Shown here: positions 1 through 64,000 of the stretch, one piece after another
Layout of the letters: each line of letters begins with the position of its first letter
How positions within the stretch are numbered: position 1 is the first letter of the stretch
DNA from: a candidate division TM6 bacterium GW2011_GWF2_32_72
GTDB taxonomy: Bacteria > Babelota > Babeliae > Babelales > CAIQNR01
Length of the DNA: 64,000 nt
NCBI GenBank assembly: GCA_945882015.1
Contig: CAMCVM010000002.1
Coordinates: 51,116-115,115 of the forward strand
Reading direction: 5' to 3'
Translations under genes and position numbers: made by a program
Notes under the pieces: model-generated
Databases searched by the model: none
What the model saw: the letters and a program-made list of their open reading frames with translations, nothing else
What the model was told of the DNA's origin: nothing

Positions 1-582
1 AACAATACTGTTTTTCCTGCACTTACTAATACATCTGGACAAAGTTTTACACAACAAACAGTTACCAATCAAAAATTACCATGGCTTTCTAAAAAAACTG
101 TTCCAGTCCAAGACGTAAAAAATAATTATAACGCTATTTACACACCTTCTTTTAATGGTTCAAAAAGAGTGTTACCTAAAGGGCTTGAAGGACTTTATAT
201 GAATATCCCTATTACTATTACTGACCCTACTCAAGATGGAAAACTGTTAATTCGTCTGTATGAACAACCATTACTGCCTCAACCTGACTGGCTTAATTCT
301 GCAGAAGGAGTACTTACCATGACAAGAGTCTGTTTGGGTGATTTTACCAGTGGACTCATGCTGGGTGAACCAGTTTTTGACCCTGCGTTACAACTTATTT
401 TTAGACAAGCACTTGCAACCTTACCAAATCTTCCTGCAAGGTTACCGCAAACAGTGCTTGATAACTCTCCAGAAGCGCTTTTAAGACTTTCTCAAGAAGC
501 GCAACTGAGTTTAACACGGGAATATCTTGATCAAGCAACCCGACAAACAGCATCACAACAAATTGCCGCTCCTGCTGCATAA
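1..582 (+). CDS. C-terminal part of a hypothetical protein whose start lies upstream of the window
   Basis: Frame 1 is open from nt 1 to TAA 580-582. I translated 1-168 codon by codon (NNTVFPALTNTSGQSF...) and found no stop. The 169..582 track ORF (GTG start) is therefore probably only the tail of a longer gene. No family motif recognised. Confidence 0.5.
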   Translation, partial: NNTVFPALTNTSGQSFTQQTVTNQKLPWLSKKTVPVQDVKNNYNAIYTPSFNGSKRVLPKGLEGLYMNIPITITDPTQDGKLLIRLYEQPLLPQPDWLNSAEGVLTMTRVCLGDFTSGLMLGEPVFDPALQLIFRQALATLPNLPARLPQTVLDNSPEALLRLSQEAQLSLTREYLDQATRQTASQQIAAPAA

Positions 583-592
583 AGGAACTGTT

Positions 593-2872
593 ATGACTAT
601 TGTACAGCTATTTATTGTTGCCCTCTTGCATGCAACACAACTGCCATTACTTGCAGTACAAAAAACAGAGCATCAACAGAGAGCTACTTATTTAATTAAC
701 GCTATTTTTGACAAAACTGGAACACAATCAAAAACAAGTCATCAAGAAGCTATTGAACAAGCTATCCATAATCTCTTAAAGGCAAAAAATTATCAAAAAA
801 TAGCAATCGCCCAAAGAACCGCCCAATTATTGGAAAATCATATTAAAGAACGTCAAGAACTGTTAGAAAAAAACCCTGCAAACTTTTTAATAAAACATTC
901 ATTGTTTATTTTAAAAGCACAAAAAGGGTACTTAGAAGAATATTATGAAAAATTTTTAGCTACTGCTTCTTGGTTTGATACGTATTACATAACAGCACAA
1001 AGATGGTTGCAGCAACTGATCAACGCTGTTCAAAGTTTTTTTAACCCTGAACATAAAGCAGTTTCTTTTATAGAGCAAACAGCACTTGATCTTGATTTTT
1101 ACTGTTATTTTGAAGTTGAACACATTTTTACTGATTACCAAAAAACATTAATGCTGTTTGCCCAGCAAAAACAACATAGACTACCGGATATCATGGTGTT
1201 CTGGGCTCATCCATTACTACAGCAAGAAATCTTAAAGCGAGTTAAAAAAATTGATACTCCTGCAAAAATACAAGCTGAAGTTATAGCAGCCGAAACAGCT
1301 GAAGCTTTAGGAGAAGATGCTTTAATGGTTGGGGGAGACATTACGGAAAAAGCTGCAATGGAACTTGAGCTAGCCAGCAATGAAGCTGCTGAACAAGTTG
1401 CCACAAAGTTAACTCCTGCTGGAATTCTTGAAGATGTTTCAACGAGCCTTAAAGGTGACGCCGAAGCATTTGCAGAAGATGCTCCCAAACCAGGAGAGGA
1501 ACCAGCCCAGACAAGGACACAAGAACGACAAACACAACGAGCTCAAGAACGGGCAGAAGCTGCACAAAAAAATCAAGATGCTTTAAACGACCCTAGCGTT
1601 TCTAAGCTCAAAAAAGGGTACATCAAAACAAAAATGGCATTAAACATGGTCCTTGAAAAAACAGGGGTACAAAAAGGGCTTGATTGGATTGCTGACAATA
1701 TTACTGGACCGATCAGCGATGCCTATAAAAAATATATCTATGAAAGAATTTTAGAGCCGCTTGAAGATAATCCATTACACAACATGCTTGAAGAACTACC
1801 AGAGTGGCTACGTGGTATTGTTGATATTGGAATGCAAATGGGTCTCATGATGGGTGGCGGTCTTGTCACTTCATGGGTCAGTGAAGCAGATCAAAAAGTT
1901 TATTTACAATATGCACAACTGCAAACACAAATGACTGCTATTAATACTAAAATTATTACTCAGTTTGCCCAACAAAAAGCTCTTTTAATGAAAAGCAGTT
2001 CTGAGGCATTAAATACTGTTATCAATCTTATAAACCAAACACGTTCAAATCAGATTCAAACAGCAGCAGCTGAAATACTTTATCTTAATCAATCTACACT
2101 GAACACTCCTGCCAAAAGTGCTTTTGTTATAAAACCTTCTGCTGGAAACCCTACCGAAGACGCTTTACAAATTGACGAACGCTTTGCGCGTTCTATTATG
2201 CCAACTACAAACCTTAAAAGTATTTGGCGCAATATATTCAGATCGGGCAATTGGCAATATATGCCTGATTTGAAAATCTTTTACCAGACCCAGTTGGTTA
2301 AAATAGGTGGAAATAATCTTTTAGAACAAGCAACAGATTGTTTATACAATAGTGTTAACACAGAATATTACCCTGAAAAGATAGCTGCTTATGATATTGT
2401 TGTTGAATGTACCTTGATCAGTTATGATACATCGTGCCTTGTAGGAGTTATTTTTAATCATGCTCGCTGGATTTCAGGGGTCCCTGATACATTCAATCAA
2501 CATCGGTTTATGGGGTTATATGGAAACAATAATAATCTTTATGCTGTCCTTGAAGAGTCAAGCCCTTCAACTGATAAGCAAAGTCCAAACACATTGTCTC
2601 CTGCTTACAAAATTCTTGCTAACCCTAATAATTACACCCAAAAAAATATCGTTCTGCCTCCAGCCCCTGTAAAGCTTACCTTGGCGATTAATACCAGTGC
2701 TTTAAAAGTTACTGCAACCGTCAGTCAAACTACACAAAGTGGGAACAGTCCACTGGCTCAACTTGAAAGAACCGATCTACAAGCGCCTCTTTTTAACTAT
2801 CATGGTCTTGGTTTTATTGCTGCTGGGTGTATTGCTCAATTTAAAATTATTAAACCTCAAGAGTTAACGTAA
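593..2872 (+). CDS. hypothetical large protein (759 aa from ATG 593; track ORF starts at 527)
   Basis: Long ORF. ATG 593 has an aaagga SD at 581-586 with a 6-nt spacer and lies 10 nt after the previous stop, whereas a 527 start would overlap the previous ORF. It has an N-terminal hydrophobic segment (MTIVQLFIVALLHATQLPLLAV) and a Met/Gly-rich hydrophobic segment (GIVDIGMQMGLMMGGGLVTSWV). The C-terminal beta-rich module ends in HGLGFIAAGCIAQFKIIKP. Confidence 0.6.
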   Translation: MTIVQLFIVALLHATQLPLLAVQKTEHQQRATYLINAIFDKTGTQSKTSHQEAIEQAIHNLLKAKNYQKIAIAQRTAQLLENHIKERQELLEKNPANFLIKHSLFILKAQKGYLEEYYEKFLATASWFDTYYITAQRWLQQLINAVQSFFNPEHKAVSFIEQTALDLDFYCYFEVEHIFTDYQKTLMLFAQQKQHRLPDIMVFWAHPLLQQEILKRVKKIDTPAKIQAEVIAAETAEALGEDALMVGGDITEKAAMELELASNEAAEQVATKLTPAGILEDVSTSLKGDAEAFAEDAPKPGEEPAQTRTQERQTQRAQERAEAAQKNQDALNDPSVSKLKKGYIKTKMALNMVLEKTGVQKGLDWIADNITGPISDAYKKYIYERILEPLEDNPLHNMLEELPEWLRGIVDIGMQMGLMMGGGLVTSWVSEADQKVYLQYAQLQTQMTAINTKIITQFAQQKALLMKSSSEALNTVINLINQTRSNQIQTAAAEILYLNQSTLNTPAKSAFVIKPSAGNPTEDALQIDERFARSIMPTTNLKSIWRNIFRSGNWQYMPDLKIFYQTQLVKIGGNNLLEQATDCLYNSVNTEYYPEKIAAYDIVVECTLISYDTSCLVGVIFNHARWISGVPDTFNQHRFMGLYGNNNNLYAVLEESSPSTDKQSPNTLSPAYKILANPNNYTQKNIVLPPAPVKLTLAINTSALKVTATVSQTTQSGNSPLAQLERTDLQAPLFNYHGLGFIAAGCIAQFKIIKPQELT

Positions 2873-2886
2873 ATAAGGATTTATTC

Positions 2887-5800
2887 ATGAAAAAATATTG
2901 TATCCTTTTATTCATTATAGTGAGCCAGCTACCTGTTGCAATGCAAGCAGATACAGCTCATTCTCTTGATCTTAAAGCTGCTCCTCCTGCTGGGCTTGCT
3001 GATATTGATACTTATAAACAGCAAAGGGTTGCGCAAAATAACTACTTTTTTGAGCATTTACCAAAAACAACACAACTGCCTGATTCTATAACCACAGAAG
3101 TAAAACGAGTATTTACACCACTCTTACCGCTCCTTTCCCCACAATATAAAGACCAAACAGAGCAAGAACGGCAAACTCAAGTTCTGAATAACATTATAAG
3201 TTTTTATGGACTTTTATATGTAGTGGCACAAGAACAAGCAGCTACCACTACTACTCCAAACCCAACACTTACCCCTTTGCAATTAAAACAATCAAAAATT
3301 TGGCAAGACCATTTAAAAATTATGGCAGCAACTTCTTACAGCCAAGAAATTGCTCTGTTAAAAACAGTCCACGAAAACGAACTTGAGCTTTTTCCATTGT
3401 TACCACAATTTGAAGTTGCATATTACCAACCAACTTTTGCTCAAATACGTAAATCTTCAGAGCTTACTAGAATCTATCTTATCTTAATTGATCGCTTAAG
3501 AAATCGATTTTTAGACGGAATTACTCGTTCTTCTGGCACAACAGCTGATCCATTCAGTTCAATTTTACAAATGATTGATGCCACTACTGCTAGCTTAAAA
3601 ACTGCTTCTGTGAGTCAAAAAGATTCATTACAAGCAACATTAATGCAGCAAAAAAACCAACTCTTTCAACTGATAGAAGCCTTTAAAACGGGTTCTTTTT
3701 ACACCTTAACAGTACTGTTTGAAAATCTTGATTGGTCAAAAACGTATCCCGTTTCTTTTAAAGATCAGCATGAAAATGCCGCTACGTTCAAGCAAATTAT
3801 TCAAGGACCTTATAATTTTGATCAATATTTTTCATCTGATAAAAAAACAGGTATAGCAACCGTTAATCCTGTTTTTTCACTCATGTTTGAAACCGGCCCT
3901 GCTGTTCAAGGTTCAAATGAGCAAGGGCTTTTTTTTACTCCGCTAGGTAATGCTCTTTTTAGTGGTATGATCTCATACCAAACAACTACGTTACCCGATG
4001 GAACGTCTTTATATACCGGAACGTTTGAGTATCAAAAAACAACGGGTAATACTACTCAAATAACTATTGATCAATTTTTCACAGAACAAACCAGTACTGT
4101 TACCGTTAACAAGCAACCAATAGAACAGGCTTCTTTAGTCCCGACCATGACCTATATGGAACTGCTGTGCTTTACTGCAATGAAAATGCTGTATACCGAT
4201 ATTGCCGAAATTTTTATTGGTTCTAATTTGCCACTTGCATGCAAAGCTATGACCACCACCGATCTTCCTAACTTTATTGCACAACAACCTGAGGATTATT
4301 TGTTACTCAGTCACATCAATCGGTTACAAGACTTTTTTACCAATCAAGGATTAACTGATAACTCAGGCCAAACGCCAAGCGTGCAAAGTTGTAAAAGTTT
4401 TGGCAGATGGCTCAAAAAAGTTGCTGATACCGTTATTAATGGCATAAAAAAAGCCGCAACCGAAGTCTGGCATGGAATAGAAACTGCGGCAAAAGGTGCC
4501 TTTGCTGCAGTTAAAGATGTTGGTAATGCAATATGGCACGGAATGAAAGCAATTGGCGATGAAGTAGTTGCGCTCTATTATGCAAGCGCTATTGCTCCCA
4601 TGTTGTTTCAAGGAATTTCTGCAAGTGATGCGTTAAAACATGCTGCGAGTTATCAAAAAGCTGCAAACGATCAAATGAATGCTGCAACTTCTGACTTGAT
4701 GAAATCTGTTGGTCATATCGCTCAAGCAGCAGAAGGACTTGCTCATGCTGCCGGAGCTATAGCTATTAATGCCATGAGCGAAGGATTGAGTTTAATTGAT
4801 TCAAAAATTGGTAACGATATGCTCAACACATGGGATGCGGTGGCAAATGGCATTATCAATTTTGCAAAAGATTCAACTGATATGTTTATTTCTCAAACCA
4901 GTTCTATTGTTAAACTTTCTGCAGGGGCTATTGAGTTGGTTTCAAGCACTATCGCTTCTATTGAAACAGGATCGTTTTCAACATTAAAAGGCGAAATTAA
5001 GGACCTTGCAAAAAACACTGCTTCGGCAATTTTAAGTTATATCAGTTTGGCTATTTCACAAATTACCGACGCTCTTAAAAGTGCAATGACCGCTATTGGC
5101 TATTTTGTTCAAACATTAACAGACACTGTTGTTCAATTAAGCGCTGCTGTTGCGACCCTTGCTTATTACGGCTGGGCTGATGGATTTTCAACAGGCTTTA
5201 ATGAAATGCAAGCAAAAGTATCAGAACACCAAAGAATTATTTCAAGCATTATTACCACCGTTGTTTTAATTGCAGTTACCGTTGCAACTGGCGGAGCTGC
5301 AACTCCTTTTGCAGCGGGAATGCTTGCTATGAACGTTGGAATGATGGCTATGTCAATTGTAGGGGCTGGGCAAGCAGACCAATTAGCTATTGATAAAAAA
5401 GCAAAACAACACAAATTTGTTGAAGATTATAAACAGTACGTGATTGAAAATGCTTCAGTTATTCAAGGGTTCAATACACAAAAAGCAATAGAAGAACTGG
5501 TGCAATTACAAAATGAAACCATGAACCAAGAGCGAGGACTGTTCTATTATCAAAATTATGTTAATGCGATTTTTAATGGGACTGTTTCGGCAAAAGCTTA
5601 TGGCGTTGGTAATTTAATCAGCCATCAAACTGGAGTTTCTGATAGTACTGGCGTAATGGTTGCAGACTTAGGATCGTTATACGCGATACAAACAGGAAGA
5701 ATGTCGTTAACTCCAACTGGCGGTTTTGCTGTTTATAACAAAAGCAGAAATTCTTTTAGCCAGGAAGCGGCACTTGAGCCAATAATAATGAATCATCAAA

Positions 5801-7932
5801 CACAAGTAACAACAAATTTAACACAAACAGCTGATGACAACGGAGCATGGTTTCATCAAAAAGATCTTGCACTTATTCCATCCGGAGATGGATTAAAAGC
5901 TGATATTGTATGGCGATCATTATATGAATATGATGGCCCATTTTATATTGGAATTTATCTAACAGAAAGATTTATTGATACTCAAGCAGTTAATAATGCT
6001 TATAATAATTTAGCGCAAGTAATTACCCCAACCAGTGGCACTACAACTGCTGCTGCTTTTGATGCTGCTTGGCAAAAAGTAGAAACATTTGGTCGCTATT
6101 TAGTTGATTATGATCATCTTGCAAAAATGTTTGTTTGTTACCGTCAATCAGCTGCAAGTATTGATAATGCAGCAAACTCAATACCAAAATTAGGAATTTA
6201 TCAGCATGAAGCAACTGAACAAACAGTCGCTGCAAATAATGGATGGATCCAATCAAATATTGGTACAATTAACTTTAAGCGTGGAACCTGGTACCGCATG
6301 CAAGCAACCATAATTGGAACAAAATTAACGGTTAACTTCTGGGAACTTGCCGATGAGCAAGCAGCAAGAAATGCTACCACAAAAGATCCTGTACCAAATT
6401 CCGCACTTACTCAAACAACAACAATTGAACAAGCTCTTGTGCCGCAAGATGTTCTAGCATTGTCCGCATCAAAATATTTTGGCGGGTCAATGGGGGTAAT
6501 TACTTCAGGTGCAGCTGTTGAGTATATTGTGATTGAACCAACAAGAGTTTTAACTGTTAATTTACAAGGAACTACCTCACAGCTGACAACGCTAACCAAA
6601 CCAATAGAAAGTGCTGCACGAGTTACGGCTAATACAAAGCTTTCACAAATTCCTGGTATGAATCAAACGGAAACTGAACGATCTTTAAATTGGCAAAAAG
6701 AACTTGCAAGCCAAATGGGGCTCACATTTGGCAACTTGACGCTGACCGCGCTCGATCAAGAATCACTGATTCGATCAGAATTTATTTATCAAACAAAAGG
6801 AATTTTTGATCAAACAACGCCAGACTTTGTTGTTTTTGCCAAGACCAATCAAAACCCAAATGCTCAACAGGTAGGAATAAGCGCACTTGAAACTCCAAAA
6901 CCTCTTTATATTATAAGTTTAGTAACCAATCAAATTATCGATACAACAGGAAAAATAGTTGGACAAGTTGAGAGTGCTTTAAACTTATACCTGCAACAAC
7001 ATCCAAAATTGTCTGATAGTGTGATGACGCAATTACAAAATTCACAAAGAACATACTTCCAATCGATGAGTTTGCCATTAACTTTTGCAAATAGCACCCT
7101 GACAGCAGATGTAACACAAATGGGCAATGGACTGTATGTGTATAGTGCTCCAGCACTTGACCCGCGCATTCAAGGTAAAACTGACTACTTTGTAACAACA
7201 ACAAGTAATAGTGTAGGAATTACTGCAACAGGAGCTCCTTTAAAACTAAGTGATGCGCCAACAACCACAACAGGATTAGTCAGCTTAGTAACTGGACAAG
7301 TTTACACATTGCAACAAAATGGTAAAACAGCTTCGATACTTTCAACAAAAACAGTTGGTACAACCACAATAACTGATGCAAAAACAACGTATGCTGTTTA
7401 TCCTGATTATCAAGCAAAATTGACTCCGCAAGCAAAAGCTACCATAGAAGCTGTGCAGCAAATCTTTAATGACTTACAAAAAACAGTCGCTGCTGAACAA
7501 GCATTGCAAACAAAGGCTCAGAACACTCTTAATACCTTAAATACACAACTGACATCAGTAATTACCACCATAACTTTTGCAACAGGCGATGCTTTAACGG
7601 CACTTAAGTCTGCCCAAGTAGTTAGCCAAAAAGCGTTAACTGATCTTAATAATGCGCTTGCTGCATTTAACAAAGCTCTTCCTACCAATCAAGCAGGGCC
7701 AAACACACAAGTAGCAATTAACTTGAATAATGTTCTTGATCAAGCAAATAGTGCAATTACTGCTTGTCAAAACGCAATCACTACTTATAATAATACACCA
7801 GTTACGCAAACAAGTACTGATTACGGTTCTTCAAGTGACTCTGGCTATGGTTATGGAACCACCGATCAAAGTTATAATGCAAATTATGGAACTGACCAGG
7901 CAACTGATTATGGCTATGGATCAGGATATTAA
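2887..7932 (+). CDS. giant (1681 aa) secreted or membrane-interacting hypothetical protein
   Basis: Uninterrupted 5-kb ORF with a taagga SD 7 nt upstream. Sec-type signal peptide MKKYCILLFIIVSQLPVAMQA. An Ala-rich amphipathic block with recurring WHG lies at about nt 4408-5240. Two predicted TM helices lie at about nt 5248-5370. A beta-rich module lies at about nt 5899-6540. The C-terminal tail is rich in Gly/Tyr/Ser/Asp/Thr. Confidence 0.7.
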   Translation: MKKYCILLFIIVSQLPVAMQADTAHSLDLKAAPPAGLADIDTYKQQRVAQNNYFFEHLPKTTQLPDSITTEVKRVFTPLLPLLSPQYKDQTEQERQTQVLNNIISFYGLLYVVAQEQAATTTTPNPTLTPLQLKQSKIWQDHLKIMAATSYSQEIALLKTVHENELELFPLLPQFEVAYYQPTFAQIRKSSELTRIYLILIDRLRNRFLDGITRSSGTTADPFSSILQMIDATTASLKTASVSQKDSLQATLMQQKNQLFQLIEAFKTGSFYTLTVLFENLDWSKTYPVSFKDQHENAATFKQIIQGPYNFDQYFSSDKKTGIATVNPVFSLMFETGPAVQGSNEQGLFFTPLGNALFSGMISYQTTTLPDGTSLYTGTFEYQKTTGNTTQITIDQFFTEQTSTVTVNKQPIEQASLVPTMTYMELLCFTAMKMLYTDIAEIFIGSNLPLACKAMTTTDLPNFIAQQPEDYLLLSHINRLQDFFTNQGLTDNSGQTPSVQSCKSFGRWLKKVADTVINGIKKAATEVWHGIETAAKGAFAAVKDVGNAIWHGMKAIGDEVVALYYASAIAPMLFQGISASDALKHAASYQKAANDQMNAATSDLMKSVGHIAQAAEGLAHAAGAIAINAMSEGLSLIDSKIGNDMLNTWDAVANGIINFAKDSTDMFISQTSSIVKLSAGAIELVSSTIASIETGSFSTLKGEIKDLAKNTASAILSYISLAISQITDALKSAMTAIGYFVQTLTDTVVQLSAAVATLAYYGWADGFSTGFNEMQAKVSEHQRIISSIITTVVLIAVTVATGGAATPFAAGMLAMNVGMMAMSIVGAGQADQLAIDKKAKQHKFVEDYKQYVIENASVIQGFNTQKAIEELVQLQNETMNQERGLFYYQNYVNAIFNGTVSAKAYGVGNLISHQTGVSDSTGVMVADLGSLYAIQTGRMSLTPTGGFAVYNKSRNSFSQEAALEPIIMNHQTQVTTNLTQTADDNGAWFHQKDLALIPSGDGLKADIVWRSLYEYDGPFYIGIYLTERFIDTQAVNNAYNNLAQVITPTSGTTTAAAFDAAWQKVETFGRYLVDYDHLAKMFVCYRQSAASIDNAANSIPKLGIYQHEATEQTVAANNGWIQSNIGTINFKRGTWYRMQATIIGTKLTVNFWELADEQAARNATTKDPVPNSALTQTTTIEQALVPQDVLALSASKYFGGSMGVITSGAAVEYIVIEPTRVLTVNLQGTTSQLTTLTKPIESAARVTANTKLSQIPGMNQTETERSLNWQKELASQMGLTFGNLTLTALDQESLIRSEFIYQTKGIFDQTTPDFVVFAKTNQNPNAQQVGISALETPKPLYIISLVTNQIIDTTGKIVGQVESALNLYLQQHPKLSDSVMTQLQNSQRTYFQSMSLPLTFANSTLTADVTQMGNGLYVYSAPALDPRIQGKTDYFVTTTSNSVGITATGAPLKLSDAPTTTTGLVSLVTGQVYTLQQNGKTASILSTKTVGTTTITDAKTTYAVYPDYQAKLTPQAKATIEAVQQIFNDLQKTVAAEQALQTKAQNTLNTLNTQLTSVITTITFATGDALTALKSAQVVSQKALTDLNNALAAFNKALPTNQAGPNTQVAINLNNVLDQANSAITACQNAITTYNNTPVTQTSTDYGSSSDSGYGYGTTDQSYNANYGTDQATDYGYGSGY

Positions 7933-7940
7933 GGACTATT

Positions 7941-9206
7941 GTGTTACAAGAAACGGTTCAACAGCTACCATTGCTCCCTGGGGTCTATCTTTTTAAAAAT
8001 AAAGAAGGCACTATTATTTATATTGGAAAAGCAAAGTCTTTAAAAGCTCGGGTTAGTTCTTATTTTCAAAATACCACCGACTGGAAAGTCAAAGCGCTTT
8101 TGGATGAAGCAACCAGTCTTGAACATATTATTACCAACACCGAAACAGAAGCATTATTACTTGAAGCACAACTGGTGCAAGAGTATGATCCAAAATTTAA
8201 TGTGTTATTAAAAACTGGTCAGCCGTTTTTATATCTTATGATCAGCAACCAGTCATTGCCGCACCTAAAAATTGTTCGTAATAAAGATGACAAAGGAACC
8301 TATTTTGGTCCATTTATTCACAAGAGCCAAGCTCGCTCAGTTTTAAATTTTCTAACGCAAACCTTTCAGCTTTTTTGTTGTAATAAAAAAATTGAAAACG
8401 GATGCCTTGATTACCATTTAGGTAAATGTGCAGGAACCTGCATGAAACAATTTAACAAGGCTGATTACCTGTTTAGAATCTTACTGGTAGACGATGTATT
8501 GCGCCAAGACCACGAAAAGTTTTTAAACAGAATTGACACCAAAATAAAAGAATATAGTGATGCATTGTCCTTTGAAAAAGCACGCAACTTGTACCGTTAC
8601 AAACAAGATGTAACGACTATTTTTAAAACATTACAAGCAAAATATTCTGACACTAAGTATATTCATGAAATCGCCAAAGCAACTACACAGTCAGAATCAA
8701 TTGATAATTACTCAGAAATTGCCCAAGAGCTTAAGAGACTTTTACAGTTGCAAGGACTACCAGAAACTATTGATTGTTTTGATATTTCACATTTTCAAAG
8801 CCGCTTTCTGGTTGGTTCTTGTGTTCGATTTAGTCACGGCAAACCGGACAAAAATAAGTTCCGTCGCTTTATGATTAAAACCTTAGCCGAACAAAACGAT
8901 TATGCTGCATTGCAAGAAGTTGTCATGCGTCGCTACAAAGACTCTAAAGAGCTGCCTGATCTTATTTTAATTGATGGAGGCAAAGGTCAACGCAATGCAG
9001 TACTATCGTTACTTGGCAAAACCCCATGCATCAGTTTAGCAAAAAAAGAAGAACTGCTTTTTTCTGATTACCATCCAGACGGGTTTGCACTTGATGTTAA
9101 AACAGGAATTGGTAAACTACTGATTAGTTTACGCGATTATGCGCATCATTTTGCAATCAGCTATCATAAATTGTTAAGAAAAAAGGGATCTTTTAGTAAA
9201 AACTAA
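7941..9206 (+). CDS. uvrC: excinuclease ABC subunit C, short form (421 aa, no C-terminal HhH2 domain)
   Basis: GIY-YIG N-terminus LPLLPGVYLFKNKEGTIIYIGKAKSLKARVSSYF. UVR-like segment ALSFEKARNLYRYKQDV. Endonuclease-domain motifs IDCFDISH and LILIDGGKGQ. The protein ends just after YAHHFAISYHKLLRKK, where E. coli UvrC continues into (HhH)2. GTG start. Confidence 0.8.
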   Translation: MLQETVQQLPLLPGVYLFKNKEGTIIYIGKAKSLKARVSSYFQNTTDWKVKALLDEATSLEHIITNTETEALLLEAQLVQEYDPKFNVLLKTGQPFLYLMISNQSLPHLKIVRNKDDKGTYFGPFIHKSQARSVLNFLTQTFQLFCCNKKIENGCLDYHLGKCAGTCMKQFNKADYLFRILLVDDVLRQDHEKFLNRIDTKIKEYSDALSFEKARNLYRYKQDVTTIFKTLQAKYSDTKYIHEIAKATTQSESIDNYSEIAQELKRLLQLQGLPETIDCFDISHFQSRFLVGSCVRFSHGKPDKNKFRRFMIKTLAEQNDYAALQEVVMRRYKDSKELPDLILIDGGKGQRNAVLSLLGKTPCISLAKKEELLFSDYHPDGFALDVKTGIGKLLISLRDYAHHFAISYHKLLRKKGSFSKN

Positions 9207-9213
9207 AGGAGCA

Positions 9214-10395
9214 ATGGTAGCAATACCGTTACTCAAAAAAAGGAAATCGACAATGAAAAAAGCGCTTATCTTAAGTACAATATTACTATTATCTCATCAA
9301 AATACTTTTACTGCCGAAGCTGCTCAAGCTAATCCTAATGATGCTCAATTTAAACGTCTTGCTTCTTTTACTACAAACGGAAGTAGCAATTTTGCTTTGA
9401 GTCCCGATGGAACAACTATTGCAACGGCTAGGTTAGGTGCTCTTGCAGTTTTTAATACCACAACTAGAGAAGTCCAAGATTTAAATATTCCTGCACCTGA
9501 TGGCAGTAATAAAGGTTTTCTTGGAGTCTCTTTTGCCAATAGTGGCTCATTTGTTGGTAGCACTTACTATCCTGAAGTTTGGGATCCTAAAACAGGAAAG
9601 TGTTGGGTAGTTTACACTGAAAAAGAATCAAGTCAGTACGCTCGACTAAGTCCTAATGGAGACCAATTATTAACAATTGGAAGGACCCCTCCCGAGGTTC
9701 GTAATATTCCTGTAATTTTGACCGCTAGGATCTGGGATACTCAAACAAAAAAGCCTCTTTGTGTTTTAAGTGCTGACGTAAGATTGGGACTCTTGGGCCC
9801 TGATGATAATTTTTGGAGTGATAATGGAAAGCTTGTTGCACTTCCATTAGAAGATACTATTGGAGTTTGGGAAAGCAATAACCCTAAAGCCTTACATATG
9901 CTAAGGCCTACAGGATTAGTTACCGCAACTGCTTTTAGTCCGGATCAAACAATGCTTGCGAGTGCATCATATAATAACGCTATCAACGTTTGGTGTCTTA
10001 AAACAGGAAACTGTTTAAACGTTTTAGAGGGTCACACCCAAAGATGTCGCAACATTTTTTTCACCGAAGATGAGCAGCAAATTATAACTCCTTCGCTTGA
10101 TGGAACAGTCAGAGTCTGGAACCCTCAAACAGGCGAATGTTTAAAGGTTTTAAAAGGGCACAAAAGGGCAATTATTTCAGCTGATTTTTGTCAAAAAACA
10201 GGAACACTTGCAACTGGATCACAGGATAAAACGGTTAGGATTTGGGATGTTAACACAGGAAAGCTCTTACAAAGAGTGCCTTGCTCAGGCTGGGTTGATC
10301 AAGTTGCTTTTGATGAAAGGGGAGAAACGCTGGCAATTGGTTCAGGTAAACTTGATACGTTTATGACTATTCAAGTTTTAAAGAAAACTAAGTAA
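9214..10395 (+). CDS. secreted WD40-repeat protein (tandem paralogue 1)
   Basis: Basic plus hydrophobic leader KKRKSTMKKALILSTILLLSHQNTFTAEA. Classic WD40 units follow (GH...DGTVRVWNPQTGECLKVLKGH...SQDKTVRIWDVNTG). Confidence 0.8.
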   Translation: MVAIPLLKKRKSTMKKALILSTILLLSHQNTFTAEAAQANPNDAQFKRLASFTTNGSSNFALSPDGTTIATARLGALAVFNTTTREVQDLNIPAPDGSNKGFLGVSFANSGSFVGSTYYPEVWDPKTGKCWVVYTEKESSQYARLSPNGDQLLTIGRTPPEVRNIPVILTARIWDTQTKKPLCVLSADVRLGLLGPDDNFWSDNGKLVALPLEDTIGVWESNNPKALHMLRPTGLVTATAFSPDQTMLASASYNNAINVWCLKTGNCLNVLEGHTQRCRNIFFTEDEQQIITPSLDGTVRVWNPQTGECLKVLKGHKRAIISADFCQKTGTLATGSQDKTVRIWDVNTGKLLQRVPCSGWVDQVAFDERGETLAIGSGKLDTFMTIQVLKKTK

Positions 10396-10400
10396 AAAAC

Positions 10401-11858
10401 ATGATTAATAGGGTATTTGGTAAAAAAAGGAAATCAATAGCAAAAAAAGTGATTATCTTAAGTACAATATTACTATTATCTCATCAAGGCATTTTTACTG
10501 CCGAAGGTGAAACTTTTGCTAAAAGGCCTCAATTGGTACCTGTTGTTTCTTTTAAGAGCAAAAATGAGAATTTTGCTTTGAGCCCTAATGGAGGAACACT
10601 TGCAATGACCGATTCAGGCCGACTTACAATTCTCAATCTTGAAGCGAGAAACTGCGAAGAATTACGTGCTCCAGCCCCTCAGGGCTACAACAAATATTTC
10701 ACAGCTGTCTCTTTTGCTGACAACAACAACAGACTTTTAGTTATTTCTTCCCGCCCTGAAATCTGGGATCTTAAAACAAAAACATGTTTATGGGTCGTGC
10801 AAAATACAACAAAAGTTTGCCATGCTCAGCTAAGTCCTGATGGAAAGAACTTATTAACAATTGAAGAAACCGCTGCTACAGTCTGGAATGTTGATAAAAA
10901 AAAACCTCTTTATCGTTTAGAAGAAGCTATAGAATCGTACTTTTTAAATACTCATAATTCTTTTTGGAGTAATAATGGAAAGCTTATTGCGCTTCCAACA
11001 TCAAAAGATTTTGCTGTTATAGTTTTTAGTGATGATGGATCTAAAACCCCACGCACTTTATCAGGACATACAAGAGAAGTTATTTCAGTTGCTTTTAGTC
11101 CGAATCAAACAATGCTTGCGACTGCATCATTTGATAAAACTATTAGACTTTGCTGCCTTGAAACAGGAAACTGTTTAAACGTTTTAGAGGGTCACACCAA
11201 ATTATGTCCTAACATGTTTTTCACCGAAGATGAGCAGCAAGTTATAACTCCTTCGGTTGATGGAACAGTCAGAGTCTGGGACCCTCAAACAGGCCAATGT
11301 TTAAAGGTTTTAGAAGGGCACGAACAGGTAATTACTACAAGTGCATTTTGTCCAAAAACAGGAATGCTTGTTACTGGATCACGGGATAAAACGGTTAGGA
11401 TTTGGGATGTTGAAGGAGAGCTCTTACAAATTGTGCCTTGCTCAAGCTGTGTTGATAAAGTTGCTTTCAATGAAGATGGAACAATGCTAGCAATTGGTTC
11501 AGGTAAAAATAGTAAGTCAGCTATGACTATTCAAGTTTTTACTCTCTTGCAACCTAAAAATACATATTTTGAGTTACTTGATAGTATCTTAGATAAGAGT
11601 CAACCTTATAGTGAAAGATCAAAAAAAGAACTTTCAGATTTACGAAAAAAAGAACAAGATAAAAAAGTAACCATAGAAAGATTGTGGCAGTTATTTGGCA
11701 CACAAATAAACTCCCCTGAGTTTGATATTGATAAAGCACAATTATTACTCCGTCAGCTTGAATATTTAGGAGTGGTAATTCCAGAAGAAGTGAATCGACT
11801 CATGCTGCAGAATACCCCTGACGACAAATTATTCCCATTAAACGAACAAAGAAAATAA
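10401..11858 (+). CDS. secreted WD40-repeat protein (tandem paralogue 2, with about 90-aa C-terminal extension)
   Basis: The leader KKRKSIAKKVIILSTILLLSHQGIFTAEG contains a 33-nt stretch identical to paralogue 1 (10454-10486 = 9268-9300). WD40 units include DGTVRVWDPQTGQCLKVLEGH and SRDKTVRIWDV. An extra helical K/E-rich tail is present. Confidence 0.8.
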   Translation: MINRVFGKKRKSIAKKVIILSTILLLSHQGIFTAEGETFAKRPQLVPVVSFKSKNENFALSPNGGTLAMTDSGRLTILNLEARNCEELRAPAPQGYNKYFTAVSFADNNNRLLVISSRPEIWDLKTKTCLWVVQNTTKVCHAQLSPDGKNLLTIEETAATVWNVDKKKPLYRLEEAIESYFLNTHNSFWSNNGKLIALPTSKDFAVIVFSDDGSKTPRTLSGHTREVISVAFSPNQTMLATASFDKTIRLCCLETGNCLNVLEGHTKLCPNMFFTEDEQQVITPSVDGTVRVWDPQTGQCLKVLEGHEQVITTSAFCPKTGMLVTGSRDKTVRIWDVEGELLQIVPCSSCVDKVAFNEDGTMLAIGSGKNSKSAMTIQVFTLLQPKNTYFELLDSILDKSQPYSERSKKELSDLRKKEQDKKVTIERLWQLFGTQINSPEFDIDKAQLLLRQLEYLGVVIPEEVNRLMLQNTPDDKLFPLNEQRK

Positions 11859-11876
11859 TTAAAAAAAGGATTGATA

Positions 11877-13007
11877 ATGAAAGTTAAATTACTGTTTTTG
11901 CTGTCTATAGCTACCACTGAACTGTTTTCAGCTAGTGCTGGCCCCTCCGCTATAACTCGTGGGCGTGCCGACTATATTGCCCAATTTTTTTGTAACGATC
12001 ACCATGATCAAATGCCAGAACGACATCTAGTTTATTCGGGCGATAGACTTCTTGTGGCTGATCGCAGAGCTGTAAATGGGCCCGCAATTACACAAGTTAC
12101 TCATGAATTAAAAGTTATTCCTGAAACAAATTTTGACAGCAGAAGCCCCTTTAAGTCAAGATGGCCTGTTACTTCATTATTAAGCACGCAAGGCGGCAGT
12201 CTGATTATTGGCGCTACAGATTACACATCAGGACGCGGTACTTTAACTATTGTTCCTTCTTGGGCGGTAAAAGAAGAATTAACAAGGTATCTAGGTATTG
12301 AGTACTCACAAAGAGACCCTGGTGGCCGTCCAACTTGTAAACCCGCAACAGCTGGTGACCTATTTGCGTTTGGACACCGAACAGGAGTTAGATTACATAG
12401 AATCGATAATGGCACATGGGCAAACGATCAAAGTATAGATGAAAGTAAAGAGGGCCGTAAAAAGAAAGATTTTGAATGGGGCCTGGGTCATCTGACAGCG
12501 ACTGGAATAGATTCGTTAAGTTTTGCTGCCGATGATAATACTTGTTTAGCTGCATCTTTTAAACCAGAGGGGGAACCTAGTGTTGTAAAGGTTTTTGATT
12601 TAGCACAATCAAAAATTCAATCGACTATTGAACCTGCTGACGCAGAAAATTTATCAAGCAAAAAAAAAGCAATATTTTCTCCTGAAGATCCAAATCTTTT
12701 AGCGGTTGTTGGGGCTGCTGCTGTAAACTTGTATGATCTAAGAAACAAGAAAAAGGAACCAGTCACAGCAATTGAATTTCATACTCATCAGGAACCAACT
12801 TCTTGCAGTTGGGATAGCGAAACAAGACTCATTGTAACTTCAAGCCCCAATCAAGTAATGGTAATTAATCCAAAAACTACGGATTATTTCTGTTTTGAAT
12901 TACTCAAAGACAACCATCCTAACGCAACAGCACTTGTACCCAAGGATGGAAAAGGTGATCTTTTCGTGGCAGGAACTCAACACCTTCATAGAATAGAATT
13001 ACCCTGA
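11877..13007 (+). CDS. secreted hypothetical protein, possibly a divergent beta-propeller
   Basis: ATG 11877 is preceded by an aaagga SD (track ORF uses TTG 11871). Signal peptide MKVKLLFLLSIATTELFSASAG. Repeated beta-strand-like ends (VVKVFDL, AVNLYDL, VMVINP) occur, but there are no clean WD motifs. Confidence 0.5.
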   Translation: MKVKLLFLLSIATTELFSASAGPSAITRGRADYIAQFFCNDHHDQMPERHLVYSGDRLLVADRRAVNGPAITQVTHELKVIPETNFDSRSPFKSRWPVTSLLSTQGGSLIIGATDYTSGRGTLTIVPSWAVKEELTRYLGIEYSQRDPGGRPTCKPATAGDLFAFGHRTGVRLHRIDNGTWANDQSIDESKEGRKKKDFEWGLGHLTATGIDSLSFAADDNTCLAASFKPEGEPSVVKVFDLAQSKIQSTIEPADAENLSSKKKAIFSPEDPNLLAVVGAAAVNLYDLRNKKKEPVTAIEFHTHQEPTSCSWDSETRLIVTSSPNQVMVINPKTTDYFCFELLKDNHPNATALVPKDGKGDLFVAGTQHLHRIELP

Positions 13008-13028
13008 AATAAAAGTTTAACAATGATC

Positions 13029-13081
13029 CTCGATTTGATGCGTTAGTTCAAGAAGCGCTTGATGAACTGCATTAAATCGAG
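13029..13081. other. 53-nt imperfect palindrome / long hairpin in an intergenic region
   Basis: ctcgatttgatgc...agttca..aagcgctt..tgaact..gcattaaatcgag, centred on agcgct. The outer 13-bp arms have one mismatch and the inner agttca/tgaact arms pair. A T5 run follows about 10 nt downstream (13092-13096). Confidence 0.35.
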
Positions 13082-13153
13082 CGTTGCTTGATTTTTATCA
13101 GGCTTTGTGCGTAAGATTTTCATGATCATTGCCGTTACTTAAAAAGGAAGTTC

Positions 13154-14122
13154 ATGAAAAAGTTTTATCTACTCTTTTGTATTAATATTGTCACTGTTGC
13201 TCTTTCTGCTGCCGAAGCGGCTTCAGCATCTACCCTGCCTGATGGCGTTGCATTAACGAAAACCGTTCCACAACTTGCTTATTGCCCAGTTGGATACTTT
13301 GTTCTTCTGTCAGCAGAAAATGCAGCTTGGCAGGCAAACAAGAGTGCGTCCTTACACAGTAATTGCTGGAAAATGGCCAAACCCATGATTTTTGATACTG
13401 ACTATTTAGGTATTTTTGTTCCAAACGCACTTCAAGACCCTAATAACTTGCGTTACTTAAACCAGCCGATAGAATACGTAGCAGAAATGGTTATAAAACG
13501 TAACGGTCACAAGCTACCTACAGACCCTGAAGCACTACTTGCTATGGAGCTTAAAACCACATTAACAACAAAAATGACGATGAAAGTAGGACCTTTACCC
13601 CTTTGCTACGCAATACAATGCCTTGTAAATACTTGCTGGACAGAACCAGCATACAATGTCCCAGAACGAAGAGGCGCTGTCATAGAAACATTTACTACTC
13701 TTGCTCAAAACACTTACCCTAACTTACTTGCGCACAAGCCAGTCAAAGGTAAAACTTGTTATGGCCCTTTAGGCTTTGCTCTTAACAAAATTTTTGAAAA
13801 AAAAGGAACAGACAAACCAAATCTTCCTGATATCCTTATTGATATGATAAAAATTCTTATCAGACATCATCCTTTGGTTGGCAAAGTTCAAGGAGACCCT
13901 GAAAAATCAGAATCTGCACTCGTATCACCTTTTGATTTGTTAACTGAGCTGCACCTTCAGCACGATAAAAGCACTATTACTCATCAAATAGCCGCTCTTT
14001 TTTTAGTACATAATATGCAAGTTTTTAGCCCATTTGAAGATAAAAGGTTATTTGAAACCAAAAATAAACTTACTGGCCTTGCCGAAGTAAAAGCATGGAT
14101 AGAAAAGTATAAATCTTGTTGA
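13154..14122 (+). CDS. secreted hypothetical protein (322 aa)
   Basis: aaaaaggaag SD upstream. Signal peptide MKKFYLLFCINIVTVALSAAEAASA. No family motif recognised. Confidence 0.55.
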   Translation: MKKFYLLFCINIVTVALSAAEAASASTLPDGVALTKTVPQLAYCPVGYFVLLSAENAAWQANKSASLHSNCWKMAKPMIFDTDYLGIFVPNALQDPNNLRYLNQPIEYVAEMVIKRNGHKLPTDPEALLAMELKTTLTTKMTMKVGPLPLCYAIQCLVNTCWTEPAYNVPERRGAVIETFTTLAQNTYPNLLAHKPVKGKTCYGPLGFALNKIFEKKGTDKPNLPDILIDMIKILIRHHPLVGKVQGDPEKSESALVSPFDLLTELHLQHDKSTITHQIAALFLVHNMQVFSPFEDKRLFETKNKLTGLAEVKAWIEKYKSC

Positions 14123-14196
14123 CTTTTGTTCTGATCGAGTTATGACTAATCTTATACTGCACTTGGCCACAACCAACTTTATACAAAGGTTAGCGT

Positions 14197-16302
14197 ATGA
14201 AACCAGAACATAAAGAACTTTTACAAAAATACACCCAAAATTTGACCGACCTTGCACGAAAAAGAAAACTTGACCCAGTAATTGGCCGACATGAAGAAAT
14301 CCGCCGAGTGATTCAAATCCTTTCCCGCAGGACCAAAAATAATCCGGTACTGATTGGTCAGCCCGGGGTTGGTAAAACTGCAATTGTTGAAGGCATTGCC
14401 CAACGAATTGTCCACAATGATGTTCCAGAAAGTTTAGCCGGCAAAGAGATTTTTTCACTTGATTTAGGGCTTTTAGTTGCTGGTGCAAAATACCAAGGTG
14501 AGTTTGAAGAACGCATAAAAAATATTTTAAAAGCGGTCGAAGAAGCGCAAGATACGGTGATTCTTTTCATTGATGAACTGCATATGCTGGTTGGAGCTGG
14601 TTCAAGTGGCGGTGGTATGGATGCTTCTAACCTTTTAAAACCTGCCCTTGCTCGTGGTTTATTGCATTGTATTGGCGCAACCACACTAAAAGAATATAAA
14701 CAGTACATTGAAAAAGATGCGGCACTTGAGCGTCGTTTTCAACCAGTGTATGTTGAAGAACCAACACCTGAAGACGCACTTTCTATCTTGAGAGGACTTA
14801 AAGAACGATACGAACTGCATCACGGTATAAAAATTAAAGACCAGGCACTGGTTAATGCGGTTGAACTTTCAACCAAAAATATTCCTGATCGGTTTTTACC
14901 TGACAAAGCAATTGATTTGATAGATGAAGCTGCATCAATGGTAAGAATGTCTATTGACTCACAACCGGAAGCACTTGATAAATTAGAACGTAAAGTCAGC
15001 CAACTTGAAATTGAAAAAGTTGCATTAGCTAAAGAAAAAGATGAACTTTCTAAAAGACGTTTAATAGAACTTGAAAAAGAGTTAATCGATTTAAAAGAAC
15101 AACAAAGTCAGTTGTTCAATCAATGGAAAGCCGAAAAAGCACCGCTTGAAAAAATTAACAAACTCAAAGAAGGAATCGATGCGGCACATTACCAATATAC
15201 CTTAGCAGAACGTGCTGGTGACTTTGCAAAAGCTTCAGAAATTAAATATGGCAAATTGATGCAACTAGAAAAACAACTTGAAGAACAGCAGACTGCTTTG
15301 CAGAATTTAAAAACATCATTAGTCAAACAAGAAGTTGATGAGCATGATATTGCAGCAGTTCTTGCTCGTTGGACAAAAATCCCCACTGAAAAATTGCAGC
15401 AAAGTGAACATGAAAAACTGTTACATATGCAGGCTCATTTAGAAGAAAAAGTAGTAGGACAAAAGCAAGCAGTTGAAAAAGTAACGCAAGCTATTCAAAT
15501 GCATCGAGCTGGTCTGACCGACCCTAATCGACCAATCGGTTCATTTATCTTTTTAGGGCCGACAGGGGTTGGTAAAACTGAAGTGGCAAAATCACTTGCT
15601 GATTTTTTATTTAATGACCCACGCAAAATGATCCGAATTGATATGTCTGAATATATGGAAAAACATGCGGTCGCTCGATTGATTGGAGCCCCTCCGGGGT
15701 ACATTGGTTATGAGCAAGGTGGCCAACTGACTGAAGAAGTTCGACGCAATCCGTATTCAGTTATCTTGTTTGATGAAATTGAAAAAGCACACCCTGATGT
15801 CTTTAATATCTTTTTACAAATCCTTGATGAAGGACATTTAACTGACGGACAAGGCAGAAAAATTTCGTTTAAAAACACGATTATTATTATGACCTGCAAT
15901 ATCGGAGCGCAACTAATTCTTGAAGCAAAAACTATTACTGAAAAAGTTAAAGCAGCAGTTGATGATTTACTTAAAAAAACCTTTAAACCTGAGTTTTTAA
16001 ATCGTATTGATGCAATTGTATTTTTTAATAAGTTACAAGAAACAGACATTCAAGCAATTACCAAAATTCAACTGGAAGAACTGACTAAAAGGTTGCGTAC
16101 TAAAAACATCAAGGTAACATTTGACAAAGGGGTTATTGAGCAATTAACCCACCTAGGGTATGACCCAGAATTTGGGGCACGCCCCTTAAAACGAACTATT
16201 CAAGAATATGTCACTGTCCCTTTGTCGCAAGCCCTGCTAAGTAATCCAGATAAAAAAGAATTTTCTGTTGATTTGAAAAATGATCAGTTTTTAATTACCT
16301 AA
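14197..16302 (+). CDS. clpB: ClpB disaggregase lacking the N-terminal domain (701 aa)
   Basis: Collinear with E. coli ClpB from about residue 155 ([61 protein letters not shown]). Both Walker A motifs are present ([16 protein letters not shown]), as are the coiled-coil M-domain and the GARPLKR sensor motif. Confidence 0.9.
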
Positions 16303-16323
16303 CAAAGATCAAGAAGTTATTAA

Positions 16324-16364
16324 AAAAGAGTTTGAATAAAAAGTATTTTTATTCAAACTCTTTT
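16324..16364. terminator. bidirectional intrinsic terminator between convergent genes
   Basis: Perfect 19-bp stem (16324-16342 aaaagagtttgaataaaaa pairing with 16346-16364 tttttattcaaactctttt) and a gta loop. A/T runs flank both sides. Confidence 0.7.
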
Positions 16365-16381
16365 AAAAAAATCAAAAAATT

Positions 16382-16804
16382 TTAAGCGGCTGCATTACGC
16401 AATAACAATTCATCAGGATTAAAATCATTTGAATGAGTTATTGCATAATTTCCAGCACGTGTTTGACGTAACCAACAACATTTACGCAAATAATTATGAG
16501 GGAAGTTGTGAGGCAATGTTCCATTGAGTAAATATTGGTCCCAACCATACGGCCCAGGAACTAACACATAAACATCACCAATATGCAAAGTGTCAATATT
16601 AACAGGAGCATTGTTAGTTATTTGAATGGTTTGCACAGATCGAGTTGATCGATTATTACAAGTGCAATCATGTTGAACAATAGTGTGCTTCTCTGTTTTT
16701 TCAACCACTTGCCAACCTGGACATTTATCTGTTAATGCTAATTCTGAACGAGCCTGAAGGAAAGCAACTGAAAAAAAAGCGATAGCCAATAATTTAAGAT
16801 TCAT
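16382..16804 (-). CDS. small secreted Cys-containing hypothetical protein (140 aa)
   Basis: Signal peptide MNLKLLAIAFFSVAFLQA. Six Cys residues in the mature part. The ORF is bounded by the terminator on one side and an AT-rich promoter region on the other. Confidence 0.55.
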   Translation of the reverse strand: MNLKLLAIAFFSVAFLQARSELALTDKCPGWQVVEKTEKHTIVQHDCTCNNRSTRSVQTIQITNNAPVNIDTLHIGDVYVLVPGPYGWDQYLLNGTLPHNFPHNYLRKCCWLRQTRAGNYAITHSNDFNPDELLLRNAAA

Positions 16805-16918
16805 TAAAATCCTTTCTTATTAAAAATTATTATCGGCGTTATTTTATAATAAAAAACAAATTGCCACAATTATATTATTTTTTTATGGTTAAAAATATCA
16901 CAACAATAAGGAAACTTT

Positions 16919-17626
16919 ATGAAGCTTTTAGTTGCAAATTGGAAAATGAATCTTACGGTCCATCAAACCCTTGATTGGTGCCAGAACTATTTAGAACTTT
17001 TTAAAGAAATTGATCATAAACTGATCATTTGCCCTTCGTATCCAGCGTTAACTGCTGTTTCACAGTTAATTAAAGACACTGATATTGCCTTATGCGGACA
17101 AAGTTGCTCAGAGCACCGTAACGGTTCATATACTGGTCAAGTTGACGCACAAAGCTTAGCGCAAGTAGGATGTTCTTATGTATTAGTTGGCCACTCTGAA
17201 GAACGAAATGCTTTTAATCTTACCAATGAACAAGTTGCACAAAAAGCATTGCGAGTGCTTGAAGCAGGAATGATTCCAATTATTTGCATTGGGGAACCTG
17301 AAACTGTTTATCAAGCGGGTAAAACGCAAGAATACCTTGAAGAACAGCTGTTTGATATTAAACGTGCATTTAATGGGGCCCCAGCTTATATTGCATATGA
17401 ACCGATATGGGCAATTGGAACAAGTAAAATCCCCACAAACGAAGAGCTGATAAAGATAGTTAACAATCTTAAATTATTTATTCAAGGATGCGCATTTCTA
17501 TACGGCGGCAGTGTTAATGCAGAAACAATCACACAATTGAATCAGATTAAAGATTTTTGTGGTTATTTAGTTGGGAATGCAAGTCTTGATGGTCACGAGC
17601 TGAAAAAGATGATGGAACTGCCTTAA
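16919..17626 (+). CDS. tpiA: triosephosphate isomerase
   Basis: Motifs LLVANWKMN, VLVGHSEER and AYEPIWAIGT. Confidence 0.9.
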   Translation: MKLLVANWKMNLTVHQTLDWCQNYLELFKEIDHKLIICPSYPALTAVSQLIKDTDIALCGQSCSEHRNGSYTGQVDAQSLAQVGCSYVLVGHSEERNAFNLTNEQVAQKALRVLEAGMIPIICIGEPETVYQAGKTQEYLEEQLFDIKRAFNGAPAYIAYEPIWAIGTSKIPTNEELIKIVNNLKLFIQGCAFLYGGSVNAETITQLNQIKDFCGYLVGNASLDGHELKKMMELP

Positions 17627-17629
17627 TCT

Positions 17630-19174
17630 TTATTTATAAAGTAGTCGCTTATAAAGATCTACCACTGCTTCAATTGGCATTTTTTCAAGATCTTTCAAGG
17701 AAATCTTCTGTCGATCAAGCCGACGTCGCCACAGTACAAGGTCGTTATCCTGAGAAAGGGTAAACAGTGTTTTGCCGTCTTCTGAAAATACTGTACACTT
17801 TAGTGGGTCGTTAAGACCGACTGAATGGTGGCAATGAGTACACACTCCTGTCTGAACATCAGTTAATACAAACGCTCCCGACAGGAAAGAATTAATTAAT
17901 TGCTTTGCGTCTGGTGAAAATAGTAAAAAATATGAATCAGCAGACCTGCTGAAAGATTTAATAAACTCTTTTTTTTGATGATCCCATAACTCAACATTAC
18001 CATTTTCAAAAGCAATTGCTAAAAGTTCTCCATCACGAGATAAAGCAAAGTTCTTTACAGGTTCAGGTAGCATCAAATCACCGATAAATTGACTGTTTTG
18101 AGTATTCCATAAACTGATTTTAAAAAAACTATCTCGTGCCGCTACTAAGCATTTGGCAGGAGAAAAACAAATTTTATGATCACAAGTAACCGGTATAAAA
18201 AAATCGCTTACTCTTTTTGCTTCTTTGATGTCCCATATTGTTACTTGATTCCTGATAGAAGAAGTTACAACCCTTTCATCATCTACAAAATAAAAGACAC
18301 TTACTGGGGCATTATGGGGGAGTAGTACGTCAGGAGTGATTGATCCTGATTCGATTTCCCATAACTGCGCTTCATACTTGTTTGAAATTACTCCAAGTAG
18401 TCGCCCATTTGGAGAAAGTCTCATCGAATTTATGACCGAAGCATCCTTAGGATCCATGTAAACTTTTGCTCTATCAGATGGAGCTGCACAGTCTACAAGT
18501 GGGGCAGCAAAATCTTCTTTATTTTTTAAGACTTTAACTTCTCCATCGACTAAAACAACTATAATAGAGCTTCCATCAGGATTAGAGGCGATCGATTGAA
18601 CCTGTAATTGTTCCATCTTAGTCCTAGACCATCCTGCCGCCCAGCTATATAAATCTTCTGTTAGACGTTTTTTTAATAGTGGATTTTGGTTAATTGCTTT
18701 ATATGTTTCTTGATCTATTTCTTTTTCTATCTGCTGAGTAAACCTTTCAGCTAATTCATTATAAATAAGATTTAGTGATGAAAACGATTCCCCCCTCCAT
18801 GTCTGTGGTTTAATAATACAATATGCTGCTGTATTATACCAAAGTACTAAATTTCTTAAGTCCATATTATTTAATCTTTCTGGAAAACCTTCAGGATTTT
18901 GCGAAAACTTTGCTAATTCTTCTAATGCTAATCCATGAACTTTAGAACTAGGCAGTTCAATTGGGTTTTGATTATTAACAGAAGAACGTGAAGCTAAAGA
19001 AAAATCAAGCCGCTCAAAATGTTTTGCCGATACTCGAGGTAATCTGATTTCTTTTCCCCCTACATACACGGCAAGGAATTCCTCTTCTAATGATTCATTT
19101 TCTGCTGTATACAAAGCGAAAGTCCAAAAGAAAAATACAAACCCAGTGCGTACCATATGATTGATTGATTGCAT
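17630..19174 (-). CDS. WD40/beta-propeller protein with N-terminal hydrophobic leader and about 200-aa N-domain
   Basis: Leader VRTGFVFFFWTFALYTA. The C-terminal half has repeated propeller-blade endings (QVTIWDI, KISLWNT, NVELWDH, DLVLWRR). Confidence 0.65.
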   Translation of the reverse strand: MQSINHMVRTGFVFFFWTFALYTAENESLEEEFLAVYVGGKEIRLPRVSAKHFERLDFSLASRSSVNNQNPIELPSSKVHGLALEELAKFSQNPEGFPERLNNMDLRNLVLWYNTAAYCIIKPQTWRGESFSSLNLIYNELAERFTQQIEKEIDQETYKAINQNPLLKKRLTEDLYSWAAGWSRTKMEQLQVQSIASNPDGSSIIVVLVDGEVKVLKNKEDFAAPLVDCAAPSDRAKVYMDPKDASVINSMRLSPNGRLLGVISNKYEAQLWEIESGSITPDVLLPHNAPVSVFYFVDDERVVTSSIRNQVTIWDIKEAKRVSDFFIPVTCDHKICFSPAKCLVAARDSFFKISLWNTQNSQFIGDLMLPEPVKNFALSRDGELLAIAFENGNVELWDHQKKEFIKSFSRSADSYFLLFSPDAKQLINSFLSGAFVLTDVQTGVCTHCHHSVGLNDPLKCTVFSEDGKTLFTLSQDNDLVLWRRRLDRQKISLKDLEKMPIEAVVDLYKRLLYK

Positions 19175-19310
19175 CTCTTTCTATCCTTAAGTTTTTAAGC
19201 GTAATTTTTCTTTTTAAACTACTGACATTGTACGATAATTTTCAATTCTTGAAAAAAATAGTATTGTAAAGCAGACTAGTTGTAAAACAATACTATCATC
19301 GGAGTGCTTT

Positions 19311-19586
19311 ATGTTATTAGGTATTTTGACTTCTCTTTTTAGCCTTATGTGCTTTTTCTTAATCTTTCTGATTTTTTTACAAAAAGGCAAAGGAAGCATG
19401 GGCCTTGGCTCTATGGGTGGCGGAACACAAATGTTATTTGGTGGCAGCGGAGGACAAGATCTATTCCAAAAAGCTACATGGGTTTTAGTGGGAATTTTTT
19501 TAGCAGGTTCGTTAGGGCTGGCTATCTATAAAAACAAAACAATTAATCAATTGCGTAGCGCAAAACAAACACAGTCTCCATTTTAA
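19311..19586 (+). CDS. secG: preprotein translocase subunit SecG
   Basis: Two TM helices flank the Gly-rich loop LQKGKGSMGLGSMGGGTQMLFGGSGGQDLFQKATW, which is typical of SecG. Confidence 0.8.
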   Translation: MLLGILTSLFSLMCFFLIFLIFLQKGKGSMGLGSMGGGTQMLFGGSGGQDLFQKATWVLVGIFLAGSLGLAIYKNKTINQLRSAKQTQSPF

Positions 19587-19624
19587 AAAAGCGCCTTTCG
19601 TAAATCACTTTAAAAAGGGGTCTC

Positions 19625-20401
19625 ATGGTTTTACAAGTTGCAGAATCTATTGGAAAAAGAGTTTTAGCACTTTGTGATGTTTTTGGGCTCTTTTTTATTT
19701 TTTTGTGTGAAGTCTTAATCGCCTTAATAACTACTCGATTGCGTTTAAGAAAGCTTTTTGAGCAAATGCGTTTTGTTGGCGTTGATTCGATTAATATTAT
19801 CTTATTAACTGGGGCTTTTTCTGGAGCGGTCCTTGCATTACAAAGTTACATCGGCTTTAAACGTTTTGGGGCCGAAGAATTTATTGGTCCAGTTGTTGCG
19901 CTCAGTTTAACGCGCGAACTAGGCCCTGTGTTAACCGGATTGATGGTAACAGGAAGAGCTGGGTCTGCAATTGCTGCTGAAATTGGCACCATGCAAATTA
20001 CTGAACAAATTGATGCGCTTAAAACGCTTACTATTAATGTAAATCAATACTTAATGGTTCCCCGTATTTTAGGGAGCGTTATTATTATGCCTTTTTTAAC
20101 GGTCTTTTCTATGATGTGCGGTATTATTGGTGGGTATGTTATCAGTGTTTATGTCCTTAACTTAAATGGGGAACAGTACATCAGCGGGATCAAAAGTTTT
20201 TTAGAGTTTTCTGATATTACTGGCGGACTTATTAAATCAAGTGTTTTTGGATTAATACTTTCTTGGGTTGGTTGCTACAAGGGCTATTACACATCTGGTG
20301 GTGCAAAAGGAGTAGGTATTGCAACAACACAAAGCGTGGTAACTGCTTCTATCTTAATACTGATTTCTAATTACTTTTTAGCAACTATGCTTTTTAAATA
20401 A
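19625..20401 (+). CDS. mlaE: MlaE-type ABC transporter permease
   Basis: The region GAEEFIGPVVALSLTRELGPVLTGLMVTGRAGSAIAAEIGTMQITEQIDALKTL matches the MlaE/YrbE family core. Confidence 0.85.
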   Translation: MVLQVAESIGKRVLALCDVFGLFFIFLCEVLIALITTRLRLRKLFEQMRFVGVDSINIILLTGAFSGAVLALQSYIGFKRFGAEEFIGPVVALSLTRELGPVLTGLMVTGRAGSAIAAEIGTMQITEQIDALKTLTINVNQYLMVPRILGSVIIMPFLTVFSMMCGIIGGYVISVYVLNLNGEQYISGIKSFLEFSDITGGLIKSSVFGLILSWVGCYKGYYTSGGAKGVGIATTQSVVTASILILISNYFLATMLFK

Positions 20402-20414
20402 AGAGACAAACGTA

Positions 20415-21191
20415 ATGATTATATTAAAAGATCTTAAAAAACGTTTTTCCGAAGATGGCCCATTTATTACCGATGGTGTTAATCTTGAAATCCCTAGTGG
20501 GAAAATGACCTGCATTATCGGTCGATCTGGGGAAGGTAAATCTGTTTTACTCAAACAGATTATTGGTCTTATTCGCCCTACCTCTGGGCAAGTAATTATT
20601 GACGACATGGATATTACCAAACTTTCTGACAAAGAATTGACTAAAGTTTTTAAAAAAATGGGTTATGTGTTTCAATTTGCAGCTTTACTTGATTCGCTGA
20701 ATGTTCTTGAAAATGTGGGGCTTCCACTTTTGGAAAAAGGGATGGCACTTAAAGATGTAGAAGTGGTTGTCAGGCAAAAACTTGCACTGGTTGATCTTTC
20801 AGCCGATGAAACACTGCATAAATATCCATCAGAACTTTCTGGGGGTATGAAAAAGCGTGTTGGCCTTGCAAGAACTTTAGTAACCGACCCCGAAATTATT
20901 TTATACGACGAGCCAACAACAGGCCTTGACCCAATCACCACACGCATTATTCATGAACTGATGGCATCAATGCAAAAAAAGCTGAAAATTACTTCTGTTG
21001 TTGTTTCGCATGATCTTGAAATTTTTAAATATGTTGACAAGGTTGCGTTACTTGAAGACCGCAAGATCCAGTATTTTGGTGATGCTGCAACTATCTGGGA
21101 AAGCAACAACCCGTATGTCCACCAGTTTATCCATGGCCTTTCAGAAGGCCCAATCCAGACTGAGTTAATTCATAGCAAAGATAAATTTTAA
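20415..21191 (+). CDS. mlaF: MlaF-type ABC transporter ATPase
   Basis: Walker A GRSGEGKS, signature LSGGMKKRVGLARTL and Walker B ILYDEPTTGLD. It lies immediately downstream of mlaE. Confidence 0.85.
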   Translation: MIILKDLKKRFSEDGPFITDGVNLEIPSGKMTCIIGRSGEGKSVLLKQIIGLIRPTSGQVIIDDMDITKLSDKELTKVFKKMGYVFQFAALLDSLNVLENVGLPLLEKGMALKDVEVVVRQKLALVDLSADETLHKYPSELSGGMKKRVGLARTLVTDPEIILYDEPTTGLDPITTRIIHELMASMQKKLKITSVVVSHDLEIFKYVDKVALLEDRKIQYFGDAATIWESNNPYVHQFIHGLSEGPIQTELIHSKDKF

Positions 21192-21277
21192 GCTACTACT
21201 ATCTTTTTTAGACTCAGCTGAATCAAACATCTTTGACAATCTTTTGCCAAGCAACTTAGCAACTCAGGCTCTATGTA

Positions 21278-24200
21278 TCAATTTCCTTTAGCTTTTCTTA
21301 ATTCGTTCAAGTTAGCTTGAACTACACTTTCAAATGATAGGACAGCTGCCTGTGCAACGTCAAAGTCTTTTTGCCCCTTTAAATGCTGAGCTTTATTAAG
21401 AAGTTCAATATAAACTCTTGTCAATTGAAGTAACTGTTGAAATTCAGGCACAGTTGTTGCAGCATTAATCATTTTCCTTAACAGCAATATACATGCAAGA
21501 AACTGACTGGATTGAGCCTTAAAATCGTGTTCCTCCAACTTTTCATGCGGAATATCAAAAAGAATGCTTAAGAGCTCTCCCCAATCGTTCAGTTTTTCAG
21601 TATAATCTTTGATTTGTTCAGATGTAAATTGAACCTTAGTGTCATCATTTATTACATCTTCAGTTGCTAATAAATCGCGTTGAAAATCTGTTAACCTTTT
21701 GCTAAAAAATTCTGGTCTTGTAATTAATAATTTATTCGATTCTTTAATGAGCGTTCTAATAAGCGTAAGTTTTTCCTGTATTTCAGCTTCTATTTTTGTG
21801 TCAGTTTCTTGCAATTGACCGCCGTGCCCCTGCTCAAGCCTAACTGCATTCTTCGATAAAAATTGCATTATATTCTCAAGTTGTTTTCTTGTTTCTTCAC
21901 GTAACGTTTTATCTGGCGCAGATAGAGATAGAGCAACGGCATTCAATAACATTGCGTAGTAAGAAGTAACACTCATTAAATCTAGTCTTTTTTGAAGTTC
22001 GGTTGTCCCGGCATGTGTTGTTATCATGGCACCTAATGGAACTGTCCACCAATCAAGTTCTTCAATAAGTTTGTTGCGTGTAGAATCACTACTCAAAAGT
22101 TCATACCCTTTAACAGAATCTATCAAAACAGCTTCTGCCCACCTTTTAAGTCCTTGGTTAAATTGATCAACCACTCTTTCAGCCTCACTTTTTGGTTGTT
22201 GCTGACCTTTTAAAGATTTTAATATGGATGCTGAATCTTGTGGCTTTAATTTTTCTTGAACTTTTACTTCAGGCTTTTTAACGGTCTCATTTCTGATTTG
22301 TAATGCTGCAGGTTCATCCGGCAAAAGACATTCTTCTTTAGCGTGACGCATCCGATATTCAAGTCTTTTTTTATCATTCTCTGCTAATGAGGATTGGTTT
22401 AGATAGTATTCAATTGCTGCTTCAATTCCCTCAAAATAACCTCCCTCTGTAACCATCTCGATTGCTTGACCAATTGCTTCTTCTTTCTTAGATTTATATG
22501 AACCTTTATTAAATAAGTTAGAATATGGACCTTTTATAATTGCTCTAGCAGCCACCATTCTTGTTTCAAAATCATTATTTTCATTTTGTTGCGCTCTAAA
22601 AAGCTTTTCTAACATATTGGCCGTTATACTTCCTGCTGTATTCATACGATTATATAGGTCATCGCCTAATATATTTTTCATTATCGTTTGAGGATCTTGT
22701 TTTTTTAATATTTTTGCTGGTTGTCCTTTTGCATTTCTTGCAGCTTGTCGATCTAAGTATTCTCTTTCTCTTCGATCTTTTTCTGCTTGCAAAGCAGCGG
22801 AATCGGCACTAACCTGGTCGCCTTTTTTCTTTGGTTTTTTGGCTTTAGAAGAATCTTGCCCTTGAAGATTTACTGGTTTTGGTTGCTCTAATTGTTGTGC
22901 CAATGTAACTTCTTCTAATCTTTGCGCTGTAGCTCTTGCTGAAGCTTCTCTGTCTGCTTGATCTTGTTGTGCTTTTTCTTGAGCTCTTTCAATTTCTTCT
23001 CTTGCTGCTTTATCTTTTTGTGCTTTTTCAAGTGCTTGTTGTTCTTGCTCTTTTTTTTCTCTTTTTTTTGCTTTTGCGGCTTTTTGCATCTCTCTTTTTC
23101 TTCTATTTCTTGCAGCATTTGAAAGTGTCCCAGGTCCCGTTTGTTGATCTTGCACTTGATCATCTGCTGATTCTTCATCACTTTCTACTGGTTGCTGCGT
23201 TGCGCTTTGCGCTTTCTGTGTTTCTTCTTGTGCTCTTCTTTTGGCCTCTTCTTGCTCCTGCTCTTGCATTTGACGAGCGAGAGCTTCATCTTGTTCTATT
23301 TGAAGCCTTTTTAATTCTTCTTTTTCTTCATACTCATCAATCATTAATTGTTCTAAAGCATCCTGCGCAAGCTCTTGTTGAGCTTGTGGAATATCAAAAG
23401 CTGTTACTCCCATTGCTATAAGATCTGCATCTGGTATTCCTTTAAGAATTAAATCTTTTAAATCATCTGGTGACATGGCCTGTTTAACAGGTCTCTGGGT
23501 AGCTCTGTTAGTAGAGGCTTGCGATTGTTCACCAGAAGGGTTCATTTCTTCTGAGGTCAAAAGTGATGGTCCTTGAAATTCAAATCGAGTTGAAGGTTTT
23601 TGTTGAGGTAAAGAAGCTGCTTGCTGCTGGGCGGCTTGGAGCAATTGCTCCATTTGCTGTCGCAGTTCAGCTACTGTTCTGCTCAAATCAGCTATTTTTG
23701 CTTCTTGTACTTGTATTTGTAGTGCAGTTGGTTGTTGTTCAGCTATCCTTGCTGCTTGCATTTCTAGCGCAGTTGGTTGTTGTTGAAAACCAAATGGCAA
23801 TAAAGGAAAGCCTGTTTGTTGCGGGTATAATCTACTATATCCAGAAACCGTTTGTGAGTTTTGCGGCACCAATGTTTTAGCAAAAAGAGTAGGTTGATTT
23901 TGAAGTGGCCTTACTGGACCTTGTCCTCTCTCTCTTCTTACTACCGAATTTTCTCTTTTCCTCTGGTCAGCCTTCTGTAAAAGCCGTAAAAGTTGTGGTC
24001 CTTGATTTGTTACAGCGGCTGCTTGAGTTGATCCTGTCGCTACAGTAAAAGGTTGACTTGAGGGACTCAGCAATTCTCTTAAGTTAAGAATATATTTATC
24101 TTTATTTTTTTCTGGTAGCAATTGACCATTTACTAGTGCAGCTCCTGAATAATAAGTTCCATTATCATTGAAAATAGATACGAAAGGAGAATTTTGTTCT

Positions 24201-24307
24201 ACAGAAAGCTTTATATAATCACTCAAAGTTGACTTTTGGTCTTCAAGAGTAACTTGCTTTGCTACAAGAGCAAGAATGTCATCTTTTGGACCTTTAAAAG
24301 TGAGCAA
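21278..24307 (-). CDS. large (1009 aa) charged, low-complexity hypothetical protein; the only available start is non-ATG (TTG)
   Basis: Long ORF with Q-rich and E/K/Q/A-rich coiled-coil-like regions and a helical C-terminal domain. There is no ATG near the 5' end. The frame continues upstream to an in-frame TAA (see feature 24347-24463). Confidence 0.6.
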   Translation of the reverse strand: MLTFKGPKDDILALVAKQVTLEDQKSTLSDYIKLSVEQNSPFVSIFNDNGTYYSGAALVNGQLLPEKNKDKYILNLRELLSPSSQPFTVATGSTQAAAVTNQGPQLLRLLQKADQRKRENSVVRRERGQGPVRPLQNQPTLFAKTLVPQNSQTVSGYSRLYPQQTGFPLLPFGFQQQPTALEMQAARIAEQQPTALQIQVQEAKIADLSRTVAELRQQMEQLLQAAQQQAASLPQQKPSTRFEFQGPSLLTSEEMNPSGEQSQASTNRATQRPVKQAMSPDDLKDLILKGIPDADLIAMGVTAFDIPQAQQELAQDALEQLMIDEYEEKEELKRLQIEQDEALARQMQEQEQEEAKRRAQEETQKAQSATQQPVESDEESADDQVQDQQTGPGTLSNAARNRRKREMQKAAKAKKREKKEQEQQALEKAQKDKAAREEIERAQEKAQQDQADREASARATAQRLEEVTLAQQLEQPKPVNLQGQDSSKAKKPKKKGDQVSADSAALQAEKDRREREYLDRQAARNAKGQPAKILKKQDPQTIMKNILGDDLYNRMNTAGSITANMLEKLFRAQQNENNDFETRMVAARAIIKGPYSNLFNKGSYKSKKEEAIGQAIEMVTEGGYFEGIEAAIEYYLNQSSLAENDKKRLEYRMRHAKEECLLPDEPAALQIRNETVKKPEVKVQEKLKPQDSASILKSLKGQQQPKSEAERVVDQFNQGLKRWAEAVLIDSVKGYELLSSDSTRNKLIEELDWWTVPLGAMITTHAGTTELQKRLDLMSVTSYYAMLLNAVALSLSAPDKTLREETRKQLENIMQFLSKNAVRLEQGHGGQLQETDTKIEAEIQEKLTLIRTLIKESNKLLITRPEFFSKRLTDFQRDLLATEDVINDDTKVQFTSEQIKDYTEKLNDWGELLSILFDIPHEKLEEHDFKAQSSQFLACILLLRKMINAATTVPEFQQLLQLTRVYIELLNKAQHLKGQKDFDVAQAAVLSFESVVQANLNELRKAKGN

Positions 24308-24346
24308 TTGACTCTTATTTAAAATGTCTAATAAAGCTTCTTTTTC

Positions 24347-24463
24347 TTAATCCGTTAAGGGCTTCTGGTCAGTAATTGACTGACCTTGATCAGCAGAGGC
24401 ACCATAAATAACAACATGATTTAAGGTTAGTAAAGACAAAAGCAAAAAATATTTTTTGAGCAT
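24347..24463 (-). other. orphan signal-peptide mini-ORF (38 aa) in frame with the 1009-aa ORF, ended by a single TAA
   Basis: ATG 24461-24463 has a GGAG SD 7 nt upstream. It encodes MLKKYFLLLSLLTLNHVVIYGASADQGQSITDQKPLTD, then TAA (24347-24349). The same frame then reads EKEALLDILNKSQ and runs into the TTG at 24305-24307. Translated by hand. Confidence 0.6.
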
Positions 24464-24565
24464 AACAAACTCCATTTTAATTTAACGATATTTATTGCAA
24501 GTTTAAATCAAAAAAACTCAGTTTGTCAATAAAAAATAAAGTAAAAAGCTACTTAAGCTTAAAAA

Positions 24566-25096
24566 TTATAAATCTTTAGCTTCAAAATCTTTATACAAAA
24601 GACTTGGTTGAATGCCAGTGTTATTTTGATATTTATTACTACTATAAAGCCTATAAGCTCCTTCTATAGTGTGATAAAAAATCTGACAGATTTCAACGCC
24701 CGCATAAATGCGAATTGGCTGCACACAAAAAATTTCAAGTGTCCAAAAACCAGCAAATCCGACATCGCCAAACCCAGCGGTGATATGAATAAACAAACCT
24801 AATCTACCGATTGAAGAACGACCTTCTAACATAGGTACGCAATCATCGGTCTTGGTAAATTCAATTGTTCTGCCTAGATAGAGCGTATCTTTTTTTAAGA
24901 CTAATCCTTCTGGTGGAATTGTTAATTTTTGAACAGGATTTGGTGTTTTCATATCAAGCACAGGTGCATCATAAACCAACAACTCGTCGTGCAAGCGTAA
25001 ATTATAACTATTAGGCCCCAGCTGAGAATCATTAAATGGATCAATGATAAGGCTTGTTCCTAGTTTCTTTTTAATTTGTTGACCAGAAAGAATCAT
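24566..25096 (-). CDS. dcd: dCTP deaminase family protein
   Basis: NSYNLRLHDELLVY, LEGRSSIGRLGLFIHITAGFGDVGFAGFWTLEI. Confidence 0.85.
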   Translation of the reverse strand: MILSGQQIKKKLGTSLIIDPFNDSQLGPNSYNLRLHDELLVYDAPVLDMKTPNPVQKLTIPPEGLVLKKDTLYLGRTIEFTKTDDCVPMLEGRSSIGRLGLFIHITAGFGDVGFAGFWTLEIFCVQPIRIYAGVEICQIFYHTIEGAYRLYSSNKYQNNTGIQPSLLYKDFEAKDL

Positions 25097-25222
25097 TCCC
25101 GCTCCTTTTATATTGAAAATTTATAACACTCAATCTAACACTTTTTCTTACACTTTGCATCCGACAAAATCCTTGGTAAACTTTTGAGTATTCTTTTAGC
25201 TTAATTTTAAAAAGGAAAGAAC

Positions 25223-26212
25223 ATGGCAACTTCTATTTTTGATCAAAATGTAATAGAGCAGATAAAAGAAAAAAGCGCACTTTTTCATCTTTTAGCAAGC
25301 GAAGTTTCAAAGGTGATTGTTGGACAACATGATATTGTTACATTTTGTCAGTTAGCTATTTTGTGTCAAGGACATATTCTTTTAGAAGGTGTTCCTGGAG
25401 TTGCAAAAACAACCCTGATTAAAGCCCTTAACAGAGCTCTTGGTTTAGATTTTTCTCGTATTCAATTTACCCCAGACTTATTGCCCGCTGATTTAATTGG
25501 AACTCTTATCTATAACCCGAACAAACAAACATTTGAAACAAGAAAAGGGCCTATTTTTGCTCATCTTGTTTTGGCTGATGAAATTAATCGCACACCTGCA
25601 AAAGTTCAGGCTGCTTTGCTTGAAGCGATGCAAGAGCGCCAAGTGACTATTGGGTCAACTACCTATGAACTTGAGCAGCCATTTTTAGTATTTGCAACAC
25701 AAAACCCTATTGAGCAAGAAGGTACTTATAGACTTCCAGAAGCGCAAGTTGATCGATTCTTGTTTAAACTTTTGGTACATTATCCAAACAAACAACAAGA
25801 ACTTGAACTGTTACACAAAAAAATTGTTTTAGATTCAATTAAACAAGTCCTGCAAAAAGATATTATTTTTCAAGCGCAAAAGCTTGTTGAACAAGTTTAT
25901 GTTGATGAAAAAATTAAAAATTACATTGTTGATTTAGTATTTGCAACACGAGAACCTGCTCAGTATAAATTAGCATCTATTGCTCCGTTTTTGTTGTATG
26001 GGGTTTCGCCTCGAGCAACCCTTGCGATCCATCAGGCAGCAAAAGCGTATGCTTTTTTAAAACATCGCCACTTTGTAATTCCTGACGATGTTAAAGCAGT
26101 TGTGCCTGCAATATTACGTCATAGAATTTTGTTAACGTATCAAGCAGAAGCACAAGAAATTTCTGCTGATTCTGTAATTGAAACTCTTTTAGCAACAGTT
26201 GCAGCCCCTTAA
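25223..26212 (+). CDS. MoxR-family AAA+ ATPase
   Basis: GHILLEGVPGVAKTTLIKALNRALGLDFSRIQFTPDLLPADLIGT, LADEINRTPAKVQAALLEAMQERQVT, VFATQNPIEQEGTYRLPEAQVDRF. Confidence 0.85.
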   Translation: MATSIFDQNVIEQIKEKSALFHLLASEVSKVIVGQHDIVTFCQLAILCQGHILLEGVPGVAKTTLIKALNRALGLDFSRIQFTPDLLPADLIGTLIYNPNKQTFETRKGPIFAHLVLADEINRTPAKVQAALLEAMQERQVTIGSTTYELEQPFLVFATQNPIEQEGTYRLPEAQVDRFLFKLLVHYPNKQQELELLHKKIVLDSIKQVLQKDIIFQAQKLVEQVYVDEKIKNYIVDLVFATREPAQYKLASIAPFLLYGVSPRATLAIHQAAKAYAFLKHRHFVIPDDVKAVVPAILRHRILLTYQAEAQEISADSVIETLLATVAAP

Positions 26213-26264
26213 AATAAAAGTGATTTACATTTAACCATTAAAGTCTTTACATCTGAGCACAAAC

Positions 26265-26294
26265 TTGACAAGGTAAAGACAACAAAGGTATCGT
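26265..26294 (+). promoter_or_regulatory. candidate sigma70-type promoter of the secretin operon
   Basis: TTGACA (26265-26270), an 18-nt spacer, then TATCGT (26289-26294). This would place the transcription start near 26301, ahead of the SD aaggaa and ATG 26325. Confidence 0.3.
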
Positions 26295-26324
26295 GTTTCA
26301 ATGATTATTCAAAAGGAACTCTCT

Positions 26325-27440
26325 ATGCGCCATCCGCTATGGTTAGTTGACAGCACATTCCTTATTCTGTTTTTAGCTGCGGCAATATTTGTTTTTTTTT
26401 CGCAGCAAAAACTCCCTAAACGGATTACTTTACAATCAGAAACGATAAAGACTGCTCCTGTAAAAACTGCACCTTCAATTGATATTACTCAAATTTATGA
26501 AAACGATTTATTCAACACGTATCAAAAAACAGTGCAACCAATTTCACAACCAGATTACTCTCACCCAATGCCACAAGTTCCAACTCAAAGCACTGTAAGC
26601 GCTCCTGAACAAAAAAACCAACCTTTATTAGAGCCATTGAATATAAAACTTAAAGGGGTGATCGTTTTAAATGATGCAAGCAATAATATTGCAATTATTG
26701 CTGACACAAAAAGCTCGGAACAAAAAAATTATAAAGTTGGTGACCTTATAGAAGATGCACAATTAATTCGCATCTTATCCAATCGCATTATTTTAATCCG
26801 TTCAAACGGACAGCAAGAAGTTCTTTACCTTAACGAAAAAGATATTGAAAAATCCCCACTTGTACAAAGCGAAAAAGCTCATTGGGCGACTGTTGTCAAA
26901 AAAATACACGACGAACTCTTTTTGTTAGATCCTGAAATGTTCTGTCTTGTGGTACGCAATATTGCGCAATTAATTGATCTGCTTGACCTTACCACTTTAT
27001 ATCAATCTGGAAAAAGTATAGGGTGTCGCGTAGGCAATATCATGCCTGACTCATTAGGCGCCGCAATGGGAATTGAGCCGTTTGATGTGGTTACTTTAAT
27101 CGACACTCTACCAGTTAATGAAACTGAACAACGCCATACTGTTTATCAAAAACTATTAGAAAAAAAAGAAGGGCAAACGGTTGTTATAGAACTTCTGAGA
27201 AATAACGCTCCGCTTACTTTTACCTATCAATTGCATGACTTAAAAGACCCATTTGATGACACGTTACATGCTATGCAAAAAACAGAAAAGTTAGAAGGTA
27301 TTACTGATCAATCTTATACTCAAGACATACAAGAAGAACGTTTGAATCTTTTAAGAGAAAAATATAAATTTGCTCCAACAGCACAGGAAATAAAAATTCA
27401 ACAAAAAACCACTATGCTTAAAGAAGGAAAACAACAATGA
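26325..27440 (+). CDS. GspC-like protein (TM anchor + HR-like domain + PDZ-like domain); track ORF starts at 26301
   Basis: ATG 26325 is preceded by aaaaggaa. TM helix LWLVDSTFLILFLAAAIFVFF. HR/PilP-like beta segment LNIKLKGVIVLNDASNNIAIIADTKSSEQKNYKVGDLIEDAQLIRILSNRIILIRSNGQQEVLYL. PDZ-like segment GCRVGNIMPDSLGAAMGIEPFDVVTLID. Confidence 0.6.
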   Translation: MRHPLWLVDSTFLILFLAAAIFVFFSQQKLPKRITLQSETIKTAPVKTAPSIDITQIYENDLFNTYQKTVQPISQPDYSHPMPQVPTQSTVSAPEQKNQPLLEPLNIKLKGVIVLNDASNNIAIIADTKSSEQKNYKVGDLIEDAQLIRILSNRIILIRSNGQQEVLYLNEKDIEKSPLVQSEKAHWATVVKKIHDELFLLDPEMFCLVVRNIAQLIDLLDLTTLYQSGKSIGCRVGNIMPDSLGAAMGIEPFDVVTLIDTLPVNETEQRHTVYQKLLEKKEGQTVVIELLRNNAPLTFTYQLHDLKDPFDDTLHAMQKTEKLEGITDQSYTQDIQEERLNLLREKYKFAPTAQEIKIQQKTTMLKEGKQQ

Positions 27441-29821
27441 ACGCTAAACACTTGTTCGTCTTTTGTTCTTTCTTTCTTACCTTCTTATACAATCTTAAAG
27501 CTGACAATAGCCGAACTATTTTAAGTAACCTTCCTGGAAATATTGCTGCAAAAGATTTTGCTTTGCCTGCCGCTCCAGAAGAAAGAAAGCCGCTTGTTCT
27601 TGTTGACCCTGAAGACACAAAAGAGCAAGAGTTGCCGGTGGTTAACAAACCAACTCCTGCTGAAAAAAAAGAGCCGCTTGCAAAAAAAGAAGCTCATAAA
27701 AAACTGGTAGAAGAAGAGCAAAAATTTAGATTTTATTTTGAAGATGCAACACTTGCAAATGTGGTTGCGTATATTGAAACTCTTTTTAAAGTAACATTTT
27801 TACCTGATGATGCAATCACCCCGTTAATTGCAGGAGCGCTTCCGTTAAATGGCCATAAGATAACCTTTAAAACAAATAAACCGCTTTCTCGGCAAGAAGC
27901 TTGGGGAGTCTTTTTAAAGCTGCTTGACTTGGCCGGGCTTACCATTGTGCCAGGACCTACGCCACAATTTTATCGAATTACTTCTGTAACTGGAGCAAAT
28001 CAAGAACCGCTTCCCACCTACTTTGACACTCATTTAAAAGATATCCCTGATAATGCAGCAAAAATTCGATATATTTATTTTGTAAAAAATAATTCCCTTA
28101 CAACTATTCAAAATCTTGTAACAGCTTTAGCTAGTCAAACTGCAAAAATTCTTACTTTTCCTGATCTTAATGCGTTGATTATTATAGACAAAGGAAATAA
28201 TGTTCGATCGCTCATGAATATTATACAAGAACTTGATAAAGATACCCCAGAAGCAATGTCTGTTTTAAAGCTTAAAAAAACTGATGCAACAAAAGTTGCA
28301 GCGTTATATGGGTCTTTAATACAAACAGGGAGCGGACCAGGAGCTGCTCGCTCTGCCCAACAAAGAAAACAACCAGGGAATCTCTATTTTTCTACCGATG
28401 CCAGAATTATACCAGAACCTCGCACAAATCGGTTAATTCTGCTCGGACCCAAGAAAGATTTAGCAAAAATTGAAAATTTTATTATTAAACATATTGATAC
28501 AGATCTTGATATGCCGTATTCCCCTTTACATGTTTATCGGCTAGGAAATACCGATGCTGCAAACATTACTGCTATTTTACAGAAAGTAATTGGATTCGGA
28601 TCTTCAACCATAGCAGGAACTGTGGGCGGAACCCGTGACGGTCAAAAGTTCTTTAAATCAGGCAGTATTACTATTGTTCCAGAACCAGTAGGCAACTGGC
28701 TTATTATCCGAGCAGAAGACGATGATTTTGAAAAATTAGTAGAAATTATTAAGGTGCTTGATGTTGAACAGCCTCAAGTTTCTATTGAAGTGCTTATTGT
28801 TGATGTAGAGTCAACCAATAAAAAAGAATTAAGCGCTCAAATACGCAATAAATCTGATAGTTCATTAATTAAAAACACTAATTTTCAAAGCGCTCAGATA
28901 GGAGCTCCTCAAACAAACGCTGCTGATGGCTCACTGATTACAAACCTTATTTCTCTTGCAACAGGGGCTGCTAATGGAGCGGGAACAACTCTTTTAAGTA
29001 TTGGTGGAGCAGCTTCAGGAGGAGTTTGGGGAATATTTAAAATCTTAAAAACATATACTAATGCAAAAGTTGTTGAAAACCCTTTCTTGGTTGCAACTAA
29101 TAAATACCAAGCTTCGTTTGTTTATGGCAAAACTAGACGAGTATTGATGGCAACCGTTGGAGACGGCGGGCAAAGCTTTGGAGACAAATCTGCTTTACTT
29201 ACCCTAAAAGTTACGCCTCAAATTAATAGCGATGGGTTAATCACCATGACGATTGACTTAACCATTCAAGATTTTACGAATGAATCTTCCGAAAGCGCTA
29301 ATACAACTAATAATCAAATTACTACTTCGGTACAAATTAAAGACCAAGACGTATTAGCATTAGGCGGTATTGTTAAAAATAAAATTTCAACAATTGTAAC
29401 TAAGGTTCCTTTGTTAGGAGACATTCCACTTATTGGAAACCTGTTTAGAGGTAAAACAAAAGAACATATTGTTAGCAACTTGATGATCTTTCTTTCTCCG
29501 CGAATTATCATACCTTCAAAAAATTATCATGTTGAGCAATATACACATAATAAAACTGAAGAAATCAGAGAAACGCTGTCAACCATAACAACCGGAACAG
29601 CATCTCGTGATCCTGTTGATAAAATGTTCTTTGAATATGTAAATGAAAATGATTATCAAGCAACCTTTGATGATTTTATGGAACCTGAAATGAGCGATGC
29701 CCCTGAAAGAAAAAGAAATTCAAAAGGAACGCTAAAAGACCGTAAGAAAGAAAACAAAGAACGATCAGGTCAAAAAACTTCTAGCCAAAAGCGACTTGCA
29801 AGCAAAAGGAAGCAAAGATGA
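27437..29821 (+). CDS. gspD: GspD-type secretin 1 (794 aa)
   Basis: N0-like FRFYFEDATLANVVAYIETLF. Three secretin_N-like repeats (LNALIIIDKGNNVRSLMNIIQELD, RTNRLILLGPKKDLAKIENFI, GNWLIIRAEDDDFEKLVEIIKVLD). C-terminal signature VPLLGDIPLIGNLFRGKTK...LMIFLSPRII. The start overlaps the gspC-like stop by 4 nt. Confidence 0.85.
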   Translation: MNAKHLFVFCSFFLTFLYNLKADNSRTILSNLPGNIAAKDFALPAAPEERKPLVLVDPEDTKEQELPVVNKPTPAEKKEPLAKKEAHKKLVEEEQKFRFYFEDATLANVVAYIETLFKVTFLPDDAITPLIAGALPLNGHKITFKTNKPLSRQEAWGVFLKLLDLAGLTIVPGPTPQFYRITSVTGANQEPLPTYFDTHLKDIPDNAAKIRYIYFVKNNSLTTIQNLVTALASQTAKILTFPDLNALIIIDKGNNVRSLMNIIQELDKDTPEAMSVLKLKKTDATKVAALYGSLIQTGSGPGAARSAQQRKQPGNLYFSTDARIIPEPRTNRLILLGPKKDLAKIENFIIKHIDTDLDMPYSPLHVYRLGNTDAANITAILQKVIGFGSSTIAGTVGGTRDGQKFFKSGSITIVPEPVGNWLIIRAEDDDFEKLVEIIKVLDVEQPQVSIEVLIVDVESTNKKELSAQIRNKSDSSLIKNTNFQSAQIGAPQTNAADGSLITNLISLATGAANGAGTTLLSIGGAASGGVWGIFKILKTYTNAKVVENPFLVATNKYQASFVYGKTRRVLMATVGDGGQSFGDKSALLTLKVTPQINSDGLITMTIDLTIQDFTNESSESANTTNNQITTSVQIKDQDVLALGGIVKNKISTIVTKVPLLGDIPLIGNLFRGKTKEHIVSNLMIFLSPRIIIPSKNYHVEQYTHNKTEEIRETLSTITTGTASRDPVDKMFFEYVNENDYQATFDDFMEPEMSDAPERKRNSKGTLKDRKKENKERSGQKTSSQKRLASKRKQR

Positions 29822-31299
29822 TAAGAAACTTACTCACCCTTTTTGCGCCAGAACAACTACAGGGCAATTATTTAATCCCAACAACAGTGGTCAGTATTGT
29901 GATTGAGCATAACAAGCTCGTTGCAACGGTTGTTTTACTTAAAGGCACACAGGTCTTTATTCAAAAAATAATAACCGAGCCGCTTGAAGAAACTAAAACT
30001 ACCCTTTCTTTAAAAATTACTCAGGCATTAACAGCCCTTATTAAAAAAGTTGGACATTACGATAAAGTCATTACGTGCTTGCCCAGCAGCCTTGTCATGT
30101 TTAAACCGTTTTCATTTCCCTTTATCGACCCTGATAAAATTAAAATGGTACTTGGATATGAATTAGAAGGGCAGCTTCCGTTTTCAACACAAGATGCTTG
30201 TATCGATTTTATTATTACTCAAGAGCATATTGACCCTATAAAAGCAGACGTTATTATTGCTGCTGCCCAAAAAAAATTAATTGAAGAGTTTCTTAAGCCT
30301 TTTCATGATGCGGGCATAGCTGTTGCAAATCTTAGCGTCGATACTATTGGACTTTACAACTTGATTATGCGCAAGAAGGAAACGATTTCTTTAGCTAACA
30401 CGGTTATTATTGATTTACAGCATGACACAACTAAGCTACTTTTTTTTACTCACAACCAATTACGATACATTAGGACTTTGCGCTCTGGGTTAACAGTAAA
30501 AACAGATGAATTATGGCCAGCTTTAAACTTTACCCTTCAATCATGCATTAATGAACAAGCGGCGCAAGAACCATTAAAAATTATTCTGATTGATGCTCAT
30601 CAAGGTACGCAACTTGCTGCAATACAAGGCAATATTGAGTTACCTTCTGAAATTATAACTCTAGAAAAGCTTCTACAAGACAAAATCAATACACAAGGGT
30701 TAGTTAAAGTTGAATCTTTAAACTCATTGGCTATTGCTATCCCCTTTGAAAAAGGCCACAACTTTAGCTTACAAGAAACTATTACTCCTGAACAAAAACG
30801 ACTCATTGATTATCAAACCATTACAGCGCTGTTTTTTTCAATCAGTACAGTACTGCTTTTAGGAACGCATACCTTTTTACAAATTCGAAAACTTTCAAAT
30901 GAATTGACTGCTTCCCAAACCGAAGTTATGAACATTATTAAAGAAAACTTTCCTACTATTACGGCAAGAAACCGCCAAGATGCACTTAATTTTGCTGCCA
31001 AAGAAGTTCAAAATGAAGGAAAAATCTGGTCATCATTTGCATCAGAAACTCGTAAGTCATTTTTAGAATATTTTTATGATTTAAGTACAAAAATTGACAG
31101 AGAAACATTAGGGCTTAATTTAAAAAAGATGTTGATTAATAAAAATACCATCACCCTTGAAGGCAACGTAAGAAGCTTTGAAGCAGTAGAACAATTTGAA
31201 GCTCAATTGAAAGAAACAAAGCTCTTTAGCAATGTTCCTGATCTACAAAAAGTAGAGTTTTCAGTTGTTCTTCCTCTTGATAGCCAAGGAGTTCTTTAA
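29818..31299 (+). CDS. PilM-like / PilN-like fusion protein (GspL-like topology)
   Basis: The N-half resembles PilM (LPSSLVMFKPFSFPFIDPDKIKMVLGYELEGQLPFSTQDACIDFII; AAAQKKLIEEFLKPFHDAGIAVANLSVDTIGLYNL). One TM helix (ITALFFSISTVLLLGTHTFLQI). A periplasmic tail of about 135 aa follows. The start overlaps the upstream stop by 4 nt. Confidence 0.55.
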   Translation: MIRNLLTLFAPEQLQGNYLIPTTVVSIVIEHNKLVATVVLLKGTQVFIQKIITEPLEETKTTLSLKITQALTALIKKVGHYDKVITCLPSSLVMFKPFSFPFIDPDKIKMVLGYELEGQLPFSTQDACIDFIITQEHIDPIKADVIIAAAQKKLIEEFLKPFHDAGIAVANLSVDTIGLYNLIMRKKETISLANTVIIDLQHDTTKLLFFTHNQLRYIRTLRSGLTVKTDELWPALNFTLQSCINEQAAQEPLKIILIDAHQGTQLAAIQGNIELPSEIITLEKLLQDKINTQGLVKVESLNSLAIAIPFEKGHNFSLQETITPEQKRLIDYQTITALFFSISTVLLLGTHTFLQIRKLSNELTASQTEVMNIIKENFPTITARNRQDALNFAAKEVQNEGKIWSSFASETRKSFLEYFYDLSTKIDRETLGLNLKKMLINKNTITLEGNVRSFEAVEQFEAQLKETKLFSNVPDLQKVEFSVVLPLDSQGVL

Positions 31300-31301
31300 T
31301 T

Positions 31302-31862
31302 ATGACTTTACTCAACCAATTACAACAGATTTTTCTTACCCAGGACATTAAAGAATTTTACAAAAGAATCGGTCTTTACGCTGGAGTTATTGTTTTTTTA
31401 ATAGTTGGAACGCTCTATTATTACTACACCAGAACAAGCGATTTACATGCTGCTTTAAAAAAGGTTAATAAAGACAGACAAGAAGTACAACATCTACTGA
31501 AAAAATACAAAAGAGTCCTTGAGCAAAAAGAGGCCGTTAACACAATGCTTGAAGAAGAAAAAAACTTTAAGATACAAAGCTTTTTTGATAGCGTAGTGCA
31601 GCAACATCAACTCAAGGGCCAACAAAAACAAGATGCGCAGGTATCTGAAGAAGTATTATACAAACGATACACAGAAATAAAGCTAACCGCACAATTTAAA
31701 CAAATTAATACCCAAGAACTCTCTGAATTATTACGTTCTATAGAAGAAAAAAAACGAGTCTATATTAAAGATTTAGCAATCACTAAAACAAAAGGCGCTG
31801 CACTGGATATTTCATTAACAATTGCTACGCTTAAATCACAAAGCGAAACAAAAGCTCGATAA
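31302..31862 (+). CDS. bitopic PilO/GspM-like protein (186 aa)
   Basis: Single N-terminal TM helix (IGLYAGVIVFLIVGTLYYYY), then a coiled coil and a small C-terminal domain. The assignment rests on size, topology and operon position only. Confidence 0.4.
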   Translation: MTLLNQLQQIFLTQDIKEFYKRIGLYAGVIVFLIVGTLYYYYTRTSDLHAALKKVNKDRQEVQHLLKKYKRVLEQKEAVNTMLEEEKNFKIQSFFDSVVQQHQLKGQQKQDAQVSEEVLYKRYTEIKLTAQFKQINTQELSELLRSIEEKKRVYIKDLAITKTKGAALDISLTIATLKSQSETKAR

Positions 31863-31873
31863 AAAGGTTTATC

Positions 31874-34414
31874 ATGATTAAAAATTTATTTTTTCTTCTT
31901 TTAATAGGTACAACCTTTCATGCTCAAACAGATCAAAAGCAGACGCAAACAGAAACTAAAAAGGTCTGGTTTCGTTACAAAGAAGAACCGCTGATCAATA
32001 TCGTTAACGACCTTGCTGCGCAACGCAATGTAAATATTATGCCTCCTCAAGGAGCTGCCGCCTTAACTTCAAAAGTGACTTTTGAAGTTTCTCATAAAAT
32101 TTCTCTTGAACGAGCATGGCAATATATGATTACTATGCTCGATATTGCTGGATTTGCTATTGTTCCTAATACTCCGCTCAGTTTTATTGTCAAAAAAGAC
32201 CAGTCAGTTCATAAAGAAATTTTACCACTCTATATTGATGTTGCTCCACAAAATTTACCTGAAACCGATTTAACTATTCGTTATTTGCGATATTTAACTA
32301 ATCTACAAGTTCCAAATAGTACTGATGGAGCAAGTTCACCCCTTTCAATGCTCCTTTCTCAATTGCTTTCACCAGGGGCTTCTATTATTTACGAACCGCA
32401 ACTGAATGCTGTGTTAATCACTGATTCTGCACGCACCATTAAATCTGTGATGACTATTATTGATGAGTTGTCTGCTTGCATGCCGTTACAGAAACCTGCC
32501 TTTATCACCTTGAAACACACAACCGCCAGCCAAGTAAAAACGCTATTTGATCAACTGATTCCTGGACAAGCAACTAATGCTGCTCCTGCTGGGGCACAAG
32601 CTCAAATAGGAGCAAACAATTCTTCTTACTTTGCAAGAGGGACCAAGATAGTAGCTGACAATGCACACAATGTATTAATCTTACTAGGCAAACAAGAAGA
32701 CATAGACAAAATTGATGATTTTATTAAACAGTATATCGATCTTCCGCCAGAAAAAGGCCGCTCAATCTTACATTTTTACGATCTACAACACCTTGATTCT
32801 GTCTCTTTTGCTCCTGTTTTAACACAAATTGTGCAAGAACAAAGCTCTAGCCAAGCAGCGGGAGGATACGATGGTTATGGCTCAGGGACGGATCAATCAA
32901 CAAGTTCAAACGAAACCAGTATCTATAAAAAATTTCAAGGGGTTATTATTACCTCAGAAGGTTCTGTTACCGGAACAGGGGACTCTGGAAGTTCTTTAAC
33001 AGGAGGCTCACAGACAGGTAATCGTTTAATTATAGCTGCACTCAAAGACGATTGGATAAGAATAGAGGCGCTTATTAAAGAGCTTGATAAACCACAACTA
33101 CAAGTAGTCATTCATGGACTTATTGTTGATCTTTCTTACACAGGTCTTAAAAACTTTTCCCATCAAATTAGAAATGCTCAAAATCTTTTTCTAAAAAATG
33201 TAAATTGGCAAACAGGACATCTTGGTGGAATTGAAAATGGGACTACTTCAAGCAGCACAATCCCAACCGATGCTGCTGCGTTAAGAACAAACTTATTACC
33301 TCTCACGAGCACCAACAGCGCTGGCAATATGGCTAATAATGCTGAAAAGGGGACCTTTATTTTGTCATTTAAAGATGCCGCTTCTAATGGTATTTTTTTA
33401 ATTTCAAGCATGCTTAATCAGCAAACCGATAGTAAAATTTTATCTCGTCCTTTTTTAACTACCATGAATAATAAAGAGGTCTATTTTAAAGATTCAGAAA
33501 ACCGAAGAATTGATGGATCTGCTTCAGGACTTTCTGGAGTGCAAGTAGTTAACCAAGAAGATGTAGAAGCGAGCATCGATTTAAAAATATTGCCTCGCAT
33601 CAATCAAAACGGAATCATTAATTTAAGTATCACCATTAATGTTAATGAATTTGAAACCACAGGAAGTAGTACTCGAACAAATCGTACTCTTGTTACTAAT
33701 GTAAATCTTTATGATAAAGATATCCTAGTGCTTGGCGGATTAACTAAAACAAAATTAGAATACACTTGCAATAAAACTCCTCTATTGGGAGATATTCCAC
33801 TTCTTGGTAATCTTTTTAGGGGAAAATCAAAAACGGTAACCAAAAGCCATTTAATGATATTCTTGCGCCCAGAAATTATCAAACCTGATGACAAAAAAAT
33901 TACTCATCGTTTTTTCAATCAAGCACAAACTATTTTAGAGCAAGGCGAAGATAATTTCAGTACCCTAAAAGATCCTGTTTCTCGATGGTTTTTTGGAGCA
34001 GACCCAAAAGGAACAAGTGCAAAAGTTATTGAAGATTTTCAAGGCGAAACTGAATCAGTCACGCAACATATTGAATTATTACACCGCAATAAAATTGCAA
34101 TGCCGGAAGAAACTGATCAAGATACGTTTAGGGTAAAACAGAGCGTTAACGATCAAAATGAGACAAAAGAACCGTTTGCACTTGAACAACCAAACCTTGA
34201 AAAGCCTTCTTTAAGAACTCCAATTGACGTTGAAACACAAGAAAAAAATGCACAAAAAGAACTCAAACGTCTTTTTGCATTAGAAGATGAAGTTGTTCAA
34301 AAAAAAGAAAAAGTGCAAAAAGTTCAAGAAGAAATACAAGCAGAAGAAAGCCTTAAAGCACTTTTTCAAGATCCAGGACTTAGTAAAGTAATGACTGAAG
34401 AAGAAGATCTTTAG
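31874..34414 (+). CDS. GspD-type secretin 2 (846 aa)
   Basis: Signal peptide. N0-like WFRYKEEPLINIVNDLAAQRNVNI. Secretin_N-like repeats (LNAVLITDSARTIKSVMTIIDELS, HNVLILLGKQEDIDKIDDFI, GNRLIIAALKDDWIRIEALIKELD). Signature TPLLGDIPLLGNLFRGKSK...LMIFLRPEII. A charged C-terminal extension of about 170 aa follows. Confidence 0.85.
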   Translation: MIKNLFFLLLIGTTFHAQTDQKQTQTETKKVWFRYKEEPLINIVNDLAAQRNVNIMPPQGAAALTSKVTFEVSHKISLERAWQYMITMLDIAGFAIVPNTPLSFIVKKDQSVHKEILPLYIDVAPQNLPETDLTIRYLRYLTNLQVPNSTDGASSPLSMLLSQLLSPGASIIYEPQLNAVLITDSARTIKSVMTIIDELSACMPLQKPAFITLKHTTASQVKTLFDQLIPGQATNAAPAGAQAQIGANNSSYFARGTKIVADNAHNVLILLGKQEDIDKIDDFIKQYIDLPPEKGRSILHFYDLQHLDSVSFAPVLTQIVQEQSSSQAAGGYDGYGSGTDQSTSSNETSIYKKFQGVIITSEGSVTGTGDSGSSLTGGSQTGNRLIIAALKDDWIRIEALIKELDKPQLQVVIHGLIVDLSYTGLKNFSHQIRNAQNLFLKNVNWQTGHLGGIENGTTSSSTIPTDAAALRTNLLPLTSTNSAGNMANNAEKGTFILSFKDAASNGIFLISSMLNQQTDSKILSRPFLTTMNNKEVYFKDSENRRIDGSASGLSGVQVVNQEDVEASIDLKILPRINQNGIINLSITINVNEFETTGSSTRTNRTLVTNVNLYDKDILVLGGLTKTKLEYTCNKTPLLGDIPLLGNLFRGKSKTVTKSHLMIFLRPEIIKPDDKKITHRFFNQAQTILEQGEDNFSTLKDPVSRWFFGADPKGTSAKVIEDFQGETESVTQHIELLHRNKIAMPEETDQDTFRVKQSVNDQNETKEPFALEQPNLEKPSLRTPIDVETQEKNAQKELKRLFALEDEVVQKKEKVQKVQEEIQAEESLKALFQDPGLSKVMTEEEDL

Positions 34415-34468
34415 ATCCTCACGCTACGCCCATGTTCGGCGTAGCTAAAAGCAAAGACGGATCAGGAT
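34415..34468. other. GC-rich nested hairpin between convergent genes
   Basis: The inner perfect 8-bp stem pairs GCTACGCC (34423-34430) with GGCGTAGC (34438-34445) around a 7-nt loop. The outer pair is atcct (34415-34419) with aggat (34464-34468). No U-tract follows on either strand. Confidence 0.4.
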
Positions 34469-34478
34469 GACAGAACTA

Positions 34479-35732
34479 TTAAAAATTAAGTAAATCCATA
34501 GTCAGCGTTTCTTCAATTTCCAATAATCGATTATACTTTGCCATACGTTCCCCACGGCAAGGGGCGCCTGCTTTTATTTGCCCAGAACTTGTTCCTACAG
34601 CTAGATCGGCAATAAATGTATCGTTCGTTTCGCCCGATCTGTGTGAAATGATTGCATTCATGCCAACTTCTTGACAGACCGCAATTGCTTGAAATGTCTC
34701 AGTGACTGTTCCAATTTGATTCGGTTTAATAATTACAGCATTAGCTATTTCTTGTTCAACGCCTTTAATAATTTCTTGAGAATTGGTAGCAAAAATATCA
34801 TCCCCAACAATTTGTAAGGTGTTACCAAATTGCTCAAAAAGCATTTTCCAGCCTTCAATATCGTCTTGTGAAAAACCGTCTTCTATAGAAAATAAAGGAT
34901 ATTCGCGTTCTAATTTTTTATAAAATGCAAACAGTTGCTCGCTCGTTTTTTCTCCCTGTTTCCAACGATACATTCCTGTTTTTTGATTATACAGCTGATC
35001 AGCTGCTACATCTAAACCTATTCTAAAAAGATCTTGGTTGTCCGTGTTTTTTAATGCCGTAACAATAAAATCAAATGGTTCGTATTCTGTGGCAAAGACT
35101 GGACAAAACCCGCCCTCATCACCAACTGCTGTGCTCTTTTTAGCTTCTTGTAATAATCGCTTTAATTCATAAAAAACTGTGACTGATGCTTCTAACGATG
35201 CTCTAAAATTTTGTGCGCCAATCGGGACTAACATAATTTCTTGAATAGGAAAATGATTATCAGCATGCACTCCTCCATTAAATACATTTAATAAAGGAAA
35301 CGGCAAAGAAACAGACTCAGCCCCATAGAGCTCTGCTATCATTTCAAAAAGTTCCAAATTCTGTGCCGCAGCTTGCGCTTTACATACTGCCATACTAACA
35401 GGTAATGTTGCATTTGCACCCAAAATACGTTTGTCTGGGGTAGCATCTAAGTCTTGCAAGATATCGTCAATAGCAACAAGGTCAGGCTCTTGGCCAATAA
35501 TTTTTGAACCAATTATATATTCAATATTATGAATAGCCTTTAAAACCCCTTGCCCCATTAAGCGATTTTTGTCATGGTCTCTTAATTCAAAAGCTTCTTT
35601 TTTTGAACAAGACTTACCTGAAGGGACAGATGATTTAACCGTTACGCCATTTTCAAGAGTAATTTCACATGATACTGTTGGTAAGCCACGAGAATCAAAA
35701 ATTTCTCTGCCAATAACTTTTTTTATCTTCAC
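34479..35732 (-). CDS. eno: enolase
   Basis: N-terminus IGREIFDSRGLPTVSCEITLENG plus the conserved motifs SHRSGETNDTFIADLAV and GQIKAGAPCRGERMAKYNRLLEIE. Confidence 0.95.
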   Translation of the reverse strand: MKIKKVIGREIFDSRGLPTVSCEITLENGVTVKSSVPSGKSCSKKEAFELRDHDKNRLMGQGVLKAIHNIEYIIGSKIIGQEPDLVAIDDILQDLDATPDKRILGANATLPVSMAVCKAQAAAQNLELFEMIAELYGAESVSLPFPLLNVFNGGVHADNHFPIQEIMLVPIGAQNFRASLEASVTVFYELKRLLQEAKKSTAVGDEGGFCPVFATEYEPFDFIVTALKNTDNQDLFRIGLDVAADQLYNQKTGMYRWKQGEKTSEQLFAFYKKLEREYPLFSIEDGFSQDDIEGWKMLFEQFGNTLQIVGDDIFATNSQEIIKGVEQEIANAVIIKPNQIGTVTETFQAIAVCQEVGMNAIISHRSGETNDTFIADLAVGTSSGQIKAGAPCRGERMAKYNRLLEIEETLTMDLLNF

Positions 35733-35814
35733 AAATCTATCCTTTTTTTATAATTCCTGGATAAATTTTAAGCATACATGCTTTTACACACGGTTCAAAT
35801 TATTGGCGATACTT

Positions 35815-37587
35815 TTAATCTTTTACTTTGACTATTGGAGCAATTCCATATTCTTTTAAATGCTGCTTATCAACCACAGTAGGAGCTTGCATCATCACAT
35901 CGTAACCACGTTGTGTTTTTGGAAATGCGATTACTTCACGGATTGATGAAGAGCCTGTCAAAATCATTAAAAGACGGTCAATTCCAAAAGCAATGCCACC
36001 TAATGGAGGGAATCCATAATCAAGTGCTTCAATTAAAAATCCAAATTTTTCCTGAGTTTGTTCTTGAGTAAGTCCTAATAATTCAAAGACTTTTTTCTGT
36101 AATGTTGCATCATGAATACGAATAGAACCACCGCCAAGCTCAGTACCATTACATACTAAATCGTAAGCGCGCGCTTTCATGTCTTGAGGTTTTAAATGTT
36201 CCCAACCATCCTGCGGCGCAGTAAATGGATGATGTGCTGAACTGAGTTCTTGTGTTTTTTCATCAAATTCAAATAATGGCCAATTAACAATCCAGCAAAG
36301 ATTTAAAACATTTGGAGTAATCATTTTAAGTGCATCAGCTAGAGCACAACGCAGTTTTCCAAGAATTGGCCACGCTGTTTTATAATTGCCTGCAACAAAA
36401 AATACTGTGTCCGTTTTTTTAAAATCTTTAAACACCGTTGAAAGTTGCTCAAAAAAGTTTTGTGGCAAGAACTTTGCAACAGGTGATTCAAGGTTGCCTT
36501 GCTCATCAAAACGAACGTATAACAAGCCTTGAGCTCCAAATTCTTGTGCCTTAGTGACCCAGTTATCAAGTTCTGAACGTGTAAATACTTTATCTTGTAC
36601 TCTGAGCGCACCAACTTTTCCACCCTTATCAAGCACAGCTTTTAAAAAACTTAATTCTGTGTTTTGAAACAAACTGGTTGCATCATGAATAGGCATACCA
36701 TAACGCAGATCAGGCTTGTCTGAACCATACGCCATAAACGCCTGATCATAACTTAATGCTGGAAATGGTAATTTGATATCGATATTAAATACTTTTTTGA
36801 AGATATGCTCAAACATTTTTTCAACGGTAATACGAATATCTGTTTCATCAATGAATGACATTTCAATATCAAGCTGTGTAAATTCTGGTTGACGATCTGC
36901 ACGCAAATCTTCATCTCTAAAACAACGAGCTATTTGAAAATAACGCTCTAAACCACCTGCCATCAAAAGTTGTTTGTATAATTGAGGAGACTGTGGCAAT
37001 GCATAAAATGAACCTTGATGCAAGCGACTTGGAACTAAGAATTCCCGAGCACCTTCAGGAGTGTTTTTTGTTAAAACTGGTGTTTCAATTTCAAAAAATC
37101 CATGTGTTAAAAAGAATTCGCGCATCGCAAAAACAACCATACTGCGCAATGCTAAATTTTGTTGCATTTTGAATCTACGTAAATCGATATAACGATACCG
37201 TAAACGCAATTCTTCATCTATTGAATCTGATTCATCAAGTTGAAATGGTAAAGTTTTTGCTTTATTTAAAATAATCAACTGAGTAACTTGCAATTCCCAT
37301 TTACCGGTTGGCATCTTTTCATTGACTGTTTCTTTTGAGCGCTCAACAACAGTACCTGTTACAGAAATAACATATTCAGAGCGCAAATCTTGAGACAAGG
37401 CATGAGCTTCTTTGGCAAAATCAGGATTAAAAACAACCTGCATAATACCAGTTCTATCGCGCAAATCTACAAAAATAAGGCCGCCATGATCACGTCTACG
37501 TGCAACCCACCCATTCAAGGTAATTGCTTTTTTAAGTGTTTTTGCATCAACTAAGCCGCATTCAACCGTACGTTTCCATGAACTCAT
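35815..37587 (-). CDS. aspS: aspartyl-tRNA synthetase
   Basis: GWVARRRDHGGLIFVDLRDRTGIMQVVF (OB-fold domain). Class II motifs FRDEDLRADRQPEFTQLD and GGIAFGIDRLLMIL. Confidence 0.95.
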   Translation of the reverse strand: MSSWKRTVECGLVDAKTLKKAITLNGWVARRRDHGGLIFVDLRDRTGIMQVVFNPDFAKEAHALSQDLRSEYVISVTGTVVERSKETVNEKMPTGKWELQVTQLIILNKAKTLPFQLDESDSIDEELRLRYRYIDLRRFKMQQNLALRSMVVFAMREFFLTHGFFEIETPVLTKNTPEGAREFLVPSRLHQGSFYALPQSPQLYKQLLMAGGLERYFQIARCFRDEDLRADRQPEFTQLDIEMSFIDETDIRITVEKMFEHIFKKVFNIDIKLPFPALSYDQAFMAYGSDKPDLRYGMPIHDATSLFQNTELSFLKAVLDKGGKVGALRVQDKVFTRSELDNWVTKAQEFGAQGLLYVRFDEQGNLESPVAKFLPQNFFEQLSTVFKDFKKTDTVFFVAGNYKTAWPILGKLRCALADALKMITPNVLNLCWIVNWPLFEFDEKTQELSSAHHPFTAPQDGWEHLKPQDMKARAYDLVCNGTELGGGSIRIHDATLQKKVFELLGLTQEQTQEKFGFLIEALDYGFPPLGGIAFGIDRLLMILTGSSSIREVIAFPKTQRGYDVMMQAPTVVDKQHLKEYGIAPIVKVKD

Positions 37588-37658
37588 GCCAAAGCCCTTT
37601 TGTTAAAATCTTTATGATCTTGAATAAATGTCCCTCTCAGTCTACCAGAAACGGGCAA

Positions 37659-37688
37659 CAAAAAAAGGGGAGTTTTGCAACTCCCCTT
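37659..37688 (-). terminator. intrinsic terminator downstream of the OMP gene
   Basis: A perfect 10-bp stem pairs 37665-37674 aaggggagtt with 37679-37688 aactcccctt around a 4-nt loop. On the minus strand it is followed by a T-run (the complement of the A-run 37659-37666). Confidence 0.8.
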
Positions 37689-37708
37689 AAGTTTTTGTAG
37701 GTCAAAAC

Positions 37709-39598
37709 TTAAAATATGTAATCAACTGACAAGCTTAAGGTAAAAGCTGTACTTGTCCCCAAGGTTGGAAGAATTTCTTCTGTTCCTGCTGTAGCTTGTT
37801 CAACAAGCTTAGCTATATCAGTGCTTAAAGCAGTTCCTTTAGAATCAGTGTAGTATTTGCCTGGTATAAAGATCGCTGCGGCTAAACTGAATTTTAAATT
37901 ATCACTAAATTCATATTTGTTGATCATGTTAAACTCTGTGCCTAATTTTTTACTTGCGTCAACAGTTGGCTCTGCTATTTTTTTTGAGGGAAAGTGTTGC
38001 CAATAAGTCAAAATATTCGGATTAATACTAAATTTATGATTCCAATCTTTTGGAGCAAAATTAAATCCCATTCCTGCAAAGATTAAATTGGTAAAACTAT
38101 CAATCCCCGAACCATCAAGCCGCCCTTCTTGCAACGGTTTTAAACGAACAAGCCCAGCTGCTGGCCCCATAACAAAAACACTTTTAACTCTATTTCCAGA
38201 CCACAATTCTTGTTGCGTTACAAAACCTTTATAGCTTCTAAGACTGGTTGCTTGGTTTCCTGTGCGAGAATTTGGATTAGTATCTCCACTTGAAATCCCC
38301 CCCGCAACAGATGCTTTTAAATCTCTTTTGTAAACATAGATTGAAGCATCAGCAACTGCCATGTAGCCTCTATATTTGTTTTTGTAAGCATCTCTGAATC
38401 GATCTTTACCATGGTATTTAGTAGTTCCATCAATCAACTGACTATTTAATGCACTTGAAAGCATTGCTGTTGGTCTATATGCAGTTGTATCTCCAGTATA
38501 AACCGTCTTGGTTGTTAATGCTGCGTCATCAAAAACATGTGACCAATGTTGAATTAAGGCCCCTGTAGTTGTGTCTGTTTTTGTTTTAACAACGTTTCGA
38601 TCAAATGCAAAAACTTCCTGTTGCCCGCGATTAAATGCAGTATCAAAACCAAACTCAACAATACCATGCTCAAACTCCCCCGATAAACCAAATGTTTTTA
38701 AAGTGCTTGCGGCATCAGAAGTAAATTCGATTGTTTGTGATGGGTCTTTTGCATACATTGCATAGGGTTCAAAGAAAACTTTTTTATGCGCTGCTTTGTC
38801 TTCAACGGGAGTCCAACGCAATCTTCCTGCAACTTTCCAGTCAATATCTCCAAACCCTCTGGCAAACTGTGTGTTTGGAATATATTTTCCTGCAACAATC
38901 AAGTGGTCATAAATTTGCGCACCAGTCTTTTTAAATGATGTTGCATTGTTTTCTGTAACAGAAGCATATAAATCATATTTTAAAGCATCCCAATAAAGAT
39001 TACCTGAAAGCTTTGCTCCTGGCGCATATTGATCTACCGCACTGTCAGTATAAAAACCTAATGAAGAAGGAGCGATCGCATAATTTTCACCTAATGCAAT
39101 ACCACGACCCAAATCAAAAGGGAAAAGACCAACCGTAAACGAATGTTTCCATGTATCAAGCCCTAAAAGATCATCAAAATCAAACTTAAACCATACTTCT
39201 TGAACATAGAGGTTGTTGCGCCCCAACTCATGGGAATGATCTCCAATAAGGGTTTCTCCATACTTAATTGAGCTAGACTTAGTAGAAGTTTTTGCTGAAC
39301 CCCATGTTAAAGGAACGTTAAAAGTAACCTGTGCCTTAACGCCTTTTTTATGCTCTACTGCTGTAGTAAAATTTATTTTAGTCTTATTGGCAAGAGCTTT
39401 ATCAACCTTATCCCCGCGTGCACCAACAGCAGAGCCGTTTAATAAAAATGCATTAACAGAAAAATCTGTGCCTTGTGAAATTTTCCCACCGAGTGAAACT
39501 TCGATATCTTCATTTTTATAAATTGAAACTTTTGCTTGTACCGGCATAGCCGCCAAAAGGGCAAGTGGAAGAAGCAAAGCTGCTTTTGGATTTTTCAT
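37709..39598 (-). CDS. outer-membrane beta-barrel (porin-like) protein
   Basis: Signal peptide MKNPKAALLLPLALLAAMPVQA. Alternating beta-strand pattern with frequent aromatic girdle residues. The C-terminal SLSVDYIF ends in Phe, matching the OMP beta-signal. Confidence 0.6.
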   Translation of the reverse strand: MKNPKAALLLPLALLAAMPVQAKVSIYKNEDIEVSLGGKISQGTDFSVNAFLLNGSAVGARGDKVDKALANKTKINFTTAVEHKKGVKAQVTFNVPLTWGSAKTSTKSSSIKYGETLIGDHSHELGRNNLYVQEVWFKFDFDDLLGLDTWKHSFTVGLFPFDLGRGIALGENYAIAPSSLGFYTDSAVDQYAPGAKLSGNLYWDALKYDLYASVTENNATSFKKTGAQIYDHLIVAGKYIPNTQFARGFGDIDWKVAGRLRWTPVEDKAAHKKVFFEPYAMYAKDPSQTIEFTSDAASTLKTFGLSGEFEHGIVEFGFDTAFNRGQQEVFAFDRNVVKTKTDTTTGALIQHWSHVFDDAALTTKTVYTGDTTAYRPTAMLSSALNSQLIDGTTKYHGKDRFRDAYKNKYRGYMAVADASIYVYKRDLKASVAGGISSGDTNPNSRTGNQATSLRSYKGFVTQQELWSGNRVKSVFVMGPAAGLVRLKPLQEGRLDGSGIDSFTNLIFAGMGFNFAPKDWNHKFSINPNILTYWQHFPSKKIAEPTVDASKKLGTEFNMINKYEFSDNLKFSLAAAIFIPGKYYTDSKGTALSTDIAKLVEQATAGTEEILPTLGTSTAFTLSLSVDYIF

Positions 39599-39772
39599 AA
39601 ACTTTTCCTATTTTAAATTTTTGAAAGTGTTAGATATTTTCATAAAAATTACGTAATTTTTATTGACAGAAACTTTCTAAAATGCGCTTATAATTGTACA
39701 ACCATCAATCCTTTTGTCAAATTAACAAAAGAACACACTAATCAGATTTTGAATCTTTTTTAAAGAAAGCTG

Positions 39773-40681
39773 TTGACCATGCAACATCAAAAAAAATTAT
39801 TACTTGGCGCACATATGTCTATTGAAGGAGGACTTCACAAAGCAATTGAGCGTGGTATAGAAACTGGATGCACCACCTTGCAAATTTTTACAAAAAGCAA
39901 TAGACAGTGGCATGCAAAAGCAATTAGCTTAGAAGAAATAGAAAAATTTAAACAAGCGGTTACCGCTTCGAGCATTAATCCTATTGTTGCGCATGCTTCA
40001 TACCTTATTAATTTGGCTTCCCCTGAAGAAGCAACAAGAAAAAAATCTATTATTGCTTTAAAAAAAGAACTTGAAGTTTGCTCTCAATTAAACATTCCCT
40101 ACTTGGTCTTACACCCAGGATCACACGTAAACCAAACAACAAAAGAGGGTGTTGCTTTAATTAGCCAAGGCCTTGATCAAGCTCTACAAGAGTCTCCTGG
40201 CACAACTATAATTGCTCTTGAAACAATGGCTGGGCAAGGCAGCTCTGTTGGTTCAACGTTTGAAGAACTTGCAGAAATTTACCAACTGAGTGAGCATAAA
40301 AAAAGGCTTGGGGTGTGCCTTGATACCTGTCATATTTTTTCTGCCGGGTATGATTTTACAGAAAAAAAAGTATATGAAGCAATGTGGTCTGAATTTGATA
40401 AAACAATAGGGCTAGAGCGTCTTAAAGTAATTCATGTTAACGATTCTAAAAAAGAACTTGGGTCACGTGTTGATCGACATGAAACGATCACAAAAGGAAA
40501 AATTGGGGCAGAGGCTTTTGCATTATTATTTAATGATGCTCGGTTTTTTGATGTTCCAAAAATTCTTGAAACCCCTAAGGTGACGCTTGCTGAAGATATT
40601 TATAATATGGAAATAATAAAAGGGCTTTTAACCAAAGAAACAAAAGAACTTTTAAAAGTAAAAAGTGAAAAAGCGGCATAA
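39773..40681 (+). CDS. nfo: endonuclease IV
   Basis: LLLGAHMSIEGGLHKAIERGIETGCTTLQIFTKSNRQW, YLVLHPGSH, LETMAGQGSSVG, CLDTCHIFSAGYD and HVNDSK motifs. The start may instead be ATG 39779. Confidence 0.9.
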   Translation: MTMQHQKKLLLGAHMSIEGGLHKAIERGIETGCTTLQIFTKSNRQWHAKAISLEEIEKFKQAVTASSINPIVAHASYLINLASPEEATRKKSIIALKKELEVCSQLNIPYLVLHPGSHVNQTTKEGVALISQGLDQALQESPGTTIIALETMAGQGSSVGSTFEELAEIYQLSEHKKRLGVCLDTCHIFSAGYDFTEKKVYEAMWSEFDKTIGLERLKVIHVNDSKKELGSRVDRHETITKGKIGAEAFALLFNDARFFDVPKILETPKVTLAEDIYNMEIIKGLLTKETKELLKVKSEKAA

Positions 40682-40787
40682 GAGCTAAGTAGCTAAGAAA
40701 AAATCGTGATAATTCTTTAGCTCTTTTACTATCGCTTTCTCACTATTACGCAGTATTTTCACCAACCAACCAAATAAGGTGTAAAAT

Positions 40788-40946
40788 ATGATACTCATTA
40801 TCGTAGAAATATTACTTAAAACTATAAATTTAAAAAATCAAAAAAAGCAACGTCATAAAAGTGCGATTAAATCAGGTTATTGCAACAAAAGCAACGTCAT
40901 TGCAACAAAAATTAGCAAAAAGCAACACGCAACATTGTTGCGATAA
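40788..40946 (+). CDS. candidate small protein (52 aa): hydrophobic N-terminus plus basic tail
   Basis: Below the ORF-track size cut-off and found by eye. An aaggtg SD (40776-40781) lies 6 nt before ATG 40788. Product: MILIIVEILLKTINLKNQKKQRHKSAIKSGYCNKSNVIATKISKKQHATLLR. No homology evidence is available. Confidence 0.2.
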   Translation: MILIIVEILLKTINLKNQKKQRHKSAIKSGYCNKSNVIATKISKKQHATLLR

Positions 40947-40975
40947 AAAAAGAAAAACAACTTTGATTAAAACAA

Positions 40976-41009
40976 AAAGAAAGCATAGTCAAAAAACTAT
41001 GCTTTCTTT
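40976..41009 (-). terminator. intrinsic terminator downstream of infB
   Basis: A 13-bp stem pairs aaagaaagcatag (40976-40988) with ctatgctttcttt (40997-41009). On the minus strand it is followed by tttttgtttt. Confidence 0.6.
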
Positions 41010-41028
41010 AAAATCGTATTAATAAATT

Positions 41029-43059
41029 TTATGCTGCAATATCAATGTAGCATTCAGCGATATCATCTATTTGCCAGTCTTCAAACCCTTCAACAATAAA
41101 GCCGCATTCAAATCCAGTATGAACTTCTTTAACGCTCTTTTTGTCTCGCTGAAGACTTTTAATTTTACCACGCGCAAGTTCTTTACGCCCTCTGACAATA
41201 GCTATTATTCCTTTTGCAGAAAATCTACCGTCATTAACAATACAACCGGCAATAACGCCTAATTTCTTGATATTAAATACCTTAAGAACAGTTGCTTGGC
41301 CAATTTTTGTCAGGACAGTCTTAATAACTTTTTCACGAGCAGCAAGCTCTTCAAACTTTTCGAATAATTTATAGATAATATCAAAAAGATGAATCGCAAC
41401 TTCTGCATTACGTGCAACACTTACAGCACTTTGTTCCGCTTTTACACTAAAGCCAATAATAGTAGCGCCGGTACTTTCTGCTAATAGAGCATCACTTTCT
41501 GTGATATTACCAATACCAGAACGCAAAACAACAATTTCTTTAACAACTGTTTGCGGTATTTTTTTAAGGCCATCAACAATTGCTTCAAGCGAAGAATGCA
41601 TATCAGCTTTTAAAATCACATTAAATTTCTGAGCGTCATCAGAAATGCTTAATCGAGCAGCCATTTCTGAAGTTTTTGGTGCGTCATTTTTTAAGGCTCT
41701 GTATTCAGCTTCTTGAATAACATCAAAAAGTGAACCAACCGGAGGCAATTCTGAAAATCCTGTAATTTGAACAGGAATAGAAGGCCCAACCTCTTTTAAA
41801 ACAGTTCCAGCTGAATCGGTTAAAGATGTTACTTTTCCTGTAACAGAACCTGCTTTAAAGTAGTCCCCTACCTTTAAAATTCCTTGGCGACAAAGAACAG
41901 TTGCTACTGATCCGCGCCCTTTTAACATTTTTGATTCAAGAACATAACCTTGAACAGTCGCTGTTGTTGAAGCTTTTAAATCCATCATTTCAGCTTGCAA
42001 TGAAATCATTTCTAAAAGATGATCAACGTTTTTTCCTTCTTTTGCCGAAATAGGAACAACCATAATTTGCCCGCCCCATTCTTCTGGCAACAAATCATGC
42101 TGTGTTAATTGTCTTTTAATAACTTCAATTCTTTGCTCGTCAACTCTGTCTATTTTGTTGATTGCAACAATAACAGTCATGCCAAGCGCTTTTATTGCTT
42201 TAATACTTTCAACTGTTTGAGGCATTATGCCGTCATCTGCAGCGATCATTAAAATCGCAATATCAGCAACAGAAGCTCCGCGTTTTCTAATTTTTGAAAA
42301 TGCTTCGTGCCCAGGAGTATCTAAAAATACTAATTTTCCATGTTTTGTTTTAACTTGATATGCACCAAGATGCTGAGTAATGCCACCTTTTTCTTTTGCA
42401 GCAACTCGCGTTTTTCTAATAAAATCTAAAAGCGTTGTTTTACCATGATCAACATGGCCCATGACAACTACAACAGGTAAGCGGGTTTGAGTATTTTCTA
42501 AAGAAAGCTCTACCTTTCCTGCAAGTAAATCTTTTTTCTGAGGCGATGCTGCAAAAAACTCTAGTTCATATGTTTTGCATAAATGCTCAACTTCATCTTC
42601 AGACAGTAGATGATTGACCGAACAAGGCTTTCCTTCTTTAAGTAATGTTAAAATCACACTACTTAAACTTAATTTTGCCAAGGAAGCAAACTTCCCAACA
42701 GTCATTGCTTCTATAAGAATAGGCAATGCTTTTTCTGGCTCTGCTTGAACAACAGGTTTTGATTTAAATTTTGATACAATAGGTCTTTTCTGCGCAGAAG
42801 ATTGAATCACTTTTTTTGCCTCTATTGGAGCGAGAACCTCTGGCTTCACCTGTTCTTGCGCCACAACTGGCGCTATCTGTTTTTTTTCAGAAGCTTGTTT
42901 CTCGAAACTTTTATTAAGAAATGTTTTCTCTAAATATACGATAGCTTGCTCGGATAATACAGACATATGGCTTTTAATATCAAAGCCCTCTTTATGTAAA
43001 GCCTCAATAAGTTGCTTATTTACTAAATTATGCTGTTTTGCAAATTCATGTACCCGCAT
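41029..43059 (-). CDS. infB: translation initiation factor IF-2
   Basis: G-domain VVVVMGHVDHGKTTLLDFIRKTRVAAKEKGGITQHLGAYQV, DTPGHEAF and NKID. It lies downstream of nusA, as in the conserved nusA-infB operon. Confidence 0.95.
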   Translation of the reverse strand: MRVHEFAKQHNLVNKQLIEALHKEGFDIKSHMSVLSEQAIVYLEKTFLNKSFEKQASEKKQIAPVVAQEQVKPEVLAPIEAKKVIQSSAQKRPIVSKFKSKPVVQAEPEKALPILIEAMTVGKFASLAKLSLSSVILTLLKEGKPCSVNHLLSEDEVEHLCKTYELEFFAASPQKKDLLAGKVELSLENTQTRLPVVVVMGHVDHGKTTLLDFIRKTRVAAKEKGGITQHLGAYQVKTKHGKLVFLDTPGHEAFSKIRKRGASVADIAILMIAADDGIMPQTVESIKAIKALGMTVIVAINKIDRVDEQRIEVIKRQLTQHDLLPEEWGGQIMVVPISAKEGKNVDHLLEMISLQAEMMDLKASTTATVQGYVLESKMLKGRGSVATVLCRQGILKVGDYFKAGSVTGKVTSLTDSAGTVLKEVGPSIPVQITGFSELPPVGSLFDVIQEAEYRALKNDAPKTSEMAARLSISDDAQKFNVILKADMHSSLEAIVDGLKKIPQTVVKEIVVLRSGIGNITESDALLAESTGATIIGFSVKAEQSAVSVARNAEVAIHLFDIIYKLFEKFEELAAREKVIKTVLTKIGQATVLKVFNIKKLGVIAGCIVNDGRFSAKGIIAIVRGRKELARGKIKSLQRDKKSVKEVHTGFECGFIVEGFEDWQIDDIAECYIDIAA

Positions 43060-43108
43060 TATCCCTGCCTAACGTTAATGTGAGCTTTATTACTCTCTCT
43101 ATTTTATT

Positions 43109-44164
43109 TTAAAATTCTTCACTCAGCCTTTGATCTAAATCTTCTTTTGCTTCAACTTGTACCAGCGATATATTAACCCCTGTCAAACGTGAAGCAAGGG
43201 CTATATTTTGACCCATCTTGCCAATCGCTAAAGATCTTTGATCATCATCAAGCCAAACTCTTGCACTCTTATTGTCGTCAGACATTTCAACTCTATTGAT
43301 TTCAGCAGGCTTTAAAGCGTCACGTATAAATGTTTCAATAGAATCTGTCCATGCAATAATATCAATTTTTTCGGTACCAAACTCTTTCAAGATTGGTTTA
43401 ATTCTTGCGCCGCCAACTCCAACACAAGTTCCAACAGGATCAATATTTGCGTCGTGTGAAACAACAGCAACTTTTGATTTATATCCTGCGATTCTTACAA
43501 TTTTTTTAATTTCCACTAAGCGCTCAAACACTTCAGGGACTTCTAATTCAAACAATCGTGATAAAAATTCTTCAGAAGCACGATCAAGTATCAACTGATT
43601 TTCATTACGAGGAACATCTAAAACTTCTTTTAAAAGCGCTCTAATAGAGAAACCAACCAGTGCTTTTTCGCCCGGAATAGAAAGTGATTTAGGTAAAAAC
43701 GCTAAATAATCTTGAATTTTTACTACAATTCCACTGCGCTCGCATTTGTGAATAATGCCTTGTAAAATTGTACCTTCTTTGTCTTTAAATTCTGCACAAA
43801 TAGCTGCAGCTTCAATTTCTCTAATACGGTTTGCGATAAACTGTTTAGCTCTTAAAATATCGATACGGCCGATTCCGCCTTCAAAAGGCAACCATACAGC
43901 ATCTCCAAGCTCAGCTTTGCTTGAAATGCCTTTAGCGCGGCGCAAACTTATTTGACAGTCTTCATCTTCAACTGAGGTAACAACTTCTTTTTGTACTTCT
44001 AAAAGAGGTGCGTCTGACTTTTGATCATAGGTAGCACGTAATATAAGCTCAGGATACTTTTTCTGATAAGCAGTAAGCATTCCTTCACATACAATTTCAC
44101 TTAAAATTCTTTTATCTAACCCTCGTTCTTCAACAAGCGCATCTATGACCTCATAAAGACTCAA
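43109..44164 (-). CDS. nusA: transcription termination/antitermination factor NusA
   Basis: N-terminal domain, S1 segment (GIIHKCERSGIVVKI) and two KH segments (VGACVGVGGARIKPI-like VGTCVGVGGARIKPILKEF; AIGKMGQNIALASRLTG). It is adjacent to infB. Confidence 0.9.
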   Translation of the reverse strand: MSLYEVIDALVEERGLDKRILSEIVCEGMLTAYQKKYPELILRATYDQKSDAPLLEVQKEVVTSVEDEDCQISLRRAKGISSKAELGDAVWLPFEGGIGRIDILRAKQFIANRIREIEAAAICAEFKDKEGTILQGIIHKCERSGIVVKIQDYLAFLPKSLSIPGEKALVGFSIRALLKEVLDVPRNENQLILDRASEEFLSRLFELEVPEVFERLVEIKKIVRIAGYKSKVAVVSHDANIDPVGTCVGVGGARIKPILKEFGTEKIDIIAWTDSIETFIRDALKPAEINRVEMSDDNKSARVWLDDDQRSLAIGKMGQNIALASRLTGVNISLVQVEAKEDLDQRLSEEF

Positions 44165-44369
44165 CGTGGTTTCCCTCTAATTTATGTAAAAAAAATATTC
44201 TGAAAAGTCCTGCCTAGGACATTGTACCAAAAAAGAAGAAAAATAGAAGCTTTTTCCCATTTTAGGTAAAAAAAGAGCATAAACTTAATTTTTTAAAAAA
44301 AGTTTTAAGTATATACAGTATATAATTATATATTTCTTTTACTATATTAGTATTATGCTCGAGAGAAAA

Positions 44370-44378
44370 TGTGGATAA
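44370..44378 (-). promoter_or_regulatory. isolated perfect DnaA box next to the AT-rich tract
   Basis: tgtggataa at 44370-44378. It is preceded by the GC-rich gctcgagag (44357-44365) and a TAN-periodic run tattagtattat (44345-44356). Confidence 0.5.
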
Positions 44379-44436
44379 CTTCTGTTTTTTATCACCGAAT
44401 ACCTTTCTAGGTCGTCAAATAGCTCTTCAAGAACAA

Positions 44437-44478
44437 TGTGGATAACCTGTGGATAACCTGTGGATAACTTGTGGACAA
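44437..44478 (-). repeat. array A: four head-to-tail DnaA boxes at exact 11-bp spacing
   Basis: tgtggataa at 44437, 44448 and 44459, and tgtggacaa (one mismatch) at 44470. Confidence 0.8.
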
Positions 44479-44578
44479 CTTCCCTTGGATCCTTGATTTC
44501 CTTATTGTAAGCCTATTTCAGGAGTATTTCACATTAAAAGCTTTTCCTAATCATGGTTTTCAAGGGGGCGAAAATAAG

Positions 44579-44620
44579 TTATCCACAGGTTATCCACAAG
44601 TTATCCACAAGTTATCCACA
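44579..44620 (+). repeat. array B: four head-to-tail DnaA boxes at exact 11-bp spacing, inverted relative to array A
   Basis: ttatccaca at 44579, 44590, 44601 and 44612, all perfect. Confidence 0.8.
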
Positions 44621-44746
44621 ATTTCAATGAGTATTAATTTTCTGATTCACTCTTTAATTAAAGGCATTTTTCTTTTGAGGTTTTATTTTCAGAAAATTTA
44701 ATAGCTTGTGTCGCAAGAATGGCGGTTTTAAGTTAGATAATAAGCC

Positions 44747-46078
44747 TTATATTGCAAGAAATTGTTGAATTACCGTAAGCCAGTCGGTATAGATAGAAAA
44801 CTGTGATTTTTTATAGGATTTATGCAATACATGTTCTGGAAAATAAATAGAAACTCCCTTTGCTTTATCAAATAAGCTCCCTACTTTATTTGCAACAACC
44901 ATTGTTTTTATAAGCTCAAGGCCTTCAGCTAAAACCTCTGAAATTCTTTTTTTAAAAGATGAATTTTCTGGAGAATTTAGGAGTGCAACATGCGCAACAT
45001 TGCGCAACAAGTTTCTTAAGAAGTTGTCTAGATCAATATAGTCAGGTTCATCAAAGTGTATGCAATGATGGCTATACCTACTTTTGCGCAACAATTGTGC
45101 AACAGTTTCTGGATTATTTGAAAGTCCTTTATGCAACAGAAAAGCCAGTTCTTTGATGTTGCTTTCTAGTTTTTGTGCAACAGAAAGGTCAAGGCATGAC
45201 AACGTGTAATCATTTGCAAAATGGTAAGTCTTTGCATATGCGTTTACAATGTGTTTTGCAAATTCTAGAGGCGTGGGCGCTTTTGTTTCGAACAGAGAGA
45301 GTGCTTTTTTGTAGTTCCATCCAGTTCCTCGTTCAACTTCTTGAGAGGCAACCATCAAATGAGCGTAATTTTTTGCAATATACATTACTTCGACCATTGC
45401 CATTAAGCAGGTATCAAAGCCTATCAGGTCTAATTTATTGTTATTCAGCCCTTGCTTACAAATCATTTTAAGAGCAAAATCAAGATCTCTTTCTTTTAAA
45501 AAATTCCCTGTTGCTTCGTCAAAACAGACCCCTTTTTGTATTGATTTTTTATCAACGATTTCAAAATTTGAAAAAAGAGGAAGATATAAAGGGCTTTCTG
45601 GCAAACTATAATCAAATTCAAAAATTTCAGAGACAGTAAGCGTTCTACCAGTTGAAGGATCAAGTGGTCCAGTTCCATGATTCCAGAAGATAAGGGCATA
45701 ATGATCGGCAGGAAACTGCGCAATAGTATTGTTGCAAAATTGAATCAGGGTTTTTGGGTCTCCGCTGTCAGCAAGCTTGCTGTTATTAATTGTTTTTATA
45801 AGTAGTTGATGATCTTTTTCTATTTTTATAATTTTTGCATAATTTTCTCGGCTTGCGTGATGTTCTTGAGCAAGAAAAATAATAAGGTTCAATTGTTCAT
45901 TTGAACCAATACGCATCATTTGTTTGATATTTTCAATGGCAAAAATATCAAGATCATTATTTGCAGCCATATAAACCATCACAGTCCATTTTGCTTGAGC
46001 TGCTGACTGGAAAGAATAAGACATGATGCAAAGCAGAGCAATTAAATAATTTTTATGGAACATATAATTATAAAACAA
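44747..46078 (-). CDS. clostripain-like (peptidase C11) cysteine protease, secreted (paralogue A)
   Basis: Signal peptide ...LLCIMSYSFQSAAQA. C11 landmarks WTVMVYMAANNDLD, HYALIFWNHGTG (catalytic His) and IGFDTCLMAMVEV (catalytic Cys). Confidence 0.75.
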   Translation of the reverse strand: MFYNYMFHKNYLIALLCIMSYSFQSAAQAKWTVMVYMAANNDLDIFAIENIKQMMRIGSNEQLNLIIFLAQEHHASRENYAKIIKIEKDHQLLIKTINNSKLADSGDPKTLIQFCNNTIAQFPADHYALIFWNHGTGPLDPSTGRTLTVSEIFEFDYSLPESPLYLPLFSNFEIVDKKSIQKGVCFDEATGNFLKERDLDFALKMICKQGLNNNKLDLIGFDTCLMAMVEVMYIAKNYAHLMVASQEVERGTGWNYKKALSLFETKAPTPLEFAKHIVNAYAKTYHFANDYTLSCLDLSVAQKLESNIKELAFLLHKGLSNNPETVAQLLRKSRYSHHCIHFDEPDYIDLDNFLRNLLRNVAHVALLNSPENSSFKKRISEVLAEGLELIKTMVVANKVGSLFDKAKGVSIYFPEHVLHKSYKKSQFSIYTDWLTVIQQFLAI

Positions 46079-47468
46079 GTTTAAGCAAATTTACCCAACT
46101 TGTATTTTTCGCAAAAGTAGTTTGTAAATACGACCCATCAATAGAACGTAGTGGGAAGTAGATGGCAAGCCCCTTTGCTTTTTGTAAGTTTGCGCCCGTT
46201 TGATTTGCAATCACCGCTTTAGTAATTAATTTAATTCCTTCTTGCAGTAAGTCTTTTACATGATTTTTTAAATAGGCATGCGAATCAGTAAGATGCATAA
46301 AATCAATCGCTTCAAATAGATTTGAATAAAAATGATGAAGGTCTATGTAAGTAGGTTCTGCAAAGCAAGTACAAGCTCTTTTTGCGCGACTTGCTTTAAT
46401 CGATCGTTTTACTGAAAAATCAAGTTCATGGTGGATCATTTCAATAAGGGTTGAGCTTACTTTTGTAATATTTTTTTCAAGAGCTTCTATGCGCGAAAGG
46501 TCAATAGCTGATTGTGTAAAATCTTTGGTAACGTGTTCATATCCTTGCGCGTAGCCAATAACAATTTGTTGCGCAAATTCATAAGGGGTTAAGGTTTGCG
46601 TTGCAAAAGGGGCTAGTATCAGATTATACGGATAGCCCGTTCCGAGTTCAACTTCTTCAGAAGCGGCCATGTAATCAGTATAAGGACTAATTAAATGAGC
46701 GACTTCAACCATGGCCATTAAGCAAGCGTCAAACGCTATGATATCAAATTTTTTATGTAAAATTTTCTCACAAACAGTTTTTAGGGCGTAATCAAGTTTT
46801 TGGTTGGTTAAATATGATCCATAGGTGTCACTAAAGCATACACCGCGAGAAATTAAATCAGTATTTTTATGTTCAAGAAAATCAAGGAAGTTAATTGAAC
46901 GGTCAAGCTCCAACATATGATTTGCGGGATTAAAAGTAAAAAGTTCAGAAGCGTTAGTTGTTTTGGTTGGAATAGAATCTAAGATCCCAGTTCCGTGGTT
47001 CCATAGTACTAATGCATAATGATGAGCAGGGTATTGTGTAATTGCCCATTGACAACAATCAATAAGTGTTTGAGGACTTCCAAAATTAAGTTTTTGTTGT
47101 GACGAACTGTCGTCGACATTCACTTGATAGACTACTTCTTTGGTCACATAGAGTCGCTTGGTATACTGATGCGCTCCATATCTATCCAGCTGGACAACAA
47201 TTGAAATGTTTTCATTAGATCCTACTTTGCTCATTGCTTTAATATTATGATACGCAAAATAATCAAGGTCATTGTCGGCTGCTAAGTAAACAATAAAAGT
47301 CCAATCAGATTTAATTGGTTTTCTTTTGGCAAGTTCTGTTTGAGATATTTCAATGGTGTCAATTAAGAAGGGGTGCTCTAATGAATGTTCAGAGCGAATT
47401 CCTACAAAAAAAGTAAAGAGAAATAAAAAACTGCACAATTTTTTTGAAAGTATTTTGAAATAGAACAT
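46068..47468 (-). CDS. clostripain-like (peptidase C11) cysteine protease, secreted (paralogue B); track ORF extends to 47498
   Basis: ATG 47466-47468 has an AAGGAG SD 5 nt upstream. Leader MFYFKILSKKLCSFLFLFTFFVG. Landmarks WTFIVYLAADNDLD, HYALVLWNHGTG and IAFDACLMAMVEV. Confidence 0.75.
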   Translation of the reverse strand: MFYFKILSKKLCSFLFLFTFFVGIRSEHSLEHPFLIDTIEISQTELAKRKPIKSDWTFIVYLAADNDLDYFAYHNIKAMSKVGSNENISIVVQLDRYGAHQYTKRLYVTKEVVYQVNVDDSSSQQKLNFGSPQTLIDCCQWAITQYPAHHYALVLWNHGTGILDSIPTKTTNASELFTFNPANHMLELDRSINFLDFLEHKNTDLISRGVCFSDTYGSYLTNQKLDYALKTVCEKILHKKFDIIAFDACLMAMVEVAHLISPYTDYMAASEEVELGTGYPYNLILAPFATQTLTPYEFAQQIVIGYAQGYEHVTKDFTQSAIDLSRIEALEKNITKVSSTLIEMIHHELDFSVKRSIKASRAKRACTCFAEPTYIDLHHFYSNLFEAIDFMHLTDSHAYLKNHVKDLLQEGIKLITKAVIANQTGANLQKAKGLAIYFPLRSIDGSYLQTTFAKNTSWVNLLKLVL

Positions 47469-47529
47469 AGCAGCTCCTTTTTTGCTTAAGTATGTCAAAA
47501 TACTAATTTTTTTTTTAACAATTAAGCAA

Positions 47530-48624
47530 TTAAAAGGAGTTCGAAATTCTTTTTTTTCGATCTAGATAAGAAATCCAAGCAAGGCAAAAGGTGAGGAAAA
47601 AGCTTAATTGAAAATCTAAGAAAAAGAGTTGAAAGGGGTTGCAAAGCAAGACAAGGCAACAAACAAGACAAATCAAATGAACCGCATTTACTTGTAAATC
47701 AAAAAGGTTACAAAATTTATAAAATAGAAAGAGCAGGAAAGCTCTAATAAAAGAAATGCTTGGCGGGGTTAAAAGATAGTAAACACAGCACAGCAATGTC
47801 ATGCAAAGAGTTTTGAGTGTAAAATGAAAAGGCAGCAAAGAAATTAAAAAATGCCATGCAAGAATAAACAATACTAAATGCAAGCCAGATCGAGCTAGGT
47901 GATGGGATATCCCCCATGTTTGAAATGGTATTTTATATTTCTCTATCGTTCTTTTTACTCTGCTTTTGTCTCCCATAAATAAAGAACTAAAAAAGGCAAA
48001 AGCTTTAAAAGACATCTTTTTTTTCAGCCCATTAAAAATTCGCTCTTTATGAAAATCAAGCCAACCATTGATTGAAAATTTTGTAGTAATTGTTTCTGGG
48101 ATGCACTGAAATTTAAAAGCGGTTCCAATAATTGCTTGTTTATAAAGGTATGATCGAAAAGCTTTATTATTTGATTTTTTAATTGCTAGGTCTTTACAAG
48201 TAATAGTGTCGCCGGCATTAAAAAGGGGATTTCTTTTGGTAAAAATAAAGAATGAAAAAGGGTTATCAGTTAAAGCTCTGCCGGTTATTCGATAAGGCCA
48301 ATTGTAGTTACCTGCTTGAGTAATATCAGTAACTTGGACAGTAGTAGTTAATTTCTGAGGAATAACAAAAGAATCGAGTCGATAAAAATGAACAGAATAG
48401 GATAAGTATCCTAATAAAAAAGCAAAAATCGCTAAATTTAAAGATATTTTTTTTATGCAGTAAGCAATTAAGCTTAATAATAAAAAAGAACCGGCTATTA
48501 TGATATGCAATAATGGCTTTGAATCGATTAAAAAATCAGCAAAAACAATACCATTAAGCAAGAAAAAAGTCGCCTTAAGTAAAAGACTTTCAGGGGCTGG
48601 AATAAATTGTTTTAAAATAACCAT
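47530..48624 (-). CDS. short ComEC/Rec2-family membrane protein (364 aa)
   Basis: N-terminal TM helices, then an OB-like DUF4131-type segment, then the competence-domain motif WGISHHLARSGLHLVLF and further TM helices. No metallo-beta-lactamase domain is present. Confidence 0.55.
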   Translation of the reverse strand: MVILKQFIPAPESLLLKATFFLLNGIVFADFLIDSKPLLHIIIAGSFLLLSLIAYCIKKISLNLAIFAFLLGYLSYSVHFYRLDSFVIPQKLTTTVQVTDITQAGNYNWPYRITGRALTDNPFSFFIFTKRNPLFNAGDTITCKDLAIKKSNNKAFRSYLYKQAIIGTAFKFQCIPETITTKFSINGWLDFHKERIFNGLKKKMSFKAFAFFSSLFMGDKSRVKRTIEKYKIPFQTWGISHHLARSGLHLVLFILAWHFLISLLPFHFTLKTLCMTLLCCVYYLLTPPSISFIRAFLLFLFYKFCNLFDLQVNAVHLICLVCCLVLLCNPFQLFFLDFQLSFFLTFCLAWISYLDRKKRISNSF

Positions 48625-48867
48625 AAAGCGCTTTCAATCAATATTTGTACAAATGAGTATAGAAAGATAGTTTAAAAAGTATAGCTAGAAGTATATTTTT
48701 CTTATTTAATTTCTTCTTGTGTGATTTTTTTTATTCAAAAAGAAACATAAGAAAATCTTTTTTAAAAAAAGGTCTTGAGCTTGCGTTGTGCTATCTGTCA
48801 AAGTTGTCATAAAAGATGAATCTGTGTACCTTAAGAATTAAAGATTAAATTTAGAAAAAGGATATTT

Positions 48868-51492
48868 ATGCCGCTTATTCAGGGACAGATAGCAAAAATG
48901 ATTCTTTCTAATGGGTTAGTTGTTCTGGTTAATTCAATGACCAATATCCCAAAGGTTTCTATGGAGCTTTGGTACCATGTGGGCTCAAAAGATGAAAAAA
49001 ATGGCGAAAAGGGCTTAGCTCACTTAGTTGAACATATGATCTTTAAAGGTACACAAGTTTTATCTGAGTCAGATATCAATATGATTACGCATAAACTTTC
49101 TGGCGATACTAATGCATTTACTATGCATGACGCAACTGGTTATCTTTATCATTTCCCAACGCAACACTGGAAAGAAGGTTTTGCTTTATTGTCTGACTGT
49201 ATGCGCAACGCTCGCTTTGATGAGCAAATGCTTAATTCTGAATTGAAAGCGGTAATTCAAGAACTGAAAATGGGTAAAGACCGGCATTCCGGATTTTTAA
49301 TTGATGAAATGTTGTCGGTAATGTTTATCGACCACCCGTATCATTATCCTATTATTGGGTTTAAACAAGATTTATGGAGTTTAAAGCGGCAAACCTTATT
49401 TGATTTTTACCATCGGCATTATATCCCTAACAACGCGGTACTAGTGGTTGTTGGCGATGTCACACCTCAGGAAGTTTTTGAAGAAGCTGAAAAAATGTTT
49501 GGGGATATCAAGCCTGATTTGACCTATAAAAAAGAAGAATTTTATCATGCTCAAGATTTAATTTCAAAATCAGTAACGTTGTATCGAGATATTCAAAACC
49601 CAATGGTTTTTATGGCTGCAACATTGCCAGGCGCTAGAACAAAACAGCACTATGTATATGATGTTTTAAGCTCTGTGTTGGGGTCAGGTTCAAGTTCTCG
49701 GCTTGTTAAAAAGTTGGTCGACGAGTTGCAATTGGTTACCGATTTGCAAATGTTCACGTATGAAATGGAAGATGCTACACCGATTTTTATTTATTTTGAG
49801 CCAATTGATGTTAAAGACATTGAAACAATAAAACGAATTATTCATCAAGAAATAGATTTAATTATTAAAGATGGCATTACTCAAAAAGAGTTAGAATGCG
49901 CTGCAAAAAAAGTAAAAACAGCCCTCTTAAGTCTTTTAGAAAAATCAGAAAAAAGAGCGAATCTAATCGCTCAATCATATATGTTTACTGGCGATGAGAA
50001 TTTTATTTTTAATTATGCAGACTATGCATCAGATGACATAGAAGCAGAAGTTAAAGAGTTATTGGTAACCTATTTTACTCCTTCAAGAATGCATATGGGG
50101 CAAGTTTTGCCGCTTTCTGAAAAAGATAAGAAGCAATGGGTGTTAATGCAAGAAATTTCTGATGCAGAAGATGCAAAAATTTTAAACGGTAGAACACGAG
50201 AAACTGAAGTTGAACCAGCACGACATGTTACAACTATACAAGTGAAAGATCCTAAAAATTTCCATTTCCATCGTTCAGAAAAATTTAGTTTATCAAATAA
50301 TTTAAAAGTGTTTGTACGCAATAACAAAGAACTTCCAAAAATTGATTTGATTTTGACATTAAAGGCTCGTGGTCATTATGATCCGCAAGACAAACAAGGG
50401 TTGTATGCGTTCACCTCTGATATGTTATTAGAAGGGACTCAGCATTACTCAGGAACACAGCTGGCTCAAGAGCTAGAAGAATACGGAATGGACCTTTCTA
50501 TTGAATCAGGAAAAATTACGTTAAGCATGTTAAGTGCTGATTTTGAAAAAGGGCTTGAGCTTTTACATGAGTTATTAACTAATGCGTTATTTGATAAAAA
50601 AGCAATAGAAAAAATACGTACAAAAATGTTAAGCGACCTTAAGGCTTTTTGGAATAAACCTCGCGCAATAGCAGGACAACTGATCACTCAGGCTCTTTAT
50701 AAAGATCATCCATATGCACAAAATCAACATGGAACATTTGAGAGTTTAAATGCCATTACTCAGAAAGATTTAAAACATTTTTATAAAACGTATTTTAGTC
50801 CAGAGGGGGCTTGTCTTGCTTTGGTAGGGGACTTGCATGCATTTGATGTTAAAAAGGTATTAGAAAAGCATTTAGGTTCTTGGAAAGGCCAAATTGTTCA
50901 GGATATTGAATTTCCTGCCCTTAAACCTTATCAACCTGAAGTAATTACTCATCAGATCAATCGTGATCAAGTGACACTTTCATTTGCGCGACCTTCTATA
51001 ACTCGTCTTGACGATGATTATGATAAGCTTTTATTATTCGATCAAATTTTTGCCGCTGGCGGCATGGCATCACGGCTATTCCAATTAAGAGAACAGTCTG
51101 GTTTATTTTATACCATTACAGGAAGTTTAATGGCCCATGCAGACGAACAACCAGGTTTATTTATTGTGCAAACTGTTGTGTCTTTGGACCGCTTAGCCGA
51201 AGCAGAAAAAGCAATTAAAAAAACAATTGATACAGTTGTTGATTCACTTACGCAAGAAGAGTTGCAAGATGCAAAGCAAGCAATTATTAACGCTCAGGTT
51301 AATAATTTTGAAACAAATAAAAGAACAGCAAATGCATTTTTAGCAATGAACCGTTTTGGGTTTAAAGAAGATTATTTTGATACACGAGCTGCAACCATTA
51401 ATAAAATTACGTTAGATGAAGTTAAAGCTGCAGCGCGTAAATTTTTAGATAGTTCAAAAATGATCACTGTTAAAGTAGGAAGAGTTGTATAA
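48868..51492 (+). CDS. M16-family zinc peptidase, double-length (four-domain) form
   Basis: Inverted zinc motif GLAHLVEHMIFKGT (HxxEH) and the downstream E in the NAFT...region of the first half. The second half is homologous but lacks HxxEH. Confidence 0.85.
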   Translation: MPLIQGQIAKMILSNGLVVLVNSMTNIPKVSMELWYHVGSKDEKNGEKGLAHLVEHMIFKGTQVLSESDINMITHKLSGDTNAFTMHDATGYLYHFPTQHWKEGFALLSDCMRNARFDEQMLNSELKAVIQELKMGKDRHSGFLIDEMLSVMFIDHPYHYPIIGFKQDLWSLKRQTLFDFYHRHYIPNNAVLVVVGDVTPQEVFEEAEKMFGDIKPDLTYKKEEFYHAQDLISKSVTLYRDIQNPMVFMAATLPGARTKQHYVYDVLSSVLGSGSSSRLVKKLVDELQLVTDLQMFTYEMEDATPIFIYFEPIDVKDIETIKRIIHQEIDLIIKDGITQKELECAAKKVKTALLSLLEKSEKRANLIAQSYMFTGDENFIFNYADYASDDIEAEVKELLVTYFTPSRMHMGQVLPLSEKDKKQWVLMQEISDAEDAKILNGRTRETEVEPARHVTTIQVKDPKNFHFHRSEKFSLSNNLKVFVRNNKELPKIDLILTLKARGHYDPQDKQGLYAFTSDMLLEGTQHYSGTQLAQELEEYGMDLSIESGKITLSMLSADFEKGLELLHELLTNALFDKKAIEKIRTKMLSDLKAFWNKPRAIAGQLITQALYKDHPYAQNQHGTFESLNAITQKDLKHFYKTYFSPEGACLALVGDLHAFDVKKVLEKHLGSWKGQIVQDIEFPALKPYQPEVITHQINRDQVTLSFARPSITRLDDDYDKLLLFDQIFAAGGMASRLFQLREQSGLFYTITGSLMAHADEQPGLFIVQTVVSLDRLAEAEKAIKKTIDTVVDSLTQEELQDAKQAIINAQVNNFETNKRTANAFLAMNRFGFKEDYFDTRAATINKITLDEVKAAARKFLDSSKMITVKVGRVV

Positions 51493-51502
51493 CTGTAAAC
51501 GT

Positions 51503-52321
51503 ATGAATAATTTTTCTTTACATAGTCTTGATGAATTTAAAAAACTTGTGTGGGATTTTTATCAACATAATAAGCGTCAATTTGATTGGCGCGATGTTGA
51601 AGATCCCTATCAAATTGTTGTTTCAGAGATTATGTTACAACAAACTCAAACAAGCAGAGTTCAAAAAAAGTTTCATGAATTTTTACAAAAATTTCCAAAT
51701 TTTAATGCACTTGCGCAAGCAGAGCGTGTTGATGTTTTAAAAATTTGGGTAGGGCTTGGTTACAATCGACGAGCCGTTGCGCTGCATGAAATAGCAAAAA
51801 GAGTAATGCTTGAATATAAGGGACAATTGCCGGCCGATGTTGAAACCCTCAAAACTTTTAAAGGTCTGGGGCATGCAACAGCGTCGTCTATTGTTGCCTT
51901 TGCATTTAATAAACCAACGGTATTTATTGAAACTAATATCAGAACAGTATTTTTACACTGTTTTTACCGCAACGAAGAACTGGTTCATGATAAAATGTTG
52001 ATGCCTTTAGTTGCAATGACAGTTGATCAAGTTAATCCAAGGCAATGGTATTATGCTTTAACAGATTATGGAGTTTACTTAAAAAAAGAACATAAAAACC
52101 CAAGTCGCAACAGTAAACATCATCAAGTTCAATCGACATTTGCAGGTTCAGATCGACAAATTCGTGGTGCAATTATCAAGTTTTTAACAGAGCACACAAA
52201 AGTAACTCAAAACAAATTAATCAAAAACTTAGCGTTTGAAAAAGAACGCATTCTTGCGCAAACAGAAAAATTAATTGCTGAGCAGATGGTTATAAAAAAC
52301 AAAAATAGCCTTTCTTTATAA
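51503..52321 (+). CDS. MutY-like HhH-GPD DNA glycosylase without the Fe-S cluster Cys motif; track ORF starts at TTG 51485
   Basis: The stretch PYQIVVSEIMLQQTQTSRVQKKFHEFLQKFPNFNALAQAERVDVLKIWVGLGYNRRAVALHEIAK is collinear with the E. coli MutY N-terminal domain. HhH motif LKTFKGLGHATASSIVAFAF. There is no Cx6Cx2Cx5C. Confidence 0.7.
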   Translation: MNNFSLHSLDEFKKLVWDFYQHNKRQFDWRDVEDPYQIVVSEIMLQQTQTSRVQKKFHEFLQKFPNFNALAQAERVDVLKIWVGLGYNRRAVALHEIAKRVMLEYKGQLPADVETLKTFKGLGHATASSIVAFAFNKPTVFIETNIRTVFLHCFYRNEELVHDKMLMPLVAMTVDQVNPRQWYYALTDYGVYLKKEHKNPSRNSKHHQVQSTFAGSDRQIRGAIIKFLTEHTKVTQNKLIKNLAFEKERILAQTEKLIAEQMVIKNKNSLSL

Positions 52322-52471
52322 AAATATTTTTTGCAAAAAACCTTCTTAATCTTTATCAGATAAGTGTATTGAGAGTTTACTCTTTTGCCTTTTGGACTAT
52401 GTTTTGCTACAGTAAGGATAATAAAAGGGGCAAATTTTTGATTGTAATAATTAATAACAGGAGTTGCTACT

Positions 52472-53494
52472 ATGTTTTATTCCGAGTCTATTCTGAATCG
52501 ATCAGTTAAATCTTTTTTACTAGCTTTAAGCTTATTAATAAGTGGTTTACAAGCAGGACAACCACCAGCTTTGCCAGGTTCTGCAGCGGGCACTCCAGTT
52601 ATACAAGAACGGCCTCAGCAATTTGAGAGAGCTCAGCCGTTGCCATTACCAGGACTTGCGGGCCAGGTTGCAATTTCAGGTACTGTTGGCACTTTAGCTG
52701 GGGCAACAGCTTTTAATTTGTTAACAATGGGTTCAGTTCTTTCTTTTGCTCAGCGAGCTATTACAGGCGCAGGGATGACAGATTTTTTGATGTCCAAAGA
52801 CATCGCATATGTTGGCGGAGGCTTAGTTGGGTTAGGGACATCTGCTGCTCTATTGTATAAATTAAGAAGACTACAAGCAATTGCTCATCAAAACGCACAA
52901 AACCAAAATGCAGCGGTTCAAGTAGCTGCAGGATTAGCACAAGCTGTTAAAGAACTCCAAGAGGCTCAGCGTGGAGCTGCACAAGCATTAGAGCTACAAA
53001 AAACAGCAATTGAGGCTCTTAGTCAAGGGCAAAATAATCTGGAACAGCAAATTAATTTAAGAGCTCAAGAAACAGTACAAGTCTTAGCAAATTTAGCTGC
53101 GTCACAAGAACAAAGGTTTGCTGCAGCCGACCAAGCACGTGCAGCAGATACTCAAACTTTACAACAGCAAGCTGCTACGAATCATCAAGAAAATCAAGAG
53201 CGTTTTGGAGGCTTACAAAGACAATTAGATGCCTTACCTGGGGCAACCGTTCAGGCAATTTTAGCAGCTTTAGAAGGTCAAAGGTTAGCGCAACAACAAG
53301 AACAACGACAAAGAGCTTTGCCTGCTCATGAAGATGCAGCTGCGGCAGCAGAAGTTCGACCAAGAAGATCTATTGAATTTCAGCCGGGAGTTGTTTTAAG
53401 AACACAGCAAAGTGGCGGTGGTTTCGCAGATATTTTGCGTAATGAATTTTATGATAACGAGGTGATCTTCGGTAAATTCGAAGATATTACATAA
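52472..53494 (+). CDS. Gln/Ala-rich membrane-anchored hypothetical protein (340 aa)
   Basis: Leader SVKSFLLALSLLISGLQAG. Two Gly/Ala-rich hydrophobic segments. A long Q/A-rich helical region follows. aggag SD upstream. Confidence 0.5.
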   Translation: MFYSESILNRSVKSFLLALSLLISGLQAGQPPALPGSAAGTPVIQERPQQFERAQPLPLPGLAGQVAISGTVGTLAGATAFNLLTMGSVLSFAQRAITGAGMTDFLMSKDIAYVGGGLVGLGTSAALLYKLRRLQAIAHQNAQNQNAAVQVAAGLAQAVKELQEAQRGAAQALELQKTAIEALSQGQNNLEQQINLRAQETVQVLANLAASQEQRFAAADQARAADTQTLQQQAATNHQENQERFGGLQRQLDALPGATVQAILAALEGQRLAQQQEQRQRALPAHEDAAAAAEVRPRRSIEFQPGVVLRTQQSGGGFADILRNEFYDNEVIFGKFEDIT

Positions 53495-53496
53495 AT

Positions 53497-53526
53497 AAAA
53501 AGAGGCCTACAAAAAGGCCTCTTTTT
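53497..53526. terminator. bidirectional intrinsic terminator between convergent genes
   Basis: A perfect 11-bp stem pairs aaaaagaggcc (53497-53507) with ggcctcttttt (53516-53526) around an 8-nt loop. The A/T runs give a U-tract on both strands. Confidence 0.75.
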
Positions 53527-53547
53527 ATTTATGACTTTTATTTAAAT

Positions 53548-55005
53548 TTAACTTAAATATTTTTTAAGAATCTCATTAATCTTTTGTGGATTTGCTTTGC
53601 CTTTTGTTTTTTGCATTGCTTGCCCTACAAAGAATCCAAAGACTTGTTGTTTGCCTGATTTAAATGCTGCAACATTGTCTGGGTTGCTTGCAATAATCGC
53701 TTGCACAATTGCTTCAAGTTCAGCAGTATTGTCAATTTGTTCAAGTCCTTTTTCTTTAACAATCTCAGCAGGGTTTTGACCTGTTGCGGCCATAACTTCA
53801 AAGACTTCTTGAGCAGCTCTATTATTAATGGTTCCCTTATCGATCAGATCAACTAGTTGCGCTAATTGTTGCGGAGCTACTTTGCAGGTTGCCGCATCAG
53901 TTTTGCTTTCTTTGATACAATTAACCACTTCACGCAGTACCCAATTAATTAAAAGCTTGCTTTGAGTATGCTGTGCTGCTGCTTCGTAATAGTTAGCAAG
54001 ATCTCTGTCTTCAATTAAGATAGTAGCTTCGTATTTTGAAAGGCCTTGAGCACAAAGGCGTTGTAATTTTTGTTCTGGCAGTTCTGGCATGATCGCTTTA
54101 ACTTGATCAATCCAGTTTTGAGTAACTTCAATAATTGGAAGATCAGGGTCTTGGAAATAACGATAATCAGCCGCTTCTTCTTTTGAACGCATTGGCATGG
54201 TTTGGCGTGTTTTAGTATTCCACAAACGAGTTTGCTGGGTTACTTTTTGTCCACTTTCAAGCAGTTCAATTTGACGTTCAATTTCATATTCAGTTGCATC
54301 ACTAATAAATTTAAACGAATTAATATTTTTAAGTTCGCATCGAGTTCCCAATTGAGGGTCAGTCTTTTTACGAACAGAAATATTGGTGTCAGCCCTGAAT
54401 GAACCTTCTTCCATGTTCCCTGTTGAAATTTCAGTCGCTACAACAAGCGCGTGGAGTGCTTTTAAGTAAGCGCGTACTTCGTGAGTACTTTCAATATCAG
54501 GATAACTAACAATTTCTAAAAGAGGGGTTCCTGTTCTATTTAAATCTACAAAGCTTTCGTCAGAACCCGCAGCATGAATATTTTTTCCCGCATCTTCTTC
54601 GATGTGAATTCTAATAAGGCGGATCTTTTTTTCAGTGCCGTCTTCTTTTAAAATAGTAACAAAGCCTTCTTTGCAAATAGGCTCTTTGTCTTGTGTAATC
54701 TGATAATTTTTTGGAAGATCCGGGTAAAAGTAATGCTTTCTTGCAAAAGTGCTTTTTGGGCTAATCGTGCAATTAGTTGCAAGGCCAGCTCTAATAGCTT
54801 TTTCAATAACTGCTTTATTTAAAACAGGAAGCACCCCTGGATAACCAGAACAAATTGGGCAAATATGTGAATTTGGTTGATCGGTTTGTTCATTTGAACA
54901 AGAACAGAATATTTTACTTTTTGTATTCAATTGCACGTGAACTTCTATTCCGATGTCAACTCTGTAATCGGGGTAGCTTTCAAGTATTGATTTTTTTTCT
55001 TCCAT
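53548..55005 (-). CDS. gatB: Asp/Glu-tRNA amidotransferase subunit B
   Basis: IGIEVHVQLNTKSKIFCSC...CPICSGYPGVLPVLN, plus the C-terminal GatB/YqeY domain. Confidence 0.95.
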   Translation of the reverse strand: MEEKKSILESYPDYRVDIGIEVHVQLNTKSKIFCSCSNEQTDQPNSHICPICSGYPGVLPVLNKAVIEKAIRAGLATNCTISPKSTFARKHYFYPDLPKNYQITQDKEPICKEGFVTILKEDGTEKKIRLIRIHIEEDAGKNIHAAGSDESFVDLNRTGTPLLEIVSYPDIESTHEVRAYLKALHALVVATEISTGNMEEGSFRADTNISVRKKTDPQLGTRCELKNINSFKFISDATEYEIERQIELLESGQKVTQQTRLWNTKTRQTMPMRSKEEAADYRYFQDPDLPIIEVTQNWIDQVKAIMPELPEQKLQRLCAQGLSKYEATILIEDRDLANYYEAAAQHTQSKLLINWVLREVVNCIKESKTDAATCKVAPQQLAQLVDLIDKGTINNRAAQEVFEVMAATGQNPAEIVKEKGLEQIDNTAELEAIVQAIIASNPDNVAAFKSGKQQVFGFFVGQAMQKTKGKANPQKINEILKKYLS

Positions 55006-55037
55006 GGTGTCCTTTTTATGGAGTCTTGTCGATTTGC

Positions 55038-56546
55038 TTACTCAGTTTCAAGTAAAAATTGAGTAATTTCAAGTCCTTTTTGACTTTGCAAAATAATTTT
55101 ACAGTCATGCTTTTTTTCAAAATCGAATAACGTTTGGTACTCTATTGTTGAAATATGTTCAAAAACTTGAGGGTTCAGCTTTAAAGTAATAGTGCCTTTA
55201 CCTTTTGATTCAAGTTCTTGTTTGATGTTCTGTAAAACCTTGTAGCTTTCAGCTCTGACAGAAGGAGTAAATCCAGTTCCTTTACAGGTTGAACAATCGT
55301 CAGTTAATTGCTTTGCTAATGTTTTACCAGAGCGTTTTCTGGTCATTTGAACAAGCCCAAATTCAGAAATTTTTAAAACGACTGATTGAAACTTATCTTG
55401 ATCTTTTAATGTTTTTTCAAAAAATTTAAAAAGCTTTTGACGATTAGCGTGTGTTGCCATATCGATAAAATCAATAACAATAAGCCCGCCTATATTACGT
55501 ACTTTAAGTTGACGAACAACTTCTTGCGCAGCTTCAAGATTAGTTTTTAAAATAGTATCTTCAAGGTTTGTTTTTCCGATAAATCTACCAGTGTTAACGT
55601 CAACAACGGTCATTGCTTCAGTTGCTTCAATAACAATTGAACCACCAGATTTAAGGTCAACTTTGCTATGCAAAGAATCTTTTATTTGTTCTTCAATATC
55701 ATATTTTTCAAAAAGAGGTTGACTACCAGTATAAAGCTGTATTTTTGCGCTATATTCTGGAGCAATTTCTTTAACATAATGAGCAAGGTCTTTTTGGCTC
55801 TCTTTATTGTCAATAATTACGGATTCAATGTCTTCATCAAGGTGGTCACGAATGACCTGAAATGCTAAATTAATATCTTGATAAATTTTAGCAGGAGCAA
55901 TTGCTTTGTCATAAGCAGCTTGAATGTCGTCCCATGATTTTAAAAGATAGGTTAAATCTTGTTTGATTTCTTGTTCTGTCCGATTTTCAGAGCAAGTTCT
56001 AATAATTGCGCCCATTCCTTCTGGAAGATTTTTTATAACAAGTTCTTTAAGTCGATTACGTTCATCCCGATCTTCAATTTTTTTAGAGGTTCCAACGCGT
56101 CCAATGTTTGGCATTAAAACAAGAAATCTACCAGGTAATGTGTAACAAGTGGTTAGCTTTGCACCTTTCTCATTGACCGGTTCTTTGCTGATCTGTATTA
56201 AAATATCTTCATTTTCTTTCAGGACTTTGCTGATATCAATTGGTCGATACTCTAAAGGTTTTTCTTTTTTGGAAGTAGTTTCAATATGATCAAGACCTTC
56301 GCTCATTTTGTTAATAGCTAAATCTCTATCAATTTCAGAAACATGCAAAAATCCAGACTTTTCTTGCCCTATTTCGACAAAGGCGGTTTGAATTCCCGGT
56401 AAGACTTTAGTAATTGTTCCTTTAAAGAAGCAACGTTCAATTTGGTTACCAGCATGAGACCAAAAGTAAATATTCTGTAACAGATCGTTTTCAATGATAG
56501 CAACACGTGTCTGCCACGGTTGTTCATTTATTAAAATTTTTTTCAT
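55038..56546 (-). CDS. rng: ribonuclease E/G family protein (RNase G-like)
   Basis: Collinear with E. coli Rng. S1 segment FKGTITKVLPGIQTAFVEIGQEKSGFLHVSEI. Catalytic region VVDVNTGRFIG...IGGLIVIDFIDM. Confidence 0.85.
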   Translation of the reverse strand: MKKILINEQPWQTRVAIIENDLLQNIYFWSHAGNQIERCFFKGTITKVLPGIQTAFVEIGQEKSGFLHVSEIDRDLAINKMSEGLDHIETTSKKEKPLEYRPIDISKVLKENEDILIQISKEPVNEKGAKLTTCYTLPGRFLVLMPNIGRVGTSKKIEDRDERNRLKELVIKNLPEGMGAIIRTCSENRTEQEIKQDLTYLLKSWDDIQAAYDKAIAPAKIYQDINLAFQVIRDHLDEDIESVIIDNKESQKDLAHYVKEIAPEYSAKIQLYTGSQPLFEKYDIEEQIKDSLHSKVDLKSGGSIVIEATEAMTVVDVNTGRFIGKTNLEDTILKTNLEAAQEVVRQLKVRNIGGLIVIDFIDMATHANRQKLFKFFEKTLKDQDKFQSVVLKISEFGLVQMTRKRSGKTLAKQLTDDCSTCKGTGFTPSVRAESYKVLQNIKQELESKGKGTITLKLNPQVFEHISTIEYQTLFDFEKKHDCKIILQSQKGLEITQFLLETE

Positions 56547-56706
56547 GACACCCCTTCAGGCGAGCTTATAATTTTTTTTCCCCTTACCCCTGCTTTTGTA
56601 TGTAGTATAGCCTAAAATCAATTTAATTTATAGGAGCAATTTTTAAGCATTCTTTAAAGAGTTTTAAAATGATCTTATTTTAAGAAAAGAGTAAGCTTAT
56701 TTTAAA

Positions 56707-56736
56707 TTGGTAAAAAACTATTTTTTATGGTATGTT
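56707..56736 (+). promoter_or_regulatory. candidate extended -10 promoter upstream of pal
   Basis: TTGGTA (56707-56712), an 18-nt spacer containing TG at 56728-56729, then TATGTT (56731-56736). Confidence 0.25.
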
Positions 56737-56797
56737 TTGACCGTTTTAAAGCGGGTGTTTTTAGTAAGTTGCAATGTGTAAAGGAGTTAAGTGTCTC

Positions 56798-57454
56798 ATG
56801 AAGAATAGCAAAAATATGTCATTTTTTTTAATAGCATTTTTATTTTTACCTGGTTGTCTTTATAAAAAAGAAGCAACAGAGATGCAAAAAAAAGGTAAAA
56901 AGACAGCGTTGGTAGATGGAGCAAAAGGAATCCCTCTTTCTCATAAAAAAGATGAAGGCAAGTTTTTTGATTCAGGGGTCGAAGCATTTGTTTTAGGCGA
57001 AGATGACGTAGATGATGACTTGCGTCAATTTGTTCAAAAAGAGATGATTTTAGCTCAAGCTGATATTGAAGCCCAATCTCCAGAATGGAAAGTTGATGCT
57101 GGTTTTAATAAGCAAGATTTTGAACCAATTTATTTCTCATTTGATGATCACTCAATCAGAGAAGATCAAAAGCCAACGTTAGCGTATGATGTCAAGCAAG
57201 CAAAGCAAGCTGCCAGTAAAGGAGCAGTTGCGGTCACAGGACACTCAGACAGTCACTATGTAAGCGAAGTTTATAATATTGCAAAATCAGAAAAACGGGC
57301 ACGTCAAGTAGCTAAAAAATTTGAACAAGCTGGAATACCAAAAGACCGTATTAAAGTAATTGGATATGGAGACAAGCAAAAAGCTATCAACGTTGCCGGA
57401 AAAGAAGAAAAGAACAGAAGAGTTGAGTTGATTAAATTGACTCAAGCGGCATAA
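56798..57454 (+). CDS. pal: peptidoglycan-associated lipoprotein (OmpA-family C-terminal domain); track ORF starts at 56774
   Basis: Lipobox LFLPGC after MKNSKNMSFFLIAF. OmpA-like motifs IYFSFDDHSIREDQ, TGHSDS and NRRVEL. Confidence 0.75.
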   Translation: MKNSKNMSFFLIAFLFLPGCLYKKEATEMQKKGKKTALVDGAKGIPLSHKKDEGKFFDSGVEAFVLGEDDVDDDLRQFVQKEMILAQADIEAQSPEWKVDAGFNKQDFEPIYFSFDDHSIREDQKPTLAYDVKQAKQAASKGAVAVTGHSDSHYVSEVYNIAKSEKRARQVAKKFEQAGIPKDRIKVIGYGDKQKAINVAGKEEKNRRVELIKLTQAA

Positions 57455-57482
57455 GATAGATTACATTGAGTATCATAAAATT

Positions 57483-57504
57483 GGGCCTTCATTGGCCCTT
57501 TTTT
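57483..57504 (+). terminator. intrinsic terminator downstream of pal
   Basis: gggcc (57483-57487) pairs with ggccc (57494-57498) around a 6-nt loop and is followed by T6 (57499-57504). Confidence 0.55.
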
Positions 57505-58861
57505 ATTTTCCGACGCAAAATTCTTTAAATACCGTATCAAGTGCTTTTTCGCTAATTGTTTTACCAGTTAATTCAGTAAGCGTTTCAAGTGAGTCTTTTA
57601 AGTGGTGAGCAACCAATTCGTATTCTATAAAACCTTCAAGCATTGTTTTTACAATCATTAATTTTTGCTCAAAGCTTATTAGCAGAGTAAAGTGGCGTTT
57701 ATTGAGTAAAAATGGACAACTGTTTTGATTGAATTTGTTTTGGATTTTTTCTTGTAATACAAGTTCAAGTTCTTTAATTCCATTGCAAGTTATGGTTGAA
57801 ACAGTCAGAGCATTATCAAATAATGAAGTAGATTTTTGAGGTTGATCCGATTTATTTTTCACTAAAACAATTTTTTCAGAATAGAGTTCTATAAGTTCTT
57901 GATATATCAGTTCTTCTTCTGGAGTAGTTGTGCGACTGCCATCAACTATCAGTAAAACAATATCAGCTGTTTGAGCTTCTTGCTTTGAGCGCTCGATTCC
58001 TTGTTGTTCAATAACATTTTTTGTTTTGCGTAGTCCTGCTGTATCAATCAGTGTCCAATAGACTCCATCTTTATACATTCCTGCTTCAATAACATCGCGA
58101 GTAGTTCCAGCTATTTCTGTTACAATTGCGCGCTGTTTTCCAATTAAGGTATTAAATAAAGAAGATTTTCCAGCATTGACTGATCCGATTAATGCAATTC
58201 TGATTCCTTGACGCAGTTGCTGTTGCTGGTCAAAAGAAGCTTTTACTGTGTTGATATCGGTAAAAATTGCATTGAGGCTTTCTCGCATCTGATCGCTAAA
58301 ATCTATTTCGTCTTCTATAAATTCAAAGCTTGCTTCACAGAGCGCAATTATTTTTAAAAGATTAATTTCTAGTTTTGCAATCCACTGAGAAAAGCTTCCT
58401 TCAAGTTGTTCTAATGACTGCTTTAATAGTTGCTGTGAATTGGCATGGATTAATTCGTTAATTGCTTCAGCTTTAATAAGATCGAGCTTTCCATTTTCAA
58501 CCGCTTGGCGTGTGAACTCACCATTTTGAGCGGGCCTAGCACCACAAGCAATAATTCTTTCTATGACATTCTGAATAATAAAAGGATTATTATGTGTGGT
58601 AACTTCAACAACATGATTACCGGTAAATGTTTTAGGGCCATGCATGACTAAGAACATTACCTCATCAAGATGATTTTTGTCAGCATCAGTAATCCAACCA
58701 TGATGGATTGTATGTGTTGCAACTTGATCAATAGTTTTGTGCGAAGAAAGTTTTGCACATTTCTTTAAAATAGCAAAAACTTGCGGCCCAGAAACTCGGA
58801 TCAAAGCAATTGCGCCAGATCCTGATGGTGTGCATTGTGCAATAATAGTATCAGTAATCAT
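57503..58861 (-). CDS. mnmE: tRNA modification GTPase MnmE
   Basis: N-terminus DTIIAQCTPSGSGAIALIRVSG. G-domain GSVNAGKSSLFN...DTAGLR...NKSD. Characteristic C-terminus FCVGK. Confidence 0.9.
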   Translation of the reverse strand: MITDTIIAQCTPSGSGAIALIRVSGPQVFAILKKCAKLSSHKTIDQVATHTIHHGWITDADKNHLDEVMFLVMHGPKTFTGNHVVEVTTHNNPFIIQNVIERIIACGARPAQNGEFTRQAVENGKLDLIKAEAINELIHANSQQLLKQSLEQLEGSFSQWIAKLEINLLKIIALCEASFEFIEDEIDFSDQMRESLNAIFTDINTVKASFDQQQQLRQGIRIALIGSVNAGKSSLFNTLIGKQRAIVTEIAGTTRDVIEAGMYKDGVYWTLIDTAGLRKTKNVIEQQGIERSKQEAQTADIVLLIVDGSRTTTPEEELIYQELIELYSEKIVLVKNKSDQPQKSTSLFDNALTVSTITCNGIKELELVLQEKIQNKFNQNSCPFLLNKRHFTLLISFEQKLMIVKTMLEGFIEYELVAHHLKDSLETLTELTGKTISEKALDTVFKEFCVGK

Positions 58862-58896
58862 AAGTTTATTTAAGAAAAGACAACCTCCATTGTCTC

Positions 58897-59688
58897 TTAA
58901 CTTTGACCTTTATCTTTTACAGGAGCAACGTAGCGTCTTCCTGAAATTTTCAAAACACGACGAGCTGTTTGAGGAGCTTGTGTTGGCTGTTGTGTAGTTG
59001 CAGCCGGCTGTGTTTTTTGAACTTCAAGAGGTTTTTGCGCTTCAACAGGAGCTCTTTGTTCAGAAGCTTGTTGTTGTGTTGGCTCAAAAGGTTTTTTATC
59101 AAAATCTTGTTTATCATTGCGTCTATCATTTTGATAAGGGCGTTGATTATTGCGACGCTTATCATTATAACGACCACGCTCTTGTCTTTCAGGACGTTGT
59201 CCTTGAGCGGTAGAAGTTGTTTGATTGTCATTTTGACGATCTTGAGTTTGATGAGGCCGATGATTCGTGTGATTTTCTGTCGCTTTGACATCGTTATGTA
59301 CTTGACGATCAACTACGTGATCGTTAGTTGCTCGAGTGTCTGTGTGGCGATTAGTGTTACGATCAGGTCTTTCAGTCTTATGAGCTGTAGGACGGTCGTA
59401 ACGATTTTTTTGCTCCCCGCGCGGATTACCAGTTCTTCCTTGAGAAGCGTTATACTGGCGATCTCTTTGTTGTGAGTTATGTGGTTTTGGTGTGTGCTCA
59501 CGCTCTTGACGGGTTACGATTTCTTCATAAAAGATACCGATTTTTGCTGGCTTAGTATTAAAGCCAAGAAAACCTGATTGAGGTTCTTCAAAAATTTTTA
59601 CCGTAAAAGATTGCGGCTTACCTGCTCGCGTCCAAGCCTTTTCTATTGCTTTAACGACTGAAGAAGCTTCTTCAACAAGTGATTTCAT
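58897..59688 (-). CDS. Jag_N-domain protein with basic low-complexity tail (no KH/R3H); track ORF extends to 59736
   Basis: From ATG 59686-59688 it reads MKSLVEEASSVVKAIEKAWTRAGKPQSFTVKIFEEPQSGFLGFNTKPAKIGIFYEE, which resembles the Jag N-terminal domain. It sits next to mnmE, the position Jag usually occupies. The remaining about 200 aa are R/N/Q/D/T/H-rich. Confidence 0.5.
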   Translation of the reverse strand: MKSLVEEASSVVKAIEKAWTRAGKPQSFTVKIFEEPQSGFLGFNTKPAKIGIFYEEIVTRQEREHTPKPHNSQQRDRQYNASQGRTGNPRGEQKNRYDRPTAHKTERPDRNTNRHTDTRATNDHVVDRQVHNDVKATENHTNHRPHQTQDRQNDNQTTSTAQGQRPERQERGRYNDKRRNNQRPYQNDRRNDKQDFDKKPFEPTQQQASEQRAPVEAQKPLEVQKTQPAATTQQPTQAPQTARRVLKISGRRYVAPVKDKGQS

Positions 59689-59833
59689 GCAGAGCCGACC
59701 TTTCCATTTAAGTCGATTGATTAAATTAAACAACATTTTCAGACAGGTTACATTTACCTCTGAAACTTTAGTATAGCAAAAAAAGTAAATAAAAAGAAAT
59801 AAAGTATGATTTTAAGGGGGGTAAAGAAAAAAA

Positions 59834-59906
59834 AGCGGAAAACGGGATTCGAACCCGCGACCTTTGCCTTGGCAAGGCAACGCTCTACCAGCTGAGCTAT
59901 TTCCGC
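59834..59906 (-). tRNA. tRNA-Gly (anticodon GCC)
   Basis: The reverse complement folds by hand into a cloverleaf. Acceptor stem GCGGAAA/TTTCCGC. D arm GCTC-AGCTGGTA-GAGC. Anticodon arm TTGCC-TTGCCAA-GGCAA. T arm GCGGG-TTCGAAT-CCCGT. Discriminator U. CCA is not encoded. Confidence 0.9.
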
Positions 59907-59920
59907 GTTTTATGATGATT

Positions 59921-59948
59921 AAGGTAGCATACTCTCTTATTATGTCAA
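59921..59948 (-). promoter_or_regulatory. candidate promoter for tRNA-Gly
   Basis: On the minus strand: TTGACA (59943-59948), a 16-nt spacer with TG one base before the -10, then TACCTT (59921-59926). It lies 14 nt upstream of the tRNA 5' end. Confidence 0.3.
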
Positions 59949-60033
59949 TTTTAAAAAGCATGATATTCCATATTTTTAATTACTTTTTTTTCAGTTGCTT
60001 GTTAGGCTGCTTTAAAAATAAAGAGGAAAAGGC

Positions 60034-60639
60034 ATGATTTCATTATTACAGGGAAAAGTAGTTTCTATTGATCAGCAGCAGCTTATTATTCAAGTTTCGG
60101 GTATAGGGTTTCAGGTTTTGGTTGCTCGACCAGAACTTTATAGCCAAGAACAAGAAATTAATTTACCAATCTATATGCACTGGAACCAGGAACAAGGCCC
60201 ATCTTTTTTTGGTTTTTCAACGGAACTTGAAAAAAAGATCTTTTTATTAATTATTAGCTGCTCTGGAATAGGGCCTAAAATAGGGCTTGCAGTTCTTGGC
60301 CAAATGAGTAGCGCAGACTTTTTGCATGCGGTTCAGTCAGGAAACGATAAAGCATTAAGCGCAGTTAATGGAATTGGGGCCAAAAAAGCAGAACAAATTG
60401 TGGTACAACTTCGTGATAAAGTTACAAAGTTAATAAATACAGAAAGCGAGCAAGTTTTTGAAGGAGCGCAAGCGCTTAATCATTGGAATAATATTTCACA
60501 GGTTTTAAAGTCTTTAAACTATTCTCGTCCAGAGATAGAAAGTGCGCTTGCTTATCTTAGAAAAGAACATAAAGGAGCAGATTGCACATTTGATCAATTG
60601 ATGCGTAGTGGTCTATCTTTTTTAGCAAAAAGAGTGTAG
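60034..60639 (+). CDS. ruvA: Holliday junction branch migration complex subunit RuvA
   Basis: MISLLQGKVVSIDQQQLIIQVSGIGFQVLV (OB domain), HhH segments SCSGIGPKIGLAVL and VNGIGAKKAEQIVVQL, and a small C-terminal domain. Confidence 0.9.
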   Translation: MISLLQGKVVSIDQQQLIIQVSGIGFQVLVARPELYSQEQEINLPIYMHWNQEQGPSFFGFSTELEKKIFLLIISCSGIGPKIGLAVLGQMSSADFLHAVQSGNDKALSAVNGIGAKKAEQIVVQLRDKVTKLINTESEQVFEGAQALNHWNNISQVLKSLNYSRPEIESALAYLRKEHKGADCTFDQLMRSGLSFLAKRV

Positions 60640-60640
60640 G

Positions 60641-60757
60641 GTTTCAGTGGCATCCTGAGCAAAGCGTTCCGCCGTCGCTAAGGCTATGGCGCACTAGCCT
60701 ATGAAAGCTCGGCGCGCGTGTCCGCCGTAGTTTCAACGTAGGCTGGAAGGGTCCAGG
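60641..60757. ncRNA. GC-rich structured island of unknown class (candidate ncRNA, leader element or repeat)
   Basis: My hand count gives 70 of 117 positions as G/C (about 60%), flanked by strongly AT-rich DNA. All frames contain stops. Hairpins visible by eye: aggcta/tagcct (60681-60700) and ctgga/tccag (60743-60756). Possible enclosing helix ctgagc/gctcgg (60655-60660 with 60707-60712). tccgccgt occurs as a direct repeat (60668 and 60721). Confidence 0.35.
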
Positions 60758-60805
60758 TAAATAAGTAAAAATACCTAATGATACGTTTTTATAAAGGTTT
60801 ATGTT

Positions 60806-62107
60806 ATGGATATCATGTCTTTCTGTTCAAAAATTGATGTATTATTTGCAATGCCATCAACAGTACTTTTTTTATTGGTAGGTATTTTTTTGACATTGAA
60901 GACAGGGTTTATTCAGATAAGAGCATTACCTTACTTTGTAAGTCTCATCAAAAATGGAATTAAAGGGCATCACACCAAAAAAGAAAAAATGATTAATCCA
61001 TTACATGCTTTATTGACTGCAATGGCAACAACTATTGGAATGGGTAATATTGCTGGGCCTTCAATTGCAATTGCAATGGGTGGTCCTGGAGCATTATTTT
61101 GGTTAGTAATGTACGCATTTCTTGGCTCAGTTGTTAAATTTACCGAAGTTATGTTTTCTATTTCTTTACGTAAAAAATTACCAGATGGATCAGTTCTTGG
61201 CGGCCCTACTCAGTATTTAAGAGATCTAGCTCCATGGCTTGGTGCTTGGTATGGCGCAATCACAGTATTTCTCTTTGCAGGTTGGTCAGGTCTTCAAGCA
61301 AATACACTTGCAAACGTGTTTTATTTAGAAGCGGTACCTAAATGGGCAACAGGCCTTGCACTTGCCGCTGTTGTATTTTTTGCTTTAACCGGTGGAATTA
61401 AAAGAATCGGTGAAATAGCAAGCAAATTAGTTCCATGTATGTTTGTTTTATATGTTTCTTTCGCGAGCTTTATTCTGTTTCAAAATCCAAGTGCATTATA
61501 TCAAGCTATTTGCTTAGTTTTTAATCATGCATTTCACCCATGTGCAGCAGTTGGCGGATTTTTAGGAGCAACGGTGTTTATGGCGATGAAGACAGGAATT
61601 CACCGCAGCATTTATATTACTGAATGCGGTCTTGGAACATCTTCAATCGCTCATGCAATGGCTGACACTGATGAGCCGCGCGATCAAGCATTACTTGCCA
61701 TGTTTTCTGTTGGCGCTGATACAATACTTTCTATTTTGTCAGGTCTTTTAGTGTTAGTTACAGGAGTGTGGAGCCGCGGTGAATTTACCAGCACGTTAGT
61801 CTATGAAGTTTTTAGAGATTTTTCTTCTGATTTAGGAAGATGGGTTTTATTGCTTTCTATTACTTTGTTTGTTTTAACAACGGTTATTGGTAACAGTTTT
61901 AACGCAAGCCAATCGTATGCTGCATTTACTCGTTACAGAGGAATGACTCGCTATTACATTTTCTTGTCCGCTATTATTTTTTGTGGTGCTTTGGTAGAAA
62001 TGCCGCTTGCATGGAAAGTCATGGATGTGCTGTTAATTTTAGTAGCAATACCGCATCTAATTGGTCTGGTTTTGTTGACGCTCAAACATCCAAAATTAAT
62101 TAAGTAG
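60806..62107 (+). CDS. alanine/glycine:cation symporter (AGCS family)
   Basis: The motif TIGMGNIAGPSIAIAMGGPGALFWLVMYAFLGSVVKFTE is typical of the AGCS family. Multiple TM helices. Confidence 0.85.
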   Translation: MDIMSFCSKIDVLFAMPSTVLFLLVGIFLTLKTGFIQIRALPYFVSLIKNGIKGHHTKKEKMINPLHALLTAMATTIGMGNIAGPSIAIAMGGPGALFWLVMYAFLGSVVKFTEVMFSISLRKKLPDGSVLGGPTQYLRDLAPWLGAWYGAITVFLFAGWSGLQANTLANVFYLEAVPKWATGLALAAVVFFALTGGIKRIGEIASKLVPCMFVLYVSFASFILFQNPSALYQAICLVFNHAFHPCAAVGGFLGATVFMAMKTGIHRSIYITECGLGTSSIAHAMADTDEPRDQALLAMFSVGADTILSILSGLLVLVTGVWSRGEFTSTLVYEVFRDFSSDLGRWVLLLSITLFVLTTVIGNSFNASQSYAAFTRYRGMTRYYIFLSAIIFCGALVEMPLAWKVMDVLLILVAIPHLIGLVLLTLKHPKLIK

Positions 62108-62110
62108 AGA

Positions 62111-62584
62111 ATGAGCTCTGGTATGATTACACAAATACCGTGGTGGGTTTGGGCACTCTTAGTTTTGATTATAGTCAGAGGTATTAAGGCATCTAAAGCT
62201 CGAATTGTTTATTTGCCAACTCTTTTTATTATCCCAAGCATTATGTTTTGTGCAAAGCTATCGGTTTTGTTGCAAGCAACTCCACAAGAAAAATGTATTT
62301 ATGTGGTTGCATTGTTATGTGCGGGGTTGCTTGGTAATGCCGTGGCAGAAAAAGAAACGATCAAAGCTTGTAAGCAGACTTTAACGCTTGCGCTTCCTGG
62401 CTCTTATCAAGTAATGTCTTTATTACTCACATTTTTTTGTATTAAATTTTACCAGGGATTTTTGCAATCTACTGATCCAGAAAAGGCTTTTGCATTAACC
62501 CCTTATATCTTTGCAGCTTCAGGAACAGTGACTGGATTTTTGTTTGGTAAGTTAGCAAATTATATTAAACGATTATATTTATAA
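62111..62584 (+). CDS. hypothetical integral membrane protein (157 aa)
   Basis: ORF with 4-5 hydrophobic helices, lying 3 nt after the symporter stop. No motif recognised. Confidence 0.45.
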   Translation: MSSGMITQIPWWVWALLVLIIVRGIKASKARIVYLPTLFIIPSIMFCAKLSVLLQATPQEKCIYVVALLCAGLLGNAVAEKETIKACKQTLTLALPGSYQVMSLLLTFFCIKFYQGFLQSTDPEKAFALTPYIFAASGTVTGFLFGKLANYIKRLYL

Positions 62585-62590
62585 TTTTTT

Positions 62591-63214
62591 TTATTTAATT
62601 TTGTAAATCATAAAACTTAAAAGTGCTGCAAAGAAGCACCAGACTGAAGTAAACCAGGCAGTATAAAAATATGCCGAAAGTATTGCTGATGCTAAAAGCA
62701 AGAGTCCAAATTCTTGCATTAACTTTTTGCGAACAACAAAAAACGGCGAAAGTGTTGCAAGTAAATACCACGCAAGGCCTACGTATCCTAGCTGTGTTGG
62801 GATAGCGATTATATATTCGATATGATTACATGAAATAGACGCTTGTACTCCAACAGAATAGCAGAGCCAAGCAAGGCTTGTTGAAACAACCATTCCTGCA
62901 CCTAAGATACTTGCCAAACAACGCTTTTTCCCTTGATTGGTTTCGAGTTGCAAAAGGGAATAGGGAACCCACACTGGCCAAACAATAAAAGCAAAAAATA
63001 AAAATGCATACTTAAAAAAAGTACTATACATTTCATATTCAGGATGAGTTTGTGATATCCATACAAAGCCTTCGCACAGTTGTTGAATCCCAAACATTAA
63101 AGGGATAGCTCTGAAAAACTGTTCTTTTCTGTATAAAAAAGGCTTTAAAAGATTAATACCAAATAACGTTAGACCTGTCCCAGCTATAAAACTTGCTTGA
63201 GCAGAAAAACACAT
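62591..63214 (-). CDS. hypothetical integral membrane protein (207 aa)
   Basis: ORF with about 6 hydrophobic helices. No motif recognised. Confidence 0.45.
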   Translation of the reverse strand: MCFSAQASFIAGTGLTLFGINLLKPFLYRKEQFFRAIPLMFGIQQLCEGFVWISQTHPEYEMYSTFFKYAFLFFAFIVWPVWVPYSLLQLETNQGKKRCLASILGAGMVVSTSLAWLCYSVGVQASISCNHIEYIIAIPTQLGYVGLAWYLLATLSPFFVVRKKLMQEFGLLLLASAILSAYFYTAWFTSVWCFFAALLSFMIYKIK

Positions 63215-63236
63215 AGCAACTCCTTTTTAAGTTTAT

Positions 63237-64000
63237 CTATTTTGTTGCAGCGTTCTGCTCAGTAGTAATTGTAGTCTGGTGTTTTTGATCGTGAACAGTT
63301 GATGCTGTAACGGTTCCTTTTCTTTGTAACCCAAAAGTAATGATTAAATCAATAAAATCCATTGGCTTGATTCCAATTTCTGCTGCTTGATGGAATAGGC
63401 AGGTTGCAGGAGTTAAAGCAGGAACGGTATTAATTTCAAGAATAACCACTCGTTCTTTTTTTGTAGGGCTTGTTTGTTCATTCTGATAAAAACAGTCAAT
63501 TCTTGAATATCCAGAACATCCAACAGTTTTAAAAACTTCAGCAACCGTTTTTTGTACTAATTGGGTTGCCTCTTGAGAAAGTGGGGCAGGGGTTTGATTT
63601 TCACCTGCTCCCGGCAAAAACTTTTCTTCTAAAGACAAAATATCACCTTGAGTTACTGCTTGGCTAGGTGGCAAAGCTTGAGGTGTTTCATTGCCAATCA
63701 CACCCACGGTTAATTCCATGCCAGTAATACATTCTTCAATTAAAGCATCGCCATGTGTTGTGGCAAAAATAGATTCAATAGCAGATTTTATAGTATTACT
63801 GTCTTTTATTTTAGATACCCCGACGCTGCAACCATCGTTATGGGGTTTAATAATAAAAGGGAATTTGAATTTTTGTGTTATAAGCTCTAAACATTTTTTT
63901 TTGTCTTCGTGCCATGCTTGTTTGGTAATTAAGAAGTTTTCAGGAACATCAAACCCGTGCTGTTTTAAAAGGTTATTTGTTTTATATTTGTTCATACATA
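63237..64000 (-). CDS. ddl: D-alanine--D-alanine ligase family (ATP-grasp), C-terminal part; the gene continues beyond the window
   Basis: ATP-grasp landmarks FPFIIKPHNDGCSVGVSKI, IEECITGMELTVGVIGNE, YSRIDCFY and ILEINTVPALTPATCLFHQAAEIG. The frame stays open past the ATG at 63993-63995 to the window edge, and a complete Ddl needs about 100 more N-terminal residues. Confidence 0.8.
   Translation of the reverse strand, partial: CMNKYKTNNLLKQHGFDVPENFLITKQAWHEDKKKCLELITQKFKFPFIIKPHNDGCSVGVSKIKDSNTIKSAIESIFATTHGDALIEECITGMELTVGVIGNETPQALPPSQAVTQGDILSLEEKFLPGAGENQTPAPLSQEATQLVQKTVAEVFKTVGCSGYSRIDCFYQNEQTSPTKKERVVILEINTVPALTPATCLFHQAAEIGIKPMDFIDLIITFGLQRKGTVTASTVHDQKHQTTITTEQNAATK

Follow-up and report, generated by a model that had tools for sequence, protein, structure and literature searches.

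The Dependentiae (TM6), a widespread bacterial phylum, live as obligate parasites of protists. The 64,000-nucleotide stretch of DNA analyzed here (the window) begins with three adjacent genes, A, B and C, whose large products carry predicted export leaders, raising the question of what these proteins are and whether they act together. Literature searches for the three proteins found no description.

Organization and conservation of the A/B/C locus

The window begins inside gene A and holds its last 193 codons (positions 1-582; all features given here lie on the + strand). The complete gene, about 1290 codons long, is found at L001:1745-5617 on a contig that is 96-98% identical to the window, and its product starts with a signal-like leader. 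The A-family HMM detects the ORF at the window edge with an E-value of 1.9e-99, and the third conserved block of the family is located within the 193 codons. Gene B (593-2872; 759 aa; orthologues P0001-P0006), which is present in all related loci, follows after 10 nt, with a ribosome-binding site, AGGA, at 583-586, 6 nt ahead of the ATG at 593. After another 14 nt gene C begins (2887-7932; 1681 aa; orthologues P0007-P0017), its ATG at 2887 being preceded by AGGA at 2876-2879. The ORF list and these sites confirm the three co-directional ORFs, the two gaps and the Shine-Dalgarno sequence before each downstream start that a preliminary description of this DNA had reported. A TTG at 527 is an alternative start of B and would add an extra basic n-region ahead of the hydrophobic leader. 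Downstream, a short uvrC (7941-9206) with its own AAGGA lies 8 nt 3' of gene C; it is a conserved neighbour, but we do not consider it part of the A/B/C system. Further neighbours of the genes are WD40 proteins and an M23 peptidase, and the M23 protein next to A resembles the endopeptidases MepM, ShyA and Pgp3. A scan for promoters and terminators yielded sites no more numerous than in shuffled sequence.

In 16/16 related loci with sufficient flanks (L001, L002, L004-L012, L014, L016, L018, L020 and L021) an M23 peptidase gene is followed by A, then B, then C, and in all of them the M23 gene is adjacent to A and divergently transcribed, even where the upstream context differs. The A, B and C families always co-occurred in the related loci examined, and the gaps of 10-14 nt, or overlaps of 4 nt, between their genes are retained across lineages. 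As synteny is broad in the phylum and uvrC, nearly as constant a neighbour as the M23 gene, is usually adjacent too, gene order alone is no proof of a physical complex. The label 'Proteobacteria' carried by related MAGs was rejected in favor of Babeliales/Dependentiae; the window, too, comes from a Babeliales/Dependentiae (TM6) bacterium.

Compared with locus L002 the M23 peptidase is 65% and UvrC 70% identical, as against 42% for A, 37% for B and 44% for C. A/B/C thus diverge at about twice the rate of the neighbouring genes, and their lengths vary two- to three-fold; the lengths of A and B co-vary with r = 0.84, a value confounded by phylogeny. Searching a C-core profile against 1.84 billion representative sequences gave relatives in 116 clusters at 50% identity, nearly all of them large proteins with N-terminal leaders, and 90 of the 95 full-length members of the C family have such a leader. 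A further homologue search seeded with the B alignment gave no additional members.

Domain organization of B and C

Protein B starts with a hydrophobic leader (593-664; aa 1-24), which is signal-like in the orthologues and in the L005 orthologue contains a lipoprotein lipobox, MILFLLTGC. It is followed by a variable part that is almost all helical (668-1792; aa 26-400; AF2 secondary structure, low confidence) and that, judging from HMM coverage, is shortened or missing in the short-form orthologues. Next come a conserved Gly/Met segment (1811-1876; aa 407-428) with the pattern G413xxxG417xxxG421, a single long helix of about 71 residues (1883-2095; aa 431-501; AF2 model) and a beta-sandwich of putative concanavalin-A-like type (2105-2857; aa about 505-755), in which the motif NxxRWxSG is invariant in the alignment columns. 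AF2 confidence is low for B overall (pLDDT 46) and reaches pLDDT 60-78 in the sandwich.

Protein C has a predicted Sec-type leader (2887-2946; MKK plus a hydrophobic run, cleavage judged by eye) and an N-terminal alpha/beta domain (2959-4347; aa 25-487) with a confident model (pLDDT 70-90). This domain is lineage-specific, being unaligned in distant orthologues, and Foldseek searches against PDB and BFVD gave no match at E <= 1e-3. The adjoining region (4384-5226; aa 500-780) forms long helices in a low-confidence model, contains 17.5% Ala and has a mean helical moment of 1.18, compared with 0.45-1.03 in the other segments measured. About 270 residues here had been described as Ala-rich amphipathic repeats with a recurring WHG; their Ala-rich, amphipathic nature was borne out, but no internal repeats were detected, and just two copies of WHG are present (residues 528 and 550).

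The amphipathic region leads into a hydrophobic helical hairpin (5227-5370; aa 781-828; Kyte-Doolittle up to 2.2) laid out as an HxR flank, TM1, an invariant GGAA(T)P turn, TM2 and QxD, with basic flanks and a tight turn free of charge. With 2.3-2.45 bits, the flank, TM1 and the turn are slightly better conserved than the sandwich (2.2 bits) and TM2 slightly worse (1.97 bits), and distant relatives carry segments that exceed a Kyte-Doolittle value of 3. A hydrophobic Met/Gly hairpin had initially been proposed for both proteins, which is correct for C; in B, by contrast, residues 407-428 form a conserved GxxxGxxxG helix whose 19-residue Kyte-Doolittle mean stays below 1.4, too low for a lone transmembrane helix.

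Beyond the hairpin AF2 models a long helical segment (5371-5631; aa 829-915), after which a conserved linker with the motif ADxGSLYG...QE.A..P and a putative concanavalin-A-like beta-sandwich follow (5632-6546; aa 916-1220), apparently homologous to the core of B. A second beta-rich region (6559-7311; aa 1225-1475), also conserved among distant orthologues, with which BLASTP alignments extend to residue 1473, precedes a helical amphipathic region (7414-7806; aa about 1510-1640; helical moment 1.03). The Tyr/Gly/Ser-rich tail (7807-7929) ends in ...DYGYGSGY, the local version of a Gly/Ser/aromatic C-terminal tail that is family-wide in C. In the middle of C the pLDDT is below 50. Taken together, the 759-aa and the 1681-aa proteins do have the module order in common that was noted at the outset: leader, mostly helical part, Gly/Met/Ala-rich segment and beta-rich module.

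Relationship between A, B and C

BLASTP of B against C gave no significant match, and neither the C-core profile nor local HMMs of B and C picked up the other family in HMM-to-sequence searches. In hhalign comparisons of B and C the outcome depended on alignment depth: shallow alignments gave 4%, 19% and 6-27%, deeper ones 79/95% and then 91% local/96% global, and the deepest local alignment (91%, E 1.1e-6) covered 333 collinear columns, with a reversed control below 1%. A separate profile-profile comparison with shallower input gave 66%. Taken alone, the shallow scores would wrongly have refuted the paralogy of B and C; the pairwise profile alignment proposed earlier as a check points to a common core once the alignments are deep. 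Judged by profile-profile scores only, this core, about 350-450 aa long, looks truly homologous between the two proteins.

In both proteins the core consists of a small-residue/Gly-zipper helix, a helix of about 70-90 residues and the putative concanavalin-A-like sandwich. Residues 407-428 of B align with the second hairpin helix of C in the profile-profile alignment, and C, unlike B, has an additional, strongly hydrophobic first helix, resulting in the conserved two-helix hairpin. The two strand pairs that had been matched by inspection are both aligned by the profile-profile alignment, and the core has the conserved strands DIVxEC../..GxIF and GxGFIAxG..xxFKI. The suggestion that the upstream ORF might be a third paralogue was not upheld, as hhalign of A gave 1% or less.

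Comparison with known families and folds

Searches of Pfam, NCBIfam and PDB sequences with A, B, C and distant orthologues gave no real match, in agreement with the initial view that B and C fall into no characterised family. At the level of the fold, both sandwich models, which are low-confidence AF2 models, match concanavalin-A-like lectins in Foldseek. The B sandwich matched legume lectins, ERGIC-53, VIP36, neurexin LNS and galectin (probability about 1.0, E 5e-4 to 1e-2), and the entries matched by both sandwiches included 3lcp_A (ERGIC-53/LMAN1), 4gkx_A and the SARS-CoV-2 spike chain 7od3_A. The early guess of a jelly-roll/concanavalin-like module thus gains support from these models at the level of the fold, but no Pfam model for DUF1080 itself, LamG or lectins matched B, C or their orthologues at E <= 1. 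The models give the beta modules of both proteins the form of two-sheet jelly-roll sandwiches, as in the lectins; they differ in that sequence identity is about 10% or less and in the position of the sandwich behind a membrane helix followed by a very long one, an order of parts that we did not find described.

The sole PHROGs match, a weak and partial one to phrog_4200 (aa 624-790; E 4e-4), falls into a compositionally biased stretch, and the likeness to a tape-measure protein is probably compositional. Long helices combined with hydrophobic segments, together with low-probability Foldseek matches, are reminiscent of phage tail tape-measure proteins, but the locus has no phage context, its neighbours being uvrC, WD40 proteins and the M23 peptidase. 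An alpha-synuclein match with E 0.35 was likewise judged compositional. A, B and C define three unannotated protein families and one new domain common to B and C; these could enter family databases.

Possible functions of A/B/C

The reading that we tentatively prefer, while placing it somewhat below an even chance, is a cell-anchored envelope complex specific to Dependentiae in which lectin-like domains are held off the membrane. All three proteins carry predicted N-terminal export leaders. During Sec export the hairpin of C would stop transfer and anchor the protein in the bacterium's own cytoplasmic membrane, with the two large parts of C on its outer side. B, which in at least one lineage is a predicted lipoprotein, would pair with C by means of the core of helix and sandwich that the two have in common, the Gly-zipper helix of B packing against the C hairpin, and A would be a third partner unrelated to either. 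The long helices would place the two lectin-like sandwiches roughly 10 nm off the membrane, where their ligand, a glycan or a protein, may belong to the envelope or, if the variable outer parts reach that far, to the host. With Kyte-Doolittle values of 2.2, and above 3 in distant members, TM1 is incompatible with free passage through Sec, and the predicted ability of the hairpin to act as a stop-transfer anchor, together with the L005 lipobox in B, favors a cell-anchored complex. Helix lengths and the B-C pairing are tentative, given the low AF2 confidence in B and in the middle part of C.

The charge pattern of the hairpin speaks against this reading. With the turn on the cytoplasmic side a positive-inside arrangement would be expected, but the flanks are basic and the tight turn carries no charge, a pattern resembling hairpins that insert from one side, as in toxins and Inc proteins.

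By analogy with such toxins, A/B/C might instead be a secreted tripartite membrane-inserting complex, a pore or translocon, on a food-vacuole or organelle membrane of the host, which we consider rather unlikely. C would contribute a transmembrane hairpin that is shielded by amphipathic helices when soluble, B a shallow membrane-binding helix and A a non-hydrophobic component. As in the ClyA family (Nhe/Hbl, AhlABC/SmhABC) and in YaxAB/XaxAB, the partner proteins are encoded by adjacent genes, hydrophobicity is graded (A none, B a weak Gly-zipper helix, C a full hairpin; an analogy only), and long amphipathic helices flank the hairpin of C, about 270 aa of strongly amphipathic helices lying directly ahead of it. 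The basic flanks and the uncharged tight turn, the conservation of the hairpin, which suggests more than a mere anchor, and the fast evolution of A/B/C are also consistent with secretion, and Nhe/Hbl components are Sec-exported in spite of their hydrophobic hairpins. However, Pfam, NCBIfam and PDB sequence searches as well as Foldseek gave no HBL/ClyA match, nor was there a sequence or fold match to any toxin, and the A/B/C families, at 400-2700 aa versus about 350-450 aa, are 3-6 times larger than ClyA-type toxins and have extra lectin-like and N-terminal domains. Moreover, Sec export should leave TM1 behind in the inner membrane of the bacterium, the B orthologue of L005 is a predicted lipoprotein and the route across the outer membrane is only hypothetical. 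The lifestyle of Chromulinavorax would fit a secreted complex: the published account describes uptake into a food vacuole and a cytoplasmic location by 3 h, and the secretion components that it names are limited to a Sec system and the assembly proteins of a type IV pilus (PMC6561590).

Chlamydial Inc proteins provide another parallel, as the roughly 45-aa hydrophobic domain of C (aa 781-828) is bilobed with a short uncharged turn, in an obligate intracellular bacterium; C, and its family with it, thus shows the feature by which Inc proteins are recognized, two hydrophobic lobes within about 40-60 aa. Inc proteins, however, are small type III secretion substrates without a Sec leader, whereas C, at 1681 aa, has a Sec-type leader and large domains on either side of the hairpin.

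It is unlikely, in our estimate, that A/B/C is a widely conserved and hitherto unrecognized tripartite machine by which Dependentiae breach or remodel host membranes, be it for food-vacuole escape or for host-organelle contact. If it were, C would deliver the conserved helical hairpin, B and A would be its partners, and host glycans would be what the lectin-like sandwiches recognize; the accounts of secretion in Dependentiae in PMC6561590 and PMC4776705 mention none of the type III, type IV and type VI secretion systems.

The order conserved over deep divergence, the fast evolution, the hairpin and the two lectin-like domains make A/B/C a concrete candidate for a host-contact or envelope apparatus.

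An inward-looking role, in which an inner-membrane-anchored scaffold binds peptidoglycan glycan strands with its sandwiches and helps the M23 DD-endopeptidase to remodel the wall, shape the cell or carry out the unusual Dependentiae division cycle, strikes us as doubtful. The divergent M23 gene is adjacent in 16/16 loci with sufficient upstream flank and its product resembles MepM, ShyA and Pgp3, a helix of about 70-90 residues would put the sandwich near the wall, and the trio occurs in every related locus examined, as expected of a core cell function. Yet the functionally unrelated uvrC is almost as constant a neighbour, which weakens the synteny argument, A/B/C diverge much faster than M23 and differ far more in length, behaviour uncommon in the core machinery of the wall, and no known peptidoglycan-binding domain (LysM, SPOR, OmpA-like, SH3b) was matched in A/B/C. 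Finally, that the three are independent large surface or periplasmic proteins forming no functional unit, B and C being unrelated lectin folds with a similar order of secondary structure, is improbable: the missing B-C link in BLASTP and HMM-to-sequence searches, the shallow hhalign scores of only 4-27% and the broadly conserved gene order around the locus would allow it, but the hhalign probability climbs as the alignments deepen and reaches 91-96% across about 330 collinear columns, with the reversed control below 1%, the short gaps (10-14 nt) or 4-nt overlaps persist across lineages and the three families are always found together.

Among the window genes scanned, none belonged to a type III system and T2SS/T4P-like genes were present; the Dependentiae secretion genes mentioned in PMC6561590 and PMC4776705 are those of Sec, type II secretion and the type IV pilus only. 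Two copies of gspD lie within the window, and gspD duplication is described in PMC4776705 as a hallmark of TM6.

A-B-C is a lineage-specific three-gene unit

Three co-directional open reading frames open the window on the forward strand, as the preliminary description had read them: the 3' part of gene A (edge-582, the C-terminal 193 codons), gene B (593-2872, 759 aa, with a TTG at 527 as alternative start) and gene C (2887-7932, 1681 aa). The ATG of B at 593 follows the stop codon of A after 10 nt and the ATG of C at 2887 follows that of B after 14 nt, and the Shine-Dalgarno sequences described for both starts are present as AGGA at 583-586 and 2876-2879. Full-length A comprises 1290 aa and is complete in a related contig 96-98% identical to the window (L001:1745-5617). 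The next gene, uvrC (7941-9206, +, 421 aa), is probably co-transcribed with A-B-C as it begins 8 nt past C and has its own AAGGA; it is short, encoding only the GIY-YIG and RNase H-like endonuclease domains. A local HMM search detected no further copies of A, B or C in the window.

A-B-C proves to be a genuine three-gene unit, unannotated and lineage-specific, and is kept in all related loci examined. Word-indexed searches returned six relatives of B and eleven of C, and exhaustive searching with a profile of the C core (aa 775-1225) yielded 116 representative clusters at E <= 1e-3 (111 of them at E <= 1e-10), whose proteins nearly all have 1300-2700 aa. An N-terminal hydrophobic leader is present in 90 of the 95 full-length C-family members. 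All 16 related loci with sufficient flanks (L001, L002, L004-L012, L014, L016, L018, L020 and L021) show the order M23 peptidase gene (opposite strand), A, B, C, in most cases with uvrC next, and local HMMs identified the upstream genes as orthologues of A and B despite shrinkage to 431-601 aa and 398-630 aa, respectively. Directly behind the M23 peptidase gene facing the operon, some lineages have a PilO/GspM-like gene (L006:4460-5044 and L007:2569-3147). Compared with locus L002, M23 and UvrC are 65% and 70% identical, whereas A, B and C are only 42%, 37% and 44% identical, a divergence roughly twice that of the neighbour genes. The lengths of A and B co-vary (r = 0.84), which is weak evidence since the correlation mainly sets two clades apart.

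Neither A, B and C nor their distant orthologues (up to 2716 aa) gave a credible match in Pfam, NCBIfam, PHROGs or profile searches of PDB sequences, so that B and C indeed belong to no characterised family, and we found no description of the proteins in the literature. The only near-threshold matches were alpha-synuclein (E 0.35) and a phage tape-measure PHROG (E 4e-4), the latter covering the amphipathic helices and the first hairpin helix of C (aa 624-790, window 4756-5256). Both lie on the Ala-rich amphipathic stretch and were rejected as compositional, which for the tape-measure match is the probable explanation.

B and C share a common core

A common core of B and C is newly recognised here. 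BLASTP detected no relationship between them, and initial hhalign runs, based on shallow alignments, scored the full-length pair at 4% and the C-terminal halves at 19%. We enlarged the B alignment with genes adjoining a diverse set of C homologues and with sequences from a metagenome scan, and used 108 aligned C-core segments from the representative-cluster search on the C side. With 10 B sequences hhalign gave 6-27%, with 12 sequences 79% (local) and 95% (global), and with 18 sequences 91% (local, E 1.1e-6, 333 collinear columns) and 96% (global, P 9e-10), the reversed C columns serving as control giving 0.5-0.9%. A second profile comparison, using 18 B sequences and only 10 C sequences, resulted in 66% (E 5.5e-5). 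Pairwise profile alignment, suggested earlier as a test of paralogy, thus links the two proteins; it also reproduces both strand pairs that had been proposed by eye, and sets the Gly/Met segment of B against the second helix of the C hairpin. A is not a third paralogue, as had been considered, since its comparison with B or C gave 1% or less.

AF2 modelling of B was weak overall (pLDDT 46), the low-confidence model being helical up to residue 501, including a 71-residue helix (431-501), and followed by a beta module with pLDDT 60-78. C was modelled over residues 21-1220, giving a confident N-terminal alpha/beta domain (aa 25-487, pLDDT 70-90) with no Foldseek match in PDB or BFVD, long helices of low confidence in the middle, and a beta module with pLDDT 55-83. 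In Foldseek searches of the PDB the modelled B module matched the concanavalin-A-like class (probability ~1.0, E 5e-4 to 1e-2), including legume lectins, ERGIC-53, VIP36, neurexin LNS and galectin. The C module fell into the same class with weaker matches, sharing 3lcp_A (ERGIC-53/LMAN1), 4gkx_A and 7od3_A (a SARS-CoV-2 spike chain) with B. Judged by these models the sandwiches resemble a ConA-type lectin domain, in agreement with the concanavalin-like part of the original guess; their sequences, however, fail membership in the DUF1080, LamG and lectin families.

The hydrophobic hairpin is confined to C

The preliminary description placed a Met/Gly-rich hydrophobic hairpin in both proteins, which is correct for C only. 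C aa 781-828 is a genuine bilobed hydrophobic domain, arranged as an HxR flank, TM1 (Kyte-Doolittle 2.2), an invariant GGAA(T)P turn, TM2 and QxD, whereas B aa 407-428 stays under the transmembrane threshold and forms a conserved G413xxxG417xxxG421 helix in which one Asp is invariant and one Gln nearly so. In conservation, flank, TM1 and turn (2.3-2.45 bits) slightly exceed the sandwich (2.2 bits) and TM2 (1.97 bits) falls a little short of it; on this showing the hairpin is more than a passive anchor. Distant C members carry a duplicated hairpin unit and stretches with Kyte-Doolittle values >3. The region preceding the hairpin is Ala-rich (17.5%) and strongly amphipathic as described, but no internal repeats were detected in it and the supposedly recurring WHG occurs only twice.

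At their C-terminus, proteins of the C family have a Gly/Ser/aromatic tail (...AAGSSGFSF, ...SGDISFGG, ...DYGYGSGY; window 7807-7929 and the C-family proteins P0085-P0187). Gly makes up 18% of the last 12 residues versus 5.7% overall, and an aromatic residue lies within the last 8 in 67 of 95 members. This tail may act as a peptide for sorting or docking.

Possible roles of A-B-C

Segments as hydrophobic as TM1 should be stop-transfer signals in Sec export, and one B orthologue carries a textbook lipobox, MILFLLTGC. For these reasons we favour, tentatively, a cell-anchored complex. C would be held by its hairpin in the inner membrane of the bacterium, its two large parts lying outside the cytoplasm, B would join C via the homologous helix-and-sandwich core, A would be the third partner, and the long helices would keep the two lectin-like domains off the membrane. 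The rapid divergence and variable size of these proteins suggest that their outer portions are exposed to the host or the environment. A-B-C is a concrete, testable candidate apparatus for Dependentiae biology.

It is also conceivable, if unlikely, that A, B and C are secreted as a tripartite complex inserting into the host membrane. The basic flanks and the uncharged tight turn of the C hairpin, and its position after 270 aa of amphipathic helices, would suit insertion, and Chromulinavorax, for which the available part of its description names only Sec export and type IV pilus assembly proteins, passes from the food vacuole into the host cytoplasm (PMC6561590). The three-gene layout with graded hydrophobicity is analogous to that of ClyA-family tripartite toxins, but there is no sequence or fold link and the sizes are very different. 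The bilobed domain of C resembles that of Inc proteins; C, however, carries a leader of the Sec type, and a type III system was neither detected among the window genes scanned nor is one mentioned in the available parts of two Dependentiae papers (PMC4776705, PMC6561590). A third reading, about equally unlikely, is an inward-looking role together with the adjacent M23 endopeptidase. That uvrC adjoins just as constantly shows synteny to be weak functional evidence at this locus.

Genomic surroundings

Several WD40 proteins are encoded in the window (GC ~36%), and N-terminal hydrophobic leaders occur in at least three. Three WD40/beta-propeller proteins lie in tandem at 9214-13007, each with such a leader, and a further WD40 protein is encoded at 17630-19174 (-); these appear to be exported eukaryote-like repeat proteins. 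One cluster at 26301-34414 contains a GspC-like gene, a GspD secretin, a PilM-like gene, a small ORF and a second GspD secretin. Two gspD copies per genome are a published hallmark of TM6/Dependentiae (PMC4776705); one of the copies may take the role of PilQ. Cluster mates of B, C, enolase and GatB with at least 90% identity are annotated as 'Candidatus Babeliales bacterium' and one distant C relative as 'Candidatus Dependentiae bacterium'. Three MAGs with the operon (L001, L002 and L004) are titled 'Proteobacteria/Pseudomonadota bacterium', near-identical proteins from another MAG being labelled 'Candidatus Babeliales'; given the cluster mates and the two-gspD hallmark, 'Proteobacteria' is probably the wrong label for those related MAGs that carry it.

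A 1009-aa Gln/Glu/Lys/Ala-rich ORF without family match or leader (21278-24307, -) lies where the AT skew of the window is most extreme (-0.35), and two neighbouring paralogous genes at 44747-47498 (-) show weak similarity to clostripain-like peptidases.

Follow-up and report, generated by a model that had tools for sequence, protein, structure and literature searches.

The window, a stretch of 64,000 nucleotides, contains a small variable island flanked by the housekeeping genes uvrC and clpB. The first two genes of this island, referred to here as WD1 and WD2, encode proteins with a Sec-type leader and a predicted eight-bladed WD40 propeller. WD1 (9214..10395, + strand; 393 aa as an open reading frame) is tail-less, and WD2 (10401..11858, + strand; 485 aa) carries a C-terminal helical tail behind its propeller (aa 44–383). 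The WD1 start common to relatives is the ATG at 9253 (MKKALIL..., 380 aa): WD1 is called from the 9253-type start in loci L002 and L004, and in a sister species (locus L009) ATT replaces the upstream ATG, so that only the 9253-type start is conserved. The third island gene (11871..13007, + strand) encodes a 378-aa protein of marginal WD40-like similarity, and the fourth (13154..14122, + strand) a 322-aa protein in which no known domain was recognised; the N-terminus of each resembles a signal peptide. A promoter and terminator scan of positions 7800–14300 yielded the same counts as shuffled sequence, and the operon structure of the island can therefore not be inferred from the scan.

Across 17 kb, the window is 97% identical to a contig labelled 'Candidatus Babeliales bacterium'. 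The Babeliales (phylum Dependentiae/TM6) are a lineage of obligate intracellular protist parasites, and the Dependentiae as a whole are widespread parasites of such hosts and nearly all uncultured. Relatives of the locus were compared on ∼10 contigs, all of them metagenome assemblies, two of which (L004 and L005) contain many frameshifts. A wider search of 185,579 species-representative genomes and of JGI metagenome contigs returned unrelated WD40 proteins and one locus already in the set, so the sample remains at ∼10 contigs.

Both WD1 (86.7 bits) and WD2 (105 bits) pass the Pfam WD40 profile PF00400 (cutoff 27), which bears out the assignment of the two genes as WD40 proteins in the first-pass annotation, and WD2 additionally exceeds the cutoff of Beta-prop_WDR3_1st (210 vs 154). 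The AF2 model of WD2 (pLDDT 79, pTM 0.71; blades 5–8 at 90–97) contains eight c-strand units at aa 44–383, and its best Foldseek matches are the eight-bladed propellers ODA16, Tako8, Fbw7, and TBL1XR1. These predictions indicate that the WD1/WD2 family forms a closed eight-bladed WD40 propeller. The likeness to eukaryotic ODA16/DAW1, Fbw7, and TBL1XR1 is one of fold (Foldseek E = 1e-25 to 1e-21, target-normalised TM-score 0.6–0.8, eight blades), whereas sequence identity is 21–23% and partner domains such as F-box or LisH are missing. Beyond the family, the nearest matches in sequence are bacterial and fungal WD40 proteins of a generic, highly repetitive type, 24–42% identical over mostly part of the query, and with such matches there is no case for a direct eukaryotic origin. 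The family itself is confined to one small clade, represented by a handful of contigs, and has no named homologue.

The WD2 tail (11562..11855, + strand) is an orphan segment of ∼98 aa with five predicted helices, modelled at aa 389–471 with a pLDDT of 63–76. Searches of Pfam, NCBIfam, and PDB sequences gave no match, and a search against 1.84 billion representative proteins found one cluster, of the same family, and none outside it; a weak match to SHE3 (E = 0.02) was judged to be due to chance. Between species the tail is better conserved than the propeller (dN/dS ∼0.4 vs ∼0.9–1.0). A helical tail of ∼90 aa had been described earlier as a gain of WD2; the tail is real, but its gain is unsupported, as all WD2-type genes carry it. 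Because it occurs in every one of them, single-copy relatives included, loss from WD1 appears at least as likely as gain in WD2.

The leaders of the two genes form a direct repeat (D5) of 86% identity between 9235..9322 in WD1 and 10422..10509 in WD2 (both + strand). The WD1 block covers the end of the n-region, the hydrophobic core, and the cleavage site AEA↓A, and the WD2 block likewise holds the cleavage site, here AEG↓E. Each block contains an exact 33-mer (9268–9300 and 10455–10487) that occurs twice in the whole window, with 0 occurrences expected by chance; the identical run recorded in the first-pass annotation thus exists, with its second coordinate shifted by one from the 10454–10486 given there. 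Both proteins begin with a K/R-rich n-region (MKK / KKRKS..KK), followed by an 11-residue hydrophobic core, (A/V)(L/I)ILSTILLLS, with a mean Kyte–Doolittle value of 2.8–3.1, and neither has a lipobox Cys. By the heuristic criteria for Sec signal peptides cleaved by SPase I (positive n-region, h-region of 7–15 residues, small residues at −3/−1, and no lipobox Cys), WD1 and WD2 have canonical predicted leaders, in support of the earlier proposal of Sec-type leaders on both genes. The AF2 model of WD2 places a low-confidence helix at residues 7–28, followed by a disordered linker. Nucleotide identity of the leader is 83–100% across all paralogues and species, which rules out conversion within the window genome only as the source of its conservation.

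WD1 and WD2 had also been grouped with the genes at 11877–13007 and 17630–19174 into a local WD40 family, a proposal that holds only in a loose sense. The second of these (17630..19174, − strand) encodes a 514-aa secreted-type protein with Pfam WD40-type propeller matches and is a true WD40 protein, but its resemblance to WD1 and WD2 amounts to a family HMM match of only E = 1e-10 and ∼25% identity to WD2. The 378-aa protein has a sub-threshold Pfam WD40 match (E = 1e-5) and a BLASTP match to WD2 at E = 0.002. On this sub-threshold or 25% similarity, a single sequence family for the four genes was rejected. The 378-aa gene is also fast-evolving (dN/dS of 0.85–1.2 between strains) and is 82–90% identical to other strains over 12101–13000 (L001 and L004) or 12401–13000 (L002). 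Both it and the 322-aa gene are missing in L007 and in the sister species, where clpB directly follows the WD genes. The 514-aa gene is split in L001; compared by eye with its L002 allele, the protein differs strongly in the centre, with the first ∼80 residues mostly and the last ∼50 almost completely conserved.

Between WD1 and WD2, identity rises steeply from front to back, from 59% to 84% at the nucleotide level and from 37% (aa 36–232) to 68% (aa 233–385) at the amino-acid level, the front value agreeing with the ∼40% previously estimated for the N-terminal blades. The count of 150 identical nucleotides out of 161 between 10001–10161 and 11161–11321 was reproduced exactly, and a repeat search recovered 9909–10208 against 11069–11368 at 85% and 10257–10350 against 11414–11507 at 84%. 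A maximum chi-square scan placed the single best breakpoint at nt 9930 of WD1 and nt 11090 of WD2 (mismatches 38% vs 15%; permutation p = 0.001), in line with the high-identity block suggested to begin at 9931/11091, and a longest-run permutation test on the window pair gave p = 0.0005. The tract delimited in this way comprises blades 5–8 and extends over 9930..10380 in WD1 (+ strand; aa ∼239–389), where the sequence is WD2-derived, and over 11090..11539 in its WD2 counterpart (+ strand). In the pair of the sister species, the tract-identity test was not significant (p = 0.06).

Two explanations of this mosaic had been proposed, gene conversion of part of the gene and a recent duplication after which the N-terminal blades diversified, and the relatives separate the two. 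The sister species, whose uvrC is 93% identical in nucleotides, carries the same WD1–WD2 pair in unhomogenised form, with back halves that are only 70% identical in nucleotides. In the front-part tree, a WD1 clade that includes WD1 of the sister species received 100% bootstrap support and WD2 orthology 97.6%. In the back-part tree, WD1 and WD2 of the window species grouped together (86% bootstrap) with the sister-species genes outside, and orthologous grouping received 0%. Synonymous divergence follows the same division: front dS is 0.49–0.64 between paralogues (0.53 for the window pair) and 0.24–0.31 between orthologues, and back dS is 0.097 between the window paralogues, 0.39 between those of the sister species, and 0.23–0.28 between orthologues, so that the window paralogues are ∼five-fold less divergent at synonymous sites in the back half. 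With both genes present in the sister species, and its WD1 joining the window WD1 in the front half, the trees show the WD1/WD2 duplication to predate the split from that species. The back part of the window WD1 lies at dS 0.227 from WD2 of the sister species, which equals the distance of a WD2 orthologue.

Taken together, the incongruent trees, the low back dS, and the run-length and maximum chi-square tests strongly support WD2-to-WD1 gene conversion, in which blades 5–8 of WD1 were overwritten by WD2-type sequence after the species split. The comparison further shows at least one second, very recent conversion of the same half in other strains: the back part of WD1 in L004 differs from that of WD2a in L001 by a dS of 0.019 (99% identity), and the group formed by WD1 of L004 and L006 with WD2a has 99.8% bootstrap support. 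This latest tract was not donated by the gene that is now the neighbour in that strain, which calls for either recombination between strains or a third copy that has since been lost.

The mosaic identity profile of a single genome would also be compatible with a recent tandem duplication after which the N-terminal blades diverged at an accelerated rate, the back similarity being residual identity with no conversion involved. This reading is refuted by the presence of an unhomogenised pair already in the sister species, whose WD1 occupies the same uvrC-adjacent position and joins the window WD1 in the front-part tree, and by the synonymous distances, since front paralogue dS is about twice and back paralogue dS less than half of orthologue dS, and faster protein evolution cannot lower dS; we regard it as very improbable. 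Stronger purifying selection on blades 5–8, that is, functional constraint instead of recombination, might be suggested by the back half being richer in canonical WD40 motifs (GH...WD) than the front. However, back-half dN/dS is 1.9, with non-synonymous exceeding synonymous change, and the low value is that of synonymous divergence; the same halves have diverged in the sister species, and strains differ as much in the back half as in the front. A tract dS below orthologue dS excludes selection as the cause of the similarity, which leaves this explanation with hardly any probability, the least of those considered.

An assembly artefact, in which reads of different strains or paralogues were joined into chimeric contigs, has in its favour that every sequence comes from a metagenome assembly, that the repeats share exact runs of 20–50 nt that could mislead an assembler, and that L004 and L005 are visibly error-rich. 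Against it, the within-genome tract is 84–93% identical and not 100%, which does not correspond to a collapsed repeat, and independent samples and pipelines yielded identical alleles (L002 from ENA and L003 from JGI; L009, L010, and L011 from three runs). The proteins of the window recur on two or three contigs, and the phylogenetic signal extends across hundreds of sites, so that chimeric assembly also seems very unlikely as an explanation of the mosaics. The two error-rich loci themselves, L004 and L005, agree in their WD1 protein and have identical uvrC genes.

The conversions belong to a locus whose gene content varies, with one to five genes in the uvrC–clpB interval across relatives and one to three WD copies among close relatives. 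L001 contains a WD1 remnant (a 111-nt scar) between WD2a and WD2b, so that the pair there is duplicated and bears the scar of a deletion. In L007, WD1-like sequence gives way to WD2-like sequence inside the conserved leader block, the product of a deletion that fused the WD1 start to a WD2 body. The duplicated pair with its scar, the L007 deletion, and the allelic mosaics are shown by this comparison to be products of homologous recombination between repeats.

WD genes also diverge quickly between strains, with 78–93% identity in strain pairs whose flanks are 99–100% identical. By a simple Nei–Gojobori count on recombining sequences, dN/dS is 0.8–1.8 for the WD genes vs 0.05–0.12 for uvrC, clpB, and a gene encoding a 1681-aa protein, and the propellers evolve 10–30 times faster than the neighbour genes at non-synonymous sites, with similar synonymous rates. 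The reading frames are kept open against random expectation: when the observed differences were placed at random, 9–16 stop codons arose, and an open frame survived in no more than 1 of 3000 simulations (0 for four of the five pairs). Variability is higher in loops than in strands (p ∼1e-7), and the scaffold strands are conserved. Loop dN/dS is 1.2–2.0 (one-sided Fisher p of 0.01–0.07 in several pairs, the pairs being non-independent and recombination being present) and strand dN/dS 0.6–1.3. Whole-gene dN/dS is not significantly above 1 (e.g. p = 0.065 for the back half), and part of the signal could thus be due to relaxed surface constraint. On the top face of the propeller, where many WD40 ligand sites lie, variation is enriched weakly or not at all (top vs bottom loops, p = 0.07–0.8).

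Indirect signs of a possible effector role are the predicted signal peptide, the restriction of the family to one lineage, the varying copy number, and a dN/dS above 1 in the loops, and the earlier suggestion that WD1 and WD2 are host-interaction effectors would fit these evolutionary signatures. In such a scenario, the proteins would be exported via Sec and then released or displayed, their propeller surfaces may bind host or other external partners, and diversifying selection together with the reshuffling of half-propellers between paralogues and alleles could generate binding variants. Outer-membrane vesicles have been reported for Dependentiae. Similar proteins of the phylum have been inferred to be host-directed (PMC4378268, PMC6561590). 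Signal-peptide-bearing eukaryote-like repeat proteins, including WD40 and ankyrin proteins, have already been described in Dependentiae, among them several WD40 and further beta-propeller proteins, part of which are predicted to be secreted; 78% of ankyrin proteins have signal peptides, as do 44% of Chromulinavorax CDS, and type II secretion components are reported (PMC4378268, PMC4776705, PMC6561590). The earlier remark that secreted WD40 proteins are atypical for free-living bacteria is accordingly beside the point for a Babeliales bacterium.

Like the secreted repeat proteins (ankyrin, WD40, LRR, F-box, and TPR) of Babela massiliensis, Chromulinavorax destructans, TM6SC1, and other amoeba-associated bacteria, WD1 and WD2 combine a Sec signal peptide with a protein–protein interaction repeat domain that follows it, and they share with those of the first three the phylum-level lineage and an organisation as lineage-specific, tandemly duplicated genes. 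They differ from the Dependentiae examples in that their own family, with its eight blades and the orphan tail of WD2, lacks a named homologue and occurs on a handful of contigs. Neither gene conversion nor strain-level hypervariability of Dependentiae repeat genes is reported in PMC4378268, PMC4776705, or PMC6561590, and the term 'gene conversion' is absent from PMC4378268.

We consider it probable that the locus combines old paralogues, gene conversion, recombination, and fast-evolving propellers that would be exported and bind external partners. It is unlikely, though less so than the alternatives to conversion weighed above, that conversion is real and the proteins are a periplasmic or envelope scaffold, not host-directed, whose high dN/dS reflects relaxed surface constraint. 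A Sec leader by itself brings a protein no further than the periplasm, where bacterial propellers such as TolB and BamB act, and both a whole-gene dN/dS of ∼1, not significantly higher, and the lack of top-face enrichment would suit a scaffold. Conversely, a copy number of one to three and confinement to one small clade are unusual for a housekeeping part of the envelope, the loop dN/dS also argues against it, and the secreted 1681-aa neighbour has a dN/dS of ∼0.1, which argues that secretion alone does not relax constraint here.

The preferred reading, conversion between exported paralogues, has a close parallel in babA/babB and other outer-membrane protein pairs of Helicobacter pylori, in which paralogues exchange segments by gene conversion. 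In both settings, full-length, separately expressed paralogues (presumably so in the case of the WD genes) exchange segments by non-allelic homologous recombination, chimeric alleles differ between close strains, and conserved ends serve as recombination substrates; the WD genes differ in organism and fold, and in that half a beta-propeller is exchanged. Borrelia vlsE, Anaplasma msp2, and Neisseria pilE/pilS achieve programmed antigenic variation via cassettes, and they resemble the WD genes in that segmental gene conversion yields mosaic variants; their products are exported proteins under diversifying selection, as those of the WD genes may be. In contrast to these systems, the WD copies are all full-length with their own start and leader, there is no silent truncated archive (the sole truncated piece being the 111-nt scar), and the events are evolutionary, occurring between strains. 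A family HMM search of the window ORFs of 100 aa or more turned up no other WD copy or fragment, and a programmed cassette system was ruled out by the absence of silent copies and the presence of the 33-mer only twice in the window. No new mechanism is involved: tandem paralogues are already known to undergo gene conversion, and the phylum is already known to have secreted repeat proteins.

More tentatively, the uvrC–clpB island may act as a combinatorial diversification locus, in which half-propellers and leaders are exchanged time and again among paralogues and co-circulating strains and positive selection on the loops tracks variable host targets or defences. Natural DNA uptake could contribute, a possibility raised because a ComEC-like gene lies within the window. 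If this were true, the allele set at the locus would help determine which protist strains can be infected, and the island would be a bacterial counterpart of the arms-race effector clusters of eukaryotic pathogens and a host-range handle for uncultured Dependentiae. The near-identical flanks of the strains make the history of this secreted WD40 pair directly readable, and WD1 and WD2 are good candidates for host-interaction or host-range factors. The uvrC–clpB locus could double as a strain-typing marker.

WD1 (9214..10395, + strand, 393 aa; second candidate start at 9253) and WD2 (10401..11858, + strand, 485 aa), which encode WD40 proteins, the latter with a helical tail, are co-directional and nearly abutting ORFs directly downstream of uvrC (7941..9206). 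Two exported-looking ORFs of 378 aa (11871..13007) and 322 aa (13154..14122) lie between WD2 and clpB (14197..16302). WD1 and WD2 both passed the Pfam WD40 model (86.7 and 105 bits, respectively; cutoff 27), and the AlphaFold2 model of WD2 (mean pLDDT 79, pTM 0.71) predicts a low-confidence N-terminal helix (residues 7-28) followed by a disordered linker, eight WD units (residues 44-383, the last four at pLDDT 90-97), and a five-helix tail (residues 389-471). The top Foldseek ranks for WD2 against the PDB were the eight-bladed WD40 propellers ODA16, Tako8, Fbw7, and TBL1XR1 (E = 1e-25 to 1e-21). Judged by heuristic features, both proteins probably carry Sec-type signal peptides: their N-termini combine a K/R-rich n-region with an 11-residue hydrophobic core, (A/V)(L/I)ILSTILLLS, and putative cleavage sites with small residues at -3 and -1 (AEA|A in WD1, AEG|E in WD2), and a lipobox cysteine is absent from both leaders.

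No curated model exists for the WD1/WD2 family itself, and the WD2 tail is an orphan, with nothing beyond this family in Pfam, NCBIfam, PDB sequences, or 1.84 billion representative proteins. The nearest matches outside the family are repetitive WD40 proteins of a generic kind from bacteria and fungi (24-42% identity, mostly partial query coverage), which gives no indication of a specific eukaryotic origin.

Identity between the two genes is bimodal rather than uniform, in agreement with the mosaic described in the first-pass annotation, whose count of 150 identical nucleotides out of 161 (10001-10161 against 11161-11321) was reproduced. Nucleotide identity is ∼83% in the leader, 52-72% over residues 36-232, and 70-95% (mostly ≥ 80%) over residues 233-385. 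The best single breakpoint in a maximum chi-square scan (permutation p = 0.001) falls at WD1 nt 9930 and WD2 nt 11090, within one base of the block start proposed earlier, and amino acid identity is 37% ahead of it and 68% beyond. The 33-nt identical run in the leaders is also present, at 9268-9300 and 10455-10487 (the second coordinate had been off by one, the only figure of that annotation to need correction); the window has no further copy of it, and none is expected by chance.

Among the best database relatives is a protein labelled “Candidatus Babeliales bacterium”, whose 632-kb contig matches the window at 97% identity over 17.6 kb. This places the organism in the Dependentiae (TM6), a phylum whose known representatives live inside protists as parasites (PMC4378268, PMC4776705, PMC6561590). 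Using exact-protein look-ups in several sources, we retrieved syntenic loci from near-identical strains (L001; L002, identical to L003; L004, with L005 as a near-identical second assembly; and L006), at 97-99% nucleotide identity in uvrC and 99.8% in clpB, and from a sister species (L009, identical to L010 and L011; L007; and L008), with uvrC 93% identical. The uvrC-WD1-WD2 arrangement of L009 is the same as that of the window. Many genes are split in L004 and L005 (JGI 3300049043 and 3300045937): clpB is broken into three to five fragments and WD2 into two or three. Since the damage extends to housekeeping genes, frameshift errors from sequencing or assembly seem a likelier cause than biology, and WD2 of these two assemblies was compared at the nucleotide level only.

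A codon alignment of 14 genes, divided at the breakpoint, gave different histories for the front (aa 36-232) and back (aa 233-385) parts. In the front part, all WD1 genes, including that of L009, group together (bootstrap 100%), as do all WD2-type genes (97.6%). Neither orthologous grouping is recovered in the back part (0%); there, WD1 and WD2 of the window species cluster together with the sister-species genes outside (86%), and WD1 of L004 and L006 joins the “WD2a” allele of L001 and L002 (99.8%).

Synonymous divergence, which is independent of the trees, tells the same story. Between the window paralogues, dS is 0.53 in the front and 0.097 in the back part, compared with 0.64 and 0.39 between the L009 paralogues and 0.24-0.31 and 0.23-0.28 between window and L009 orthologues. 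The window WD1 and L009 WD2 differ by 0.49 in front and only 0.227 in back, about the distance between true WD2 orthologues (0.234), and L004 WD1 and L001 WD2a by 0.46 and 0.019. A GENECONV-style run-length test was significant for the window pair (p = 0.0005) and not for the L009 pair (p = 0.06); L004 WD1 and L001 WD2a share 122 consecutive identical polymorphic sites. Together, the trees, dS, and the run-length test demonstrate that the duplication is old and that blades 5-8 of WD1 were overwritten by WD2-type sequence after the species split, in at least two events.

Gene conversion, one of the two causes suggested by the first-pass annotation, is thus borne out by all three lines of evidence. 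The other, a recent duplication, is excluded by the dS pattern and the age of the duplication: even with N-terminal acceleration, it cannot make dS smaller than that between orthologues. Equally excluded is tighter purifying selection on the back half, which has no such effect on dS either; moreover, dN/dS there is ∼1.9 rather than low. The gain of a tail by WD2, as stated, found no support. The donor of the recent conversion in L004 WD1 is not the present neighbour (only 89.7% identical), which implies either exchange between strains or a third copy since lost.

Gene content between uvrC and clpB varies as well, with one WD gene in L007, two in L009, two plus two further genes in the window and L002, and three plus two further genes in L001; L008 has one WD gene directly after uvrC, and its contig stops short of clpB. 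In L001, a WD1 remnant lies between the WD2-type copies WD2a and WD2b (L001:9407-9560), with 63 nt of the WD1 5' region joined in frame to the WD2a tail (C-terminal ...FDLSNDGKTFTMASLGALAVFDNVGN), after which come 48 nt that equal the WD1-end/WD2-start junction. From this scar it follows that the L001 array arose by duplication of the whole pair and subsequent internal deletion. WD2a of L006 has the same in-frame C-terminal extension.

The single-copy locus of L007 (L007:745-900) has a WD1-type upstream region, start codon, and first codons, and a body 97-100% identical to L009 WD2, as if recombination between the two leaders had deleted the intervening DNA. The switch falls within the conserved leader (83-100% identity among all copies and species), so this block acts as a recombination substrate. 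WD2 alleles are themselves patchworks, as in L002, where WD2 equals the window allele over 104 consecutive polymorphic sites and L001 WD2a elsewhere. The evolutionary mechanism at this locus is non-allelic homologous recombination among tandem repeats, resulting in conversion, duplication, and deletion. An ORF at 47530-48624 (- strand) matches the Pfam “Competence” (ComEC-type) domain, and DNA uptake through a channel of this kind could be the source of the inter-strain DNA that the allelic mosaics imply.

The 378-aa and 322-aa genes (11871-14122) are missing from the sister species (L007 and L009), in which clpB directly follows the WD genes; the whole uvrC-clpB interval thus behaves as a variable island. 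Neither protein matched an NCBIfam model; in Pfam, the 322-aa protein had no match and the 378-aa protein only sub-threshold WD40-type matches. A separate 514-aa signal-peptide WD40 gene (17630-19174, - strand; compare L002:17220-18845 and L001:16779-18321) is also strain-variable. Its central part is, by eye, strongly unlike the L002 allele, and 17793-18646 yielded no alignment. Most of the first ∼80 residues of the protein are conserved, as are nearly all of the last ∼50, and the DNA on either side is ∼99% identical. L001 has this same allele broken into two ORFs (350 and 147 aa). The “local family” of neighbouring genes, as it had been stated, was not supported. Directly upstream of uvrC, the sister-species contig L008 has an AbiEi/AbiEii toxin-antitoxin pair (L008:1127-2733) where the window has a 1681-aa gene.

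Outside the stretch from WD1 to the 378-aa gene, most 300-nt windows of the syntenic alignment show 99-100% identity between strains, apart from patches of 93-97% in uvrC and the 1681-aa gene, whereas WD1, WD2, and the 378-aa gene drop to 78-93%. The excess divergence of the WD genes is non-synonymous, with dS comparable to neighbouring genes: between strains or species, dN/dS is 0.9-1.8 for WD1, 0.8-1.4 for WD2, and 0.85-1.2 for the 378-aa gene, against 0.05-0.12 for uvrC, clpB, and the 1681-aa exported protein. The latter (2887-7932, + strand) is a giant protein with a signal-peptide-like start and a G/Y/S/D-rich C-terminal end, matched by neither Pfam nor NCBIfam. Unlike the WD genes, it is under strong purifying selection (dN/dS ∼0.1); patches of 93-96% identity between strains in its gene suggest recombination.

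All 14 WD gene copies are intact. Random placement of the differences produced 9-16 stop codons; no more than 1 of 3000 simulations kept an open frame, and for four of the five pairs none did. Loops are far more variable than beta-strands (p about 1e-7), with dN/dS of 1.2-2.0 in loops (simple counting method; one-sided Fisher p 0.01-0.07 in several pairs), 0.6-1.3 in strands, and ∼0.4 between species in the WD2 tail. Given the intact copies, open frames, and conserved strands and tail, these genes are not decaying. We interpret the pattern as diversifying selection on the surfaces of propellers whose scaffold is conserved, with whole-gene dN/dS not significantly above 1 by the simple counting method and no clear bias of variation toward the propeller top face.

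WD40 propellers are protein-binding platforms, and the quickly changing loops, variable copy number, and very narrow taxonomic range of WD1 and WD2 are consistent with a role in host interaction or at the surface. The main functional rival, a purely periplasmic scaffold with unconstrained surfaces, appears improbable. Sec would carry the proteins across the inner membrane; type II secretion components and vesicle shedding have been reported in Dependentiae, as has a large share of repeat proteins with signal peptides, read by those authors as host-directed (PMC4776705, PMC6561590, PMC4378268). Dependentiae and other amoeba-associated bacteria are already known to have secreted eukaryote-like repeat proteins as a class, whose WD40 examples are mentioned in the literature without being studied there. 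In other bacteria, gene conversion among full-length paralogues that encode exported proteins is a familiar process. A cassette system of the vlsE/msp2/pilS type was rejected, since such systems use silent donors and none were found for this locus. The interest of the WD1/WD2 pair lies mainly in marking evolution of the arms-race type in a lineage of uncultured parasites.

Elsewhere in the window, a 1009-aa ORF without a Pfam match (21278-24307, - strand) sits in the most extreme AT skew (-0.35 at 22001-24000). Cumulative GC skew reaches a minimum near 44 kb and rises thereafter (about 42000-46000), with no dnaA nearby; the sign change falls among the IF-2, NusA, and C11 peptidase genes. A second tandem paralogue pair, encoding Peptidase_C11 (clostripain-family) proteins, overlaps by 11 nt (44747-46078 and 46068-47498, - strand), and the putative effectors of Chromulinavorax include secreted C11 peptidases (PMC6561590).

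Follow-up and report, generated by a model that had tools for sequence, protein, structure and literature searches.

A long minus-strand gene in the 64,000-nucleotide stretch analysed here (the window), which comes from an uncultured bacterium of intracellular type labelled Candidatus Babeliales (Dependentiae/TM6), is interrupted at codon 39 by an in-frame TAA, and comparison with its relatives suggests that this stop is a recent nonsense mutation. We consider it probable (about 0.78) that the window carries a null allele of a fast-evolving, dispensable gene for a Sec-exported protein, or an allele that can yield no more than a protein deprived of its export signal. For annotation this means that the public 38-aa and 1009-aa ORFs are two pieces of one disrupted gene. 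The positions of the gene, its parts and its neighbours are collected in Table 1.

Table 1. Positions in the window of the disrupted gene, its parts and its neighbours
Feature	Position	Strand	Basis or role
dcd (dCTP deaminase), upstream neighbour	24566..25096	-	synteny anchor
Sigma-70-like promoter candidate, TTGACA-18-TAAACT	24500..24529	-	10/12 consensus matches
Shine-Dalgarno GGAG	24470..24473	-	seen in the sequence, 6 nt before ATG 24463
Remnant 5' ORF, 38 codons + TAA	24347..24463	-	read from the sequence
Premature stop TAA, codon 39	24347..24349	-	DNA alignment and codon table
TTG, first in-frame start-capable codon past the stop	24305..24307	-	gene callers' start of the 1009-aa ORF
Downstream part, 1022 open codons + TGA	21278..24346	-	read from the sequence
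mlaF (ABC ATPase), downstream convergent neighbour	20415..21191	+	synteny anchor, selection baseline
Secretion/pilus cluster, whole	26301-34414	+	
gspC	26301-27440	+	
GspD-like secretins, two	27437-29821 and 31874-34414	+	
PilM-like gene	29818-31299	+	
Small ORF, no family match	31302-31862	+	

Reading of the minus strand confirmed the start codon proposed in the earlier note (ATG at 24463-24461) and the in-frame TAA that follows the signal-peptide ORF; the spacer between the Shine-Dalgarno sequence and the ATG is one nucleotide shorter than the 7 nt counted there. The duplex calculated between this start and a generic anti-Shine-Dalgarno tail has an energy of -5.9 kcal/mol, in line with the gene starts of the window (median of 32 ATG starts, -5.3 kcal/mol). 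A second ATG at 24475, four codons further upstream, has no Shine-Dalgarno sequence and is not chosen by gene callers in the relatives. Translation from ATG 24463 up to the TAA gives MLKKYFLLLSLLTLNHVVIYGASADQGQSITDQKPLTD, in which a Sec signal peptide of 24 residues (24463-24392) is followed by the first 14 residues of the mature protein. When we read the signal peptide directly from the sequence, the parts recognised by signal peptidase I were all present, namely MLKK, a 16-residue hydrophobic core (YFLLLSLLTLNHVVIY) and G-A-S-A↓D. The charged n-region, the hydrophobic h-region and the small residues at -3 and -1 are thereby accounted for, and the pattern is conserved in the relatives. After the TAA the frame reads EKEALLDILNKSQ and reaches the TTG at 24307, from which 1009 codons run in the same frame as the 5' ORF to a TGA at 21280-21278, as had been reported. 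The downstream part had also been described as free of ATG for several hundred codons; the first in-frame ATG in fact lies 196 codons after the stop (window 23761). Upstream of the gene, the TTGACA-18-TAAACT element is a candidate promoter; in the alignment, which includes the orthologous loci L003 and L004, it does not vary, and neither do the Shine-Dalgarno sequence and the start codon.

When the two pieces, joined by an X, were used as the query of a homologue search against 5.8 billion protein clusters, the search returned P0001, which is the 1009-aa piece itself, and four relatives. Two of the relatives cover 100% of the joined query, P0002 (1051 aa, 70% identity) and P0003 (1134 aa, 59% identity), and in each of them the same signal peptide stands at the start and leads in frame into the long protein. 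These two and locus L023 are uninterrupted versions that span the site, and the reading frames of the relatives extend over 1051-1134 aa from the shared signal peptide. Across the focal site P0002 and P0003 read ...PLTDQEKKALL... and ...PLKDQEKEKLL..., respectively. In the DNA alignment the window reads GAT TAA GAA, as do two contigs from its strain, and L003 and L004 read GAT CAA GAA. The focal codon is also CAA in L014, L023 and L024; it is AAA in L025 and ATA in L019, and TAA occurs in contigs of the window type only. The orthologue comparison proposed in the earlier note thus gave a clear outcome, with a sense codon at the site in every relative found (seven lineages). Orthologues that start downstream and lack the signal peptide, which the same note named as the observation that would speak against its view, were not encountered, the signal peptide being fused to the protein in the relatives, and this favours a mutation. 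The gene order is the same in the relatives (gspD-gspC-moxR, dcd, the gene, mlaF-mlaE-secG), and dcd adjoins the gene in the loci that extend upstream of it.

Since the relatives have a sense codon at the site, the same signal peptide and the same gene order, the stop is best read as a one-base nonsense mutation of a sense codon. This was one of the options raised earlier, and the CAA, AAA and ATA codons together with the unbroken frame of the relatives support it. Most parsimoniously, the change would have been CAA to TAA, a C to T transition. The ancestral codon could instead have been AAA (AAA to TAA), because L025, which has AAA, carries an identical 24-residue signal peptide. The arrangement of a signal peptide followed by a long frame would hardly be a matter of chance, since the orthologues fuse the same signal peptide in frame to the same long protein.

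The encoded protein is rich in Q, E, K and A and is largely helical or disordered, with a helical C-terminal domain. Profile searches of Pfam, PHROGs and PDB with the protein gave no match. The AF2 model, based on an alignment of five sequences, has a mean pLDDT of 50 and consists mostly of long helices and disorder, its C-terminal third being helical and better defined. A Foldseek comparison with the PDB returned nothing at E <= 1e-3, the only matches being generic helical-repeat and 14-3-3-like ones. When 1.84 billion representative proteins were searched with a profile, all eight hits were fragments or relatives of the same family. No relative was found when the GTDB species genomes were scanned with the family alignment, and a scan of JGI metagenomes added only the P0002 contig and L023. 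A second GTDB scan, with AspS, served to place the organism and gave 75-76% identity to two MAGs of pond and lake origin. The gene belongs to a tiny, lineage-specific orphan family.

This family differs from its neighbours in how it evolves. First, the pairwise dN/dS values of the gene are 0.9-1.0, including the value between the two intact orthologues, whereas those of five neighbouring genes are 0.01-0.09 in the comparisons with enough differences (0.03-0.05 for mlaF); moxR gave 0.29 between the window and L004, from only six differences. When the window was compared with L004, dN was 0-0.004 for the neighbours and 0.23 for this gene. Second, the window allele has a mosaic structure. In nt 0-740 and 1020-1320 it shares 92-97% identity with L004; over nt 1458-2140 its identity is 90-95% with L003 and only 55-61% with L004. 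The mosaic also shows against L003, L004 and L023 together, where segments share 90-97% identity with one relative and 55-60% with another. In addition, P0003, P0004 and P0005 contain an indel block of 50 residues (AALEAEVKERLINLSDEDYQ...) that is missing from the window allele and P0002. Third, the gene has about 190-220 nonsense sites, so that 40-55 stops would be expected under neutrality at a divergence of 0.2-0.25, and none is seen in the relatives, indicating that their frame is kept open under selection. As the relatives are free of stops, the single stop in the window departs from the family norm. Finally, no second stop is found in the 1022 codons after the lesion, and on this ground the neutral divergence since the lesion is at most roughly 1.6%.

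Another disruption of the gene is found in the P0005 lineage (L019-L021), where a 1-nt deletion (T7 to T6) at about nt 2750 causes a frameshift by which the final ~140 residues are lost. The T6 form was seen in three runs (SRR24319182, SRR24319153 and SRR24319154), and the frameshift disrupts the gene independently of the TAA. At this T7 tract no on/off polymorphism was observed, and the focal TAA, a substitution in non-repetitive sequence, does not have the form of a phase-variable switch. The 612-bp contig L025 may carry a further lesion, a 1-nt deletion after about codon 70. Two other candidates were set aside. The 908-aa protein P0004 was not accepted as a truncation, for L018 contains a 100-N scaffold gap at that place and L023 shows the lineage intact. 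The frameshift of P0030 on L024 was treated as a contig error, dcd also being split on L024.

Based on these observations, we propose that a single-base substitution struck codon 39 of a gene for a lineage-specific, Sec-exported protein of ~1050 aa. Ribosomes that start at ATG 24463 would make the signal peptide and 14 further residues and then terminate, and the 1022 downstream codons would be poorly translated or not translated at all, because an adequate ribosome-binding site is missing. Any downstream product would stay in the cytoplasm, since it would lack the export signal. That the downstream frame is still open would be explained solely by the shortness of the time available for further lesions. 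The gene seems to tolerate or even invite loss, as it is hypervariable, mosaic between strains and independently frameshifted in another lineage. The point to be counted against a null allele is that the downstream frame is perfectly intact and that the TAA contigs are identical, which fits both recency and continued use.

The window allele resembles the nonsense pseudogenes and null alleles of host-associated bacteria in several respects. A single base change has produced a stop near the 5' end; the promoter candidate, the ribosome-binding site and the remaining frame are intact and the orthologues are full length; and a second lineage has an independent frameshift. The lesion itself is ordinary, in a gene that is an uncharacterised orphan and whose expression is presumed lost. 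What is mildly interesting is only the hypervariability, the recombination and the repeated inactivation of the family. One could go further and regard the TAA, the T7 to T6 deletion of the P0005 lineage and possibly the L025 deletion as recurrent, independently arisen null or truncated alleles of a recombining secreted host-interaction protein of Dependentiae, the loss or silencing of which would itself be selected, for example as an escape from host recognition, and would not be neutral decay. We regard this as rather doubtful. As a variant of it, low-level reinitiation may keep a cytoplasmic form in use.

We then consider the possibility that the stop of the window allele is real and that the downstream part is nevertheless made and used, either by reinitiation about 39 nt further on, at TTG 24307, or by independent initiation. 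The product would be a 1009-aa protein without a signal peptide, either cytoplasmic or exported by another route, and we judge this improbable. The 1022 codons that remain open after the stop would suit such use, but an open frame is expected anyway if the divergence since the mutation is below ~1.6%, and the identity of the gene in all TAA contigs fits recency too. The TTG lies near the stop and was picked by the gene callers. Its AAGAG, 4 nt upstream, was already called weak in the earlier note, and our calculation agrees with this, as the duplex energy against a generic anti-Shine-Dalgarno tail is -2.4 kcal/mol, close to background (median -0.6 kcal/mol and lower quartile -2.8 kcal/mol at random positions). 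Both the AAGAG and the TTG fall inside a predicted local hairpin, and the first in-frame ATG past the stop, 196 codons on, has no Shine-Dalgarno sequence before it. There appears to be no credible restart site after the stop, and we regard the TTG start of the large ORF as a gene-calling artefact. None of the relatives starts there, the signal peptide being fused in frame in all of them. A product from TTG 24307 would lack the signal peptide together with the first 28 residues of the mature protein, a region that includes the conserved export signal. The deliberate production of a cytoplasmic form, which had been listed as an option, therefore finds no support, as there is no usable start past the stop and the relatives never start downstream.

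An error of sequencing, assembly or consensus calling, with CAA in the true genome, is a very unlikely source of the TAA. The stop differs from the relatives by a single base and the source record is a metagenome-assembled genome, both of which would be compatible with such an error. However, the same base is present in at least seven contigs from at least three data sets, possibly of one study or site, and from three differing pipelines (MEGAHIT-style k141 ENA, Logan and NCBI MAG), the sources including ENA ERZ27280309 and ERZ27280281, Logan ERR5863109 and a 311,774-bp contig of an NCBI MAG. In addition, the lesion is a substitution and not a homopolymer indel, and no intact (CAA) version of the window allele was found among the 5.8 billion protein clusters. 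Gene callers treat the 38-aa remnant as a gene of its own (P0006) on seven contigs, and the 1009-aa piece (P0001) is found on six. The TAA contigs are identical to the window across the whole gene, with differences confined to the neighbouring genes; there are no SNPs within the gene among them, and hence no selection signal after the mutation to measure. At the level of contigs, these results argue against the error that had been raised as an option, and the stop seems to belong to the population and not to one assembly.

We also observed differences in the neighbouring mlaF gene (window 20531-21095). All 20 differences among the window, L001 and L002 lie at third codon positions and are clustered, and most of the mlaF differences among the TAA contigs match alleles of other lineages. 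Either recombination tracts or a switch between strains in the course of assembly could account for them.

Programmed readthrough, a suppressor tRNA or a reassignment of TAA, by which the full-length exported protein would still be made, is scarcely credible in spite of a frame that runs perfectly across the stop and an intact promoter candidate, Shine-Dalgarno sequence and signal peptide, since TAA is the usual terminator in the window (34 of 42 large ORFs, eight of the 34 in the TAAG context of the focal stop), none of the seven other lineages has the stop, no stable RNA structure is predicted at it (the 131-nt fold, z = -0.69, is no better than shuffled sequences) and a tRNA scan of the 64-kb window gives only tRNA-Gly and no suppressor tRNA. 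A programmed stop would be conserved, and the lack of conservation of the focal TAA counts against recoding. UAA, which RF1 and RF2 both recognise, is the least leaky of the bacterial stops. An alternative code with TAA as a sense codon was rejected, because TAA ends most of the large ORFs and conserved genes (aspS, infB, clpB and gspD) read as normal long ORFs under table 11. The likeness to known programmed readthrough is limited to an in-frame stop followed by a long open frame; unlike in those systems, the stop here is unconserved, stands in an ordinary terminator context and has no stimulatory structure, so that none of the defining features that we tested was found. The readthrough raised in the earlier note is thus not supported.

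The gene lies beside a secretion/pilus cluster. Components of the type II secretion system (T2SS) and two gspD copies are reported to be common to TM6 genomes (Yeoh et al. 2015, PMC4776705). The genomic features of a T2SS substrate are present in our case, with a Sec signal peptide on the intact protein and gspC and two gspD-like genes in the window. Export of the intact protein by Sec, perhaps with release by the T2SS, is plausible, and the proximity to the T2SS genes is only suggestive of T2SS-dependent secretion.

Several other genes of the window were also noticed. There are three WD40 beta-propeller genes in tandem (9214-13007, plus strand) and a fourth at 17630-19174 (minus strand). WD40 repeats count among the eukaryote-like interaction domains that intracellular bacteria typically carry. 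The length of the fourth gene varies by lineage (513, 514 and 552 aa), a further call of 350 aa running off the fetched stretch. Eukaryote-like interaction domains have been described in TM6/Dependentiae (Yeoh et al. 2015, PMC4776705). The alignment of the ClpB ORF (14197-16302, plus strand) to the ClpB profile begins only at position 152, so that the N-terminal domain is missing; a stop lies upstream of the ORF, and no family match was obtained for the 322-aa ORF before it (13154-14122). UvrC (7941-9206, plus strand) is only 421 aa long, with the GIY-YIG and RNase-H-like endonuclease domains and without the usual C-terminal part. Two large ORFs of 781 and 1681 aa (527-7932, plus strand) have no match in Pfam or NCBIfam and may be further lineage-specific large proteins.

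Dependentiae are a poorly known phylum of protist parasites. When we compared the family with the hypervariable, recombining proteins that intracellular bacteria secrete or display on their surface, contingency loci or arms-race effectors for example, we found several likenesses, namely a Sec signal peptide, dN/dS of about 1 against the low values of the neighbours, mosaic alleles with a frame that is mostly open and occasionally inactivated, and a position beside a type II secretion cluster. There are also differences, in that the protein has no sequence, domain or fold match to a known effector or antigen family and the stop arose by point substitution, without a repeat-mediated switch; secretion and a host target are putative here. 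Based on the Sec signal peptide, the T2SS-adjacent position, the dN/dS of about 1, the mosaic alleles and the repeated inactivation, we suggest that the family may reasonably be considered a candidate host-interaction factor of Dependentiae, and we offer this as a lead.

Follow-up and report, generated by a model that had tools for sequence, protein, structure and literature searches.

A compact operon with two secretin genes, but lacking genes for an ATPase, a platform protein or pilins, raises the questions of which envelope machine it encodes and how its two secretins relate to one another. We examined such an operon in a 64-kb window (the whole stretch of DNA that was analysed, to whose positions all coordinates refer). 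Homologues and related loci are recorded under the names 'Candidatus Babeliales' and 'Babelota', which places the window in the Dependentiae (TM6, 'Babelota'). Members of this phylum occur widely as obligate parasites of protists and have very small genomes; hosts that can be grown in culture are available for Babela, Vermiphilus and Chromulinavorax.

A 2015 comparison of seven TM6 genomes reported two copies of gspD and no pilQ in each of them, and proposed that one gspD copy takes the place of pilQ (Yeoh et al. 2015, PMC4776705). The T2SS is the sole secretion system reported for TM6/Dependentiae, with Tfp assembly genes located elsewhere (PMC4776705, PMC4378268, PMC6561590), and pili were not seen by electron microscopy of Babela (PMC4776705). 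The window belongs to the same lineage and carries the same gene pair as the dual-gspD system of these studies (Yeoh et al. 2015; Pagnier et al. 2015; Deeg et al. 2019): both of its secretin genes are GspD-type, and it has no gene of PilQ type. A preliminary description of the locus, made from the sequence, knew of no characterised system with this layout; this stands for the layout itself but not for the presence of two gspD genes without pilQ, which was published in 2015 (PMC4776705). The portions of the three TM6 papers available to us describe neither a C-D-L-M-D operon nor a single shared scaffold, and they contain no account of a fused PilM-N, secretin paralogy or a MoxR neighbour. New here are the layout of the operon and the sharing of a single scaffold, two gspD genes per genome having been known since 2015.

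Results

Layout of the operon

The five co-directional ORFs have the coordinates claimed earlier (Table 1), and the sequence bears out the claim that they form one coupled unit. Stop and start codons overlap as ATGA at the ORF1/ORF2 and ORF2/ORF3 junctions, the ORF3/ORF4 junction reads TAA-tt-ATG with a 2-nt gap, and 11 nt separate ORF4 from ORF5. An AGGA-like motif lies 5' of every one of the five starts. The five genes are a translationally coupled operon, and profile searches (Pfam and NCBIfam) and structure matches showed that all five products had been correctly described.

Table 1. Features of the operon and its flanks, in positions of the 64-kb window
Feature	Position	Strand	Length	Remarks
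MoxR-type AAA+ ATPase gene	25223..26212	+		Pfam AAA_3 1.2e-64, AAA_lid_2, bpMoxR
Promoter-like site	26265..26294	+		TTGACA, 18 nt, TATCGT; consensus match only, just 5' of ORF1
ORF1, GspC-like	26301..27440	+	379 aa	
ORF2, secretin D1	27437..29821	+	794 aa	
ORF3, PilM-like/PilN-GspL_C-like fusion	29818..31299	+	493 aa	
ORF4, predicted PilO/GspM-fold protein	31302..31862	+	186 aa	
ORF5, secretin D2	31874..34414	+	846 aa	
Perfect 8-bp hairpin	34423..34445	.		GCTACGCC / 7-nt loop / GGCGTAGC; between convergent D2 and enolase genes

Promoter-like sites are rarer in the region than in its shuffles, so the one upstream of ORF1 is weak evidence for a promoter. The hairpin downstream of ORF5 is a possible sign of where the operon ends; it was not called by a terminator scan because it has no T run.

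GspC-, GspL- and GspM-like products

ORF1 has the bitopic build of a GspC, with a TM helix (residues 15-33), an HR domain (~100-189), the PDZ domain that usually accompanies it (~241-316) and a C-terminal extension of ~65 aa. It matched Pfam T2SSC (2.6e-10, 40.7 bits, cutoff 27) and PDZ_2 (6.6e-6), and its PDB matches were the GspC HR domains 7oio, 6hcg_e and 2lnv together with a DegQ PDZ domain. Scores against the NCBIfam GspC models were all under their cutoffs, including that for GspC_delta (4.8e-22). No PilP ORF is present in the operon, the HR domain being carried by this GspC-like protein.

ORF3 has in one chain the build of a GspL (cytoplasmic actin-like domain, one TM helix, periplasmic ferredoxin-like domain): its actin-like cytoplasmic domain is of PilM size (~1-310), its TM helix spans 335-353, and its periplasmic domain resembles PilN/GspL_C. 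Whereas T4aP systems have a separate PilM that binds a separate PilN, the two parts are a single 493-aa chain here and are fused in 13/13 orthologues. Pfam matches were to PilM_2 (5.6e-9), PilN (6e-4) and T2SSL (2.4e-3), and among the orthologues PilM_2 was matched in 12/13, T2SSL in 9/13, PilN in 7/13 and GspL_C in 2/13. A PDB profile search retrieved Myxococcus xanthus PilM (1.6e-14), while the AlphaFold model (pLDDT 76.5) matched PilM 5eou in Foldseek at 2.5e-18 and the GspL cytoplasmic domain 4pht_Y at 2.6e-10. A PilM-like half joined through one TM helix to a PilN/GspL-like half was what had been proposed, with a lack of similarity to these families named as the outcome that would speak against it; the similarity is present in both the profile and the structure searches.

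ORF4 comprises a TM helix (23-41), a coiled-coil helix that extends to residue ~101, and a repeated alpha-beta-beta domain (108-179). Sequence matches to this small protein were weak (GspM_XpsM at 1.6e-3; T2SSM in 7/16 orthologues; all under cutoffs), and profile searching of the PDB gave no match. Its AlphaFold model (pLDDT 76) had PilO 2rjz as its best Foldseek match (4.3e-4, probability 1.0), followed by 5uvr, 3jc8_O, PulM 5hl8 and EpsM 1uv7, and structures of Amuc_1100 also matched. We retain the assignment of ORF4 as a predicted bitopic protein of PilO/GspM fold, on the basis of a moderate-confidence model and a Foldseek E value of 4e-4.

Two paralogous GspD-type secretins

The two secretins both have the N0, N1-N3 and core organization of GspD, as had been read from the sequence, so that two full-length paralogues share one operon where a T2SS has one secretin per system. 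D1 consists of a signal peptide, a Pro/Glu/Lys-rich linker (~23-98), N0 (~99-180), N1-N3, a secretin core (~446-693) and a 100-aa tail with a strongly basic stretch at its end. D2 has a signal peptide, N0 (~30-107), N1-N3 (with ~60 aa rich in Ser/Gly/Thr inserted into N3 at 318-375), a core (~406-672) and a 176-aa C-terminal tail. Pfam Secretin matched D1 at 6.2e-35 and D2 at 2.7e-32, three Secretin_N stretches were found in each, and ORF2/ORF5 contain the previously quoted core motifs KVPLLGDIPLIGNLFRGKTK and KTPLLGDIPLLGNLFRGKSK. The N0 domain of D1 is a partial Pfam match under threshold (E 1.3e-4, 22 bits vs a cutoff of 27) and that of D2 is visible only through alignment to D1.

Scores against the GspD model TIGR02517 (D1 270 bits, D2 253 bits) fell below the equivalog cutoff of 351, which indicates that both are divergent members of the GspD family. 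Scores against the NCBIfam PilQ model were far lower (145 and 114 bits), and a Pfam scan found no AMIN domains in either protein. The best PDB matches were T2SS GspDs (D1 to 5wq7, 3.2e-39; D2 to 5zdh, 2.2e-28).

D1 and D2 share 32% identity over 712 aa (E 7e-91), with ~33% in the core. The suggested secretin phylogeny was built by neighbour joining with 100 bootstraps from a small reference set, namely four proteobacterial GspDs and one PilQ as the root; D1 and D2 were monophyletic in 100/100 bootstraps (D2 clade 99, D1 clade 80), and D2 never grouped with the proteobacterial GspDs (0/100). This grouping argues that D2 is a lineage-specific GspD paralogue rather than a PilQ, and the sequences indicate that both secretins descend from one old duplication inside the lineage. 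With D2 as the query, 506 cluster representatives passed 1e-30 and 149 of the best 150 of these were D2-type, indicating that D2 is a large and maintained family. Mean core identity among orthologues is lower for D2 (38.9%) than for D1 (45.5%), so D2 evolves faster. Both have kept the PLLGDIP core motif and the full N0-to-core build in several lineages, and neither is truncated in any of six loci.

A metagenomic protein of 1491 aa (P0040), found on one contig only, carries two complete D2-type secretin modules after one signal peptide.

Conservation of the locus

Examination of the C-D-L-M-D order in relatives, which had been advised, found the block MoxR-C-D1-L-M-D2 in six divergent loci, with per-protein identities to the window of 31% to 61%. 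The MoxR gene was directly upstream in 6/6 loci, even in one with different outer synteny (L002). In the window it is separated from ORF1 by 88 nt and is not translationally coupled; it is a conserved neighbour with a putative functional tie to the operon.

Motor, platform and pilin genes

The absence of an E-to-K block between the first secretin gene and the L-like gene, noted earlier, extends to the whole window: GspE, GspF and pilin genes were found neither by a Pfam scan of all ORFs 100 aa or longer across the 64 kb nor by a six-frame motif scan. The 10 kb past the 3' end of the window likewise contained no ATPase, platform or pilin genes. Published supplementary tables give COG counts for Babela/TM6SC1 of 3/2 for PulD, 2/2 for PulE, 2/2 for PulF, 1/1 for PilM and 0/0 for PilT; of these two genomes, only Babela has entries for PulG and PilV, and its published gene table includes the prepilin peptidase PulO. 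PulF stands alone in four divergent Dependentiae lineages (Babela and three others). Two PulE and two PulF genes in relatives, with at least one PulF standing alone, point to a dispersed system of the T2SS/T4P class. Statements on E, F and pilin genes, and on their number of copies, in the genome of the window itself are extrapolations from these relatives.

Discussion

On balance, we favour the view that the five genes code for the half that spans the envelope in the sole T2SS/T4P-class machine of a Dependentiae bacterium, with two GspD-type secretins that likely form separate channels on one scaffold. This half would comprise the GspC-like connector, the PilM-PilN equivalent of GspL, its PilO/GspM-like partner and the two paralogous secretins. 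The remaining parts, as judged from the literature and related loci, would be scattered elsewhere (two GspE/PilB ATPases, two GspF platforms, a prepilin peptidase and pilins, but no PilT). Of the three options offered by the preliminary description, the one in which an ATPase and pilin set is encoded elsewhere is best supported by the tables for Babela and TM6SC1 and by the stand-alone PulF genes. By analogy with the canonical T2SS, the HR domain of GspC would touch the N0 domain of a secretin and the L/M pair would connect to a motor. D1 and D2 would most likely be two separate homo-oligomeric outer-membrane channels, each served by one of two E/F pairs. We know of no characterised precedent for one scaffold serving two channels; to our knowledge, the characterised secretins are all homo-oligomers with one secretin per machine. 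One channel may export a large set of signal-peptide-bearing host-interaction proteins, and the other may have a pilus-like or uptake role, in line with the proposal of Yeoh et al. that one gspD copy replaces pilQ.

Alternatively, D1 and D2 may co-assemble in one machine, the two co-translated secretins forming either one ring of mixed composition or a twin-channel complex of tethered or stacked rings over the single C-L-M platform. We regard this as unlikely. Both secretin genes lie strictly in one coupled operon with single C, L and M genes, an arrangement kept throughout the sampled phylum (six loci), and Babela and TM6SC1 each have one PilM gene, all of which would suit co-assembly. Against this stand the homo-oligomeric state of characterised secretins, the low core identity of D1 and D2, which suggests diverged protomer interfaces, and the two E and two F genes of relatives, which fit two machines. 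A fusion such as P0040 would hold two secretin modules close together, but it joins D2-type to D2-type rather than D1 to D2, and on a single contig. If co-assembly were true, a mixed ring or twin channel would be the first natural hetero-secretin machine known to us, of which P0040 would be a fused form.

It is more doubtful still that one secretin is the working channel and the other an accessory, serving as a scaffold, pilotin-like helper or regulator. The faster evolution of D2, its low-complexity N3 insertion and long, variable tail, and the lack of an evident pilotin gene in the operon are features that an accessory role might explain, but both proteins have signal peptides and the complete, motif-bearing build in several lineages, neither is truncated, and the D2 family is very large and maintained. 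Least probable, and in our view very improbable, is a chimera of a T2SS gspC-gspD pair with a T4P pilM/N-pilO-pilQ set, since the T2SS-type GspC and the greater likeness of ORF3 to PilM than to GspL and of ORF4 to PilO, although matching that proposal and making the module a hybrid in family terms, need no chimera in a deep lineage given that GspL/M and PilM/N/O are homologous families, while D2 is a GspD-type secretin that groups with D1, the PilP gene is missing and PilM and PilN are fused in the manner of GspL.

In protist parasites with such small genomes the operon is probably central to the delivery of their many signal-peptide-bearing host-interaction proteins. A phylum with two old secretin paralogues and a single scaffold in one operon is a natural test case, which could show whether two channels can share one inner-membrane platform, or whether there are mixed secretin rings. 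The occurrence of a fused PilM-PilN and a PilO-like partner beside GspC and GspD-type secretins also bears on the divergence of T2SS and T4P alignment complexes.

Relation to known systems

The operon resembles the canonical T2SS of Proteobacteria (Gsp/Pul/Eps/Xcp) in its GspC with TM, HR and PDZ segments, its N0-N3 and core secretins, and its bitopic protein of GspL build with a small bitopic partner of predicted GspM fold. It differs in having two secretins, in the absence of E-K genes from the locus and all 64 kb, in the full-size PilM-like actin domain of its L-equivalent, in an M-equivalent closer to PilO, and in that every product scores under the NCBIfam equivalog cutoffs. Likeness to the T4aP alignment subcomplex PilM-N-O-P-Q (Pseudomonas aeruginosa, M. 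xanthus, Thermus thermophilus) lies in the PilM-like N-terminal and PilN-like C-terminal domains of ORF3, the PilO-like ORF4 and the secretin gene that comes next. Unlike that subcomplex, PilM and PilN are one chain, a GspC-like HR-PDZ protein replaces the PilP lipoprotein, both secretins are of GspD type and lack AMIN domains, their PilQ scores being well below their GspD scores and their position in the tree apart from PilQ, and PilT is absent in relatives.

Split T2SS loci are known, with xcpPQ apart from xcpR-Z in P. aeruginosa and the lsp genes of Legionella spread across several loci; a locus without motor and pseudopilin genes is thus not abnormal in itself. These loci likewise encode C/D or L/M apart from the E-K genes, but they have one secretin per machine and do not unite C, D, L, M and an additional D in a coupled operon. 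The T4P-like cluster Amuc_1098-1102 of Akkermansia is similarly compact, with a secretin and PilM-like and PilO-fold proteins; unlike the operon described here it contains a single secretin and lacks a GspC-like gene, and the NCBIfam models Amuc_1098 and Amuc_1101 gave partial, weak matches to the operon products, far under their cutoffs.

Organization and components of the operon

The five genes were found at exactly the coordinates given in the preliminary description (see table), and the tightly coupled unit claimed there is borne out by the short distances between them: the ORF1/ORF2 and ORF2/ORF3 junctions are ATGA stop/start overlaps, ORF3 and ORF4 are joined as TAA-tt-ATG and ORF4 is separated from ORF5 by an 11-nt gap. 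Each of the five starts is preceded by an AGGA-like motif, and a perfect 8-bp hairpin lies past the last stop codon, before the convergent enolase gene. We show that the only parts of the machine encoded in the operon are a GspC-like connector, a GspL-equivalent, a PilO/GspM-like partner and two secretins of GspD type; we are highly confident of the identity of these parts.

ORF1 is GspC. It matches Pfam T2SSC over the cutoff (2.6e-10) together with a PDZ domain, and the NCBIfam deltaproteobacterial GspC model over nearly its full length, under the cutoff (4.8e-22). A single TM helix (residues 15-33) is followed by residues 100-189, matching the solved GspC HR domains of 7oio, PulC in 6hcg and 2lnv, and by residues 241-316, matching the DegQ PDZ domain.

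The kinship of ORF3 and ORF4 to the PilM/N/O or GspL/M families, on which the preliminary description depended, is clear for ORF3 and holds at the level of the fold for ORF4. In ORF3 an actin-like domain of PilM size precedes a TM helix (335-353) and a periplasmic part that matches PilN, with a GspL_C match in two orthologues. Its AlphaFold model (pLDDT 76.5) matches PilM at 2.5e-18, FtsA at ~1e-11 and, at ~1e-10, the cytoplasmic domains of GspL, which are shorter; these domain and fold matches therefore indicate that PilM-like and PilN-like parts are combined in a GspL build. Sequence matches of ORF4 are weak (GspM_XpsM at 1.6e-3; T2SSM in 7/16 orthologues), and searching the PDB with a profile of the aligned ORF4 sequences gave chance-level matches only. 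The ORF4 model (pLDDT 76) has a TM helix, a coiled coil and a repeated alpha-beta-beta domain, and is best matched by PilO structures (2rjz, 4.3e-4, probability 1.0), then by PulM and EpsM; its predicted fold is thus the basis for a putative assignment to the PilO/GspM class.

Coordinates of the features in the window and in related loci
Feature	Locus	Position	Strand	Remarks
Two very large ORFs	window	527-7932	+	781 and 1681 aa; no Pfam match; just 5' of the WD40 genes
Three adjoining WD40 beta-propeller genes	window	9214-13007	+
Fourth WD40 gene	window	17630-19174	-	near the other three
MoxR-type AAA+ ATPase gene	window	25223-26212	+	immediately 5' of ORF1
ORF1	window	26301-27440	+	GspC
ORF2	window	27437-29821	+	secretin D1
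D1 tail	window	29516-29821
ORF3	window	29818-31299	+	GspL-equivalent
ORF4	window	31302-31862	+	putative PilO/GspM class
ORF5	window	31874-34414	+	secretin D2
D2 N3 insertion	window	32825-32998	+	residues 318-375
D2 tail	window	33887-34414
Perfect 8-bp hairpin	window	34423-34445
~630-aa ORF	window	37709-39598	-	no Pfam match; between AspRS and an AP endonuclease-family gene
Clostripain-family (Peptidase_C11) gene pair	window	44747-47498	-	443 and 476 aa
ComEC/Rec2 ORF	window	47530-48624	-	364 aa; 'Competence' domain (PF03772, 7.9e-23)
Stand-alone PulF	L012	9697-11164		after a small COG1872/PF1765-like gene
Stand-alone PulF	L015	9678-11206		after a small COG1872/PF1765-like gene
Stand-alone PulF	L018	3470-4969		after a small COG1872/PF1765-like gene
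GspE-like/GspF-like cluster	L013	8141-17295		with five small unannotated ORFs, a separate PilM and three more small ORFs

The secretins D1 and D2

D1 and D2, the products of ORF2 and ORF5, are both full-length secretins with a Secretin domain and three Secretin_N stretches (Pfam). The GspD model scores them at 270 (D1) and 253 bits (D2) versus 145 and 114 bits for PilQ, the SctC and MshL models also score both far below the GspD model, and among solved structures both come closest to T2SS GspDs. Aligned from N0 through N1-N3 and the core into part of the tail, the two are 32% identical (E 7e-91).

A neighbour-joining tree was built from 302 columns spanning N3 and the secretin core for seven D1, 18 D2 and four proteobacterial GspD sequences from PDB alignments, with V. 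cholerae PilQ as root. Within the limits of a distance method with few outgroups and a single root, D1 and D2 grouped together in 100/100 bootstraps, D2 alone in 99/100, D1 alone in 80/100 and the proteobacterial GspDs in 100/100, while neither D1 nor D2 ever joined the latter (0/100). This grouping indicates that the duplication is older than the split of the sampled Dependentiae and that D2 is not a PilQ. Searched against 1.84 billion cluster representatives, D2 found 506 proteins at E <= 1e-30, the best 150 of which included 149 of D2 type; D2 therefore represents a large maintained family rather than a decaying copy.

Outside these shared domains, the D2 N3 domain carries a Ser/Gly/Thr-rich low-complexity insertion of ~60 aa that D1 does not have. 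The final ~40 aa of the D1 tail are strongly basic (net +9 to +16) in 5/6 orthologues, and the D2 tail is longer (168-198 aa). Pairing of the basic D1 tail with an acidic D2 tail was ruled out by the variable charge of the latter, which runs from -14 to +13. Both window tails contain a 'DPV...FF' motif ~35-40 residues past the secretin core (RDPVDKMFF in D1, KDPVSRWFF in D2), seen also in the D2 orthologue of the related locus L007 and in both modules of P0040, a metagenomic protein described below.

Conservation and genomic context

The names attached to ORF3 homologues and to related genome records are Candidatus Babeliales and Candidatus Babelota (Dependentiae/TM6), and all copies come from metagenome assemblies. 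A genome scan with highly specific patterns derived from the ORF3 alignment retrieved three loci. The feature proved real and conserved, and its preliminary description correct: the block MoxR-C-D1-L-M-D2 recurs at six divergent loci (the window, L002, L004, L006, L007 and L009), among which per-protein identity of the five products to those of the window is ~31% to 61%. L002 differs in its outer synteny but retains the MoxR gene and the five genes as one group.

On the 5' side of the operon lie the MoxR gene, dCTP deaminase, then MlaE/F and triosephosphate isomerase, and on the 3' side enolase and AspRS, then IF2, NusA and others. A standard arrangement of the remaining machine genes just outside the operon was looked for and not found: Pfam searches of all window ORFs of 100 aa or longer revealed housekeeping genes flanking the operon and no gene for GspE, GspF, a pilin or a peptidase, a six-frame scan detected no prepilin-type N-terminus or GspE-type Walker A motif, and the 10 kb beyond the 3' end of the window contain no GspE, GspF or pilin gene.

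The MoxR gene is directly 5' of the GspC-like gene in 6/6 loci, including L002; its product may have a part in assembling the machine, or its position may simply reflect conserved synteny. No VWA partner gene is evident near it. As a replacement motor it was ruled out, the product being a MoxR/AAA_3 chaperone-type ATPase and not of the GspE/PilB class; 88 nt with a promoter-like site also separate it from ORF1.

The rest of the machine in other Dependentiae

Yeoh et al. (2015) stated that each of the seven TM6 genomes they compared lacks pilQ and has two copies of gspD, and suggested that one gspD copy may stand in for pilQ, which they called an open question (PMC4776705). The most striking element here, two GspD-type secretins without PilQ, has thus been in the phylum literature since 2015. 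No description of the C-D-L-M-D operon, its single scaffold or the secretin paralogy was found in the accessible literature on Dependentiae. What is new is the coupled C-D-L-M-D layout, the fused PilM-N protein, the one scaffold for two secretins and the demonstration that the secretins are old paralogues within the lineage.

In the Dependentiae genomes Babela and TM6SC1, respectively, COG counts are 3 and 2 for PulD, 2 and 2 for PulE/PilB, 2 and 2 for PulF, 3 and 0 for PulG, 2 and 0 for PilV, 1 and 1 for PilM, and 0 and 0 for PilT; the Babela gene table also includes PulO, the prepilin peptidase (Pagnier et al., PMC4378268). In that published gene table PulF stands alone between a COG1872 gene and yhhQ/tgt, at genes 449-448. 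With Babela PulF as query, we found orthologues in three further Dependentiae lineages (loci L012, L015 and L018), and in all four divergent lineages PulF directly follows a small COG1872-like gene and has no ATPase, pilin or secretin neighbour, so the machinery genes are scattered in Dependentiae. The presence of E, F and pilin genes in the window's own genome is an extrapolation from these relatives.

A cluster with GspE-like and GspF-like genes in locus L013 adjoins a cell-wall synthesis cluster. As a candidate for the missing half of the machine it was set aside, because its F protein scores level with Patescibacteria-named matches and it has no secretin; its probable source is Patescibacteria rather than the window's lineage.

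A proposed model: two channels, one scaffold

By analogy with what is established for T2SS and T4P, the L/M pair would act as the alignment complex of the inner membrane and engage a GspE/PilB-GspF motor, the HR domain of GspC would touch the N0 domain of a secretin, and pilins assembled by the motor would drive secretion or build a fibre. Since D, E and F are each present in at least two copies in relatives and the PilM-like gene is single, we lean towards two homo-oligomeric channels on one shared scaffold, each with one E/F pair, one channel serving effector export and the other a pilus-like or uptake function.

The main alternative, which we consider unlikely, is that D1 and D2 build a mixed or twin secretin complex. 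This would fit their strict co-operonic conservation and is hinted at by P0040, a 1491-aa protein with two complete D2-type modules (residues ~26-685 and 780-1440) joined by a Pro/Ala/Gln-rich linker, and one signal peptide, at the N-terminus only. P0040 is known from a single JGI/IMG contig (41,491 bases), and the one match obtained for its locus in metagenome contigs was a 21%-identical relative; the protein may be a genuine fusion of two secretins or an artefact of read-through. An accessory, non-channel role of one paralogue is possible and not favoured, with quite a low probability, because neither D1 nor D2 has lost any of the full build or the core motif. That the operon is a chimera of a T2SS half and a T4P half is very improbable in light of the secretin phylogeny.

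Other genes of the window

ComEC/Rec2 is a DNA-uptake channel, and an ORF with its domain in a genome that also encodes a pilus-like machine and an extra secretin raises the possibility that one channel functions in taking up DNA. The neighbouring clostripain-family genes are a tandem pair of paralogues. Further 5', three WD40 genes adjoin one another with a fourth close by, and the two very large ORFs lie just 5' of the three. The position of the conserved ~630-aa ORF is kept in four of the loci examined (the window, L004, L006 and L009).
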